Positions 1 to 64,000 of a DNA stretch of 64,000 nucleotides are shown here, piece by piece (the stretch's first letter is position 1; each line of letters starts with the position of its first letter). The DNA lies in the NCBI GenBank assembly GCA_016748015.1, contig JAAOMT010000602.1, positions 323,696-387,695 of the forward strand, written 5' to 3'. This stretch comes from Geosiphon pyriformis uo1. Its lineage: Eukaryota; Fungi; Glomeromycota. The notes beneath the pieces are model-generated. The model was not told the origin of the DNA. It saw only the letters and a program-made list of their open reading frames with translations, and searched no databases. Both the position numbers and the translations under genes were made by a program.

Positions 1-23
1 AAATTAAAACAATGGAAAAATAC

Positions 24-510
24 TTGTTCTTGGTGCCAAAAGGTGTATTCATTATCAGTGTCAAAATCCCCTTCCAACTGTTGTAATGGATGTTCGCGAG
101 AAGAAAGTCTATATCCAATTCAAAATCGGATGAATTCTCTTGTGCAATCTGAAGCCCACTTGGATCAATGTCTATACCGAGGTTAAAGATAAATAAAATG
201 GTGAAAATAATTTGATCTAGGCCAGTATGATGATACGAAAGAGAATAAAATTATAACCTTGATCCAAGAAAATTCGATGCAATACTGCTCTTTTAAAATC
301 TCATTCATTATTTGAGGTGAGTCATAATAATGACAGGTACATCATTATAATAAACTTATACCTGAGAACACTGCATCCACAACCAAAATGTGCTAAAAAT
401 TTGTTTTCTAACTCATCGTAAACTGAACGAGCAATAAAAAGCAAACGGGCGGGCAAGTCTTCGTTGATTCCAAATATGGCATCTGCTTGTTCTGGGATTT
501 CGATCCACGC
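24..510 (-). pseudogene. METTL5: Degenerate METTL5-like (18S rRNA m6A) methyltransferase; 3 exons visible, 3' part runs off the left edge
   Basis: Manual minus-strand translation gives ARLLFIARSVYDELENKFLAHFGCGCSVL|SIASNFLGS|FNLGIDIDPSGLQIAQENSSDFELDIDFLL...IMNTPFGTKN, colinear with METTL5 ([22 protein letters not shown]...GFDID...FDTVIMNPPFGTK). Lesions: DLGCG>HFGCG, NPPF>NTPF, the FDT segment lies in another frame, and the expected AG acceptor near 189 reads AT. Confidence 0.72.
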
Positions 511-1712
511 TAAAAATCAGATTGAACATCGTGATAGATTTGATGAAGATACGGGAATCAGCGAATTTGTCCTAGAAAGAAGCGATCGATACCACAAAAT
601 TCATTCGACAATAGAATGAAAAAATTTCCCTTTGAGAAAAAAAAATTTTTTTTTCAATCCCGGATGACATACTTGAATCAACTCATTAAACAAACCTAAA
701 AAAACTTTGATGATGAAAATCATTTAAATCTGATAAAATTGTAAAAAATCAATCTGCAGCTGATAAGATAATAAAAAGCTAAACAAAGCACCTTTTTCAG
801 GGCTCCATCCAAACATTGGGTCGCAAAATCGCATTTTTTTTAATTATTCCAGATGATGGTTATTACGATCCAAACATGCGACATCAATTTTTGCAGCATC
901 TCTTTCTCGAATCTTTGTCCCGTTTAAAATGCTCTATAAAAAAATTACCGATAAATGATGCTGATTAGAAAAGTTCCCGATAAGACGTTTATAAGATCTT
1001 GTAATATCGTTAAATACAAAATTCGCGACAAAGAAATCCAATGGAATCAGAATACTCACAAACGTGGGATCGAGTTGCCCAAGTTTTGGCGGAAGTAGAA
1101 GCAGAATGTTTGAATGGTGAGTACCATCACAATTAAATTTGATCCTAAAAACAGGGAATATACCTAACTTGAAATGGCGTGTCGATCTTTGACAATGATA
1201 CATTTAGCGTTTAGCAAAAATCAGACTATTAATACCATTAATATATATCACCAATGCGCAAATATAATATATATTCCGAAAGATTTTCCGTAGTTTACTT
1301 AAATCGCTACTTCATAGATAATATTTTAAAGTAGTTCAAATTTCCCCACGAATTCCTGTCAAATCGAGATTTATATTTTTTCTCATTGGTTATCGACGAT
1401 CCACAGTTTTTTATTGACGATCCCACAGTTTTTTATTGCATCCCAAAGGTTCCATTGTCATATTTTGGGAATTCGTATTGAAATTTGACGTTGCGTAATT
1501 GGTCAGATTTCAATGAAATTTATATTTGTATGGAATGATTTTCTTTTCTAAATCTGGTGGTGTCTTATTGAAATGCATTTTCGAAGGGAGGGAAAAATCT
1601 TTATAGGCGCATAAAAAGAGAGGTTTTAGCTCCCCGGTACCCAACTTTATTACAAATATTCATACTTCTTATTTATTATTAAATAAACAGTCAATGACTC
1701 TATATTATCAGA

Positions 1713-2312
1713 ATGTCAACAATCATGAAACTTGACACTATACCGATCAATTCTAGCCAATCTCACGAACGCTTTTACTTAGCCAGCTATGTCCCTAACT
1801 CAAAATTTGAGCTCAATCTGGAAAATTCTTTTATTTTACAAAAATTTTCTGAATCTCTCAATAATCACTCATCATCTAGAATACCATTCAAAATTGACGA
1901 CGACTTTGACTATGATAATTTTATTCGAATGAACAGTCTTCTCACGCAGTATGAAGCAATTCTAGCATATAAAAGGAAGAAAATGCTTCAAAAAGAGGCA
2001 CAATCACAATCACAATCACAATCAAAGCAATATATTTCTCATTCTGCCTCATCATCATTATCACTACTATCATCAGGACTTTTTAAAACAGAGAAAAAAT
2101 TTTGGCAATTCAAGATTCAAAACGAAACGACAACTTTAATTCGATATGGAAATATTTTACCTGATGGAACCTTAAAAGAACGAGCCGAACAGACGCAATT
2201 ACATCCGTCTAATAAAAATGCAACTGAGTTTGTAGAGAAACTGGTGCAGGAAAAAATCAAGGCAGGATATGTTAAAATTTCACATAAAGGCTCACAATAT
2301 CACACACTATGA
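1713..2312 (+). CDS. Intronless 199-aa protein with a C-terminal WGR domain
   Basis: C-terminal EKKFWQFKIQNETTTLIRYGNI...ATEFVEKLVQEKIKAGYV matches the WGR pattern KFW...RYG...A..L..EK..KGY; ATG-initiated intact ORF with an S/Q-rich linker. Confidence 0.75.
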   Translation: MSTIMKLDTIPINSSQSHERFYLASYVPNSKFELNLENSFILQKFSESLNNHSSSRIPFKIDDDFDYDNFIRMNSLLTQYEAILAYKRKKMLQKEAQSQSQSQSKQYISHSASSSLSLLSSGLFKTEKKFWQFKIQNETTTLIRYGNILPDGTLKERAEQTQLHPSNKNATEFVEKLVQEKIKAGYVKISHKGSQYHTL

Positions 2313-2874
2313 ATTTTTAAATGAAATATTATAAACGAAAAATTATTTGGAAGTCGAATGATTTTGTTAATATACTTCAACGAAAAAGAACTTCCTATTA
2401 AGCTAATAATAAAAGAAAAAAATTTTAAAGTCTATTGATAAGAAATATGTATTAAAAACCCTCAAGACGATTAATTTATAAAATCAATACTAAAAGATAG
2501 AACTCTTTACTTGGATATAAGCGTAAAAACAATTCGATATGCTAGATTAACCATTTGTAAATATATCAATAAAAATTCTTTTAAAAGTGTTAATTTCTGT
2601 AAAGTCTAAATACTAAAAATTTTATCTGGGTATATTATACTATTACATTTTTAATTTTGTCTATTTAGATATCATAAATTAACCATCTTTAGTTTTTAGG
2701 ATGAGTCATTTGATTTGATCAATGAACTTTTTTATCAGCTACATGAATAAGATCTTGCAAAAGTTATATATAAATTTCTTTCTGTTTTGTATTTTATTAT
2801 AGTTATCATGAAAAATAAAAAATACTTAATATTCAAAGAAAAAAATTGACTGTAACATATAATTATTGTAATCA

Positions 2875-2914
<40 letters not shown>

Positions 2915-5900
2915 TTCATATTTGATAATTCGAAACTAATCTTGTTAATTAAATATTAAATAACTTGGATATTTACTAAATTATTAATAAAATTAAAAAA
3001 GAAAAAAAAAGAATTCATAATGATAAGAATTATTATCAGGATTTTTTTTAGACATTGAAATAAGAACATATTGTAATAAAACATTTAAAAAAATTTTGTC
3101 AGATTTTTTGCAAAGATTTCTTAATGATATAAAGTTCAAAATAAAAGTGTGATCAAAAAATTTTAAATCAAATTCACAATTTCAATTTAGTTCAAAATAA
3201 AGTTTATTAGATATTAAATAATCTTTTTTTTTTCATAGAAGTTTTAAGATTTGATAGAATAGGTTTCTTCTCGCCAAGATTTTGGTTCGTTGTTTTATTA
3301 ATTGAAAAAATAATAGTGGGCTTTAGGATTAAAAAATCAAAAAGAAATTACGAAAAAAAAGTTGAATATTTCCTAAACTTAAATATAATTTAATTTTATT
3401 TATAATACCTTAATTTTTTGAACAAAGAAGATCAACATTTTTTCGCGAAGTCAAAAAATCTAACATTGGCCAAGGAATGTAAAATCAAAATTTTGAATTA
3501 AAGTCTTTGAATTTGCAAGCAAAATACTATGAATGACCCAGGTTAGTAATCAAGTCAACAACCAATTCTACGTTTAGAATTAAGGTTTGTTATTGTATGC
3601 TGAATCAAAAGGCTCATATTTTAACTACGTTCTTAAAATCAGGTTCATCTTGGAAATTTCCGAATTTGCTACTCACAAAATCTATTTTTCTGGTAAAAAA
3701 TTAAGATTTCTTATTATTGATACTAGACAAAAATGGATGGAAATACTAATTTTTCTAAAAGAGTAAAACTCATAGTGATATATAAATACTTTGAAAGATT
3801 TAAATTTTATTAGAAAAAAAGAAATGTTTGGTTTAACTTTTTACAATCAAGCATAGTTTTTAAAGTTTTCATATACTTATAGATTACTTGAAAAACCATT
3901 GCCAATTTTTTCAATTAGAAATATTATGATATAATAATCAGAGCAAATATTGAAAAAATATTTGTGAATATTTTATCAAGCTGTTCAAGATTGAGGATTT
4001 TAATAGATATTAAAGCCTTATAATTCATCCAAGCAATAAATATAAACTTTAACAGCTGTACTGGTATTTGTTTTGTTAAGTCGAGTTTTTTTATATTATC
4101 CAAAGCATATATATACTTCCAAAAATTTCTGATCATTTTAATGTATATTTTAAGATGAACTTGCAACTTTAATATTTTTTAACTTCATTAAATCATAAAT
4201 TTCACTGTTTTCCTTACAATAGAGAACATGATCTCGATTATATAAAACACTCACATTGAACAAAATCAATTTTTTTAAAAAATTTATATGGTATTGCTTA
4301 TAGAGCTATATCAACTTTAAAGTTTTTGATTTTTGTACTGAGATGAAATGTGCAAAGAAAAAAGTTTTTTCTAGCTATATATTGCTAATTAATTAATTAA
4401 TTAATTAAAAATACCAGAAAATTTTAACCATTCAATTGTATATGATTTTTTACATTAATAAAATAATAATAATAATAATAATAATTTAACAATAGGTATA
4501 AAACGAAATTATCAAGAGAATTTAAAAGTCCTTTCTCAAATCTTTTGCGAGAGCAATACATTTTGGGAACTAATTTTAATAGCCAATCTATGATGAATCC
4601 TAACTATTTTCTCATACAGTATAAATATATTTTGCTCACATATAATAACAAGGATGTATCATCATCCTTGTTATTGCTTTTCATAAGGCTGAAAGCTCTT
4701 AAAAGTCTGTTAGAGTCATTATTGTTAACTATTTTTTAAATATTTATCGTCACGTTTCTCAATAGTAGCGATATTTTTATAGGATTGGTGGTTCCGCGAA
4801 TCGATGATTAACCATCCATAAAAATTTTGGTATATTGCCAATTAGAGAAGAGTTCGAAAGGCAGGAAGATAGGCCGGCTTCATATACTTCTTCTTTGCAT
4901 TGATAAAAACGAATAATTAATTTAATATTTTCAATCTGTACATTGTTCTCACTTTCATGCTTAATTTTTCCAATAGCGTGATTTTGGAAATCTAATATTG
5001 CAAAATAAAGTTTTTCATTTTTACGATGATGATCATAAAAGCACAAAAATTTGTATTCACTAATTGAAATATGAGAATACAAAGAGACATAACCAAAAAT
5101 TTATCTTTTCTTTTTAGAATTTCTAGAATAAGAAAGGAAAGGAAAGGAAAGGAAAGTAAATATCTAAATAAATATGATTGTTAAGTCAATTGAAATCATA
5201 AACTTTGTAATATTTTTAAACTGCTTTTCATTTTATCATGATCTAGGTATTTTAAGAAGGGTTGGGTGTATGTGCGATCGCTGCTTTTTCCAAAGCATTT
5301 GGAACTTTGGCAACAGCAATCCATAATATCAAATAATTTAGAATCATTTGTGTTTACGGAGTTTCTTTATTCTGAAATTTACCCCGTTTATTTATTTGCT
5401 TGCTTGTTTGTTTGTTCTTTGAAACTCGCTTTGTAATCTGTTATTTCAAATGATTAATTCAAACTAATTCCCTCAATTTATTAAATATTTTTTACGAACT
5501 GCAAATTCAATTAAGATACTTGTATTTTTTGAAAAAATTCGAATCATCCTTTTCATCATTAGAGGAAAAAAACTACAGGTTTATGACTCATTCCACATTT
5601 CAATTTTTCAAGATAAATTTTCTTTTACATTAACAAGTTATCTAGGAGAGATGGTGTGTGATATTTAATCTTGATATTTTTTTGAAAGATCTATCTAAAG
5701 CCAAGACATCCTGACACGTTCAAAGAATCTAATAGAATCGACCCATCTTATTTACCCTCTGAGTTCTCTATGTTCTTTTCTTTTGGGCTGCAATCATTTT
5801 TCGCGTGAGAGTTCTCTTGAAAATCACAAATATTGCACAATTTATTAATTATAGACCTGAAATAATTCGTTCTGACACATTTGACGTCAATAAAAAATCA

Positions 5901-7035
5901 AAAAAGTAAAATACAATTTTTCCAAATAAGGTGAGTTAGGGAGGAGGGGAATGTTGTCGAAAAATTTGGGCGTATTATGCTAATAAAAAAGAGTAAGATG
6001 AAAGAAGAAACAAATCCAAATATATATGTAAACAAGTATATTTAATCAAACAAACAAATAAAGGTTGCCCGTCTTCAAGATTTTCTTAAAGAGATTGCTG
6101 ATAACTGAAAAGGAGACTATTCAAAGATATCATGTTACAAAAAATGATTAGAAAACCTCTCGTTTCTTGAACACAATTAATCTATTTGCTAAACTTGGTC
6201 ATTTCTTTAAAATCTAACACTATAAAATTTATGATAAAGTACAAATAATTGCTAATATTATCACTATCAAAAAGATGTGTAAAATGTCATGGTTTCTAAG
6301 TCAGCATTTATACTGTAGGGCTGTTGTTGAACAGTTCACTCCCATGTGCACTATCTGATTATGTCTCTAGGTACCCCTATATCATGTTCTAAGGACTTTC
6401 TCCTGTATCAAAGAGTCATATAGAAATTTCAAAAGAATTCTTCTCACGACCTCATTTTACCTAATCCAAATTACATACGCAATGCATCAAAGAAGATGGA
6501 TAGGAAATCTATAAGTAAAATTATTGAATAAAGTATAGAAAGACTTTCGGACTATTATTAAAATTACACCCTTTTCATATAATGAGTGCCATAAAGATAA
6601 CGTAAATAAATATTTTCTGTGATTGAACAAATCATTATTAGGGTTAGGTTTATGATTTATAAAGTTTCGCTTACTAACTGGGAAAAGGAATTTTGAGGTT
6701 AATTTGCTTTATGTTTATCCTTACTAATAAATGAACAATGTGTGTAAACCGAGGTTTATTCACATAATTACATCATTTATAGTGGTTGTTTTTCAATATT
6801 AAATATTTTGGCAGTTTTCTAAACTTCTTATGATCTAGTTACTTCATTTCAATCCCTTTTAAAAGCCTTGGAATTTGTATAAGTTTTTACTATTATATTT
6901 TTGGTATTAATAATTAATGATTAATGATTAATGATTTTAATTAAAGAGTTTTTGGATTTTTTTTTATGATTCTGTTTACTATTTCAAATTCAAAAAAAAG
7001 ATCTAACATATAATCTTTAAATAATTTTTGTACCC

Positions 7036-7070
<35 letters not shown>

Positions 7071-7798
7071 GCAGAAAATGTTGATTCCAATCTATTAAAA
7101 GATTTTAAAAAGAAAAACGAGTAAAATGATATGATTTATCTTTAAAATAATTATCATTTTGCAAAATTTTAAAAATTCTTTCGGTCGAATAATTCTTTAG
7201 TTAAATGTCGTATCACTATTCCCTATGATATTGTTGTTTAAATGGTTCTAGAGATTACAAGTTTCTCTATCGTCATTATAAAATCTGTTCCAATTTTATT
7301 CAAACTGTTGAAACATCAATATAATTATATTTTACAACAGGATCAAAGTAATATCTATTTACGGTGTTTTTTGATTCTAATAATTCATATATTTAACAAC
7401 AGATATAGCATCTTAATTTTTAGTGCATTTTGATGGAAAATTCTCCGATTCCTATTATGGGAAACGATAGTGGAATAGCCTCTAAAGGGTTGACAATCGT
7501 CGTACGGATATGCTATTTTATGAACCAAAAATTTTACAATTACATGTACTTATTCCATTAGGGTAAGTGCCTTATTTAATGCTTTTTCCCAATATTGGAT
7601 CTTATTTAGCGTTGTTATTAACTATGAGAAAAATAGTTAATTGAAGCAAGATCAGAGAATGATTTGATTACTAATCGAATGTCAGGATTACATACATATG
7701 CAAAGAACACTATTATCTTTTTTTTTGTGTAAAATTCTGGACCTTTTGGGAAGATTGACAGCTGCTATAGCAAATTAATGTGTGGCATTACACGATTA

Positions 7799-7964
<166 letters not shown>

Positions 7965-9338
7965 CTAATAATAATGCTAATAATAATGTTAATAATAATA
8001 ATAATGATGATGATGCCTAAAAGCGTGTGAATTCTTGCGACATGTAACAATGATTTAATAATTGAAATATAAGCTTAATGGTAAGCTGCATAAAATGAAA
8101 AACTCCCAACTCATTTGAAAATAGAATAGGATTACACAGGCGTCAAAATAATAATAATAATAATAATAATAATTTTAATTTTAATGTGATTATGATTTTT
8201 TCTTTTTTAAATTTATCACATACCTTAATTTTTGTAACATGTTAATTTTTTTTTTCAGAAATCAATGAAATTTTTTGTTTCATTACCCTAAATTAAAAAT
8301 TCCTAGTGAACGTTAAAGCTATGCAACGAGTTGATATATATATATATATATATATATTAGTTAGTTAGTTAGTTAGTTAGTTAGTTCTATTAAAAGAAAG
8401 ACTATAGAATTTTATCGGTTCAACATTTTTTTTTTAAGCTTTTTGCATAATTTTATTAAAAAAAAACCTGAACAGGTACAAGATTTAATTGATAAAATTT
8501 CAGTTTGGCGTTTTTTACCCAATAAGGAATATATAATCTCTGTTCATTCTCCGATGCATTTTTCTTGTATATTCATTTTTAGAAACCATATCGTGTGAAT
8601 GACCTGTTTAGGTATAAGTTTAGAAAAAGAAAAAAACCCCCCCCCCTATTATAGTTTTTTTTTAATTTTATAATTTGAAGAAATAATGTTCCTATTAACC
8701 CTCGTAAAAAAAAAAAATTCTTAAATGTTTGTAATTTTTCATTCATTCAAAGTTTTTTTTTAACAATATTTTTTACAATTACAACCTATGAATGAAAAAA
8801 TATAAGAAAAATAATTAAAATGAAATTAACTAAAAATGAAATTAACTAAAAATGAAATTAACAAAACAAAACAAAGACAAAAACAAAACAAAAAAGAACC
8901 AATAAAAAATATATACATATTCATTGACCATTTTTTTTTTAAAGAAATGACCAATTAAAATAGAAATATGTATATATATATATATTTATTTAAAAATTTT
9001 TCGTTGTTCAAATTAATTTTCAAAAAAAAATAATAATAATAATTTCAAATTCTTATAAAGGGTATCCCATTAATCATGAAATTATTAAGCGAAACAATGA
9101 AAAAATATCATTCTAATTGGTGATAACTTAATTGATTCATTCCAATTTGTGTCCATGTTTCAACCCATGATACAATGAAAAAAAAAACGTTTTTTAATAT
9201 TTGCCAGTTCTATTGTTTCCTTTCGTACGATAAAAAAAAAATTACTCAATTTTGTTTCACAATTTTTTCAATGAGTTTGGTGATTCTCATAGCATATGTA
9301 CAAAGAAAAAGAATTCTTAACCAAAACTTAAAGACCAA

Positions 9339-9386
<48 letters not shown>

Positions 9387-9426
9387 CACTACCATCACTA
9401 CCACTACCATTACTACCACTACCATT
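9339..9426. repeat. (ACT)n/(ACC)n trinucleotide microsatellite
   Basis: Direct observation; produces spurious poly-T and poly-V ORFs. Confidence 0.9.
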
Positions 9427-10404
9427 ACATATACTGTATATAAATATTTTTGATTCGCTAAAAACCACATTGGTCAATAAAACACGTTCAAAAAATAATT
9501 TTAATTCTATCTAGTTGACCTAAAATAAAAAATACATTTATTTTTAATGCTATTTGCATGTAAAAACGATCATTCACTCATTCTCATTGCGTCCTATTTG
9601 AGTTTATTTCCTTATCAAGGTATGAAAAAATCGCAAGAATTCTCGTTGTGAACTAACCAACAACAACCGTTCAAGGGACCACAGACCTTGTACTCTTAAT
9701 TCTATGCACAATGATGAAAACTTTTGTGGTATGATATCCACATTTTTATTACACACACGCTGTAACCAAAAAGGGATTTTGATTTCGTAGAAATGAAACA
9801 CACGAAACCTTGATAATACTACGAATTTCCAATCTGGGAATGGTTGGGGTTGAGTAACCTTTCCTTTTACCATTTGAAGTTTAAACTTGGCGGAAAAAAG
9901 AACTCTTTCAAATTTTAGTGATCGTGTAAACGACGGAAAATTTTTTTGTTAAACTATGACAAATCATAATTTGAATGGCCCATTTTTCAAAAACTTGTTA
10001 TAGAAGCTCTGCAGAAGGCCGAAAATGATCACTTTACCAGGAATTCTAGGCAATTACTATGATATTTCTTAAGCTTTGACTGGATGAATATACCGAAGCC
10101 TGTTAGCCGGAGACAGCCGGATCTTGTTATATATAATTGACTGTTAATCAAAGAATGATGGTGGTTGTGGTGGTTTTGGTGGTTTTGGTGGTTTTGGTGG
10201 TGGTGGTATTTGTCATGTAAGGTAAGGTAATGTAATGTACTGTAGTGCAATTATAACTTTTTTTGGTCATACTGAGCGCCCTTAGATAGTATGATGATGG
10301 AAACTTCGAAATTAGTATTATGTCATCTAACAAGGGGCACATTGTGTCATTGAATGATGAATGAAAAAATGCTTTTCTAAATTTCCGCTCTACTTATTTT
10401 TTTC

Positions 10405-10438
<34 letters not shown>

Positions 10439-11944
10439 TAATCATAATAGTAATAATGAATGAACAAATGGACGATATGCCATTTTCTTTTTTAAAATGA
10501 AAAAATCAGGTAAATAGGTTCTACCAATTTTCGCAAAAGTGGTTAATTCTCAATAGCACATGAAATTTTTTGTCAACGATAATACCCTTCTATTATTTCC
10601 CGAAGGTTTTTCTCATGCAAAGCAATGGATATTTTTTTATTTTTATGAACCTTAAAAATAAAAATATATATTTTTCATTCATTCATTCAATCATTCAATC
10701 ATTCAATCATTCATTCATTCATGAATTAATTAATTAATTAAATTCACAAAGATCATCACCATTTTCGATCATTAAAAAAACAAAAACGTAGGATCGGGAA
10801 AGTTAAACGACTTTGATAGTGACAAAATCAACGTATCAAATTCATATCGTCGCTGTGCGACTATTTTTATTCATGCTATTCTCATCATAATGTTATCAGG
10901 ATTTTCTGACCACAAATCTGTAATAAAAATTTTTTTTTTAGAAACACGACAGCTAAAATGGATGTTTAATTGTCTCACAGCCTTATTCATCCTTTTTTAT
11001 TGATAATGATTGAAACATTTAATCAATGACTCATGAACCGACTACGTTAGGTCAATGATCGATGATAAAAAAATGATAATATTATCATTTTTATCATTAT
11101 TTTGATTGTCAATTATGTGAATAATGATTATGATGATGTTATTTACTGATATGAAACAATATCAATAGAATAAGAGGGAGGATTTTTGGGAAAAAAAAAA
11201 GAATTTTTTCAATTGTTCAAAAGTTTTAAACAATTTTTATTATTGGCTAAGTTAAAAATCAATCGTAAGAGCGAATAGGGTAATAATCAAATAACAGTGG
11301 ATAATAATAAATATATATAAATAAATAAATAAGTCAGTAAAGGTAAATAAAGCGTTGAAATAAGATCTATCATCTTAGAGTTCAATTTTAAAAGGTGCAT
11401 GAAAAAAAAAACGCCCGAATGAGATTTTTCAATATAGATAGATAAATAAATATATATATATATATCTATCTATCTCTATTTATCTATTTATATATATCAT
11501 ATTACTTACCTATCTTAGTTGAGTTCGAAAAAAAAAAAAAAAAAAAATCTTTTTTTAATTTTATATGCTTCGTTGCTCAAATTCATAAATTAAAGGTTTC
11601 AATGCAGATTTTTGAAGTAAACAGCGAAAGAGAAAAAAAAAATCCAGCAACACCAAATAAAGGTGAAAAATATTGTTGGTTGTACGATAAATGCAAAAAG
11701 GTCAAATTTTAATGATGCTATTGGGGCTATTTCTTCGAATTCCTTATTAGTATTCTGTGAAAGAATATTGGTTTAACACATGACAGTATTTTTATTATTA
11801 TTTGTGTACCTCAACTGGTTAAATTTTGCAGGTAATAAGTTGTGTCAGGTCTTTTTTATTCACCGTTATATTTATCACGGACTAGCCTTTTTCACCATTG
11901 ACAATTTTTTTTTTAGCTGTATTGTATTAAACTATACTTTTAAA

Positions 11945-11978
<34 letters not shown>

Positions 11979-12449
11979 CTTTTCTTTTCTTTTCTTTTCT
12001 TTTCTATAACTAAACAAAAAAAAATGTGACTCCTGAAAATGTATTCTATATTCATATTACCATAAACTGGTATTTTCAATAGATTCAAAGACTCGATCTT
12101 TTTGTGTCACTATTTTACGTAAAAAATCTATTTAAATCGTAGATTTAACCCGGAATCCACGGAGTTGTGAATTTTTTTTTCCTCGACAAAAAAAAAAAAC
12201 TTTTTTTTTTAAAAAAATCTTTTCTTTTACCCTTAAATCATCATCTTCGGTATCATCTTCTTCGGTATCATCTTCATAATCTTTATCCTCAATAATAATC
12301 TTCATTATTGATTTAAACTCTTTTGAATAAAAAAAACTTTTTTTATCATCAAATCTTTATTCATCCCAAAACACTTTTTTCATTTTCTAAATCGCTACAC
12401 CTTTATTCTTCTTAAATAAAAAATTTAACTTTATCATAAATAAAATCAC

Positions 12450-12501
12450 ATGGAAGAAACCAGTAGCTCAACTAGTATTTTGAGTAATAGTGGTGGTATT
12501 G

Positions 12502-12550
<49 letters not shown>

Positions 12551-13460
12551 CAGTAGTACTAGTAGTAGTGGTGGTGGTGGTAGTAGTGGTATTGGTATTG
12601 TTATTGGTATTGATAGTAATAGTGGTGGTGGTGGTGATGTTGATGTTGAACTCGGTCAAGTTGCATATCGAAGGATAACGATAGCTTCACTTTTACAAAA
12701 ACCAACTCCTCCTCAAAAACTACCCAAAGAAAAAATTGATGTACCATTCCCTTTAAAAAATCATCTTGATCAACTTATCGAACATTACACCAAAGCAAAA
12801 ACAACCGTCAAACCACCAAACAGCTTTATGCTATTTCGAAAGGCATTGGTCAAAGAATTAAATTCTAATGGTTACTTTTTACAAGCAAAAGAAGTTTCCT
12901 CATTGGCTTCACAAAAATGGAAGGCCGAATCCAATAAGGTTAAAGACGAATATCGAAGATTATCCAATAATATCTCAAAGTTAATGAAACAGATTCAACC
13001 AAATCCAATAGTGAAAAAACATAAATTGAAGTGGCATTCACATTCACCTACAACCTCAAATTTAAATTCAAAGACAAAACGACAGAAGTTGATCAATAAT
13101 CCCAAGTTTGATGATGATGATCCAAAAATTATTCCATCCGAAACTACTTCCAAACTTTTTGCTCCATTAGAGTTTGAACCGATGCAACTTGATGAACCAA
13201 CAACTACAACTTTACCACACTTTGGAAGTTTATTTCCGAACCAAAATTCTACTTCACTCTTCAATTCAGAAATACAAAATCCAAGTCAATTAATCGGTTC
13301 CGCTTGGGACCTCGTTACCAAAAATACACCCCATCATCGTCTACCAGGACCAAATGATTTGCTTCATTCTAATCCCCTTACCACAACAACTTCTCCATTT
13401 AATAATTCATTACGTAAACCAGAAGGTGTGATATATTCTACTTGGGATCCGTCGTTGTGA
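12450..13460 (+). CDS. MATA-type HMG-box transcription factor (336 aa)
   Basis: HMG box KPPNSFMLFRKALVKELNSNGYFLQAKEVSSLASQKWKAESNKVKDEYRRLS; upstream IDVPFP segment typical of this fungal family; Ser/Gly low-complexity N-terminus encoded by (AGT)n/(GGT)n. Confidence 0.9.
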
Positions 13461-14329
13461 ACTTTGTCGTGATACAGATACAAATCCAAATATATCAATT
13501 TCTTCTGACGTTCAAAAGCATGAGGACGCTAGACATCAAAAATTACCTACCTCGATTGTGGTAACACACACACACACACAAAAGAAAGAACGCAAAACTT
13601 TTTCTCTTTCAGCTCAATTCGTAGGCCAATACTATATTGGAAAAAAATGTATAATTTGAGTTTTTCAAAGCAATTTGTGTAAATATAGTTTTCAAATGCA
13701 AAAAAGGTTAATAAAAATTCTTACAGTAATCAAAATTCCTCATGTCTGTTGAAAATCCTATTGTCAGTCTATTTGAGAAGTTTGATCTTTGGATTTTTTG
13801 ATAACCATTTTTTCTCTCGTTTCAAATGAATGAATGAGTGATGCCCTATCATAATGTTTGTAGCACAGAAAGTTCCATAACGATTGTTTCAGTGTGGAGA
13901 TTGTTCCACCGAAAACTGTAAAATTTGATTTAGATCGAACCTCCCATTTGCACTAAAATAGACTAATTATACTTGGGTCGTATTATTCAATCCAACATTT
14001 GCCAATTATTAACTGGCTTTTTAATATGCACGCGATGAGTTATATGCTAGATAAGGAAAAACTTTGAATTTGAGCTTTACTACTCTATATGAGATAATTT
14101 GTGAAAGGAACATTTTCCGAGTAACAAGATTTGGAATTTGTCCTGATATAATCTTTAATAAAAGGCAAAAAATCAAAGAGGAAATCATATCAAGTTCTTG
14201 ATCTTTTTTTTTTTTAGAGTTTAATATTCGTCACCCAAATCAAGATGTAAAAATTTGACGTTAGTACAGAATCGATAAACAAATCTCTCGGATATTTGAT
14301 ACAGATACTAAAAGTTACAGGCATTTTTT

Positions 14330-14439
14330 TGGGGGTGTGTGGGTGTGGGTGTGTGGGTGTGGGTGTGTGGGTGTGTGGGTGTGTGGGTGTGTGGGTGTGT
14401 GGGTGTGTGGGTGTGTGGATGGGTGGATGGGTATGTGGG
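14330..14439 (+). repeat. G-rich (GGGTGT/GGGTGTGT)n tandem repeat
   Basis: More than ten GGG runs separated by TGT/TGTGT, seen directly. Confidence 0.9.
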
Positions 14440-14694
14440 AGGAGAGAGGGTTTTTTTTTTGAGTTTTATCCTAATAAAATATTTCCGCGTGAAAAAATAA
14501 GCTTTTTAATAATTTGTGATGAAGATCGTGAAAGATTTTCTTTTTTTGATTAATTGAAAATTTGCTATTCTGAATCAAAAAACAAAATTTTCAAAAAAAG
14601 AAATCTATTTCCCCTATTCGATTGAAATGTTAAAAAATAAGTTAGACTCAATATTTAATTATCGCCCATCATTAACAAAATAAATGAATGAAAG

Positions 14695-14725
<31 letters not shown>

Positions 14726-15333
14726 AAAAAAATATATATATTTTTTCAATCAATCAATCATTCATGCAGCAACACACTTTAAAAACTTAATCTGTTTCCC
14801 ATATAAAATAATTTCCCATATATAAAAAATATCATGAGGTTTTTTTAATCGAATCACAAAAAAACCCTTAAATTATTTTGATTTTTTTTTTTTGTTTCAC
14901 ACGTTTTTTTCGTATTATTAAGTAACCTTAATAAGATTCCATTGTACTAGGAAAAAGAAAAAAAAAATATCTGGCTGATTTTTTTTTAAAAAAGGCCAAA
15001 AAAGAATAGGTATTATTTTTATTTTTATTTTTATTTTAATTAATTAATTAATGTAGAATGGTTACGATGCATTGTGATGCGGTCACATGCGGTTTCTTAA
15101 TAAACACTTATGTCACTTAACATGAAGCAGGTAATGAATTTATTTTTTTTTATTTTTTTATTTTTTCAAATTTCTTAAACAATAGCAAACGTGTTTCACG
15201 TATTTAAAAAAAAAAAATCATATCGGAAGTCTTGTTTAATAATAATAAAAGTTACATGTATTTAATTTTTTAAAATGACTAATTTTAATTGTTTACATGT
15301 CAACAAAAAATTCTCAAACAACTTAAACAGATG

Positions 15334-15383
<50 letters not shown>

Positions 15384-16530
15384 GTCTTTTATGGGTATTA
15401 TATATATATATATATTTTTTTACTATTGATTACATATTAAAAATTAAAATGTACCCCGTGATACCCACAGACCTTAAGTAACATTTTTACATACCAGGTA
15501 CCTAACCACTAACGGATAAAATCAATAATTTAACTCCGCGCCATTAATAAAAAGAAATCTCTCAATAGGTTAAAACTTTGCATAATACGGGACGCCTTTT
15601 TGTTGCAAAAATAGTAACCTTAAAGCTTTTTTCACGCCTTTTGGAATGACAATTATGCTTAATGATGTTGGGTGTTGGTGTTTTTCCCTTTTTCATCAAA
15701 ATATATAATAATAAAAAAATTTAATTTTTTTTTTCATGATATCAGAAAAATATTAGTGACCATCTTTTGAAATATGGTGATAATAATGATGATAGTGCTT
15801 GTAAATTGCATCATTTTCCATTACCTAGATAATGATGTTGATAGTGCAATTATGCAATAGCGGAATAACAACCAAATGACTTTACTGGCGTCCCTTGAAC
15901 TTTAAAACGCTATAGACAAAAGAAAAACTGCTTCATAGAGAAAACCTGTGGGAGAGGATTTTCTTAGTTTGTCCCAATTTTTAAAATTGAGAAGTCTCTT
16001 CTATTCATGAATTCATTTTTGGATATAAAAAAAATGTCATAATAATTTAATTTCCCCCAGTGATAGATCGAATTTTAGAACAAAACCTCTCTCAAATACA
16101 CAAAATGCCTTTCTCATTTATCAAAGATTTTTTTTAGAAATTTGGAAAGTCCCCTGAATATGTGTCCCTCCTAAATTGTTGTAGATAAGTGGAGAGACTT
16201 TTATGTCGTCAATAAAAAATTAGTATAATTGAATATCCCCCAAAAAGTAATAAGATTAAGATTAACATCAATTTTAATATTTCCCTGGTGTCACAATAAT
16301 ACACTTTTTGAACACCTTTATCTTTTTGGGCAGCTAGAATTCGTAATATTATGAGGGTTACATTTTGTTTCAACAAATCTTATTAAATTATTAATATTGG
16401 CAATTATTCCGCGATTTTTTTGTAATTAATATTACAAGTTTCACGCACTATAATATGGGCGTGCTGCAACAGAACCAGGCAACATATGACGTCACTCAGC
16501 ATCAGGCTCGGATTTATTTTTGCTCGCAAC

Positions 16531-17400
16531 TTAACGAGGTGTTTGATTGACATAGACCTCGATCTTTGTAGTTACATCTTGTTCCATTGGTAAAGTAACT
16601 GCCTGCTTTGTTTTGCTTTTTGTGACTAACTGTGGTTTGGTCAAACTAGGTAAACCCTCCTCCTCAGCATAATCAATGCAGGATTTAAAATATTTCCATA
16701 GAATCTTCTGCTCATGTTGGGGCAAACAAGGTTGAAGTTTTTTTTTCAGAGACTGAGTGGCAAATACAAGAAAAAAAGGACTTACCTAAACGTACAGAAT
16801 TACGCTAAACATCTATAACAGCATTCAGTAACTTTAGATTCTATACTGGTCATTTTTAATTGCAGCACTTTAATTTCTTTCAACTTCATACCTCGATCAG
16901 TATTTTCGACGCTGTTTCCATCGTCCTCTTCGTCACTTGAGATGTCATCAACTGAGCACTTGCGTTTTCGTTCCAAGCCAAGATCAACGTATTCATCGAA
17001 TGAGACATAATCGCTTACTGGAATTTATATTCTCCTCCGCCAAGTCGGAATTAATGCAGATAATTCGTTGTTTCTAGACGGTTTATAATAAGAAAGCTGA
17101 TAACAACATTGAATAATTCCACTATCCTTATTTTGAGATGCAGACAAGGTTTTACTAAACTTTTTTTCTTCAATTATGTTATGCGCAGTTTGGGTTCTAA
17201 GCCTTTCTTCATGAAGATGAAGGCCATCCTAAAAGTGTCAAACAGGCCCGGGTTTGATATATTTGTCAAACGTTCTGAGTAGACTTCGGGATATCTTAGT
17301 TTGAACATCTTTCCCAGACGCGACAAATTTCGATGCATCGAATAAGGCTTTATTCGCCTCGTTCTTTTGAGAGAAAGTAAATTGAGTCTTTAAAAAATTT
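16531..17400 (-). pseudogene. Relic of an unidentified protein-coding gene
   Basis: GC-elevated, CpG-containing stretch; the minus strand gives protein-like fragments (KTQFTFSQKNEANKALFDASKFV...; ERKRKCSVDDISSDEEDD; KILWKYFKSCIDYAEEE) broken by stops and frameshifts; a GTAAGT donor lies near 16785. Confidence 0.35.
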
Positions 17401-18875
17401 GACAGGATTAAAAATCCTTTTAGAATTTCGGAATAAACTTGCTAATGATGACAAAATAATAAAATCCGAGTTAATTTAACAAAAGCCGCTGATTATATTA
17501 TACGAACCATGATTTTCTACTCAAGAGATTTTATTAAGTTATCAATTAATTTAAAATGGCGTTCCTGCTCTAACTTTCTTCGGCTAGGGAGCCACCGGAC
17601 ATATATCTTTCGAATACCACTAGGTCATCTCAACGACACACACGGAGGCTGACGAATTTCCTCAGGATTTACAGGGTAGAGAGACTTAACTGCAAAGCGG
17701 GTTCGTGGTGACAACGCCTTCTCTAAGGGCGGTTTTCGTCGTGGATAAGTGGAGGACTTGATGATCCTAAAGTCAGAAGACAATAACCAATCCAGCGTTT
17801 ATTTTAGTCCGCTTGCCAAAATATAGTTCAAATAAGAATCATGGTTAGAATATATCTTTAAGTATAATTATTCGATTCCAAACAAATCTGATCACCTTTC
17901 ATCACGTAATTCCATTGTTCTTATTCATTGTTATTTAGACCTATTAACAGATTGATGATTGTTTTTTTCTTGCCAAAAACGTCACTTTAGTCAAATGATT
18001 CAGATGAATACAAAAAGATTTTTTATTATTGTTTTTTCACTATAATTCAAATATTCTTTAGCTCGAAAAAATAACTATTTCGTTTTTGTGTATATTGGTC
18101 TTAAATGTTTATTGAGACCTGAATTATTTAAAATCAATGGCAAAAAAATAAATTACGTAAGGATCTCAAATTTTTTGTCCAGTTACTTAATAAAACAAAA
18201 TACAAAAAACTATATATTTTAGTTTTTTTAATAAAATTACGAGCAATTAGATTTCATTAAAAAACTTTCATTAATATTAACTATCATATGATTTTTATTT
18301 TTTTTCATAAAAAATTTAAAATTTAGCATCAAAGTCAATTTCTAATAAGAATTTCTATAAACATATGGGTATACTAACACTTGTCCTAAGTGAAACTTAC
18401 CGAAAAATTGATATAACCTTTTTAGCTATCCAAGAAACATCACTGCTACGAATGTAAAATGAACTGTTGTCAAAAACGGTCTAAAGTGTCATATGGCTGT
18501 CTGAAGGGTTTTCCCTATTTTCACAGTTGTATAAATATATAATATTTCTCGTCTTTATTGCAAATCTATAATTTCAAATCTTAAAAGCTAGCATTTAATC
18601 AATTGAAGTACAAACCAAATATTTAAAATTCTCTAGATTAATTAAGCCTCGATTTCCATTTGAATACCTTTAAATTTAATATGAAGTCAACATCTCAAGT
18701 AAATATATTATTGAAAATCAATTCTCAATTAGTCTATACCTCCACGGACTTGTCTATAGCTATGAAATCATAGGAATGTATACTGAGCGAGAATATTAGC
18801 GAATCATAAAATAACCAAAATATTATTCGATACTCTTGAAAATGTAGTGAAAATGTTCTAGAGAAATGTAAAAAA

Positions 18876-21800
18876 TCAAACTTTCTCTCGTTCTTTTTTT
18901 ATTGTCCTTTTTCCTGGCGATGGTGAGGTAGCAGAAAGTGGCGAAGCAGTTAAAGACGCGAGGTCACTTTTTGGAGTCTTTTTTCGTTTCTTACTACTGT
19001 TTTGTGTGCTAGTCACTTTGGACTTTTTTGGTGTTGTTAAAGGATTTTCTGGGTTTTCGGGGGTTTTGAGATTGTTCTCAACGTTTAACTGTGAATAAAA
19101 ATGTTCACATAAGAAATCGTACTCGTTGCTGTAGTCCTTGTCTGCCTCGTAATGGAAATTTTCGTTAGGAGCCCACGTCAAGTCTTCCTTTTTGATCTTG
19201 ATCTGCGAAAAATATAAATATTTAAAATTGATGCTCCAAAATTTCAAATATCTCGAGTTTTTGAAATATTTTCAATTCTCGAAATTTACCTTATTTATTG
19301 AAGCCTGGCTCATCTTTACTAGGATTTCTTGATTTTCTTTGGTTCCTTCCTCTTTATCTTTATTAGGGTTATCTTCTAATGTTTTTGAAACATGGATTCC
19401 TTCCATGCTTTCCTGATCCTCTTTAAGCTTGTCTTTGACCATTAGACAATCCATAAATGTATCAAACAATACATTCACGGCCGGGATAACATGCGAAGGT
19501 CCGCTGAACACACTACGTGCCGCTTCCAAAGCTTTATGGCGTGATTTTGTAATAGCAGATGATGACGAAGATTGAGGGGCGGTTTGTGGATATGTAGTCC
19601 CAAATATATCCGAAAAGAAAGACTTGGAATCAGTAGCCTGTGCTATTAGAGGATTATTTAAGTCCTAGATAATTATTAAAAATTTATTATATAAAAATAA
19701 AAACCAAAGTGAAAACAGTCAAATCAAATGACATCAAATTTTACCTTTTCATCAGTAATAATGAGCGGCTGTCCAATAATTTGCAATTCAAATTTCTCAT
19801 CCATATATATTATACTTGATCTGGTTTCTATGCTATTAGAACTGTTGTTTTGCTTTGGCAAATATCCTAACGCTTGCACCGAGCTGCCAATTATGTGAAC
19901 AGCTTGTGGAGTGGGTATTTCGGGCTTAAAAACCAAAAGCCGACACTCTATAAAATGGAGAAAACTTGTGATTAATCTTGCATTATTAGCTTCTTTAACT
20001 TAAAAAGTTCACCATGTACCATTCGGGGATTGATTTTGATTGGTAGACACCACAAAAATTGAAGTGAGTGGATCGCCAGCCATATTTTGCACATTTATTC
20101 TGTATGACCAATATACTTTGAAGTAATTTATATACGTGAGATCGAACAACGAGAAACAAACCATTTTTGCAGAAAAAAGGTACAACTTACTTGAAAAGGA
20201 CAGAAGATTCCACACATATAAGTGGTCCTCGGTAACCGTCACTAAGTATGGAGAATCGGATCGGAATAAAAGGTTTTTGACTTCTTGATCGTGAGGGATG
20301 TGAGTTATCACACCGTGAAACTCATTGGAAAGTGGATCCCAAAAAGTGATAAAAGGACCAAATGCAACGGCTAATACTGAGCCATCGGCAGAAAAAGCAG
20401 CCTTTCGAGGTAACATTGAACGATAGGATCCGATAGAAGAACATGACCAAACTACTAAAATGTTCAAAATATTGATAATTTTTGAATTAATCATTGATTC
20501 AAATAAATTTTGATGGTAAAAAGACGTTGGCACTCAACATACATTTCTGTTTGATTCTCTTTGATCCGACGGTTTCTTCTACTTGCCAAAGTTTAAACTT
20601 TTTGTCCAAACCAGTGGTAATAACGATTGGTGGAGCAGAATCTCCCCCGGGATGAAATATCAAGCAAAGAATTTTCCCGTCGTGGGGGTAATCAACAAGC
20701 GTGTTCAGAACATATGAATTTTTTTCAGGATCGAATTCCCAGAATTTTAAATAAAACTCTGGTGTGGTTTCGCCATCGTCACGAGAATCAACCTTTTGAC
20801 AGTTTGCTAAAGTTAATTGTGGGAGAAAAAATGGTCAACTCAAAAAAGATAAATCTACCGTTGCCATCCATTTTCCATCAGGTGAAAAAGCCACATGTTC
20901 AACCAAAGGATCGATAATTTCTTTTGTGTCGGTCTTTGAAACAAATGTGCGTCTCATAATTTCAACTTCCGAAACATGAACACCATTATAAGGGTCATAC
21001 CATTGAAGAGTGCCGGGAATCCCATTTAGGACCACATGCTGGTTTCGAGGTTCAACCACCAAACCAGTCGAAAGCGTGTCCGTTGCATTTGTCCGAGCTA
21101 AATACGACCGTTAACAATAAGTGATCAAAAATTTCTTTTAGATAAAGGAACCGAGATAGACCTTATCCTGACCATGTTTAAGACCTTGGATCACTTTTCG
21201 GATGGTAAGATTGGTTGCAGAAAGCACTTTTATCGTATTGTCAGCTAATCCAATAGCATACAAGTGTTGATTGGGACTGATTGTGATTGTAAGAATTTCA
21301 TTCCCTAATCGAGGCACATATCTCCTTTGACCAGTTTCGACCTGCCAAATAGTAAGCACAGCTTCTTCACCTCCAGAAAGCAAATAAGTCCCTAGGCGTG
21401 AATTGTAATTAGCTATAATCAATGATCAAAACAAAAAAAAATATGAAAGTTTTCTTACCATCCCTTGAAAAACTCAAAGTATTAACTTTGTGGGCGTGCC
21501 AGTGCACTTTAGATGTGATAGGATTCTTGACATGTTCCTCTGTGAGGCAATAGCTGATTTTTTTTCATTGCAAAAATTGTTAATGATGACATTGGAATCT
21601 TGAAGGAGAAAATACAAACTCCTTTTACCAGTAAGTAATTTGGCCGACTTCATCCCCTATCGCCACACATCTACGTGTTGGGCTGATTGCTATGCTGGTA
21701 ATCTTTTGGGGATGCCCATAACTAAAGCAAATTTGAATAGAATTTAACGACATTATTGAAAATTATAGATCAACAGAAACGAAATAATATAAAGTAAGCC

Positions 21801-22978
21801 TACCAAGGCCATTCGCGTTGTTCCTCTCGCACCTTCTGAATATTAATTATTGTATATTGCCGCTCGGAAGCTGTAACCATGTACTTTCCATCCAAGCTGA
21901 TATCAAATTTTTGGAAGGGGAGCGATGAAGACTGAATAATAAACAGGACGCATTTCTCATCAACGTCGTTCAGTTCAATCCGCACCAGTAAATAAGGGTT
22001 TTTAACTAAGGTCTCCTCAATAGCTATCGTGATATTAATTTTAAATCTACTTAGTTATAAATACTCGTGAAATCCAAATAAAAATTGAATTGTATAATCA
22101 AGTTTCTTATCACATTTATCGTCCAGGTTGACCCTCGTCAGATCAACGCTACTAATATCTGTCAAAGCATATACATCTTTTGGACATAGCGGGTGGATCA
22201 AAATCCCTTTTATCGGTGTATTCAGATAAAAAGTCTAAAGTTGAAGGTAAATTATAATTCAATTGTGCCGTAAAAACCGAAATTGTAACTAATGGTAACA
22301 AAAACCTTCAACAATTTAGATTCAATATAATTCCATAATTTGATGGTGCCATCCAAAGAGGCAGAATAGATCTAGAGTAAATATCTTAATTTAAATTCAT
22401 ATATAGTCGATTGAAAAAGATGCATATGGATATTGGTTACTCACAAGTGAAGAATCTGTCGGATGCAAAACTATGCTTGTCACTTCCTCTCCATGCCCTC
22501 CATTATTGGGTGACATTGATAATGTATTTATGCAATTTCCGGTGGTGAGGCTGTAAATTTTGATGGTATTTGCGACACAACAAAAAAAAAATCTGGAATA
22601 TGTTAGGGCAGAAAGATATACTTTTATTATTACAGTTGGTTGTTTGCATCGACAAGTTGGAACTCTGATATTCACATACTGTGTGTCGGACGTGAAAACA
22701 ACTGGGTATTTACAAAGGAATCCACCCGAAAGCCTATTAATACTATAAACCATTTTTGATTTCGAAAAGTCTCCAGAATCCTTATAGGAATTTTCATCGT
22801 TTTCCCGGTAAATTATCGACTTTTGAGTAGAAAGATCTGTCTCTGCAGTGACATTTTTAGCGAATGTAGTGGGTGAGTCAAAAGCAGGTAAGTTCAACTC
22901 TGGCTGCTTCTTTTTAGGTGTTGGATGGACTTTTCTTTTCCGAGTACTTTTCTTGGGCGTCCCTTTTTCTTTTGACAT
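18876..22978 (-). CDS. UTP17: U3 snoRNA-associated protein 17 (UTP17/NAN1/WDR75), multi-exon WD40 protein
   Basis: Joined exons give SGG..CKYPVVFTSD, IYSASLDGTIKLWNY, HWHAHKVNTLSFS, YLLSGGEEAVLTIWQVETG..VPRLG, VVEPRN..VLNGIPGTLQWYD, VEHVAFSPDGKWMATVD, LKFWEFD, AAFSADGSVLAVAFG and C-terminal FSGPSHVIP; GT-AG introns; ATG of MSKEKG at 22978. Internal exon boundaries not all resolved. Confidence 0.9.
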
Positions 22979-23169
22979 ATGTAAGTCCGACACTTTGATC
23001 AAAAGATTACACAGTAAGCTTCAATTAGACAAGTTAAAAAAGGCTTGCAAGAAATTTCTTTGATATGTTATGTAGATGCAACTTTTGAGATTTGGCACGT
23101 GATTTTTGGATATTCCTCATATTTAATTAATACATTGTACAACTGAAATGGCATATCTTTAAACACAAA

Positions 23170-23606
23170 ATTTTTATTTTAATAAAGATTATAATTATAT
23201 GAAGTTTATATTAAATAATACTAAATTTTAAATAAAAAAATATTTAATATTGTTTGAATAATAAATTTATATAAATAATAATAATAATAATAATAATTTT
23301 AAAATAAGTTAAATAAAAATTTTTGATTTTGAATAAATATTAAGTACAGTTAGATTTTTCTAAATATATACTTTTAAACCAACTTTTAAAAATTAGTTAA
23401 TATTATTATTGTACATAACTTTATTAAAAATTTTTAATAAATTTAATTAAATTTATAAAATTTTTTTTTTTATTAAAGTATTTTAAAGTGTTTTTATCTC
23501 TTTATATAACTTTAATAATATTTTATTATAATAAGATTTTTGAGATTTTATTGTATAAAATATTATATTATTAATTTAAAAATTTTTGATATTTTATATT
23601 CTTATC

Positions 23607-23639
<33 letters not shown>

Positions 23640-24289
23640 TATTATTATTATTATTCTTTTTAATGTATTAATTAATATCTATTATATTTTATAAATAAAA
23701 TGTTTTAATATTTTTTTATTAATTTATTAATTTATTAAATTAACATGTGTTAAAAAAAATATATATATTAAAAACAATTATTTATTGTTATAAATATTAT
23801 TTATATCAAACTTAAATAATAAATTATATAATTATAAAAACATTTATTTTATTATTTTATTATTTTAAATTTTAAATTTATATTTTTAAAGTAGTTATTT
23901 TACAACAGTAATAATATTTAAAAAACATAATATTATTATTATTTATAAATTAATATATAAAATATTGTGTTTAAAAAATAAATTAATTAATATTTAAATT
24001 ATTAATATAACTTAATATATTATCAAATAATAAAATTGTTTTATAACTAGTTATTTTTATATTATATTTTATAAATTGATTTTAAAATTATATATAATAT
24101 CAAAAATATTGTAATTAATATTTTTAAAATAATATAAATTAAAATATTTATCAATAATAAATGGTTTAATTTTATTAAATTTATTAATATTGATATAAAT
24201 ACTATAATTAATTGTTTTTTATCTTTTTTTTTAAATTAAATTATTGTTAAAATAATATTGATTTAAGATTAATATAAATTAAATTTTAA
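23170..24289. other. Extremely AT-rich block (probable hypermutated TE relic)
   Basis: Roughly 90% A+T by eye, CpG essentially absent, not a simple tandem repeat; abuts the LINE poly(A) end. Confidence 0.6.
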
Positions 24290-24425
24290 TTTTTTTTTTA
24301 TTACAAATTTTACAAATGAAGCCCAACCATTATTTAGTACATAGAATCAAACTAAGTAGAACCAACTAAACACAACTTATGCACAGACTACATGTGGCCA
24401 GCCACTTAGACCAGACAATGCAACA

Positions 24426-27400
24426 CTATACATTTATGGCAACAAAAGCATCACTACTTAAACCAGAGAAAAAATGACACAATTTGTGCCTACCAAACTT
24501 AACAGCAAAAGATTCTATAACACCAAGCATATAGACAACACCAGCCAACAATGTAGAAACTACATTGTTGGACAAGCCAGAAACCATATTATTATCCTCA
24601 ACCAAGCCAGCTTTTTCTATCTCCACTCTATGTTTGGTCTTAATAGTCTATATTTGAGTATACTGCAACTCCACCATAAATTTGATGAATTCCACTAGGG
24701 TTTAAGTAGCCTTTTTTCTTCTTTTAAAAACTGAAACAGCTTTGGCATACCAATCTTTTATTACAAAACCCTTGCACACTGCTGTATAAAGACCCACATC
24801 TGAAGAACATGATGAGAGTGAAAGCAAAATAGCAGATGGAAACAAACTCGTAAGACCAGACATCAACATTCATTTTTCAGCAGCTTCAACCAAAATATCC
24901 CCATAAAGACCAGAGTCACCAGAACAAGTAAAAACATGATCAGAAAACTCTATGTCACCACACAGCAAACACAAAACACCAAGATAACTTCTGCTATACA
25001 ACCTTTTTCTAACTACAACTAACAACTGTCTATATATAGCTTTTATCAAATACATGTGTAAATTAACTAACTTCCTACTGGTAAACCCAAAAAGCATGTG
25101 TGAATCAAGATACCAAACTGTCACAGTAGCATTCCAATCTATTTCCTTAATCATAATATTTGAAACTATACCAAAATCTGGACCAGTCTCTCAACAGGCA
25201 CAGCATATTAACCAGTGTAAGTCCTGAGCAAAATGATAAACATTGCCAGATATGGCAGTCTTCTCAGCAACTAGGAACCTTTTTCAGATATTAATTGGCA
25301 AAGAAAGAGACAAGAAAGTAGCCTTATTAGCCAGTGTATCAGCCCTTATATTGCCCAACACATCTGAATGTTCTTTAATCTTCACCTACTTAATTGAAAT
25401 ATTCTTGTTTTTAAGGAGATTGACAATTTGCAATCTTTCAATTCAACATTGGTTATGGAAGTCAGATGTAATCGAAGAAGCCTCGGACATGCAAACATTA
25501 ATCACAGATTGACTATCCAAGTATAAAACCACTAAGCAAGAGGATAGAACACATTTCAAGGCCAACACCACAGCTTGCAGTTTAGCTAAAGTAGAGAACA
25601 AAAGTCCAGCAACCTTAACCCTAATACTCATATTTGCAGCCAGAAAGTATACAGCTGCTCCACCCGCTGTTCCAACAAAACCAGCACATCTCAAGAACTC
25701 ATCTGTATACACCTTAATACAATTAGACCACACCTCCAGCAAACTATTACGAATTTCAAAGAACCTATCAAAATCTAAAACACTCAGCACATCTTCCTCA
25801 GTAGCAGTAGCAGCTCCGACCCCCAAAGAAATATAATTGTTCATAAAATCAGATATTAAAAAAAACCAGTAAGGCACAGGGCTCTTCAGGTCCAATTACT
25901 TCCAACACTGAAATGTTTTCCAGTTCATTATTTTTCCTTTTTTGTTAAGAATTCTGTCACCAAAAACAACACCAAAATGCTTCAATGAAAAAATGGATTT
26001 GTAATACAAAGACTGATCCAGAATGCTAAACATTGAGAAATCACCAGACCCACAAAAGGCACAAGGTAAATTGTTTGACAAGGATAATTCATTCTCCAAA
26101 AAAATCTTCACCACCTCTGCCAAGAAATTGTTAACAGAACTAACACACAACTTAACAGGAAATTGCAAAGAATTTAAAGGAGACCATCCCAGAACTTGCA
26201 AATCCAAAAATCTATGATCAAATAAATGTCTAAGAATGCCGCAGCTATTAGAAAATAAAATCAGTAACACCAGTTTTTTTTCAGATTGCACTTGCTCAAA
26301 AGGCTTTAATTCATATAAAAAAAAATAGTACAAGATTTTACTAGAGAAGTCACATGGTAAACCAGCTTTAGCTCTAAGACTTTTTCTAATCATGATATCT
26401 CACTTATAACACATATCTAAAGTAACAAAACTGAACTATACACGATAGCTAACAATGGACTGCAAAACTGCCAAAACCAAATAACAGAATTGTTTGTCCA
26501 TAATAGCTTTTTTTAACACTATATTAGAAAAAAACTTGACATCCTTATGGGCTTAAGCCAAACTGAGTTTAGAGAGACCCTCAGTTGACAGGAAGATACC
26601 CAAGTATTAGTATGACTCACCCTTTTTAGCAATCAAAATTGGCACTCCATTGATTAATAGCAAAGCATTTTTAATCCTTCGATTAATAGAAATTGCTACC
26701 ATCTTATCGTTATTAATTAAGATGTCATTGATCACAAAAAATTCACTTGCAATATTCAAAATATACTGTGTAGACGCTTAACTACTTTCGACCCAAATTG
26801 TATCATCAACAAAAGCACCTACAGCCAAAAAAAAGATTTTTTCTCCACTCACCTCAATTCTGTCAAACTTTGCTACAAACCTAGAATCAATCCTATACTC
26901 ACATAATTGTTCATGCCTTTTTACTTCACACAAAAGTGGATTATAAAATATTCTTCAAAGCAATAAAGAAAAGACCTCCCCTTGATCTAACTCATTATGT
27001 ACTTTATAACTATCCAAGAGCCCAAAATTAGTCATCATTCTATTGAGCCAGTCCCCATAAATGTTGCCAAAAAATTGGATAAAATGTTCACATATTTTGA
27101 TGTAAAGCAAGCTTACTCACAAATAATGTCAGCCTACCGAATCATAAGCTTTGCACATATCCTGTAGCACTAACCAAAGCTTTCTGTTTTTTTTCAGAGC
27201 ATCCTTAACAACTGAGCCAATAGCAAAAATAGGAGACTGAGTTAAAGTACCCTTCAACACTAAAAAATTGTTACCATGAAGAACATTAAACTTGCTACAA
27301 GTCAAAGATATCTGATTAGATAGGATCTTAGATAGTATTTTATGTACTATTTCGATCAATGCGATAGGTCTAATATTTATCAGAATACCATTTCACTCAT

Positions 27401-29117
27401 AAGGTTTCAGAATCATTGAAACCTATGCTTTCTTCCACAGATTAAGAACTGCACTCATACTCAAGCACAAATTCAACAATTTCAAAAGACAGACCAAAAC
27501 CTCTTCACCACAATGCTTTTAAAGTTTATTCAGTATTCTAGATAACTCAACTGCTTTATTGTTTGGCAAATTATCAACAGCCAGAGACAATTTCTCCATA
27601 CCAATATCAACCATTACACCAGAAAAAGCATCATCATCCACATAATCCAGAGGCATATATTGTCAAGTCCAGAGGTCAGGTATTTTCAGAAAAACTGATC
27701 ATTTTCTTGTCTACTCTTCCATAATTTTGTCAACTTTGAGCTTCACCTTATTAGGCTCAACCACCAGCTCATCATCTACTACCAAGTGATCCAAAAGCAT
27801 CTTGCAAAATGGACATTCCAGAATGCTTTTTATTATCTTTTATTTGTCAGAACAGAAGTTTTCTATATAATAGTCAATTGCCTTCCTTATAACAATATCT
27901 TCAGCAACCTTAAACTCATAATACTTAGATTTATGATACCTTTTCTTTATTACTAACAAATGTTTAATCAACTTCATTGAGCTTACATCATTTAAAACCA
28001 TGCTATCAACTTTGGAAGCTTTGACTGCATCAACAGCCAACCAAATTTTAATAAGACAGTTGAAATTCAGGAGATCACCAATGTTCCAATATTTCACAAC
28101 CTTTGCAATAAGCAGCTCTAATTTAAAGAATTTGGAAGATTGTTTATTCCTCGAACAGTCATACTTACTATACCATATCCTAGAAAAAACTGTGTCAGCA
28201 GTCTGTACTATGGCCTCTTTCAACAATTTTCACATTGTATTTAAGTCACTATTGACTCTTGTCTCTTTAAACATATTTGATCTAGCCAAAAACTTGGCAG
28301 AAAAGCAATCTTTAAAGCTTAACCATTGAACATCATCTGCATCTTTTAATTTAAACTTCCACCAGTCTTGATTGGCTTGTTTGCAAATGCTAATAAGATG
28401 TGTATCCAGCAGCCCACTCAAACCAATTAAAATAGAAACTGACTTATAATCTGTATCAAAAAACTCAGACACATTATTGACAAAATGCAATGCCATAACA
28501 GATGTCAAATTCCTATTAACTAGAATAAAATCAATCACTTTCTCAACACCTTTAGAATTGCTCCAGGTAGAAGCCTTGGTCAATGAATGTCCATCAAAAG
28601 TATTAACCAGGTTTAAACCCAAACAGAACTTGAAACTTGCACTTTTGCTAGACTCATTTTCATTAAAGTCACCACCCAGAACCACAAAAGAGCTGGAATT
28701 GACTGCCTTGAAAACCATAGAATTGATACTAGCAACTTAACTAAACTATGTGCTAATGGACACACCAGCATATAGACCCAAGATTGTAACTGAAAGTTTG
28801 TTCTTGAATAGAAGGCACACAGAAATCAAATAACCAGGAACCTCATCTACTTTCAAAACATGCCGAGCCAAAGAATTGTTCATAATTATGGCAACTCCAG
28901 CATCATGAAACCCAACATCCAAACCAGAAGTAAAAATCTGAAGTCCATCAAATTTATTTATAATCCAAGACCTAATGTCAGATCTCAATTTAGTCTCAGT
29001 AACAATTAAAATTATATTTCTTGAATCCTTATGTCAACAGACAATGTCTTCCTGTTTATCTAAATTTATCATACTCCTAATATTACACATAGCCACTCTC
29101 CAAATGAGCTCACTTAT
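24426..29117 (-). pseudogene. LINE-1 ORF2: APE endonuclease - RT - RNase H - CCHC, disrupted
   Basis: APE (VTETKL, VLGGDFNE, IDFILV, DTDY), RT (RPIALIE, QDMCKAYDSVG, GAFVDDTIW, YLGIFL), RNase H (VYTDEFL, GGAAVYF, YLDSQSV, KEHSDVLGN..AD), CLLCGDIEFSDHVFTC; many stops. Confidence 0.88.
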
Positions 29118-30990
29118 TGATGTAAAGAGTGCATCAAAGAACCTGAATTTATGTACAACAGATCTAACTTTCCCAAGATCGAGCCAATAGAAACCTTAAG
29201 AGTCATCATCTTGATTCCAAACCACCAACTTTAGAGGTAAGAACCTTTGAACTGCTCAGACTTAAATCCGTCATCTTGTCTTCTAACACTGAAGAAGAGG
29301 GAGAAAGAGATGGCCATGGGACATCCAGAACCATATCAGTATCTGGTGATGCCAATGTAGGAACAGGAGTGGATAAAGGTACAACTTGAATAATAAGCAC
29401 CAGGAGCACAAGCTTTACACCATTTAATCTACACATAATATCTGACACTTAATCAGTTAGCAACTCTAAAGAACATTCAAGTGAAGCTAAGCGATCATTG
29501 ATTGAGAATTCACTTTAAGCAATCAATGTGTTTTCCTTAAAACCTGAAAAACCAGAAGAAAAAGAATCAGACCTAGCACCAGAGTTGAAATAGAGGTCAC
29601 CAGAAAGAGAAACAAGTAAAACCACTTGTGTCCAAGATTTATCACCAAAGACAGCAGGTCTAGAAATAAGAACACTTTTTTTAGTGTACAATTTTGCTAG
29701 CTGAAGATGACAGTTCTCTGAAGTAACTCTTTTAGCAATTTTCAATAGTTTGGTAATGAGCAGAGACAGTGCATCACACTCCAGAGCTGAATGGCCAAGA
29801 AAACCACATTTTTCACAGTGAACTAAGTCCAATCTAGCCCAAGATAATTTAACACCACTAAATATCAGCTCAGTGCAATAAGCAGATTTTATTGCATCCT
29901 TAGACTCAAAGCCAACCACAGCACAGCAAATCCTATTGCCAAAATCCAATGAATAATTTATAATACAAGTTTTCTCACTAATACTTTCTAAAAGAGTGCC
30001 CAAATCATAAGCAGTCATTTTTACAGGCAAAGTAAACAACAAAACCCTAAACCAGTCTCTAAATGTCCATGTATTGTGATTTCTTACAGCCATAGCCACT
30101 CACACAGAATCTTTCTCAATCAAAAAGGACCATTTAGCAGCTAAATGTTCAGCCTAACCTAGTTCAGCAAATTTTATTACTGCTTTTTGTCATAATCCAA
30201 TAAGTTGAATTTTGATTGACTTAATTTCATTAAACTCGGCTAGTATAGCAATAATCATTTCTTTAGGCATATCCATGAGAATTTTTTTGATGACCACAGC
30301 CTGATCTGAATGAACTCTTTGTCTCTTGAGATCGCTGTTTACATCAATCCCTTTTTCTCTGGCCAATAATGTGGCCATTTCCATGCTCTTTTTTGAAGTG
30401 AAGATATATCAGATGATTTCTTCAAATTTTGAGGGGATAGTGGCCTTCCCAAAACCATTGACTGTTGAAAAAATTTTTCTAATTAACTGAGTTTTCACCG
30501 TCATTGATTTTTTTTCCACAGCTGAGAGATTAATATCCAAAGCAAATGATCTTTTAACTGACACTTCCACAGGAGTCTTAATAATCTTTGAATTAATCCA
30601 CTTCTTTTCAAGAAAGATAAGCAAGTGAGAAGAGAGCACAACTTTATCATTATCCATATGAAAGTTAAGAAAGCTGAGCAGAAAACCAAAACTAGCATTA
30701 GTGTTGACTCACTTTGTCTTGAGTGTAGTAACAGCTGAGCCCAAAAGAGACCCACCATTTGTCCCAGACATGTTAACATTCTTATTCTCATCAGATAAAC
30801 TTTCCACATCAGAATAAACACTATTACCAGATCCAGATTTGCTCAAAAATATATCCTTTTCATCACCAAAGTGTTTGATATTGTCAAGAACAACTTTTTT
30901 CTTCTGAGAAAAAAAGCCACCAGCAGGATCATAAAAAGTGCCCTTAAGAGTCTTCTTCTTAGATGTGGTGCTACTAGCAGTAGCTTCCAT
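29114..30990 (-). pseudogene. LINE-1 ORF1 (RRM-like regions plus CCHC knuckle), disrupted
   Basis: Fragments from MEATASSTTSKKK to VGGLES; CEKCGFLGHSALEC knuckle; homologous to LINE-2 ORF1 (SFALDI, SSSKVLT.KVG.LES). Confidence 0.8.
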
Positions 30991-31114
30991 ATTTACGAAA
31001 AATGGGTTATTATTAGATAAAAAAATATTGGTATAGACTAAAAAACAAAAAAAAAAACTTTTTTTTATAGAAAATGCACTTTCTAAAGATTTTTAAAGGT
31101 AGAAGAGAAAGAAG

Positions 31115-34100
31115 TTTTTAATTTTAATATTTAATTATAATTATATATTAATAAATAAATTAATTTTATTTATATTATATATATTTTTTTAATATTTTTT
31201 AATTAAAAAATTATTATAACAATAATAGTGTGATTATAAAAGCATTTTTTTTATAAATTTATGGTTTTTCTTAAATTTGGTTAATTAACCATATAAAAAC
31301 TTAAAATTAATATCAAATATGTTTAATTTTTATGTAAATTTTTTGTTTTTTTTGTTATAATTGTATTTGTTATTATTTTATTTTGGTTTTGTAAAATTTA
31401 TTTATATAATATATATTTTTTTTATTTAAATATTAAACAGTTTTTTGTTTTATTAAATAATTAATAGTAATTTAATAAATATTAAATATTTTTTATTTAA
31501 TTAATAGAATTATTATTATTAATACTTAAATATTAATCTTTAAATATAATTATTATAAATCTTTACTTATTATTTAAAATGTTTTTATAAAACATATAAA
31601 ATATTAATAGTTTAAAAATAATATATCAAAATTAAATGTTTTAAAAATAAATAAATAATAATTAAATATTTTATTTTGTTATATTTAATTAATTTTTAAA
31701 TTTATATTTAATTTAATATAAAAATTTTTTTGTTATAATAATATTGGTTTTTACAAGATTTAATTAATGTAATTATAAAATATGTGTTTATAAAAGAATA
31801 AAAATATATATATTATTTATAAATTCTATAATAAAACTAATAAAAATTATGTATTTAAAAAGTATGTTTATTTTAAAAATATATAATTAAAGCTTTTAAA
31901 ATATTAATAAATAATAATACTATTTTTAATTTAAATTTTTATTAAAAAAACCACTATTACAATTAATTATAAAATATAAAATTAAAAAATAATTTTATAA
32001 TTATAATTAAAGCAAAAATAAATAAAAAATTATAATTCAAACTTTTTTAATAATAAAACTATTATTATTTTAAATTTTTTTATTGATTTTTTTTAAATAG
32101 TTAAAGTAACCAAAACCAAATTTTATAATTTTGTTTTTTTTATACAATAATTCTAAAAAGTTTTGTTTTTTTATTTAAATATTAATTATAATATGTTTTA
32201 ATTTAATTATAAATAATAATACTTTTTTTAATTTAAATAATAATAAAAATAATATATTTATTAAAATAAATACAAATTATAAAAATTTATATTATTTAAT
32301 ATAATTATTTTTAATAAATTATTACTAATTATAAAAACAAAACTAAATTATATTTTAATATATATTCTTATTTAATTAAACTTTAATATTATTTAATTTA
32401 AAAAGTTAAAACTAATAACATAAAAACTAAAACAATTTTCAAAAAAAATTATTATTAAATAACAAAAAAATTTTGTATAAATAATCTCTACTTTAATATT
32501 TAGTATTTTTATTAAAATTAAAATAATTTATATAAAAACTGTATTTTGATTTTTATATAGTTTATTAATAGTTTTTTAATTATAATAACAAATAATATTT
32601 TTTTATTTTTATTTTAAATCTTTTTTTTCTCTTTTATTTTTATAATCATAATTAGAGCAAAAAATAAAAAAGTTTTAAACATTACTTTTTTTATAGTAAC
32701 TAATAAAGTTTTAAAAAAAATATTTTTTTATTGTTAAAACAGTTAAGCAAAATATTCTAACTATGTTTTTCTTAAAAATTAATAATAAAAAACTGTTTTT
32801 AATGATTTTTAAAGTATTTTTTTTATCTTTAACTATTGATTTTTTTTAGTAAATTTTTTTTTAAAAAACATATTTTAATTAATCTTAAAATTGTTTCTAT
32901 TTCTTTTAAAAATCCCAAAGTTTTTAATAATAAATTAATTAATAAGCTAATTTTTTTTGTTTTTACTATTAATACTATTATTATTATTTTGCAAATAGCT
33001 AAAAAGACCAAAAATCTCAAAAAACAGTAGCAGTTATTTGTATTTGCTAATATTATATTGAATTTTTTTAATGTTTTAAATAAAATCTTAAATAAAATTT
33101 TATTAATAATAATCAGTTTTTTTCTAATGTAAATAACAATTATAACAACATGTTTTTTAAGATAAATTAAGATTAACTACTGGCTATATTATTAAATATG
33201 GTGTTTTTTGGCAAATTATTATTGGTTTTAAAAGCAAAACAATCTATTAAATTATTTAATCTTAAAAATTAAGCTAATTAAATAAAAACCAAAACAATTT
33301 TTTCTTTTTTGTTTTCTGGTATTGTTTTTAATAATACTTAAAAAACAATTTTTAATTATTAAAAATTTTCTGAATATGTAGTTTTTACTTTAATACTTAG
33401 TTTTATTTTTAAAATTAAATTGGTTTTTATTAATTTTTTGTTTTAACTTTGTTGAACTTAAGTTAATTTTAAAAAACAATTTTAATTGTTTTATATGAAT
33501 TTTAGTTTTAAACTTTTTTTGGTTATAATTATTAAAATTTCAATTAATAATTTTTTTTTTATCACATTTAAGATTGCAAAATTTTTTGTGATAATTTCTG
33601 ATTTTTTTTTTACTTTTGTTGTATTTTATAATATTTTTCTTAATATATCTTTTAAAATATTAAAAATGCTCTTAGTGTTTTTAGTGTTATTATTTTTAAA
33701 AATTAAAATTTGTTGACTTATGACAATATGCCATTGTTAATTTTAAGAATTCTTCTTTTGTTATTATTGTTCTTAATAACTGGTTTGTATTAGGAAAAAA
33801 AACAATGTTTAGATTTTTTTCTTTTTTAATTAAAAAAAAGATTATTATCTTAAAAAACTTTTTTAAGAACAAATTAGTTAATTTTTTTTTAAATATATTG
33901 TTTTTAAGATTAATAATTTAATTTTTTAAGTTGGTAATCATATTTGCTTTATTTTTTGTTTTTTTAATTCTTATTATTATCAATACTTTGCTATTATAAT
34001 ATTTAAATCTTATTATTACTAGCCAAAATTTGAAATATTATTAAGCATAAAATTATGTATATTATTCTATTCATTAATTGACATATATTATTGTTTTAAT

Positions 34101-36345
34101 TTAATATTTATTCTTTTATTAAATTATTCAAATTATTAAAATATTAGAAAAAAAAAGTATTAGATTATAAAATAATATTACAAAAATTTGTATAAAAAAA
34201 AGTTTCTTTTTTTAAGAAAATATTTTTTTTATCAAATATTTTTTTTAAAACAATCTTCTTTACAAATCAACTTAAATAAAATTTACTTAAAAACATAAAT
34301 TTTTTAAATATTATTGTTTTAAAATTAAATATTTTTTTACTAATATTTTAAAATAATTACTTACTAATATTAATAAGATTACTAATAATTTTTAAATTTA
34401 AATCTAAAACAATTTTTTTAACATTTTTTAGTTTTTTTATTTTTATTTTATTTTTATTTTTTTATTATTATTAAATAGTTTATAATTAAGATTTTCTGTA
34501 AAAAAGTTAATTTTTATAATAAAATAACTATATATATTTTTAAAAAACCTATAAATGAAATTTTTTTGTAAAAAAATTAACTTTTACTGCAAAATAACTA
34601 TATAAATAATTGGCATAAAATTGGTCATTTTATTATAAACTCAATAGTATTCACAGTTTAATATATAAAAAGATACTTTAAAAAAATTAGCTTATCAGAA
34701 GTTTATTAATTTTTATTAATAATAGAGTTAATAATAAGATAATATTAACATTAAAAAAAAGATAAAAAAATCTCCAGTAATATTATGAATTTTTGGATTT
34801 GGCTATTATTAAAATTAATATTTTATGTAAATATTATATCTGGTAAAAAACTTCTAAATATTATTATTATTACAAATATTAAAACTTAGATTATTTATTT
34901 AAAAATTACAAAATATTGTTATTTTTTTCTTTTAAGTTATTTGTTATTGAGCTTATTGGCTTTTTAATTATCTTGATTACTATTTTTTTAAACATTTTTT
35001 CTGTTTTATATATAGAGCTTAAAGATTTAATTTGTGCTATACAAAATAAGATGTCTGTTTTTAATAAGACTATAAATTAATTTTTTATGAATATGACAAT
35101 GATTTAATTTTAATACTAATTTTATAAAAGAATGTAAAGTTAATCTATTTAACAATAATCTTTATATTAAATTATTATTCTTTAAAAATATTAACTTGGC
35201 TTTATTATGAATTTAACTACTATTTAATTAAATAATTTTGTTAAAAAGTGTATTAATATATAAAAAATAGTCTAAAATATAAAAATTTATATTTAAAAAT
35301 TAAAAATTACATCAATATTTAATATTAATTATATTAGTAATATTAAATAACTTTTTTATAAATAATATATCAAGTTTTTTATACTTTATTTTTAACTTAA
35401 TTTTAAATAATTATATCAAATTACAATATAAAATAACCAAAAAATAAATAAATAAATAAATAAATAAATTTTTATTTTTAATAAATTTAGAAGGTTTAAA
35501 ATATTAATAATTCAGAATTTAAAGACAAAACTTTTTATTAAAACAATATATAAACTATTTTTTAAAGTTAAAACAATAATATTTAAATTTAAATTTAAAA
35601 CAAACAAATTTTATAAAATTTTAAAATATTTAATTAATATCTTTACCTATTTTTATTAATATTATACTAGTTAAAACAATTTTTTTTCTTAATAAAATAT
35701 TATTATTATATGTAAATAAATAGTTTAAAAATTTTAAACATTGTATTTAATATAAACAATATTTATATATACTGAATTATATTTTTTTTAAATATAATTT
35801 CTAATAATTTATTATAAAATACTTTTATAAAATATATCTTAAGATTAATAATTACAACACTAATAAAATTAAAACTAAAATTAATTTATTTTTATTAATA
35901 TTATTATTTAAATACTTTTTAATAAATTTTGTTTTTTATTTAACATAATTATAAATATTATACAAATTATATATAATATTAAGTATTATTAAAAATAATT
36001 ATAAAAAAACATTTTAAAATTTCAAAATACATAAAATAATTGAATAAACATGTATTATTGATTATATAATTAATTATTTTATTGTTTAATATATTTAAAT
36101 AATCTTTAATTTTAATTTAATTTAGTAAATTCTTTTTTTTTAATAATTATATTAATTTTTTTCTTTTTAATTCAGTACTTGTTTTTGAAATCTAACAATA
36201 TTAAAAGTTAAATTTAACAAAAAATTAGAACAAAATTTAAATTATATAGAAATAAAATTTTTAAAACTTAAACATTTTTATTTTTTAAAATTTTTTTATT
36301 TAACTATTAATTTACAATAATATTATCACATATTAAGCAGAAGAT
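31115..36345. other. 5.2-kb extremely AT-rich block (probable hypermutated TE relic)
   Basis: Roughly 90% A+T by eye, CpG essentially absent, ORFs only of F/I/K/L/N-rich composition. Confidence 0.6.
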
Positions 36346-38385
36346 AAAAAAAAAAACTTTCTCTTATTGATCCCCTGACCACAATAAGAGCAAAATTTTA
36401 TCAAAGTTTTAATTAGTTTTTTTTTTCCCTCTTGTTTTCTCTCTAATTATTTCTTCTAACTTTCTTTTTTTTGTTGCTATAGATTCAGTAAGTGCTTCTA
36501 CTGGTGGTTTTGGTTCAGGCTCAGCTGGTTGGGGACCCACTTGAGTGCTAAGAGTAAGCATGTGAAGAGTGTTTACTCCCAAAGTATGTCTCATAAAAAG
36601 CCAAAGAAGTTTGTTGCAAGTATTAATATAGTCGACTTGTCTACTGGCCTGTTAAATCTTGTTGATATTGATGTCTCTGGTGGGAAGTCTGTAGTGTCAT
36701 GGAATAGCAAAGTTGGCAGTGTTAATAACAATGTAAACAGACTTTCAGATGTTGAAGATATAGCAAATATAGTTGCCAAAGAAACCAGTTATGCAGAATC
36801 AGATAAGGATAATAATATGAATAATACTATGTTGAGAAAAATTTGCACTTGGACATATGTGCTGGACAACTCACCAAAGCAATCTGTGTTTGGACATATG
36901 AATAAGGACAATGAAAAGCTGGAACTTTCTCTTCATGTGATTGTTAGATTCAATTAGTTGTCATCACTCAAGTCATATGTTCTAGAAAAATGGAGTTTCA
37001 ATTTGACAAAATCTTTTGCACTTGATATTGAGCTTTTTGTAATGCCTGACAAATTAGTTGGTAATAAGTTAATTTCAATAAAAAAAATTTTTTGTCAAGT
37101 GGATGGTTTTTGGGAAGTCTCTATTCTCTCAAAATTTTTAAGTATTATTAGATCATCTTTTACATCTAAATCTAGTTTAAATAAAACAAAAAAATTGGCA
37201 ATCTGTGAAAAAATTTTGGTTAATAATGATCTCAGAAAGGTAAACAGCAGATCAAATCGGGAAGTGATCATCAAGAAGATTTTAATTAATCTTCCCAAAT
37301 CAGCTGTAAAGTCTGTTTTTTTCAGGTTTGGTAAGATTGTATCAATCAAAATACAATTGATTAATTTATAGCAAAAAGCTTTGGTAAAGTTTGAATTATC
37401 AAATGTGACTAGTTTAGTTGCTTCTAAATGGTTGGTTTTCATAGAAAAGGATTCAGTACATATGGCTCTAGCTATTAATAACAAAAAATCTTGAATAATA
37501 AAAGATCATTATTGGGCTTTGTTATATACTTTTTCAGTTGGAATTACAGCTCATGATTTGTCTAGTTTGTTGAAATCATATAGTGGAAAATCTTGTTTTA
37601 TTGGTCATAATCCCAGTTTATATGTGTGTGATAGATGTGTGATAGTGTGTTTTGCTAATAAGATATCTAAATTGGCTGTTATTAGTTTTGTTCCTGTTTT
37701 TAAATATATAAATTTACATTAGATTGGGCTTTCTTTGGCCTGTTGTGCTTTATGTAAACATTTTGGTCATGTTTCTGATGTTTGTTTAGTGGGTGAGAAT
37801 TCTAGTAATTGTGATAAAAGTGTAATAATATCTCAGAATTGAGTTTGTTTGGCCAACATATATAAGAAGAAGCAGACTCTTGTTGCATGCTCTGTCTTAT
37901 TTGAAGATAAAACTTGGGCTTAAATTGCTGATGGTTTTCCTTTTCATGTGATTTCATCAGTTCTATCTAGTAATATGTTACTTCTGGGTGTGACATCTCT
38001 TTTCTTGGGGCCTGCTTTCTTTGTTGATTCTGGCCTAAGTGATTGTTTGGTGGTCCTGAAATGCTCTTTGGAACTTTTAATGGACCAGATTTCTGCTCCT
38101 ATGAAAAAATTGAGTTTTATGAAGTTGGTGCTCTTGGCTATATCTTCTTATGCTTTCTCTCCAGTTGTCCCTGTCTCTTTGGCTCCTGTTTTGAATTTGG
38201 ATATGGTTTTGAATAATGTGTTGGTGTCATCTATCTCTCCTTTCTCCATTGGTTTTGACATGGTTGCTAATTTTAGCTTTAGTAGTTCTAAGGTTCTGAC
38301 TACCAAGGTGGGTAGATTGGAGTCAAAAATAGTGGCTTTGGAAGCTTCAATTAGTTCAGTTTTGGAAAGATTGAATTGTTTGTGT

Positions 38386-39352
38386 TGTTACCAACTGAAA
38401 TTTGAGATATTAATTAACATGAAATTACTTTTATAATTCCTATCACTAATTAGCATATATTATTGTTTCAAATCATCACTTATTATTCAATTAAATTATC
38501 GAATATTACCAATTAATTAATAACCCGATTTGTACTATAGAAATTAGGACAATCAAATTACACAATACTCTGAACCAGTTAATATTCAAAAGTTTGCCAA
38601 AATTTGTGTAAAATTTGCTGAAATAATTGATAGTTCACTGAAATATTCAATAGTTCATAGAAATAACTTGTAAGTTTGCCAAAATATACCTTTAATTCGT
38701 CAAAATCATAGTAAAGAAAATAGTTTAAGTTTACAGACTAGTACTACAACAAGTTGTATAAAAGAAGAGCTTCTCTCTTTGAGAAAATGTATTCTTACTT
38801 TTAGATATCTAAATTGAATCAATTCAATACACAAAAACGAAATAAATATCAAATAATTCAAAAATCAACTTCTTAACTATTGTATCTGAAAATTCCCAAA
38901 ACCCAACTAACGTTTTGAAATTGATTAGCTACCAATTTCAGTAAACTGTTAGTGATTTCAGGCCTGGATAGAAAAACGTTTCCCTTGATAAAATCCTATT
39001 TCTTTTATATTTCTTTTATTTTCTTTTCTTTTCTTATTACAATCATTAGGGTAGCCTACAGACAAGATTCCTGTAGAAGAGTTGACTTTCACAGCAAAGT
39101 AACTACACATTTTTAGTGAGCTTCCAGATGAGCAATTTCTGGAAAAGAGTTGATGTTTACTACAATGTAACTACATAAAGTAACTGGCAAGGAATTGGCT
39201 ATTCCATTTATAAGCCCAGCAGTTTAAATTATAGGAGATAATTTGAAGATAAATTCAGTTATTGGAGGTTCAACCACATTCAGAAAATGTGAATTCACAA
39301 CAAACAGGCATTGACAACATTTAAAAAAAGAGACCAAAAACCTCTGGTAATA
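38386..39352 (+). mobile_element. Solo LTR family C, copy 1 (967 bp)
   Basis: Ends TGTTACCA...TGGTAATA; flanks GTGT/GTAT (4-bp TSD, one transition); removal restores LINE ORF1 LNCLC|SGLGL; inverted homolog at 57794-58780; TATA-like TGTATAAAAG near 38755. Confidence 0.85.
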
Positions 39353-40707
39353 GTATTCCGGTTTGGGTTTGTCAGTTCTTTTTTTGTCTTAATGATCAGT
39401 TTGGTTTGGAAAATTGCTATATGCAATGCTTGGGGCATGAACAATTCTATAAAGCAGAAAAATATTGTTTGTTGGCACAAGGATATAGACAATTTGATTT
39501 CGATTATTACTAAAATTAAGTTAAGGAGTAAGATTCATCTGTGGATTGCTAATAGATTTAATGGTGTTTATGTTTTCACTTCTGATGTGAATTCTGGTTA
39601 TTTGGATTCTGGTGTTGCCATTATTATAGACATTTCTTTGGCTTATCATGTATGTAAAATTTTTAAGATATCTGGTCAGCTCCTTTCTGTCAGACTATTT
39701 TTCAAGAATAAACTCTTTGTTTTAATTTTGGGGCTTTATGCTGGTGCCTCTTCTGTGGTTTGATTCTTTTAAGCTGGTGATATTAATTCTATTATTACAA
39801 AGGCTATCAATGAGTCTTTTTTTGTCATCTTTGGTAGTAATTTTAATGAAAATAATTCTCATAAGTATGTGAGTTTCCAAAAATGTCTTGATTTGGAACT
39901 GGTCAATTCTTTGGTAGGTAGCTTGGTTGTAAAGAAACATACTTAAAAAATTTTAAGAGGCATCATAAAGACAATTAATTATGTGTTTGTTTCTCAAAAT
40001 TTGGTTAATACTATAGTACATTATAATATTTTAGAAGTCAGTAAACATTTTGACATAGATTACCGAGCTGTTAATGTGTTTGTAGATTTGGGCAGATTTT
40101 TGGATATACATTTGAACTCTATTTGCAAACAAGTGAACAAGAATTGTTGAAAGTTTGATTTTAGAGGTGCTAATAAGAATAAGTGAAGCAATTTTAGGAA
40201 AGCCACATCAGCCAATACTGTAATGTTCTTTGTTAAGTTTGCCACTGCTGTGAAATTCTCAGATTTAGATATGATATGGGATATTGTTTGTAGGATAATG
40301 ACTCTTTTGGCTAGTGTAATTTTTAAAAAAAAATGGTTCAAAGGTTTTAATGGTGTCTTCATATAGAATTTTTCGAGACTTCATAAGCTAAAGCTTCTGG
40401 TTTCAAAGATTGTCAGGGCATCTTATGAAGAGAGTAATGTTAGTTTTGTCTCCCTTATAAAATGATAGGACTTTTTGGATGATGTTAATTCTTCAATTAT
40501 TCAGAATCTTATAGACACTAGTGTGAGTTTTAATCATGTCTATTCTGCTTTTTATGGTATTAGAAAGTCTTATTGTGTATTCAAGCTTGTTAAATCTCTA
40601 AGGACTAATGAGGCAAACATCAAATCTGCTATAGATAAGAGGATAGAGAGCTTTGTGACAAATAAGAGTCATACTATCAAGAGTGTGCTGGAACACCCCT
40701 TCTACAA

Positions 40708-41588
40708 TGTTACTTATAAAAAAATGAGTATAAGAAAAGTAGTAAAAAAATCATATAAGAAAATAGACCAATAGAAGATTAGTATTTAGCATGGAAGCAC
40801 ATTGCTCAGCAATTTGGAGCAATATTAGAAAACATGGCACATTGCTTAGCAATGTGGAGTGATGTCAAAAATTAGGACACATTGCTTAGCAATATGAGCA
40901 TTGCTCAAAAAATTATAGCACATTACTTGAGAATATAAGCGATTTTGTAGAACATCAATTATGTATATATAGTGGTAACATTAGAAGTAGAAAAGACAGA
41001 ATCCTTTTAGTTAGAGACCTCTCAGTTTAGATTTCATCTAGACAACTTTTCAAATCACAATAAATAACTATTTGCTGTCTAAGAAACCCACTTCCACTAT
41101 CAACACTCTATGTTAATAGTACTTGATACTTAACCACACTGAAACAATAGCTCTTAATCATAGCTATTGATGAGATACTAACTTGTAAATTATCTTGGCT
41201 TATTTCTTACATTTTTTCATTTTCTTTATTTCTTTTTTTTGATTTTTGTTGTATACTAATTGATTAAAAACACTGAATTATTAATGTCATGGATAGCCTG
41301 GTAAAAGACCCAAAAATAAGAGTAGCATTATATATATTATTGAATAGCTTACCAGAAGGGCATGACTGTCAAAATAAATCCAGCCACCAAGCTGAGAAAA
41401 AAATTGGGAAACAACTTACACAAAACTGTGAATAATATCAACAAAGAATCTCTATTTATTATACAAAAGACTTAACTAAAACCTTCAGATACAACCAACA
41501 TACTAGTATTACCACCATTGTCAAGATATTGAGCACCAAGTTATGGATTTGTTATTTGATTTGAGACCTCAAGTAATTACCTGTAACA
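40708..41588 (+). repeat. Gypsy-A 5' LTR (881 bp)
   Basis: TGTTAC...TGTAACA; direct repeat of 61191-61991. Confidence 0.93.
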
Positions 41589-41590
41589 TT

Positions 41591-41606
41591 TGGTGCTCCC
41601 TGTGAG
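41591..41606 (+). promoter_or_regulatory. Gypsy-A primer binding site TGGTGCTCCCTGTGAG
   Basis: Starts with TGG 2 nt after the LTR; nearly identical to the Gypsy-B PBS; primer tRNA not identified (3' end ...GGGAGCACCA). Confidence 0.85.
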
Positions 41607-44600
41607 GTATAATTTTACAAAAAACCAGCACCATCACCACCCATCTAAAAGTGGCAGAACCAGAAAACATAGGAGCTAACCATTTAGAATTTGCAAAATC
41701 TTTATTTCAACACTACTGTCAACATTTGGGATTAATCTTGAATCACATATTAGCAGAATTAGCCTTCAACTTTTACATCAATAAAAGAATTGTCTACTTA
41801 TTAGGAACAGCAACAAATACTGAATCAGCAAGAGAAATTTTTTACAACAAATTAATCCAAAACAGCAGCTTATCAACAAACTATAATTTTGCATCTATCA
41901 TCACTGAAATTAATAAAGAAATTGAACATTACACACAACAGAGATATCCAATCATTTATGCAAGTAAAGGCAAAAAAAAATTACAAACACTAGCAGTAAC
42001 ACCCAAAAGAATATAACCACCCACTTGGAAGAAACACAGAGTTGAATTACCCACCAATCTATCATATTATTATACTTCTGGAAGTGTTATCAATATCACA
42101 TCAATAGGTGCATCCACATCAAACGTGACATCAACATTTGGACAATTCCTATTTCAAAGTAAACAAAGAAAAGAAGACTTATTAGGACCATACAGTGCAT
42201 ATTTTGAAGGATTTAAATTATGATCATCAACATCATTAGGATTTCGATTATCATTACCTCAACTAGATTTCGGAACCACAAGTTTTTGGAAAGTTACAGA
42301 ATCGGAAGAAGAACAAGAAGAAGAGAAAAAAGAATCTGAGGATCAGGAATTTACTTACCAAAACCCAATTCCAAGAAACCCAGAATTTGAAATCCTGAAC
42401 ATTTAAACTTCAAAACATCTAAATCTAGAAAATCCGGAAATTAAAACTCCAAATATTCAGACACTGCCAACTCAGGATAATCGAAACCCCAATCTAACTA
42501 ACCAAATAAACTTACCTCCAGTAATCATCATTGATCAACCATCAATTAATTCAATAGCTGAACCCATATAACAACCACTTCAACAGCCATCACAACAACC
42601 CAATTTAGACCCAATGGCCTACACACCAATTGCAAAACTCAACAATTTTACTGGTGAAGAAGATGACACTCAAGTATGGCTGAACGACGTGGAAAAAGCC
42701 ATCGCAATTAATGGATGGAATGATGCCCGAGCAATGCAAGCCATTCTTTACTTTTTCAAGAATACTGCCAATTCATGGTATTAAAGCTTGATTAATAAAC
42801 CACAAGACTTCAATGTTTTCAAAGTGGAATTCTTAAGATACTTCAGCAACAATAACAGTATCAATTGCCTAGTTAATATATTCACCACTATGAAGTAAGA
42901 AGAAACTGAAGCAGTTACTACTTACCTAGGATGCTTCCATAAAAACCTGCACCAAATCTAAACAATTAACGCCAACTATTTCACAGTGCCACAGATTCTC
43001 AACCAGTTTATCTGTGGCCTATGCAGCAGTATCTTGCAACATATACGTCTATTGTATCCAGGTACTCTTCAAGACACAGTCACATGTGCCAGAGATTTTG
43101 AATCAGCTGAGTCAGAGGCCAACCATGTCCAAGCCATTAATCTAGTAATGAACAAATCATCTGAATTGAATTTCAAATTGGAAAAATTCAGAGAAACAAT
43201 TAATCAAAAGATAGAGGAATACTTAGTTAACAACAATCAGGTCATTTATCAATCATCACAATGATGTGATAATCAAGGAAACTATAATTGTTCACAGAAT
43301 CAACCACATTTATCTTCATTGACTAATCAACAATGGCAACAGGAAACATATATCTGCCACTATTGTGGTAAATAAGAACATATCCAAATCAACTGCAGCT
43401 AGTGTTTAAATAACCAACAATTGGAAAATCTATATGGAAACTCTGATCACTGATTTCCAACTTCGAATCATCAATTAAACTCAGCACAATATCAACTCAC
43501 TTACTTGCCAATGACACAGCAATTAATTTATCAGCCATCAGTATATCAAACTCCAATTTATTAACTGCAGCCTCAACCAATTTACCAGCTGTAGTCATCA
43601 GTAATATATCAACTGCAGTCACAAATAATCTATTAACCTCAACAAATTCAAATGCTGTCCCAAAACTCAGCTCAAATGACATCAAGAAATCCCAGACCCA
43701 GAATTACCCAAAACTAGAAATCAGTGATGGTTATTCACCAACCAATCCCCAACTCCTCTTACCAACTCACTGAATCACACTCTCGGAATTCAAATACCAG
43801 TTCCAACCAAAACCCAAATTCCCAACACTATTTAAGTCTTCTGGTTATCCCAAAAAACACCACTACTAATAACCCAGAACCCAATCAACAAACAACACTT
43901 ATCAACAATATCCCACCAGTAACCATTACCAATGACAAATTGTTAGCCACCATCTTTTCTTTTGAACTCAAGGAAACCACAACAGTACCACTATTCAGTG
44001 GAGCCGCTTTAAAGAAAAAATCCATCATGGCTATGTACACTGATGTAAAAGTTGATAAACACTCCATCAAGCTGATCTTAGATAGTAGATCAGCTGGCAG
44101 CATTATTACAAAACAACTCATGGACCAATTAGGTCACCGAGTTGATTGTACTGCCAGTGCCAGAATTATTACAGCTAATGGAGCGACCAAAACACCCATT
44201 GGAGAAATTGATAATCTACTCATAGAAGTCAATGGCATTATTATACCAATTAAGGTACTGGTAATGAAAGCTACCCAGTACTAGGCCCTTGTTGGCAATA
44301 ACTGGCTGTCCAAAGCCAGCACCATTATAGACTGGAACACTCAAAAAGTCCAACTCAGTCAACATAACCAACATACAAGGGCACCAGCCATCTGTGGTCA
44401 CTTCAAATCAAATTACCACACTACACCCTTGATCGAACTGGAAGAAGAAAAACCAAAACCTACCTGGAAGGCATACCAAGTGTCATGGGCTAACAATGAC
44501 CACAATGAACTGCTGCCAATACTTGCCTGGGATGACAATGACAATAGAAAAGAGAAACAAAAAAAAGAACATACCTGGGGAACTACCATCAACATTTGGA

Positions 44601-45643
44601 CTGACAACAACTAAAGCGAGATGCCACCAATTCTAGACTGAGAAGAAAAAAACAAAGGAAAAAGGAAAGAAAGAGAAGAAGATATACTGGAAGAAACCAC
44701 CACCACAGAAAAAATAACTAGTGGCTGGAAAAGAAAATACTCATGTGAACCAATGAAGAAGCCATCATATATATCTCTCAAATGCAAAGACTGTGGAAAG
44801 AAACTTTCCTCCATGGAAGCTTGGATCGCTCTTGACAAAGACTATTGGACAAAAACCTACTATTACTATAAACCATGCTATAGAGAATGATATGACTACC
44901 CAAAAAGACAAAGCAAGTAGGACAATGAACCATGTCTTACTTGTGACAAACAATTACTTAACGAAGGAATGTGGAATGATATTTCTAGTCAAGGAGGAAC
45001 ATGTGATACTTCATGTTAGTATACAATCCTCATCAGCAATTGGGTGAGTTATGGCATACCAATAACAGCTGTCTGGCACTGAGCAATCTCTTGCTTAAAC
45101 AGCTACCTGTACAACAAGGATGAGATCTGGTGGATGGCAAATGCCAAAGTCAAAGGAGCCATGCCCAGTGAGATCCTGGAAATTAAAAACAACCCATCTA
45201 AACAGGTTGACATTATCCTTGTCCCAAATCCAGATGCTTTTCTCGACATAGAAACCAACCTTGAAGACTTCCATGAACACTACCAAAATTTAGCACCTAT
45301 TAGAGAAGAACAAGAGCAACATTTGGCTCAAATAAACACTAAACTATGTGATTACTGTTTGATCCCATGTGACTTCTAATATTGTAATGAGTGTGACCTC
45401 ATTTACAATTTGCCAATCCGAATGATCTACATGATCCCAGAAGAAGAAGAACCAATTAGCAGCTGCACATCAGAATTAAAATCAACTTTCAATTCCAATT
45501 CAAACTCTGACAATAATAATAATGAAAACACCAGTTCCAATTTCATTCAATATGACAACAACAATAACAACAATTTAAACTCAGATTCAAACTCTAATTT
45601 GAACTATGAACAATATATCGCACTTTCTGACCTCACTAAGGAG

Positions 45644-46078
45644 CAGGAACTGAAATGGTTCAGTGATAATAATGAAGATATCATGCCAGAATGTGCACAT
45701 GATACTAATGCCAGGTTTGATTTAAGATATCCAGAAAAAAATACCATCAAATTGAAACCACATTTGCACACCAGTGTTGATTTCAAAATAGCACTGGAAA
45801 TTTTAACAACAACAATGGTTCAACTAGCATTTAGGAGTAGTTTAGCAAAAAAGGGAATAAACATCAGAAGAGGAATAATTGATGTGAGATACATAGAAAA
45901 TATTATCACAATGCTACAAAATAATTCAGAAAAGACCTATATTATAAAGTCAAATGAAAAGATAGCACAGACAATATTTTTGCCTCTGGTGAAAATAGCT
46001 CAATTAGTATCAGTAGAAAAAAGGGAAGAACTAGGAATAACAGCAAGAGGAATACAGGGATTTGGATCAATGGGTAGA
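45644..46078 (+). CDS. dut: dUTPase domain within Gypsy-A ORF1 (mutated)
   Basis: Five trimeric dUTPase motifs in order: (N)ARFDL, RSSLA, RGIIDVRY, EKIAQ, RGIQGFGSMG. Confidence 0.9.
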
Positions 46079-47208
46079 ATAAATGTACCAATCAATATGG
46101 CAGAAAAAGAAATTGTTGGCCAAGGAGAAATTATCTCAACCAGTCAAGCAATTTTCATTCCATTATATGATCAATACATGGTAACAATAGAGAGAAAAGT
46201 GAAGAATCAGAATCAGATTTTTGAAGCAAAAACAAGCCTTTGTGAATCAGGAGAGATTGGACTCATCAATCTCCACATACCAGCCAAAAGCCACAACCAT
46301 ATCAAAATTCCCATTTACAACACAACAGAAGATGCTATTACAATACCAGAGGGAATCATCATTGGATACTTGAGCACTGGATTAGAAAATCAACCACCAA
46401 GCATTATTCCAGATTTTTCACAGCTATGTAGATATGTAGATATCACATCACAAACAATCTGTGGATGAAATGAATGTTATTTGTTTCAACCAGAACAATT
46501 GAAACAAATAAACATGAGAAATTTGGATCCACTCCAACATATGCAACTCAAGATATTATTCAACAACTTCAATGATATCTTTGCTAGCAAAAATGAATTT
46601 GGTAGAACTGACATCATTGAACATTGGATCAAGACTAAAGATGCTATGCCAATCAAACAATGAGCATACAGAGTACTACCAGCCAGCCATAAGATCATCT
46701 GCCAAAAGATCAACTGAATATTTGACAATGGGCTAATTCAGCCATCTATGAGCCCATGGTCATTACTAGTAGTACTCATCCAAAAGAAGAATGGGAAGAT
46801 CAGATTTTGTGTGGACTACAGAAAACTCAATGAAGTTACTTGTGGAGACAGCTATCCAACTCTGTAAATCCAGGAGCTATTTGATACTTTTGGAGGAAAT
46901 AAATGGTTCTTAATACTAAATCTAAACAGCAAATATTGACAAGTAGTCATGGATCCAGCAGACAAAAAAAAAATGACTTTTATGACAAGAGAAGAGAATT
47001 TTGAGTTTGAAGTCATGCCATTTGGCTTGATGAATGCTCCAGCCACATTTCAACGGTAAATGGAAATAGTATATACTGGCTTATTGTGGAAATCAGTAGT
47101 CATTTATTTAGATGACACCAATGTGTTCTCCAAAACATTTAATAATTATATGCATCATCTACAACAAGTGTTTAAAAGGCTATGATGAGCAAAGCTAAAG
47201 TTAAATAC

Positions 47209-48087
47209 TGTTACAGATGACAATTTCTGTTGTTAGATTAAATAACAAATCCATAACTTGGTGCTCAAATCTAGTTGCAGTTGATAGTGATCTGAAAATT
47301 TGTGCCTGAAAGGTTTGTATCTGAAAGGTTTGATTGAGTTTTTTGTATAATGGACAGAGATTCAATGGTGATAGTTTTATCTATAGCTTTTCGAAACCAC
47401 AGTTTTGTCAATTTCTTTCTCAGCTTGGTGACCAGTATTCCTCCTGGTAAGCTATCTTCAATTGAGTGTTCTACTCTTATTTCTGGGTCTTTTACCAGTC
47501 ACGTTTATTCTGATGTTAGTGCCTTGCACGTTAATTCTTAATAGAGTTAGTAAACAACAATAAAATCAAAGCAAGACAATAAAGAAAAGAAAAAAAATTA
47601 AAGAAAGAAAAAAAATAAGCCAAGGTGAGTTGCAAGTTAGTATTTCATCAATAGCCGTAATTAAGAGCTATTGTTCCAGTATGATCAAGTGTTGATTACT
47701 ATCAACATAAAGTGTTGATAGTGGAAATGGATTTGAGATAACAAATAGTTATTTATTAAATGATTGTGATTTGGAGAGTTGCTTAGATTAAATCTAAACT
47801 AAGAGATCTGTCTTTTCAGCTTCTAATCCTATTGCTATATATACATAATTGAGATTCCTCAATTTCTCAATTCTCCACAACAGGAATCCTGAAATTCCTG
47901 GAATTCTGCAATTTCTTTGAGAGGAATTCTGGAATTCTGAAATCCTGCAATTTCTTGTAAAAATCCTGTAATTTCTGGAATCCTGCAATTCCTGAGAGGA
48001 ATTCTGGAATTCCACATTTTATTACATCTACTTCTGATTGGCTAATAACTATGCTAATATATATTTTCTATATTTCTATAAGTAATA
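47209..48087 (-). repeat. Gypsy-B 3' LTR (879 bp)
   Basis: Direct repeat of 56499-57369; preceded on the minus strand by PPT AAAAGGAGGGAATAA (48088-48102). Confidence 0.93.
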
Positions 48088-48100
48088 TTATTCCCTCCTT

Positions 48101-48751
48101 TTAATATTGAGCTCCATTAAAATCTAACTTTGTTAATTCTCTTTTTTGAAGTATTTTCTGAATTTCATTTTCGAGAATTACTTGTGTTATTTGAGTCTGT
48201 AATTCTTCAAATTGAGCATTGGTGATCTTTTCTAATTGATTACTGGTAACTGTATCCATTGCTTTGTTGAGTAAGATTTCTGGTTGATCCTGAAATGCTG
48301 TGTGTATTTGGTATATGGCTTGGGCCTATGTAGATAAGTTGTTCTTTTCCACAAAATGTTCTAATTGTTGTAGTATTCTTGTGTTAAATAATCATTTTGT
48401 TTTATCCGTATATAGATTCTGGATATTTACATGTTGTCCCAAATAAAAATAACAATAGTTTCTTGGAAATTGTTGTATCCACCAATTCCAAGTTTCTTTA
48501 GTCAACTCTTGATATAGTAACTCTTTTGTCGACTCTTTTATTGCTAATTTTACTTTTGCAATGATTTTGTTCACAGTATTTTCAGTTTTCTTCTGTGTTC
48601 TATGTGGCGATGTCTTTCTAGTGTCTTGATATCAGATGGTTTGTTGATTAATTGTAATTTTCATCTCTTGGTGTTGAATCAATTGAAAAAGTTGTTGTGC
48701 TAGTGAGTGAATATTGTCTGTAATTTCCATTTTTCTGATATTTCTTGTCAT
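48101..48751 (-). pseudogene. Gypsy-B ORF3, unknown protein (217 codons, 3 internal stops)
   Basis: MTRNIRKMEI...LAQQLFQ...ELTKETWNWWIQQFPRNYCYFYLG...DFNGAQY*; homologous to 60523-61178. Confidence 0.75.
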
Positions 48752-48764
48752 ATTTACTATGTCT

Positions 48765-50166
48765 TTATATATTTTTTTGATGGATTAATTAACGTGTTGT
48801 TGTCAATGATGATGATTGGTTTCAAATCTTATGGAATCTTTTCTGGTTGGACTAGTATCCTTTGTACTCCTAATTGTAAAATATTACTGGTAGATGGTGG
48901 TGTGATGTTGTGGTATGATTTCAGTCGATCTCTATGTGCTGCTTTGGTTAAGATTTTGTTATCCAGTCTTAATTTGTAAGCTCCATTTCCTAGAATTTCT
49001 TCTATGTGAAATGGTTTATCCTATTTGGAATCAAATTTTCTACTTAATTGTTTTTTTGCTTAAGTATGATGTAAGAGTACTTTGTCTCCAATTCTGAATT
49101 CAACTGGTTTGTCTGGTAGTTGATTATCATGTCTTTTTTTCTGTTTCTCTTGTGACTTTTGTATATTATCAGTTGCTCTTTTTCATTTGTTTTCCAATGT
49201 TTCCATTAAGTCATATGTTCTTCTTAACAATGTTTCTTGGAAATTCTCTTCTGTTATTGATTCAATTAAATATGTGATAATCTCTATCTCAACTGATAAT
49301 ATTGCTGTTCTACCGTATATCAATTCAAATGGTGTTGCTTGTGTGGTGTCTTGTTTCATTGTCCGATAAGCCAATAATACTGATGATATGAACAAATCTC
49401 ATTTGTCTTGGTTTTTTTGGCTGAGTTTTGCTATTGCTTTACACAATGTTCTATTAAATCTTTCAACTAATCCATTGGTTTGTGGATGGTATGGTGATGA
49501 TAATGGTCTCTTAATTCCGAATTTTTGGCTTAGTTCTGCTAATGTTCTATTCACAAAATGGGTTCCTTGGTCTGATAATAGTTCTTTTGAACATTCATGT
49601 CGACAAATCAAATCTTGATGGACAAATTTGGCAACAGATTCTGCATCCACTCTTTGAGTTGCTTTTGCTTCTGGCCATTTCATAAGGTAGTCCATGGCTA
49701 CTGCAATATATTTGTTGTCTCTGTTGGTAATTGTCAATGGTCCAACTAAATCAATTCCAATGTAGTCAAATGATTGTTTCACTTTGATTGGTCTTAATGG
49801 TTCACTGAGTCTTGTTCCTCTTTTTCTTTGACAAACATTACAATTTTGCACATATTGGATGATGTCTGGATACATTGATGGCCAATAATATTTCTTTCTG
49901 GTTTTTTTTATGGTTGCTTCTTTATGAAAATGTCCTGCAGTTGGATCTGAGTGCATGTTGAACAGTATTGTCTCTTTTTCTGGTTCTGTAATTACTCTGG
50001 TTGGCTGATCTGAATCTTTTCTATTTTTTTGATAAAGTATATTTTGGTGAGTGATAAAATATTTGGATTGTTGTTTGATTTTCTTTTGTTCCAGTTGAGA
50101 TAATTTCTCCTTAAACTGTTGAATATCTATATAATGTTGAAGTTGTTGATATTTTTGTGTGTTCAT
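48765..50166 (-). pseudogene. Gypsy-B integrase ORF (own ATG)
   Basis: MNTQKYQQL start; H-H-C-C (MHSDPTAGH...CNVC), GIDLVGP, SDQGTHF, NGLVERFN; C-terminal GPF/SH3-like region; no chromodomain seen. Confidence 0.9.
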
Positions 50167-52059
50167 CTTTTGTTATATTTTCGTGAGTATTGTTTTAGTT
50201 TTGTTATATTTTTTTGGGTTGAAATGTTCTTAGATTTGTCTCATTCGCAACAAACTGTCAGTATTTCCATTGTCTTTTTCCTTTTTATAATGTATGATAT
50301 AAGTATATGGCGAAAGTGCTATTTTCTATCTTGACTGTCTTCTGTCTCCAAATTCTTGTTTTTGGAGTAATGTTAATCCTTTGTGATCTGTATACATCTC
50401 AAACTTCTGGCTCAAGTATTCTTTCTATTTCATAACTGCCCAGTAGATTGCTAGATGTTCTAATTCTGGTGTTCCATAGTTCTTTTCGGCTGGAGTCAAA
50501 CCTCAACTGACATATGTGACTGAATGTTCTCTTTTATCCAATCTTCTTTGAGATAGTACTGCTCCCAATGCTTGACCTGATGCATCAGTGGTGATAATAA
50601 ATGGTTTACTATGATCTGGATAGATCAATACTGGAGTTTGGATAAGCTTTCTTCTTAAGATGTTAAATGCTTCTTGCTGGGTTTCAGTTCATTTATACTT
50701 TGCATTTTTGGTTTGAAGATCATTGAGTGGTTGTGCTATCTTTGAAAAGTTTTTTATGAAGTGTCTATAATAGTTCGCAAATCTCAAGAATGATTTCAGC
50801 TTGGTTATATTGGTTGGTATTGGAAAGTTTTTTACTATCTCTATTTTCTCTGAATCTGTTTTTATGCCATTTTTGCTAACTATGTATTCCAAGAATTTTA
50901 GTTCTGTTTTGCTGAAAAAACACTTTGTTGCATTCAATTTTAATTTTGCTTGTTATAGTCTTTTGAACACTTGTTGGAGATGATGTAGATAATTATTGAA
51001 TGTTTTTGAGAACACATTGGTGTCATCCAAGTATACAACTACTGATTTCCACAATAAGCTGGTGTACACAATTTCTATTAGCCATTGGAATATAGCTGGA
51101 GTGTTGGTTAAGCTGAATGGCATAACTTCAAACTCAAAGTTTCCCTTTCTTGTGGTAAATACCGTTTTTTCTTTGTCGACTGGATCCATGGCTACTTGCC
51201 AGTAATTACTATCTAAGTCTAATGTTGAGAACCATTTGTTTCTACCAAAAGTGTTGAATAGTTCTTGTATCCATGAAGTTGGATAGCTGTCTTTACAAGT
51301 TACACCATTGAGTTTTCTGTAGTTCACACAAAATTGGATTTTTCTATTTTTCTTATGGATGAGTACTATTGGTAATAACCATGGGCTCATTGATGGCTGA
51401 ATTAGCCCATTGTCAAGCATTTGGTTGATCTCTTAACAGATGATTTCATGGCTGGCTGGTGGTACTCTGTATGCTTGCTGTTTGATTGGCATTGTATCTT
51501 CAGTCTTGATCTGATGCTGGATAATATCAGTTCTACCAAATTCGTTTTCACTAGTGAAGATGTCATTGAAGTTATTGAGTAACATCTTTAGTTGCATCTG
51601 TTGAAGTAAGTCTAGATTTCCCATGTTTATCTGTTCCAATTGTTCTGGCTGTAACAGATAACATTTGTTTTGTTTATAGATGGTTTGTGATGTAATGTCC
51701 ACATATTTACAAAGCTGTGGAAAATCTGGAATGCTGCTTGGTACTTGATTTTCAATTTCTTTGGTTAAATATCCGAAAGTGGTTCCTTCCAGTACCTTTA
51801 CAACATTTCCAGTGTTGTTGTAGATAGAAATTTTGATATGGTTATGGCTCTTGGCTGGTATGTGTAGATTGATAAGTCCAATTTTTCCTGATTTACAAAG
51901 AATTGCTTCTGCTTCAAAAATCTGTTCTTGCTCCTTCTTTCTCCTTTCTATTGCTAACATGTATTGGCTATATGGTGAAATGGAAATTGTTTGACTGGTT
52001 GAAATAATTTCTCCTTGGTCAATAATTTTTTTCTCCACCATATTGACTAGTACATCTAT

Positions 52060-52500
52060 TCTACCCATTGATCTAAATCCCTGTATTCCTCTTGCTGTTA
52101 TCCCTAATTCTTCCCTATTTCTTACTGACACTAATTGAGCTACTTTAACCAGAGATAGGAATATTGTCTGTGCTATCTTTTCATTTGGCTCTATAATATA
52201 AGCCTTTTCTGAGTCATTTTGTAGCATAGTAATAATATTTCCTACATATCCTGTGTCAATTATTCCTCCTCTGATGTTTATTCCTCTTTTCGCTAAACTA
52301 TTCCTAGATGCTAGTTGAACCATTGTTGTTGCTGAAATTTCTAAAGCTACTTTCAGATCAATGCAGATGTGCAAATGTGGTTCCAATTTGATGGCCTCTT
52401 TTCCAGGATATCTCAGATCAAATCCAGCATCTGTATTATGCATACGTTCTGGTATAATACTTTCATTGTTATTGCTAAACCATTTAAGTTCCTGCTTCTT
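52060..52500 (-). CDS. dut: dUTPase domain within Gypsy-B ORF1
   Basis: DAGFDL, SRNSLA, GGIIDTGYVG, EKIAQ, RGIQGFRSMG. Confidence 0.92.
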
Positions 52501-55500
52501 GGTGAGGTCAAAGAGTGTGATATATTGTTCATAGTTTAAATCGGAGTTTAAATCTGAGTTGGAATTGTTGTCATTGTTAATGCCATTTTGAACGGAGCTG
52601 GAACCAGTGTTTTTGTTATTATTTTTGTCGGAGTTTGAATTGGGATTGAAAATCAATTCTGATTCCAATATGCAGCTGCTAATTGGTTTTTCTTCTTCAG
52701 AGATTGTGTAAATCATGCATGGTGGTAGATTGTAAATAAGATCACACTCATTGTAATACTGGAAGTCACATGAGATCAAACAGTAGTCACATAGTTAGGT
52801 GTTTATTTCTTCTAAACGTTGCTTTTATTCTTCTCTAGTGGGTGTTAATCCCTAGTAGTGTTCGTAGAATTGTTCTGGATCTAGAAGATTTATGACTGGT
52901 TCTGGATCCCAGTTAAGTTCTATGGGTTCTGGGGGTTGTTTTTAATCTCTCTAATCTCTTTTAGTGATGCGCCCTTGATTTTGGTGGTCGCCATTTACCA
53001 TATTTTGTCATTGTTGTGTGGACAACTGTCCAATTACTGTACAGTTTTTCTCCAAGTGGCTTCTATTGGCATCTCTTTTCATACCCAGTCGCTGATGAGG
53101 ATTGTGTATTGACATGATACATTACACATTCCTCCATGTTCAGGAATGTTGTTCCATATTTCTTTATTGAGGAAGGTCTCCCCACAAGCTAAACATGGTT
53201 GGTTGTCCTATTTCCCTACTCATTTTAGTCTCCCAAAGTGTTCAAGGATGCATGGGTGGCAATAGAACTTAGTTGCCATTGAATATTCCTCATCATCGCC
53301 ACAGTATGCATCTATTATTAACAATTTCTTGCTGCAATCGATGCATATAAGCTTAGGTTGACAATAGATAGATCGTTGTGGTATAGTGTAGGTATTATAA
53401 ATGATGGTGGTTTGGGTGGTCTCTTCTTCTTTTTCTTTCTCTTTCCCTTTATTTTCTTTGTTTTCTTCCCATTCCCAGCTGGAAGTTGGTTCACTCTTAT
53501 CATTGTTGGTTCATGTTAGATCATTGGTTTCCCAAGTAAGTTTTTCTTTCTGTTTTTCTTTCCTGTTATCATCCCAGGTGAGTATTGGCAACAGTTCATT
53601 ATGGTCAACGTTAGTCCATGACACTTGGTACGCTTTCCAGATAAGTTTCGGCTTCTCTTCCTTGAAGTCAATTAGTGGTGCCACGGTGTTGGTCACCTTG
53701 AAGTGGCCACACATTGCTGGTACTCATGTGTGTCACCCATTCTGGCTGAGTACTAATTCTTGAGTTATCCAATTGATCACAGCATTGGTTTTGAACAGCC
53801 AGTTATTACCAATTAGGGCTTGATATTGGGTGGCATCTATTACTAGAACTTTAATGGGTACTATGATACTATTGATTTCTATAGAGAAATCATCTATCTC
53901 ATTGATAGGTGTTTTTGTGGCACCATCAGCAGTGATAATTCTAGTGCTGACAGCTCAATCAACTCGGTGATCTAATTGATCCATAAGTTGTTGTGTGATA
54001 ATGCTGCCTGCTAAACCACTGTCAAGAATGAGTTTAATAGTGTGTTTATCAACTTTTGCATCAGTGTACATGGCGGTAATTAGTTTCTCTTCAAGGGCAG
54101 CACTACTGAATAATGGTGTGTTGGATGATTCTTCGAGTTTAAATGGAAAAATTGCTGTTAACAATTTGTCATTTGTGATGGTTGTTGGAGGTATGTTGCT
54201 GGTAAGTGGCTGCTGTTGGTTGAATTCCAGTTTGTTGGTTTGGGCATCTTCTAAAGTAACCAGAAGACTTAGATAGTTCTGAAAATTTGGGTTTTGGATG
54301 GAACCAATACCCAGATTCTACTGTCGAGAGCCTAATGGTTGGTAAGAGGAGCTGAGAATCAGTTGATGAACAACTATTGCCAATCTCCAGTTTTGAGTAA
54401 TTCTAGGTCTTGGGTTTCCTGATGTCATTTGAGTGGGTTTTTGAGGTGGTGTTTGAATTGGTTGTTGGGGCTGATAAATTATTTGGGATTGCAGCTGATA
54501 GATTACTGGTAGCTGTGGTTGATAAATTGGAGGTTGATATACTGGCAGTTGATAGATTGGTTGCTGCATCATTGGCAGATAAGTGGTTTGATATTGGTCT
54601 TGATTTGGGTAGCGATTCTGAGTCTGAAATCTGTGATTGGGGTTTCAATATTGATTTTTCGATCGTGAATTGTTGCTATAAAATCTGCAGTCTGCTCTTA
54701 TGTGTCTTTGTTTACCACAGTTGTGGCAAACACGTATTTTTGGCTGCCATGGTTGATTAGGTGCTGCTGATGATGATAATGGATGCGACTGATTTTGGAA
54801 ACAATTCGTATTTCCTGGATTATTGTGTCATTGTGGTGGTTGATAAATTGTGTGATTGTTAGCTAAGTATTCCTCTAATTTTTGATTAATTGAATTACTG
54901 GATTGTTTCAATTTGGAATCCAATTCAGATGATCCATTCATCATTAGGTTCATGGCATGGGCATGATTGGCTTCTAATTTGGCAGATTCAAAATTTCTGG
55001 CATGTGTAACTGCGTCCTGGAGAGTGGTTGGATACAATGGGCATACATGTTGCAGGATGCTACTGCACAGACCACAGATAAATTGATTGAGAATTTGTGG
55101 TGCTGTGAAATAATTAACATCAATTGCTTGGATTTGTTGCAGATTTCTATAGAAGCGTTCCAGATATGTGGTAACTGCTTCAGTTTCTCCTTGTTTAATT
55201 GTAGTGAAAGTGTTGGCTAATCTGTTGATGCTGTTGTTATTGCTAAAGTATTTCAAAAATTCTAGTTTGAAGGCATTGAAATTTTGGGGTTTGTCAATTA
55301 GGCTTTGATACCATGAGTCCGCTGTATTCTTAAGAAAATAGGGTATGGCTTATATGGCTCTGGCATCATTCTATTTGTTGGCTGCGATGGCTTTTTCTAC
55401 ATCATTTAGCCAAACTTGTGCATTGTCCTTTTTGCCAGTAAATTTGTCAAGCTTCACAATTGGTGCATATGCCATTTTTGTTGTTGCTGTGGTAGAAGTT

Positions 55501-56480
55501 GTTGTTATTGTTGAGGCAGTACTGGGAGTGGTTGTTGATTTTGTTGGTTCGGTGTTTGGATGGGCTGGCCAATTGGTTCTACTGGTAGTTGATCAATAAC
55601 AATAACTGGAAGTAAGTGCTGATTAATTACTTTGGGGTTTTGATTTTGTGGTGCTTGAATATTTAGGGTTTTGATTTCCAGATTTTCTCACTAAGTTTGA
55701 ACATTTGGGGTTCCAAATTCCGGGTTTTCAAGGATTGGGTTTTGGTAAGTAAATTCTTGATCTTCCGATTTTTCTTCCTTTTCTTCTTCAGATAGTTCCC
55801 ACAGAGTAGTGGTTCCAAAGTCTGGTTGAGACGGTGATAATCAAATTCCTGATGGTATTAGTGATCACGATTTAAATCCTTCAAAATATTTGCCATATGG
55901 TCTTAGTAGATCTGTTTTCTTTTGTTTACTTTGGAATGAAAATTGTCTGAATGTTGATATCATGTTTGATGTGGACACACTTGCTAATGTTATATTGATG
56001 GCACTTCCTGGTGTGTAGTAATAGGATGGAGCAGTTGGTGATTCAATTTTTGTTTTCTTCCAAGTGGATGGTTGTATCCTTTTGGGTGTTATTGCTGGTG
56101 TTTGTAGTTTTCTTTTCCCTTTACTGGCATAAGTAATTGAATATCTTTGTTGGATGTGATGTTCAATTTCTTTGTTGATCTCAGTAATGATAGATGCAAA
56201 ATTATAATTTGTTGGTAAGCTGGTATTTTGAATCAATTTGCTGTAGAAGGTTTCTTTTGCTAATTCAGTGTTTACTGATGTTCCTAATAAGTAGGTGATT
56301 CTCTCATTGACGTAGAAATTGAAGGCTGATTCTGCAGATATGTGATTATGGTTTAATCCCAAGTGTTGACAGTAATATTGAAATAAGGATTTTGCAAATC
56401 CTAAATGGTTTGCTCCTATGTTTTCTGATTCTGCCACTTTTGGATGAAGTTGTTGGTGCTGATTCTCTGTAGAATTATAC

Positions 56481-56496
56481 CTTACAGGGAGCACCA
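56481..56496 (-). promoter_or_regulatory. Gypsy-B primer binding site TGGTGCTCCCTGTAAG
   Basis: 2 nt inside the 5' LTR boundary; matches the Gypsy-A PBS at 15 of 16 positions. Confidence 0.85.
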
Positions 56497-56498
56497 AA

Positions 56499-57369
56499 TA
56501 TTACAGATGACAATTTTTGTTGTTGGATTAAATAACAAACCCATAACTTGGTGCTCAAATCTAGTTGCAGTTGATAGTAATCTGAAGATTTGTGCCTGAA
56601 AAGTTTGTATTTGAAGGGTTTGGTTGAGTTCTTTGTATAATGGACAGAGATTCAATGATGATAGTTTTATCCATAGCTTCCCAAAACTGCAGTTTTGTCA
56701 ATTTCTTTCTCAGCTTGGTGGCCAGTATTCCTCTTGGTAAGCTATCCTCAATTGAGTGTTCTACCCTTATTTCTGGGTCTTTTACCAGTCATGTTTATTC
56801 TGATGTCAGTGCTTTGCATGTTAATCCTCAATAGAGTTAGTAAACAACAATAAAATCAAAGCAAGACAATAAAGAAAAGAAAAAAAAAATAAGCCAAAGT
56901 AAGTTACAAGTTAGTATTCCATTAATAGCCATAATCAAGAGCTATTGTTCTAATGTGGTTAAGTGTCAATTACTATCAACATGAAATGTTGATAGTGGAA
57001 ATGGATTTGAGATAACAAATAGTTATTTATTAAATGATTGTGATTTGGAGAGTTGCTTAGATTAAATCTAAACTGAGAGATCTGTCTTTTCAGCTTCTAA
57101 TCTTACTGCTATATATACATAATTGAGATTCCTCAATTTCTCAATTCTCCACAACAGGAATCCTGGAATTCCTGGAATTCTGCAATTTCTTTGAGAGGAA
57201 TTCTGGAATTCTGGAATTCTGGAATCCTGTGATTCCTTGTAAGAATCCTGTAATTTCTGGAATCCTGCAATTCCTGAGAGGAATTCTGGAATTCCACATT
57301 TTACTACATCTACTTCTGATTGGTTAATAACTATGCTAATATATATTCCCTATATTTCTATGAGTAACA
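56499..57369 (-). repeat. Gypsy-B 5' LTR (871 bp)
   Basis: Direct repeat of 47209-48087; U3 carries a GGAATTC(C/T) array. Confidence 0.93.
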
Positions 57370-57793
57370 ACACCAATAAGTGCTTCTTTGACAAGACAGA
57401 ATTGAACTTTTTAGGACACATAGTAAGCAAAGATGACATCAAAACAGATCCAGAAAAAATAGAGATAGTCAAGAACTTTCCAATACCAACCAATGTGATG
57501 GAGTTAAAGTCATTTTTGGAATTTGCAGGCTATTATTGACACTTTATCAAAAACTTTTCCAAGATAGTCCAACCACTTAATCATCTCCAAACCAAGAATG
57601 TGAAATATGAATAGACAAAAGCACAACAAGAAGCTTTTGATATTCTAAGAAAAAAGCTTATACAAGCTCCAGTACTGATCTATCTGAATCACAACAAACC
57701 ATTCATCATTACCACCGATGTATCAGACCAAGCATTAGGAGCAGTACTGTCACAAAAAGGACTGAATAGAAAAGAACATCCAGTCATATATGC

Positions 57794-58780
57794 TGTTACC
57801 AGAGGTTTTTGGTCTTTTTTCTTAAATGTTGTTAATGCCTGTTTGCTGTGAATTCACGTTTTCCAGATGTGGTTGAACCTCCAGTAACTAAATTTATCTT
57901 CAAATTATCTCCTATAATTTGAACTGCTGGACTTATAAGTGGAATGGCCAATTCCATGCCAGTTGCTTTGTGTAGTTACATTGTAGTAAATATCAACTTT
58001 TTCCTAGGAATTGCTCATTTGAAAGCTCACTAAGAATGTGTAATTACTTTGCTGTGAAAGTCAACTCTTCTATAAGAATTTTCATCTGTAGGCTATCCAA
58101 CTGATTTATAATAAGAAAAGAAAGAGAATAAAAGAAATGTAAAAGAAAAATAAAAACTGATGATTTATGGAAGTCATTTCGAATCCAGGCCTGGAAGTGC
58201 TTTAACAGTTTACTGAAATTGGTAGCTAGTTAATTTCAAACTGTTAGTAGGAATTGGTTAATTTCAAGGGAAATAATTAAGAATTTGGCTTTTCGAATTT
58301 ATTTGATATTTATTTTGTTATTGTGTATAAGGGATGATTCTAATTGTTAAATCTAAAGTGAGATATATTTTCTCAAAAAGAGAAGCTCTTCTTTTATACA
58401 ACTTGTCATAACACTATTTTATGAACTTGAACTTTGCTATTTTTTACAATTTCACTAAACTAAAGATATATTTCGGCGAACTACAAGTTATTTCTGTGAA
58501 CTGTTAGATATTTCAGTAAACTTATCAATTATTTTGGCAAATTTCTACAAATTTTGGCGAACTTTTTGAATGTTACATAGTTCAGAGTATTGCATGATTG
58601 ATTATCATAATTAGGTTACATTTATGTTATGTATAAATTAGATTATTAATTAAATGATAATTTCAGACATTTTGCTAATGTAATAAGTAATAATTTGAAA
58701 TAATAATATATGCTAATTAATAATAGGAATTATAAAGATAATTTCATTCTAAATAATATCTTTAATTTTGTCTGATAATA
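57794..58780 (-). mobile_element. Solo LTR family C, copy 2 (987 bp)
   Basis: TGTTACCA...TGATAATA on +; exact TSD ATGC (57790-57793 and 58781-58784); removal restores RNase H HPVIYA|S.GLTPA; reverse complement of 38386-39352. Confidence 0.87.
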
Positions 58781-59125
58781 ATGCTAGCTAAGGTTTAACT
58801 CCAGCCAAAAAAAACTATGAAACACCAGAATTAAAACACTTAGCAATCTATTGGGCAGTCATGAAATGAAAAGAATACTTAAGCCAGAGGTTTGAGATGT
58901 ACACAGATCACAAAAGATTAACATCACTCCAAAAACAAGAATTTGGAGACAGAAGACAGTCAAGATAGAAAATAGCACTTGTGTCATATACTTATACTAT
59001 ACATTATAAAAAAGGAAAAGACAATAGAAATGCCAATGGTTTGTTATGAATAAGACAAATCTAAGAACATTTCAATCCAAAAATATAATAAAACCAAACC
59101 AAACTCAATGAAAATATAACAAAAA

Positions 59126-60484
59126 ATGAACACACAAAAATACCAACAACTCAAATATTATATAGATACTCAACAGTTCAAAGAAAAATTATCTCAATCA
59201 GAACAAAATAGTATCAAACAACAATCAAAATAATTTATCACTTACCAAAACATACTTTATTGAAAGAACAAAAAAGATACAAATCAACCAACCAGAGTAA
59301 TTACAGAGCCAGAAAAAGAGACAGTACTATTTAACATGCACTCAGATTCAACAGCAGGACATTTTTATAAAAAAACAACTATAGAAAAAATTAGAAAAAA
59401 ATACTATTGACCATTAATGTATCCAAACATCATTCTCCAAAATTGTAATGCTTGTCAAAGAAGAGAAGGAACCAGACCCAGTGAACCACTGAGACCAATC
59501 AAAGTAGGACAACCATTTGATTACATTGGAATTGACTTAGTTGGACTATTAACAATTACCAGCAAAAGGAACAGATACATTGCAGTAGCCATGGACTATC
59601 TCACTAAATGGCCGGAAGCAAAAGCAATTCAAAGAGCAGATACAGAATTCATTTATCAAGATCTGATTTGTCGACATAAATGTCCAAAAAAATTATTATC
59701 AGACCAAGGAACTCACTTTGTAAACAGAACACTAGCAGAATTAAGTCAAAAATTTGGGATAAAAAGACTATTATCATTACTATATCATCTACAAACCAAT
59801 GGACTAGTTGAAAGATTCAATAAAATATTGTGTGAAACAATTACCAAAATCAGTTAAGAAAACCAACACAAATGTGATTTGATTATACCATCAATATTAT
59901 TTGCTTATTGAACAATAAAACAAGACACTATACAAGCAACACCATTTAAATTAGTATACAGTAAAACAGCAATATTACCAGTTAAGATAGAAGTTAAAAC
60001 ATATCCAACAGAACCAATAATGGAAGATAATTTCCAAAAAACATTGTTAAAAAGAACATATGACTTAATGGAGACACTAAAAAACACATGGCAAAGAGCA
60101 GCTAATAACATTCAAAAGTCACAAAAAAAGCAAAAAAAACAACATGATAACCAATTACCAGATAAACCAGTTGAATTCAAGATTGAAAACAAAGTACTTT
60201 TACATCATACCAAAACAGAAAAACAATAAAGTGGAAAATTCGACCCCAAATAGGATGGACTATTTTACATAGAAGAAATTCTAGGAAATGGAGCTTATAA
60301 ATTAAAATGGGACAACAAAATTTTAGCCAAAGCAGCACATAGTGATCGACTAAAACCATATCACCAAATAGTATCATCATCCACCAATAACATTCCACAA
60401 CTGAGAGTACAACAAATACTAGTCCAACCAAATAAGATTCCATGAGATCTGGAACCAATCATAATCATTGGACCAAACACATAA
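59126..60484 (+). pseudogene. Gypsy-A integrase ORF (own ATG)
   Basis: MNTQKYQQL start; CNAC, GIDLVG, SDQGTHF, NGLVERFN, KFDPK.DG.F, ends EPIIIIGPNT*. Confidence 0.9.
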
Positions 60485-60522
60485 AATCAAACAATAAAAG
60501 AGTATATAAAAAAACAGTATAC

Positions 60523-61178
60523 ATGACAAAAGCAACCAAGAAAATGGAAATACCAAATCATATTTACACCATAGCTCAACAATTGTTCCAGACTTTAAGT
60601 CAACAACTTTTAGACATGAAAGTTATTGTTAACAACCAAACAATTTGCTATTGAAACACCAAAAGAAAGACAAAGAATACACCATATCAGCAGTTACCAA
60701 AAAAGAATAAAAACTGTTAGATAACATAATAGAAAAAGTCAAAAACACTTTTGGGAAAATACCTATTATGGCACCAATAAAAGAACTTACAAAAAAGAAT
60801 TGGAAGCAATGGACAGAACAACTTCCAATATCATACTGTTACTACCAGTTGGATCGAAAGTTGAATATTCAGAAGTTGTATATCAACAAATCCAAGAGAA
60901 TATTTAACCAAACCATAATACAGCAAATTGAAGAATTTATTGAAAAAAAAACAAACTCAACATTATATGTAAAAACAATTTACCGACTACACAACATATT
61001 TCAGAACTATTCAAAAATACTGTTACACTCTGACATGGAAATCATAACCATTAACCAATGGGGAAGAATGAACAATGCACAAGTCAAAACCAAACGAGCC
61101 AAAATTGAACAAACAGTACTTGAAAAAGAAGTCTTAGACTTAATTCAAAATGAAGATTTTGATGGGGCTCAATATTAA
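60523..61178 (+). pseudogene. Gypsy-A ORF3, unknown protein (~218 codons, one stop and one frameshift)
   Basis: MTKATKKMEI...IAQQLFQ...ELTKKNWKQWTEQLPISYCYYQL...DFDGAQY*; homologous to Gypsy-B ORF3. Confidence 0.75.
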
Positions 61179-61190
61179 AGGAAAAGATAA
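61177..61190 (+). promoter_or_regulatory. Gypsy-A polypurine tract
   Basis: AAAGGAAAAGATAA immediately before the 3' LTR; G>A-eroded version of the Gypsy-B PPT. Confidence 0.75.
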
Positions 61191-61991
61191 TGTTACTCAT
61201 AGAAAAATGAGTATAAGAAAAGTAGTAAAAAAATCATATAAAAAAATAGACCAATAGGAGATTAGTATTTAGCATGGAAGCATATTGTTCAGTAATGTGA
61301 TCATTGTTCAAAAAATCATAGCATATTGTTCAAGAATATAAGTGATCTCGTAGAACATCAATTATGTATATATAGTGGTAACATTAGAAGTAGAAAAAAC
61401 AAAATCTTTTTAGTTAGAGACCTCTCAGTTTAGATTTTACCTAGACAATTTTTCAAATCATAATAAATAACTATTTGCTGTCTAAGAAACTTACTTCCAC
61501 TATCAACACTCTATGTTGATAGTACTTGATACTTAACCACACTGGAACAATAGCTCTTGATTACGGCTATTAATGGGATACTAACTTGCAAATTGCCTTG
61601 GCTTATTTCTTACATTTCTTTATTTTCTTTATTTCTTTTCTTTGATTTTTGTTGTATACTAATTGATTAAAAGCGCTGAGTTATTGACATCATGGATAGC
61701 CTAGTAAAAGACCCAGAAATAAGGATAGCATTATATATATTATTGGATAGCTTACCAGAAGGGCATAACTGCCAGAATAAATCTGACCACCAAGCTGAGA
61801 AAGAAATTGGAAAACAACTTACACAAAACTGTGAATAACATCAACAAAGAATCTCTGTCTATTATACAAAGGACTCAACCAAAACCTTCAAATACAACCA
61901 ACATACCAGTATTACTAGCATTATCAAGATATTGAGCACCAAGTTACGGATTTGTTATTTGATTTAAAACCCCAAATAATCACTTGTAACA
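61191..61991 (+). repeat. Gypsy-A 3' LTR (801 bp)
   Basis: Direct repeat of 40708-41588 lacking about 80 bp of U3 tandem units. Confidence 0.93.
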
Positions 61992-64000
61992 ACAAAGTGG
62001 TGTTGGACCATCTAGTTGTTGATAATAAGTTGATTTTGGAGCCTAATGTGATTAAATTTAAAATGGATGTGGTCATGGAAGATTGGACCAAGAAACATGT
62101 TGTGGTTACTGATATCTTTAATGTTTGGTCTCATCAATATCAATCTTTGAAGTATGTTTTTAATGAAGCTTTTTCTGATGTGATGTGTTTGGTTAAGTTT
62201 GATAAACTTTTTGGTGTGATTTCTGATCTGCTTGATGGCAAAGCTGCTGGTTTCTCAAATATTTCAAATAAGCTCTGAAAACATTGTAACAGATCAATTC
62301 TGGATATGCTTTTGGTGTTATTGAATTCTTGTCTTTTTGGTAAATTGGTGTCCAGTTCTTGGAAAGAGACTTGGGTTTTGATAATTCCCAAACCATATAA
62401 GTGGAAGGGTGTTTTAATAAATATTTGGCCTATTGCTTTAATCAAAACAGCTCGCAAAATCCTATCCAAAATTTTTTCTAATAGGATTTCATTAGCTTGC
62501 AGCACTTTTGACATTCTTTGTGGGGATAATTTTTCGGTTTTAAAAAGTATAACAATCCAATCTCCTATTTTTGCAATTGGTTCAGTAATCAAAGATGTTT
62601 TGGATAAGAATTGAGAGCTCTGGCTAGTTTGTAAAACATGCAAAAAGTGTATAATTTGGTTGGCTGGGAACATTTTGAGAAGTGTTTGGTTAAGTCAAGA
62701 TGTGTAGCAAATTTATTTGATTTTTTGATAATATTCATAAGGATTATATTAATAGAATTATGACTGATTTTGGTTTGACAAGTGGTTATTATGTTTATAA
62801 TAGTTTAGATCAAGGTAAAGTCTTTTTTCCTCTCTTGTGGTGTATATTTTATGATCCCTTTTTGTATAAGGTCAAGAGACAGAAGAGTGTGTGTAGATAC
62901 AGATTGGGTTTTTATTTTATTTCCAGAAGTGGTCATGCCAAGTCTTAAGCTGGGCTTTCTTCTTTTTTTGCTGCTGGTGTCTTTGTTGATAATACAATTT
63001 GGGTTGGTAACAATCAAACTGCTATTTAATATATACTCAATATTGTTAGTAAATTTTTTTAAATCAATGATATCACTATTAACAATAACAAAACAGTGGC
63101 TATTCCTATTAATTGCAAAGTTGATACACTTTTTTTGTCTATCAGTGGTTTGCTTATTTCTATTGCCAAAAAGGGAGAATCTTATCGATACTTGGGTATC
63201 TATCTTTCAATAGATGGTCTCTCAAAGCTTAGCTTGGCTAAGATGCATTCAGACATTCACTTTTTGTAAAGATGGTTTTAAAAAAGACTGTCTTGGATAA
63301 ACAGTTCTTGTATTTGGTGTCAGCTGTTCTCCATCCTATTGTTAGCTATAGAATACAGTTTAGTTTTGTTCCAATTAGCATATATAACAAGTAAGATGCT
63401 TTAATTCACAAAGACTTGAAATTCAAGTCAGGTTTTCCTATTGATTTGCCTAGTGATATGATCTATCATTCTTTATTTTATGGTTTGAAATCTTTTGTTT
63501 AACTTCAGTTTGAGAGTAAAGTGGCTTCTTTTGTTAGTTTTGTAAATTCTGGTGAGATTTTGGGTCATTTGTTTGCTCACAGATCTCATGACTTGCAAGT
63601 TTTGTGTTGGTGTCCTGTTCATCTCTTAAGTTTTCTTGTTTGTATTTGGGTTAGTTCTACTGATAAATTTTTGGCTGGCATGGTTTGTATTTTTCTAGAG
63701 TGCAATTTGTTCCTAGGTGGCTCTTTTGTCAATTTTTTTTGTTTTTGTGGTGGAATGTTCATGTCTGCTGTTCTTAATGAGTCGAAATTTTCCAAATATC
63801 TCCCATTACTTCAGAGATATGGTGTTGTCTTTGTGAATCAATTTTACAATCATTATGGTGCTGTTTATGATTAGTACATTTTCAAATAGTAGAAGAAATT
63901 GGACCCTCATGGCCCTTTTTGATGGCATAATTTTTTTTCTTGCACATCCTGCTGTTTTGAGTGGCATTGGTTCTTTGAGTATTCTTAAGTCTCATAACTT

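Follow-up and report, generated by a model that had tools for sequence, protein, structure and literature searches.

Introduction

Integrase normally enters retroelement particles as a part of Pol, and elements whose integrase is encoded apart from Pol must handle dosage and packaging in another way. A dUTPase between protease (PR) and RT is already known in fungal Gypsy elements (PMC2864245), dUTPase and diverse third ORFs (ORF3s) are known in rotifer LTR elements (PMC5408684), and TSDs of 4 bp lie within the normal range of 4–6 bp (PMC12440569). Stop-restart translation at UAAUG or AUGA sites is documented in viruses and in the non-LTR element SART1 (PMC10275272), as is an extended, CUG-initiated Gag in MuLV (PMC5778647). 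In the literature that we searched, which included few subscription papers and had Repbase and GyDB outside its range, no Gypsy lineage was described in which integrase has an ORF to itself.

The locus analyzed here lies in a 64-kb window (the whole stretch of Geosiphon pyriformis DNA under study) and comprises two copies, A and B, of an element that the original prediction took to be an undescribed Gypsy lineage. The feature without a counterpart in that literature is the integrase split from Pol; a dUTPase, extra ORFs and 4-bp TSDs have all been described in LTR elements before. Copies A and B are dead copies of an abundant fungal Ty3/Gypsy-type family.

Overall structure of the two copies

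The Gypsy-type anatomy of both copies in the window was confirmed at the sequence level. Copy A (+ strand, 40708–61991) contains copy B and a solo LTR of another family, both nested within it. Without these inserts copy A measures 10,128 nt and is flanked by the TSD ACAA/ACAA, while copy B (minus strand, 47209–57369) measures 10,161 nt and has the TSD ATAC/ACAC, in line with the predicted length of about 10.2 kb and 4-bp duplications. Excision of copy B plus one 4-bp copy restores the RT frame of copy A, and excision of the solo LTR restores its RNase H frame. The paired LTRs are 90.4% identical in copy A and 93.2% in copy B, and the two copies are 74.6% identical to each other. No primer tRNA could be matched to the copy A PBS. 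The features are as follows.

40708..41588, + strand: copy A 5′ LTR (TG..CA), TSD ACAA just upstream
41591..41607, + strand: copy A PBS (TGG...), starting 2 nt past the LTR
41651..42613, + strand: copy A N-terminal extension, 321 codons that include no ATG, probably begun at a GTG in a strong context
42614..43420, + strand: copy A Gag with its own ATG, Ty3-type capsid and one CCHC knuckle (Pfam)
44042..44311, + strand: copy A aspartic protease (Pfam)
44762..45460, + strand: copy A Cys-cluster region with CxxC pairs in three groups, a predicted zinc binder
45683..46069, + strand: copy A dUTPase (Pfam E 1.8e-17, motifs)
46577..59064, + strand: copy A RT-RNase H, divided by the inserts into 46577–47208, 57374–57793 and 58785–59061, TAA at 59062–59064
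59065..59125, + strand: copy A non-coding spacer, 61 nt
59126..60526, + strand: copy A integrase cistron with its own ATG, HHCC and DD35E, without chromodomain; its TGA overlaps the ORF3 ATG
60523..61178, + strand: copy A ORF3, orphan, predicted soluble and mostly helical, one frameshift
61177..61187, + strand: copy A polypurine tract
61191..61991, + strand: copy A 3′ LTR, TSD ACAA just downstream
47209..48087, − strand: copy B 3′ LTR, with the polypurine tract (48102–48091) directly before it
48101..48751, − strand: copy B ORF3, 216 aa
48748..50166, − strand: copy B integrase cistron, which opens with an ATG 63 nt past the RNase H stop
50230..56437, − strand: copy B extension (GTG 56437), Gag (ATG 55475) and PR to RNase H, TAA at 50232–50230
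56499..57369, − strand: copy B 5′ LTR
57794..58780, strand not given: solo LTR of another family within copy A RNase H, TSD ATGC/ATGC

Both copies are heavily decayed. The differences between paired LTRs are transitions in 76 of 77 and 58 of 59 cases, and CpG has been stripped from the repeats (observed/expected 0.12–0.22). RIP was considered and rejected, as TpA/ApT ratios of 0.68–0.70 carry no RIP signature. Besides the RNase H stop, copies A and B have 10 in-frame stops in common, 8 of them in the polyprotein and 2 within the integrase, and we read these 10 as parallel decay of Trp and Arg codons.

The main reading frame and its N-terminal extension

Pfam matches occur in the order Retrotrans_gag/Ty3_capsid, aspartic protease, dUTPase, RVT_1, RT_RNaseH, Integrase_H2C2 and rve. 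As originally proposed, the N-terminal extension, Gag, PR, a triple Cys cluster, dUTPase, RT and RNase H share a single frame that ends in a stop. In copy A this frame starts at 41609 and reaches the RNase H stop with zero frameshifts; copy B has two decay frameshifts, one before Gag and one in the Cys region. The Cys region is under purifying selection by pN/pS, as values below 1 suggest, although these arise in part from the transition bias (LTR control 0.71–0.97). Its structure model (pLDDT 59.8) gave weak zinc-finger-like structural matches for the first 45 residues only, and family and structure searches assigned it to neither a fold nor a family. The Cys/dUTPase region has 87 named homologs, every one a gene model of Geosiphon pyriformis. 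Pieces of the family are currently annotated as hypothetical host genes.

The extension had been predicted at about 320 residues, and 321 in-frame codons are present, although no ATG starts them. Over 1025 nt of leader, copy A has 2 ATGs where 13.1 would be expected and copy B has 5 where the expectation is 15.5 (P ≤ 0.001), and none of 11 other regions was significantly depleted of ATG (lowest P 0.06). The extension frame contains 5 stops compared with 16–25 in the other frames, and its pN/pS of 0.30–0.51 indicates purifying selection. Among 12 relatives, Met is absent from all 1711 extension residues where 28.5 would be expected, a count that includes related sequences, low-complexity regions and starts set by the gene caller; Mets are present in the extension of metagenome locus L005. 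No Atlas match to the extension was found at 0.9. Selection on the extension, the scarcity of AUG and the lack of Met in relatives together suggest a GUG start combined with leaky scanning, and translation of the extension from a non-AUG start is, on these patterns, reasonably probable. The AUG-poor in-frame extension is a second translation oddity that can be tested independently.

The integrase cistron

In both copies, a TAA lies four codons past the RNase H end motif, and the integrase begins at its own ATG 61 nt beyond that stop in copy A (59126) and 63 nt beyond it in copy B (50166). This arrangement, which had been predicted for A and B, recurs in metagenome loci L005 and L068, and the integrase Met of A, B, L005 and L068 falls at one shared position in the alignment. 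A second in-frame stop lies within the spacer of copy B (TAA) and of L005. Among the matches listed, no other letter occurs at the RNase H stop itself (50230–50232); the five rows of that comparison all lie at least 33 letters from an end, and the contig alignment behind it showed 40 of 220 rows, so it argues neither for nor against a fixed stop. Among the matches listed, family contigs also have spacers altered by −2 nt (at least 12 contigs) or −32 nt (at least 2 single contigs), and loose ends imply a further variant of about −33 nt. With such length variants, the reading frame across the junction is not conserved.

The integrase carries HHCC and DD35E motifs, and its best solved-structure match is Ty3 Gag-Pol (E 1.6e-23). 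A decayed GPY/F motif sits at the expected place, with an SH3_Tf2-1 match at E 0.015 that falls below the cut-off, and the frame ends about 50 aa past this SH3-like region in both copies. Each copy carries earlier stops of its own, which make the exact end of the integrase frame uncertain. No gap lies between the integrase and ORF3 cistrons: in both copies the integrase TGA shares letters with the ORF3 ATG in an ATGA overlap. Searches of viral contigs with the integrase returned three weak matches.

ORF3

An ORF3 ahead of the polypurine tract had been proposed, and both copies contain one of about 216 aa. Its pN/pS is 0.44–0.48 in frame, compared with 0.71–0.97 for the LTR control, and it has 86 homologs, of which 26 share the N-terminal start and 16 the C-terminal motif end. 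By these sequence comparisons ORF3 is a genuine conserved ORF across several Geosiphon subfamilies. An ORF3 profile matched 0 of 1375 ORFs from 80 metagenome loci, so the description of a three-cistron, accessory-rich lineage stands for the Geosiphon families and fails for the clade as a whole.

No Pfam family scored above the cut-off for ORF3, and its structure model (pLDDT 67.5) had no match in the PDB, in viral structures or more widely in VIA (best Z 4.3). An Atlas search gave one weak lead, a Mucoromycota hypothetical cluster at 0.90. Blank fold and family searches for ORF3, the Cys region and the extension do not show that these are new folds. An Env-like identity for ORF3 was rejected, as the maximum 19-residue hydropathy in five ORF3 sequences is 0.2–1.2 and no hydrophobic segment is present.

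Relatives and distribution of the split

Copies A and B share the same layout, but on their own they are weak proof of a split because 10 probable decay stops are also common to both. The question is settled by intact relatives, which contain no fused integrase, and by two metagenome loci with stop, spacer and ATG. In a FastTree phylogeny of RT-RNase H, which placed 118 of 120 relatives (two matches were too short), both window copies group with 23 proteins in a 25-row branch (support 96). None of these 23 has integrase homology, and in 11 the protein terminates no more than 13 aa from where the RNase H match ends; P0182 ends within RNase H and its cluster mate P0319 stops at the end motif. 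One cluster in the branch has seven members, each of 1321 aa. An IQ-TREE analysis of a 49-row subset recovered a 23-row branch at 93/97, short of the 95 bootstrap mark, with a fused integrase in none of the 21 rows beyond the window copies; the two window copies are joined on a long branch, and P0265 is no longer included.

The branch takes in nine of the 80 metagenome loci, and L005 and L068 are the only ones among them with an integrase, each with a stop, a spacer (30 and 110 nt, respectively) and a Met. These two are the only relatives' loci in which the junction is visible as DNA; L004 and L015 extend about 1 kb downstream of RNase H without an integrase. Thirteen integrase-less proteins with longer tails and six loci flagged as having integrase after a stop group elsewhere, among fused elements; we take them for truncated or decayed members, having inspected L057 and L083. 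On this evidence the split is very probably genuine, and as far as the sequences extend it is lineage-wide. The existence of intact relatives makes the split-integrase question testable in yeast.

The family is numerous: 27,080 contig records match a 2.4-kb piece of copy B. No RNA data set was listed as containing the sequence, and the one DNA set listed may be that from which the window itself derives. In G. pyriformis, LTRs cover 41.2% of the genome (PMC11952901), an expansion to which the family probably contributes a major share.

A model for expression and its alternatives

It is likely, from the layout, that four proteins are made from one genome through unusual translation or splicing. 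The best explanation as a whole, to which we give slightly better than even odds, combines the split layout with extended and normal forms of Gag-Pol produced by leaky scanning and with integrase and ORF3 made by restart. Ribosomes scanning the leader would start sometimes at GTG 41651 and mostly at the Gag ATG. The resulting Gag-PR-dUTPase-RT-RNase H protein would be cut by PR and build particles, and dUTPase would lower the dUTP level during reverse transcription. Integrase would be made by reinitiation 30–63 nt past the stop, at a lower level, and packaged non-covalently; reinitiation would lower the integrase dose in an element that lacks a Gag/Pol frameshift. ORF3 may follow by AUGA stop-restart as a soluble accessory factor. 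The choice of reinitiation over splicing or an internal promoter is evenly balanced. The RNase H/integrase junction has no stop/start overlap (stop and start are 61–63 nt apart in the window, 30 nt in L005 and 110 nt in L068), so coupled reinitiation fits less well there.

With the layout unchanged, integrase, ORF3 or both might instead come from spliced or internally promoted subgenomic RNAs, the way retrovirus-like elements express their env and ORF3 genes; this is a possible but less probable source. A candidate donor, AG|GT, lies right after the PBS in both copies, just where the retroviral major splice donor is positioned. A YAG precedes the ORF3 ATG by 5 nt in both copies, an AG immediately precedes the integrase ATG in copy B, the spacer varies freely in length, and ORF3s of LTR elements typically come from spliced messages (PMC5408684). 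However, the candidate integrase acceptor, an AAG in an A-rich tract, is absent from copy A, and splicing needs no ATGA overlap, yet both copies have one. It is very unlikely that integrase is still fused to Pol through stop-codon readthrough or a junction frameshift: although the spacer lengths of copy B (63 nt) and L005 (30 nt) are divisible by three, both contain two in-frame stops, the spacers of copy A, L068 and family contigs are out of frame, and integrase begins with a Met at one shared aligned position in A, B, L005 and L068. Most improbable, and already largely refuted, is that the split and ORF3 are decay artefacts of an ordinary continuous pol. The 10 other stops common to A and B are what such decay could produce, but intact relatives terminate at RNase H, and the ORF3 homologs and in-frame constraint argue against it. 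Moreover, the RNase H stop is the sole TAA/TAA pair among 78 CAA/TAA codon pairs between A and B, and from the observed rates a chance parallel CAA-to-TAA change at one given site is expected in only ~0.5% of cases.

Compatible with the favored restart model is the proposal that the extension, Cys clusters, dUTPase and ORF3 counter host silencing or mutation, which we consider unlikely. Purifying selection on the extra modules and the CpG-stripped repeats would agree with it, as would CG methylation of TEs in a related fungus (bioRxiv 10.1101/2021.03.30.436303) and the MuLV glycogag, an extended Gag that counters restriction (PMC5120145). Against this, no module is tied to defence by family or fold, the copies are heavily mutated regardless, almost entirely by transitions, and the RIP pattern is missing; this part of the original prediction is therefore unsupported. 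Glycogag has a transmembrane segment, and the extension lacks one. A dUTPase acting in reverse transcription would not prevent decay by transitions and CpG loss. More broadly, we suggest only tentatively that the family represents a widespread undescribed Ty3/Gypsy branch that is polycistronic, with a non-AUG start, leaky scanning and chained stop-restart; if so, integrase would be packaged in trans and not as a part of Pol.

Comparison with known elements

A canonical Ty3/Gypsy assignment was rejected, since integrase is not the C-terminal part of Pol in A, B, L005 or L068, and with a separate integrase the family is filed as a Gypsy-type variant. A chromovirus was likewise rejected: as predicted, there is no chromodomain at the integrase C-terminus (no Pfam match at E ≤ 0.1 in copy A). 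The integrase is not upstream of RT, which excludes Gmr1-like Gypsy, the clade with integrase before RT; four of five loci flagged with that order fall on a separate branch. Troyka, also a divergent LTR lineage near Gypsy, was rejected on its CG..CG termini and 3-bp TSDs, and is found in animal hosts (PMC12440569). The Kuafuorterviruses, set beside this family by description only, are animal elements (PMC11673190).

Fungal dUTPase-bearing Gypsy elements (PosPlaTy3-5, Phanerochaete elements and Tuber Tmt1) come from a chromovirus survey in which dUTPase is a Pol domain, situated in PosPlaTy3-5 likewise between PR and RT; the portions of that source available to us do not mention a separate integrase (PMC2864245), and the chromodomain is absent here. 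The bdelloid rotifer elements Juno, Vesta and TelKA resemble the family in having dUTPase in pol and, in some, a family-specific ORF3 of about 210–230 aa, but integrase belongs to pol in these elements, and the third ORFs encode env, GDSL, DEDDy or TM/coiled-coil proteins (PMC5408684), whereas ORF3 here has neither a TM segment nor a Pfam match. MuLV glyco-Gag is similar in its in-frame N-terminal Gag extension with a near-cognate start, here in a strong context as well by our reading (PMC5778647); the present extension differs in having 321 codons in place of 88 residues, GTG in place of CUG, no hydrophobic segment and an unrelated sequence. The AUGA overlap at integrase/ORF3 is like the stop-restart sites of caliciviruses, influenza B, hypovirus CHV1 and SART1 (PMC10275272), unlike the RNase H/integrase junction, which has no overlap. 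With Ty3 and its kin the family has in common TG..CA-type LTRs, PBS, polypurine tract, 4-bp TSDs, the PR-RT-RNase H-integrase order, and a Ty3-type capsid and RNase H; it differs from Ty3 in its separate integrase cistron, the joining of Gag and Pol in one frame, the AUG-poor extension and a third ORF.

Two nested elements in the window

Self-comparison of the window and inspection of the flanks resolved two decayed Ty3/Gypsy-type elements, copies A and B, and a solo LTR:

40708-61991, + strand: copy A
40708-41588 and 61191-61991, + strand: LTRs of copy A, with TSD ACAA on each side
47209-57369, - strand: copy B, inserted in the RT of copy A, TSD ATAC/ACAC
57794-58780: solo LTR of a different family, in the RNase H of copy A, TSD ATGC

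Excision of copy B or the solo LTR, each with one copy of its 4-bp TSD, restores the frame of copy A, and excision of copy A restores that of the LINE-like element it interrupts. The copies measure 10,128 (A) and 10,161 nt (B) and are 74.6% identical; the LTR pair of copy B is the more alike (93.2% versus 90.4% in A), in line with its later insertion. Pfam gives the order capsid, protease (PR), dUTPase, RT, RNase H and integrase, its scan detected no chromodomain, and catalytic motifs are still discernible in both copies. The original prediction of two copies with 4-bp TSDs, this domain order and no chromodomain is thus borne out. Between dUTPase and RT (46073-46460) lies a stretch of 129 aa, kept in both copies with a pN/pS of 0.44 and without a Pfam match, that could be an additional domain.

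This is clearly an abundant family: 27,080 contig records of one public run, which is not a copy number, align to a 2.4-kb piece of copy B at ≥80%. A search with the Cys/dUTPase region gave 87 matches, every one a G. pyriformis gene model (37-77% identity). LTRs are put at 41.2% of the G. pyriformis genome (PMC11952901).

Elsewhere in the window, a second solo LTR (38386-39352; 4-bp TSD with one mismatch) shares 80% identity with that in copy A and has the opposite orientation; 4-bp TSDs occur at four insertions, three of which alternate purine and pyrimidine. The decayed LINE-like element split by copy A (39400-40707 and 61996-64000, + strand; endonuclease-RT by eye) is 66% identical to a second (24400-31100, - strand), which has a single long frame, apparently RNase H-like at its end. 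Some 5 kb at 8-15% GC (31000-36000) is possibly extremely decayed repeat sequence, and an open frame of 338 codons, Ser/Gly-rich at its start and normal in CpG content (12444-13460), is probably a host gene.

A separate integrase cistron

In both copies a TAA lies four codons past the RNase H end motif, followed by a spacer of 61 or 63 nt and the integrase ATG. The window copies alone are weak evidence for a split, since they share ten other decay-like stops, eight in the polyprotein and two within the integrase, at sites resembling W or R codons that underwent parallel decay. Of the 78 CAA/TAA codon pairs, the RNase H stop is the sole TAA/TAA. The spacer varies among family contigs (-2, -32 and probably -33 nt), which indicates that the reading frame is not maintained across it. 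The copy B spacer contains a 31-nt-period duplication (50168-50215), within which summed contig depth falls, so the spacer seems to be shorter in many copies.

Whether the RNase H stop is real is decided by relatives. With copy B RT-RNase H as query, 2319 proteins matched; analysis was confined to the best 120, and 118 of these were placed on a tree. A 25-row branch (FastTree support 96) unites both window copies with 23 proteins, in none of which any stretch is homologous to integrase: 11 terminate no more than 13 aa from where the RNase H match ends, and the other 12 continue into an unrelated tail of 62-343 aa. All 82 integrase-bearing proteins on the tree fall outside the branch, as do 13 integrase-less proteins, which we read as truncated. 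One cluster includes seven proteins of exactly 1321 aa each. A dUTPase between PR and RT also occurs in branch members P0187 and P0195/P0314. IQ-TREE (49 rows) returned a 23-row group with 93/97 support, which is below the starred level, and placed P0265 outside it.

A metagenome scan, covering 3 of 64 parts of the collection, yielded 80 loci, nine of them in the branch. Integrase is visible in two, L005 and L068: RNase H ends at a stop codon, 30 or 110 nt of spacer follow, and the integrase then begins with Met at the position aligned with that of the window copies. L004 and L015 have no integrase in ~1 kb past RNase H. The predicted separate integrase cistron with its own ATG is accordingly upheld by branch relatives without fused integrase and by the L005 and L068 junctions, and the split appears genuine and well supported.

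One branch subgroup (P0181, P0185, P0188, P0190, P0192, P0193, P0196, P0197, P0199, P0201 and P0216) has tails of 160-340 aa after RNase H without a Pfam match; the two members inspected carry a Cys/His-rich motif there. At 1-1700, the intact branch member L005 has a long repeat region, rich in Cys, that precedes Gag in the same frame, and its PR-RT-RH lies in a separate frame overlapping the Gag end.

ORF3

The third gene, ORF3, encodes 216 aa in copy B and ends at the PPT. In both copies its start ATG overlaps an integrase-frame TGA (ATGA), and earlier copy-specific stops blur the integrase end. Its pN/pS is 0.44-0.48 in frame, compared with 0.67-1.43 when the frame is shifted and 0.71-0.97 in an LTR control, and its 86 homologs form at least four subfamilies judged by N-termini. 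Ten were looked up: eight named G. pyriformis proteins, the window's own and P0166, an ENA protein of 234 aa (27% identity). No Pfam family, fold match or hydrophobic segment was found. A search of the 1375 ORFs from the 80 metagenome loci with an ORF3 profile gave no match, and the downstream ORF of L068 differs. Judging by in-frame pN/pS and homologs, the predicted ORF3 is real coding sequence, absent by profile from those loci; it seems family-specific.

The N-extension and its AUG-poor leader

The N-extension is the reading frame that precedes the Gag ATG. It is open from the PBS onwards, with 5 stops in its 341 codons (16-25 in other frames), has a pN/pS of 0.30-0.51 and contains no in-frame ATG in copy A. 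Across all frames the 1025-nt leader holds two (A) or five (B) ATGs where 13-16 would be expected (P≤0.001); 11 further regions were tested and show no significant depletion. Of the 31 gene models that contain the Gag start motif, 18 fuse the N-extension in frame and 13 start at the Gag Met. A GTG with A(-3) and G(+4) opens its conserved part in both copies, and five gene models have Val there. The N-extensions of twelve relatives have no Met in 1711 residues versus 28.5 expected, a count inflated by the relatedness of the sequences, their low complexity and the starts chosen by gene callers, with L005 a counterexample. On sequence evidence the N-extension is real coding sequence, for which a near-cognate start with leaky scanning would be the simplest reading.

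Decay and host defence

LTR differences are nearly all transitions (76/77 and 58/59). CpG is depleted (observed/expected 0.14-0.22) and TpA/ApT is 0.68-0.70, a pattern that is not that of RIP. The proposal that the extra modules counter host defence found no backing: nothing ties the Cys region between PR and dUTPase, the N-extension or ORF3 to such a role. dUTPase works on the dUTP pool while reverse transcription proceeds and would not halt later genomic C-to-T change.

Expression and comparison with known elements

For expression we infer, and favour, one genomic RNA on which leaky scanning would yield both the extended and the normal Gag-Pol, and reinitiation would yield integrase and ORF3. 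The main rival, splicing instead of reinitiation, draws on an AG|GT just past the PBS, a YAG 5 nt upstream of the ORF3 ATG in both copies, and an RNase H/integrase junction without stop/start overlap. Restart is documented at AUGA/UAAUG overlaps and for SART1 (PMC10275272). With Gag and Pol sharing one frame, a separate integrase cistron would lower integrase dose, and the integrase would need non-covalent packaging.

Extra ORFs, 4-bp TSDs and the placing of dUTPase between PR and RT have all been published (PMC2864245, PMC5408684, PMC6431247, PMC12440569). No Gypsy lineage with a separate integrase ORF was found in searches of largely open-access papers. Copies A and B represent a real variant of Ty3/Gypsy-type elements. 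The putative near-cognate start and leaky scanning of their N-extension would resemble those of MuLV glyco-Gag (PMC5778647); unlike glyco-Gag, the N-extension is without a membrane segment.
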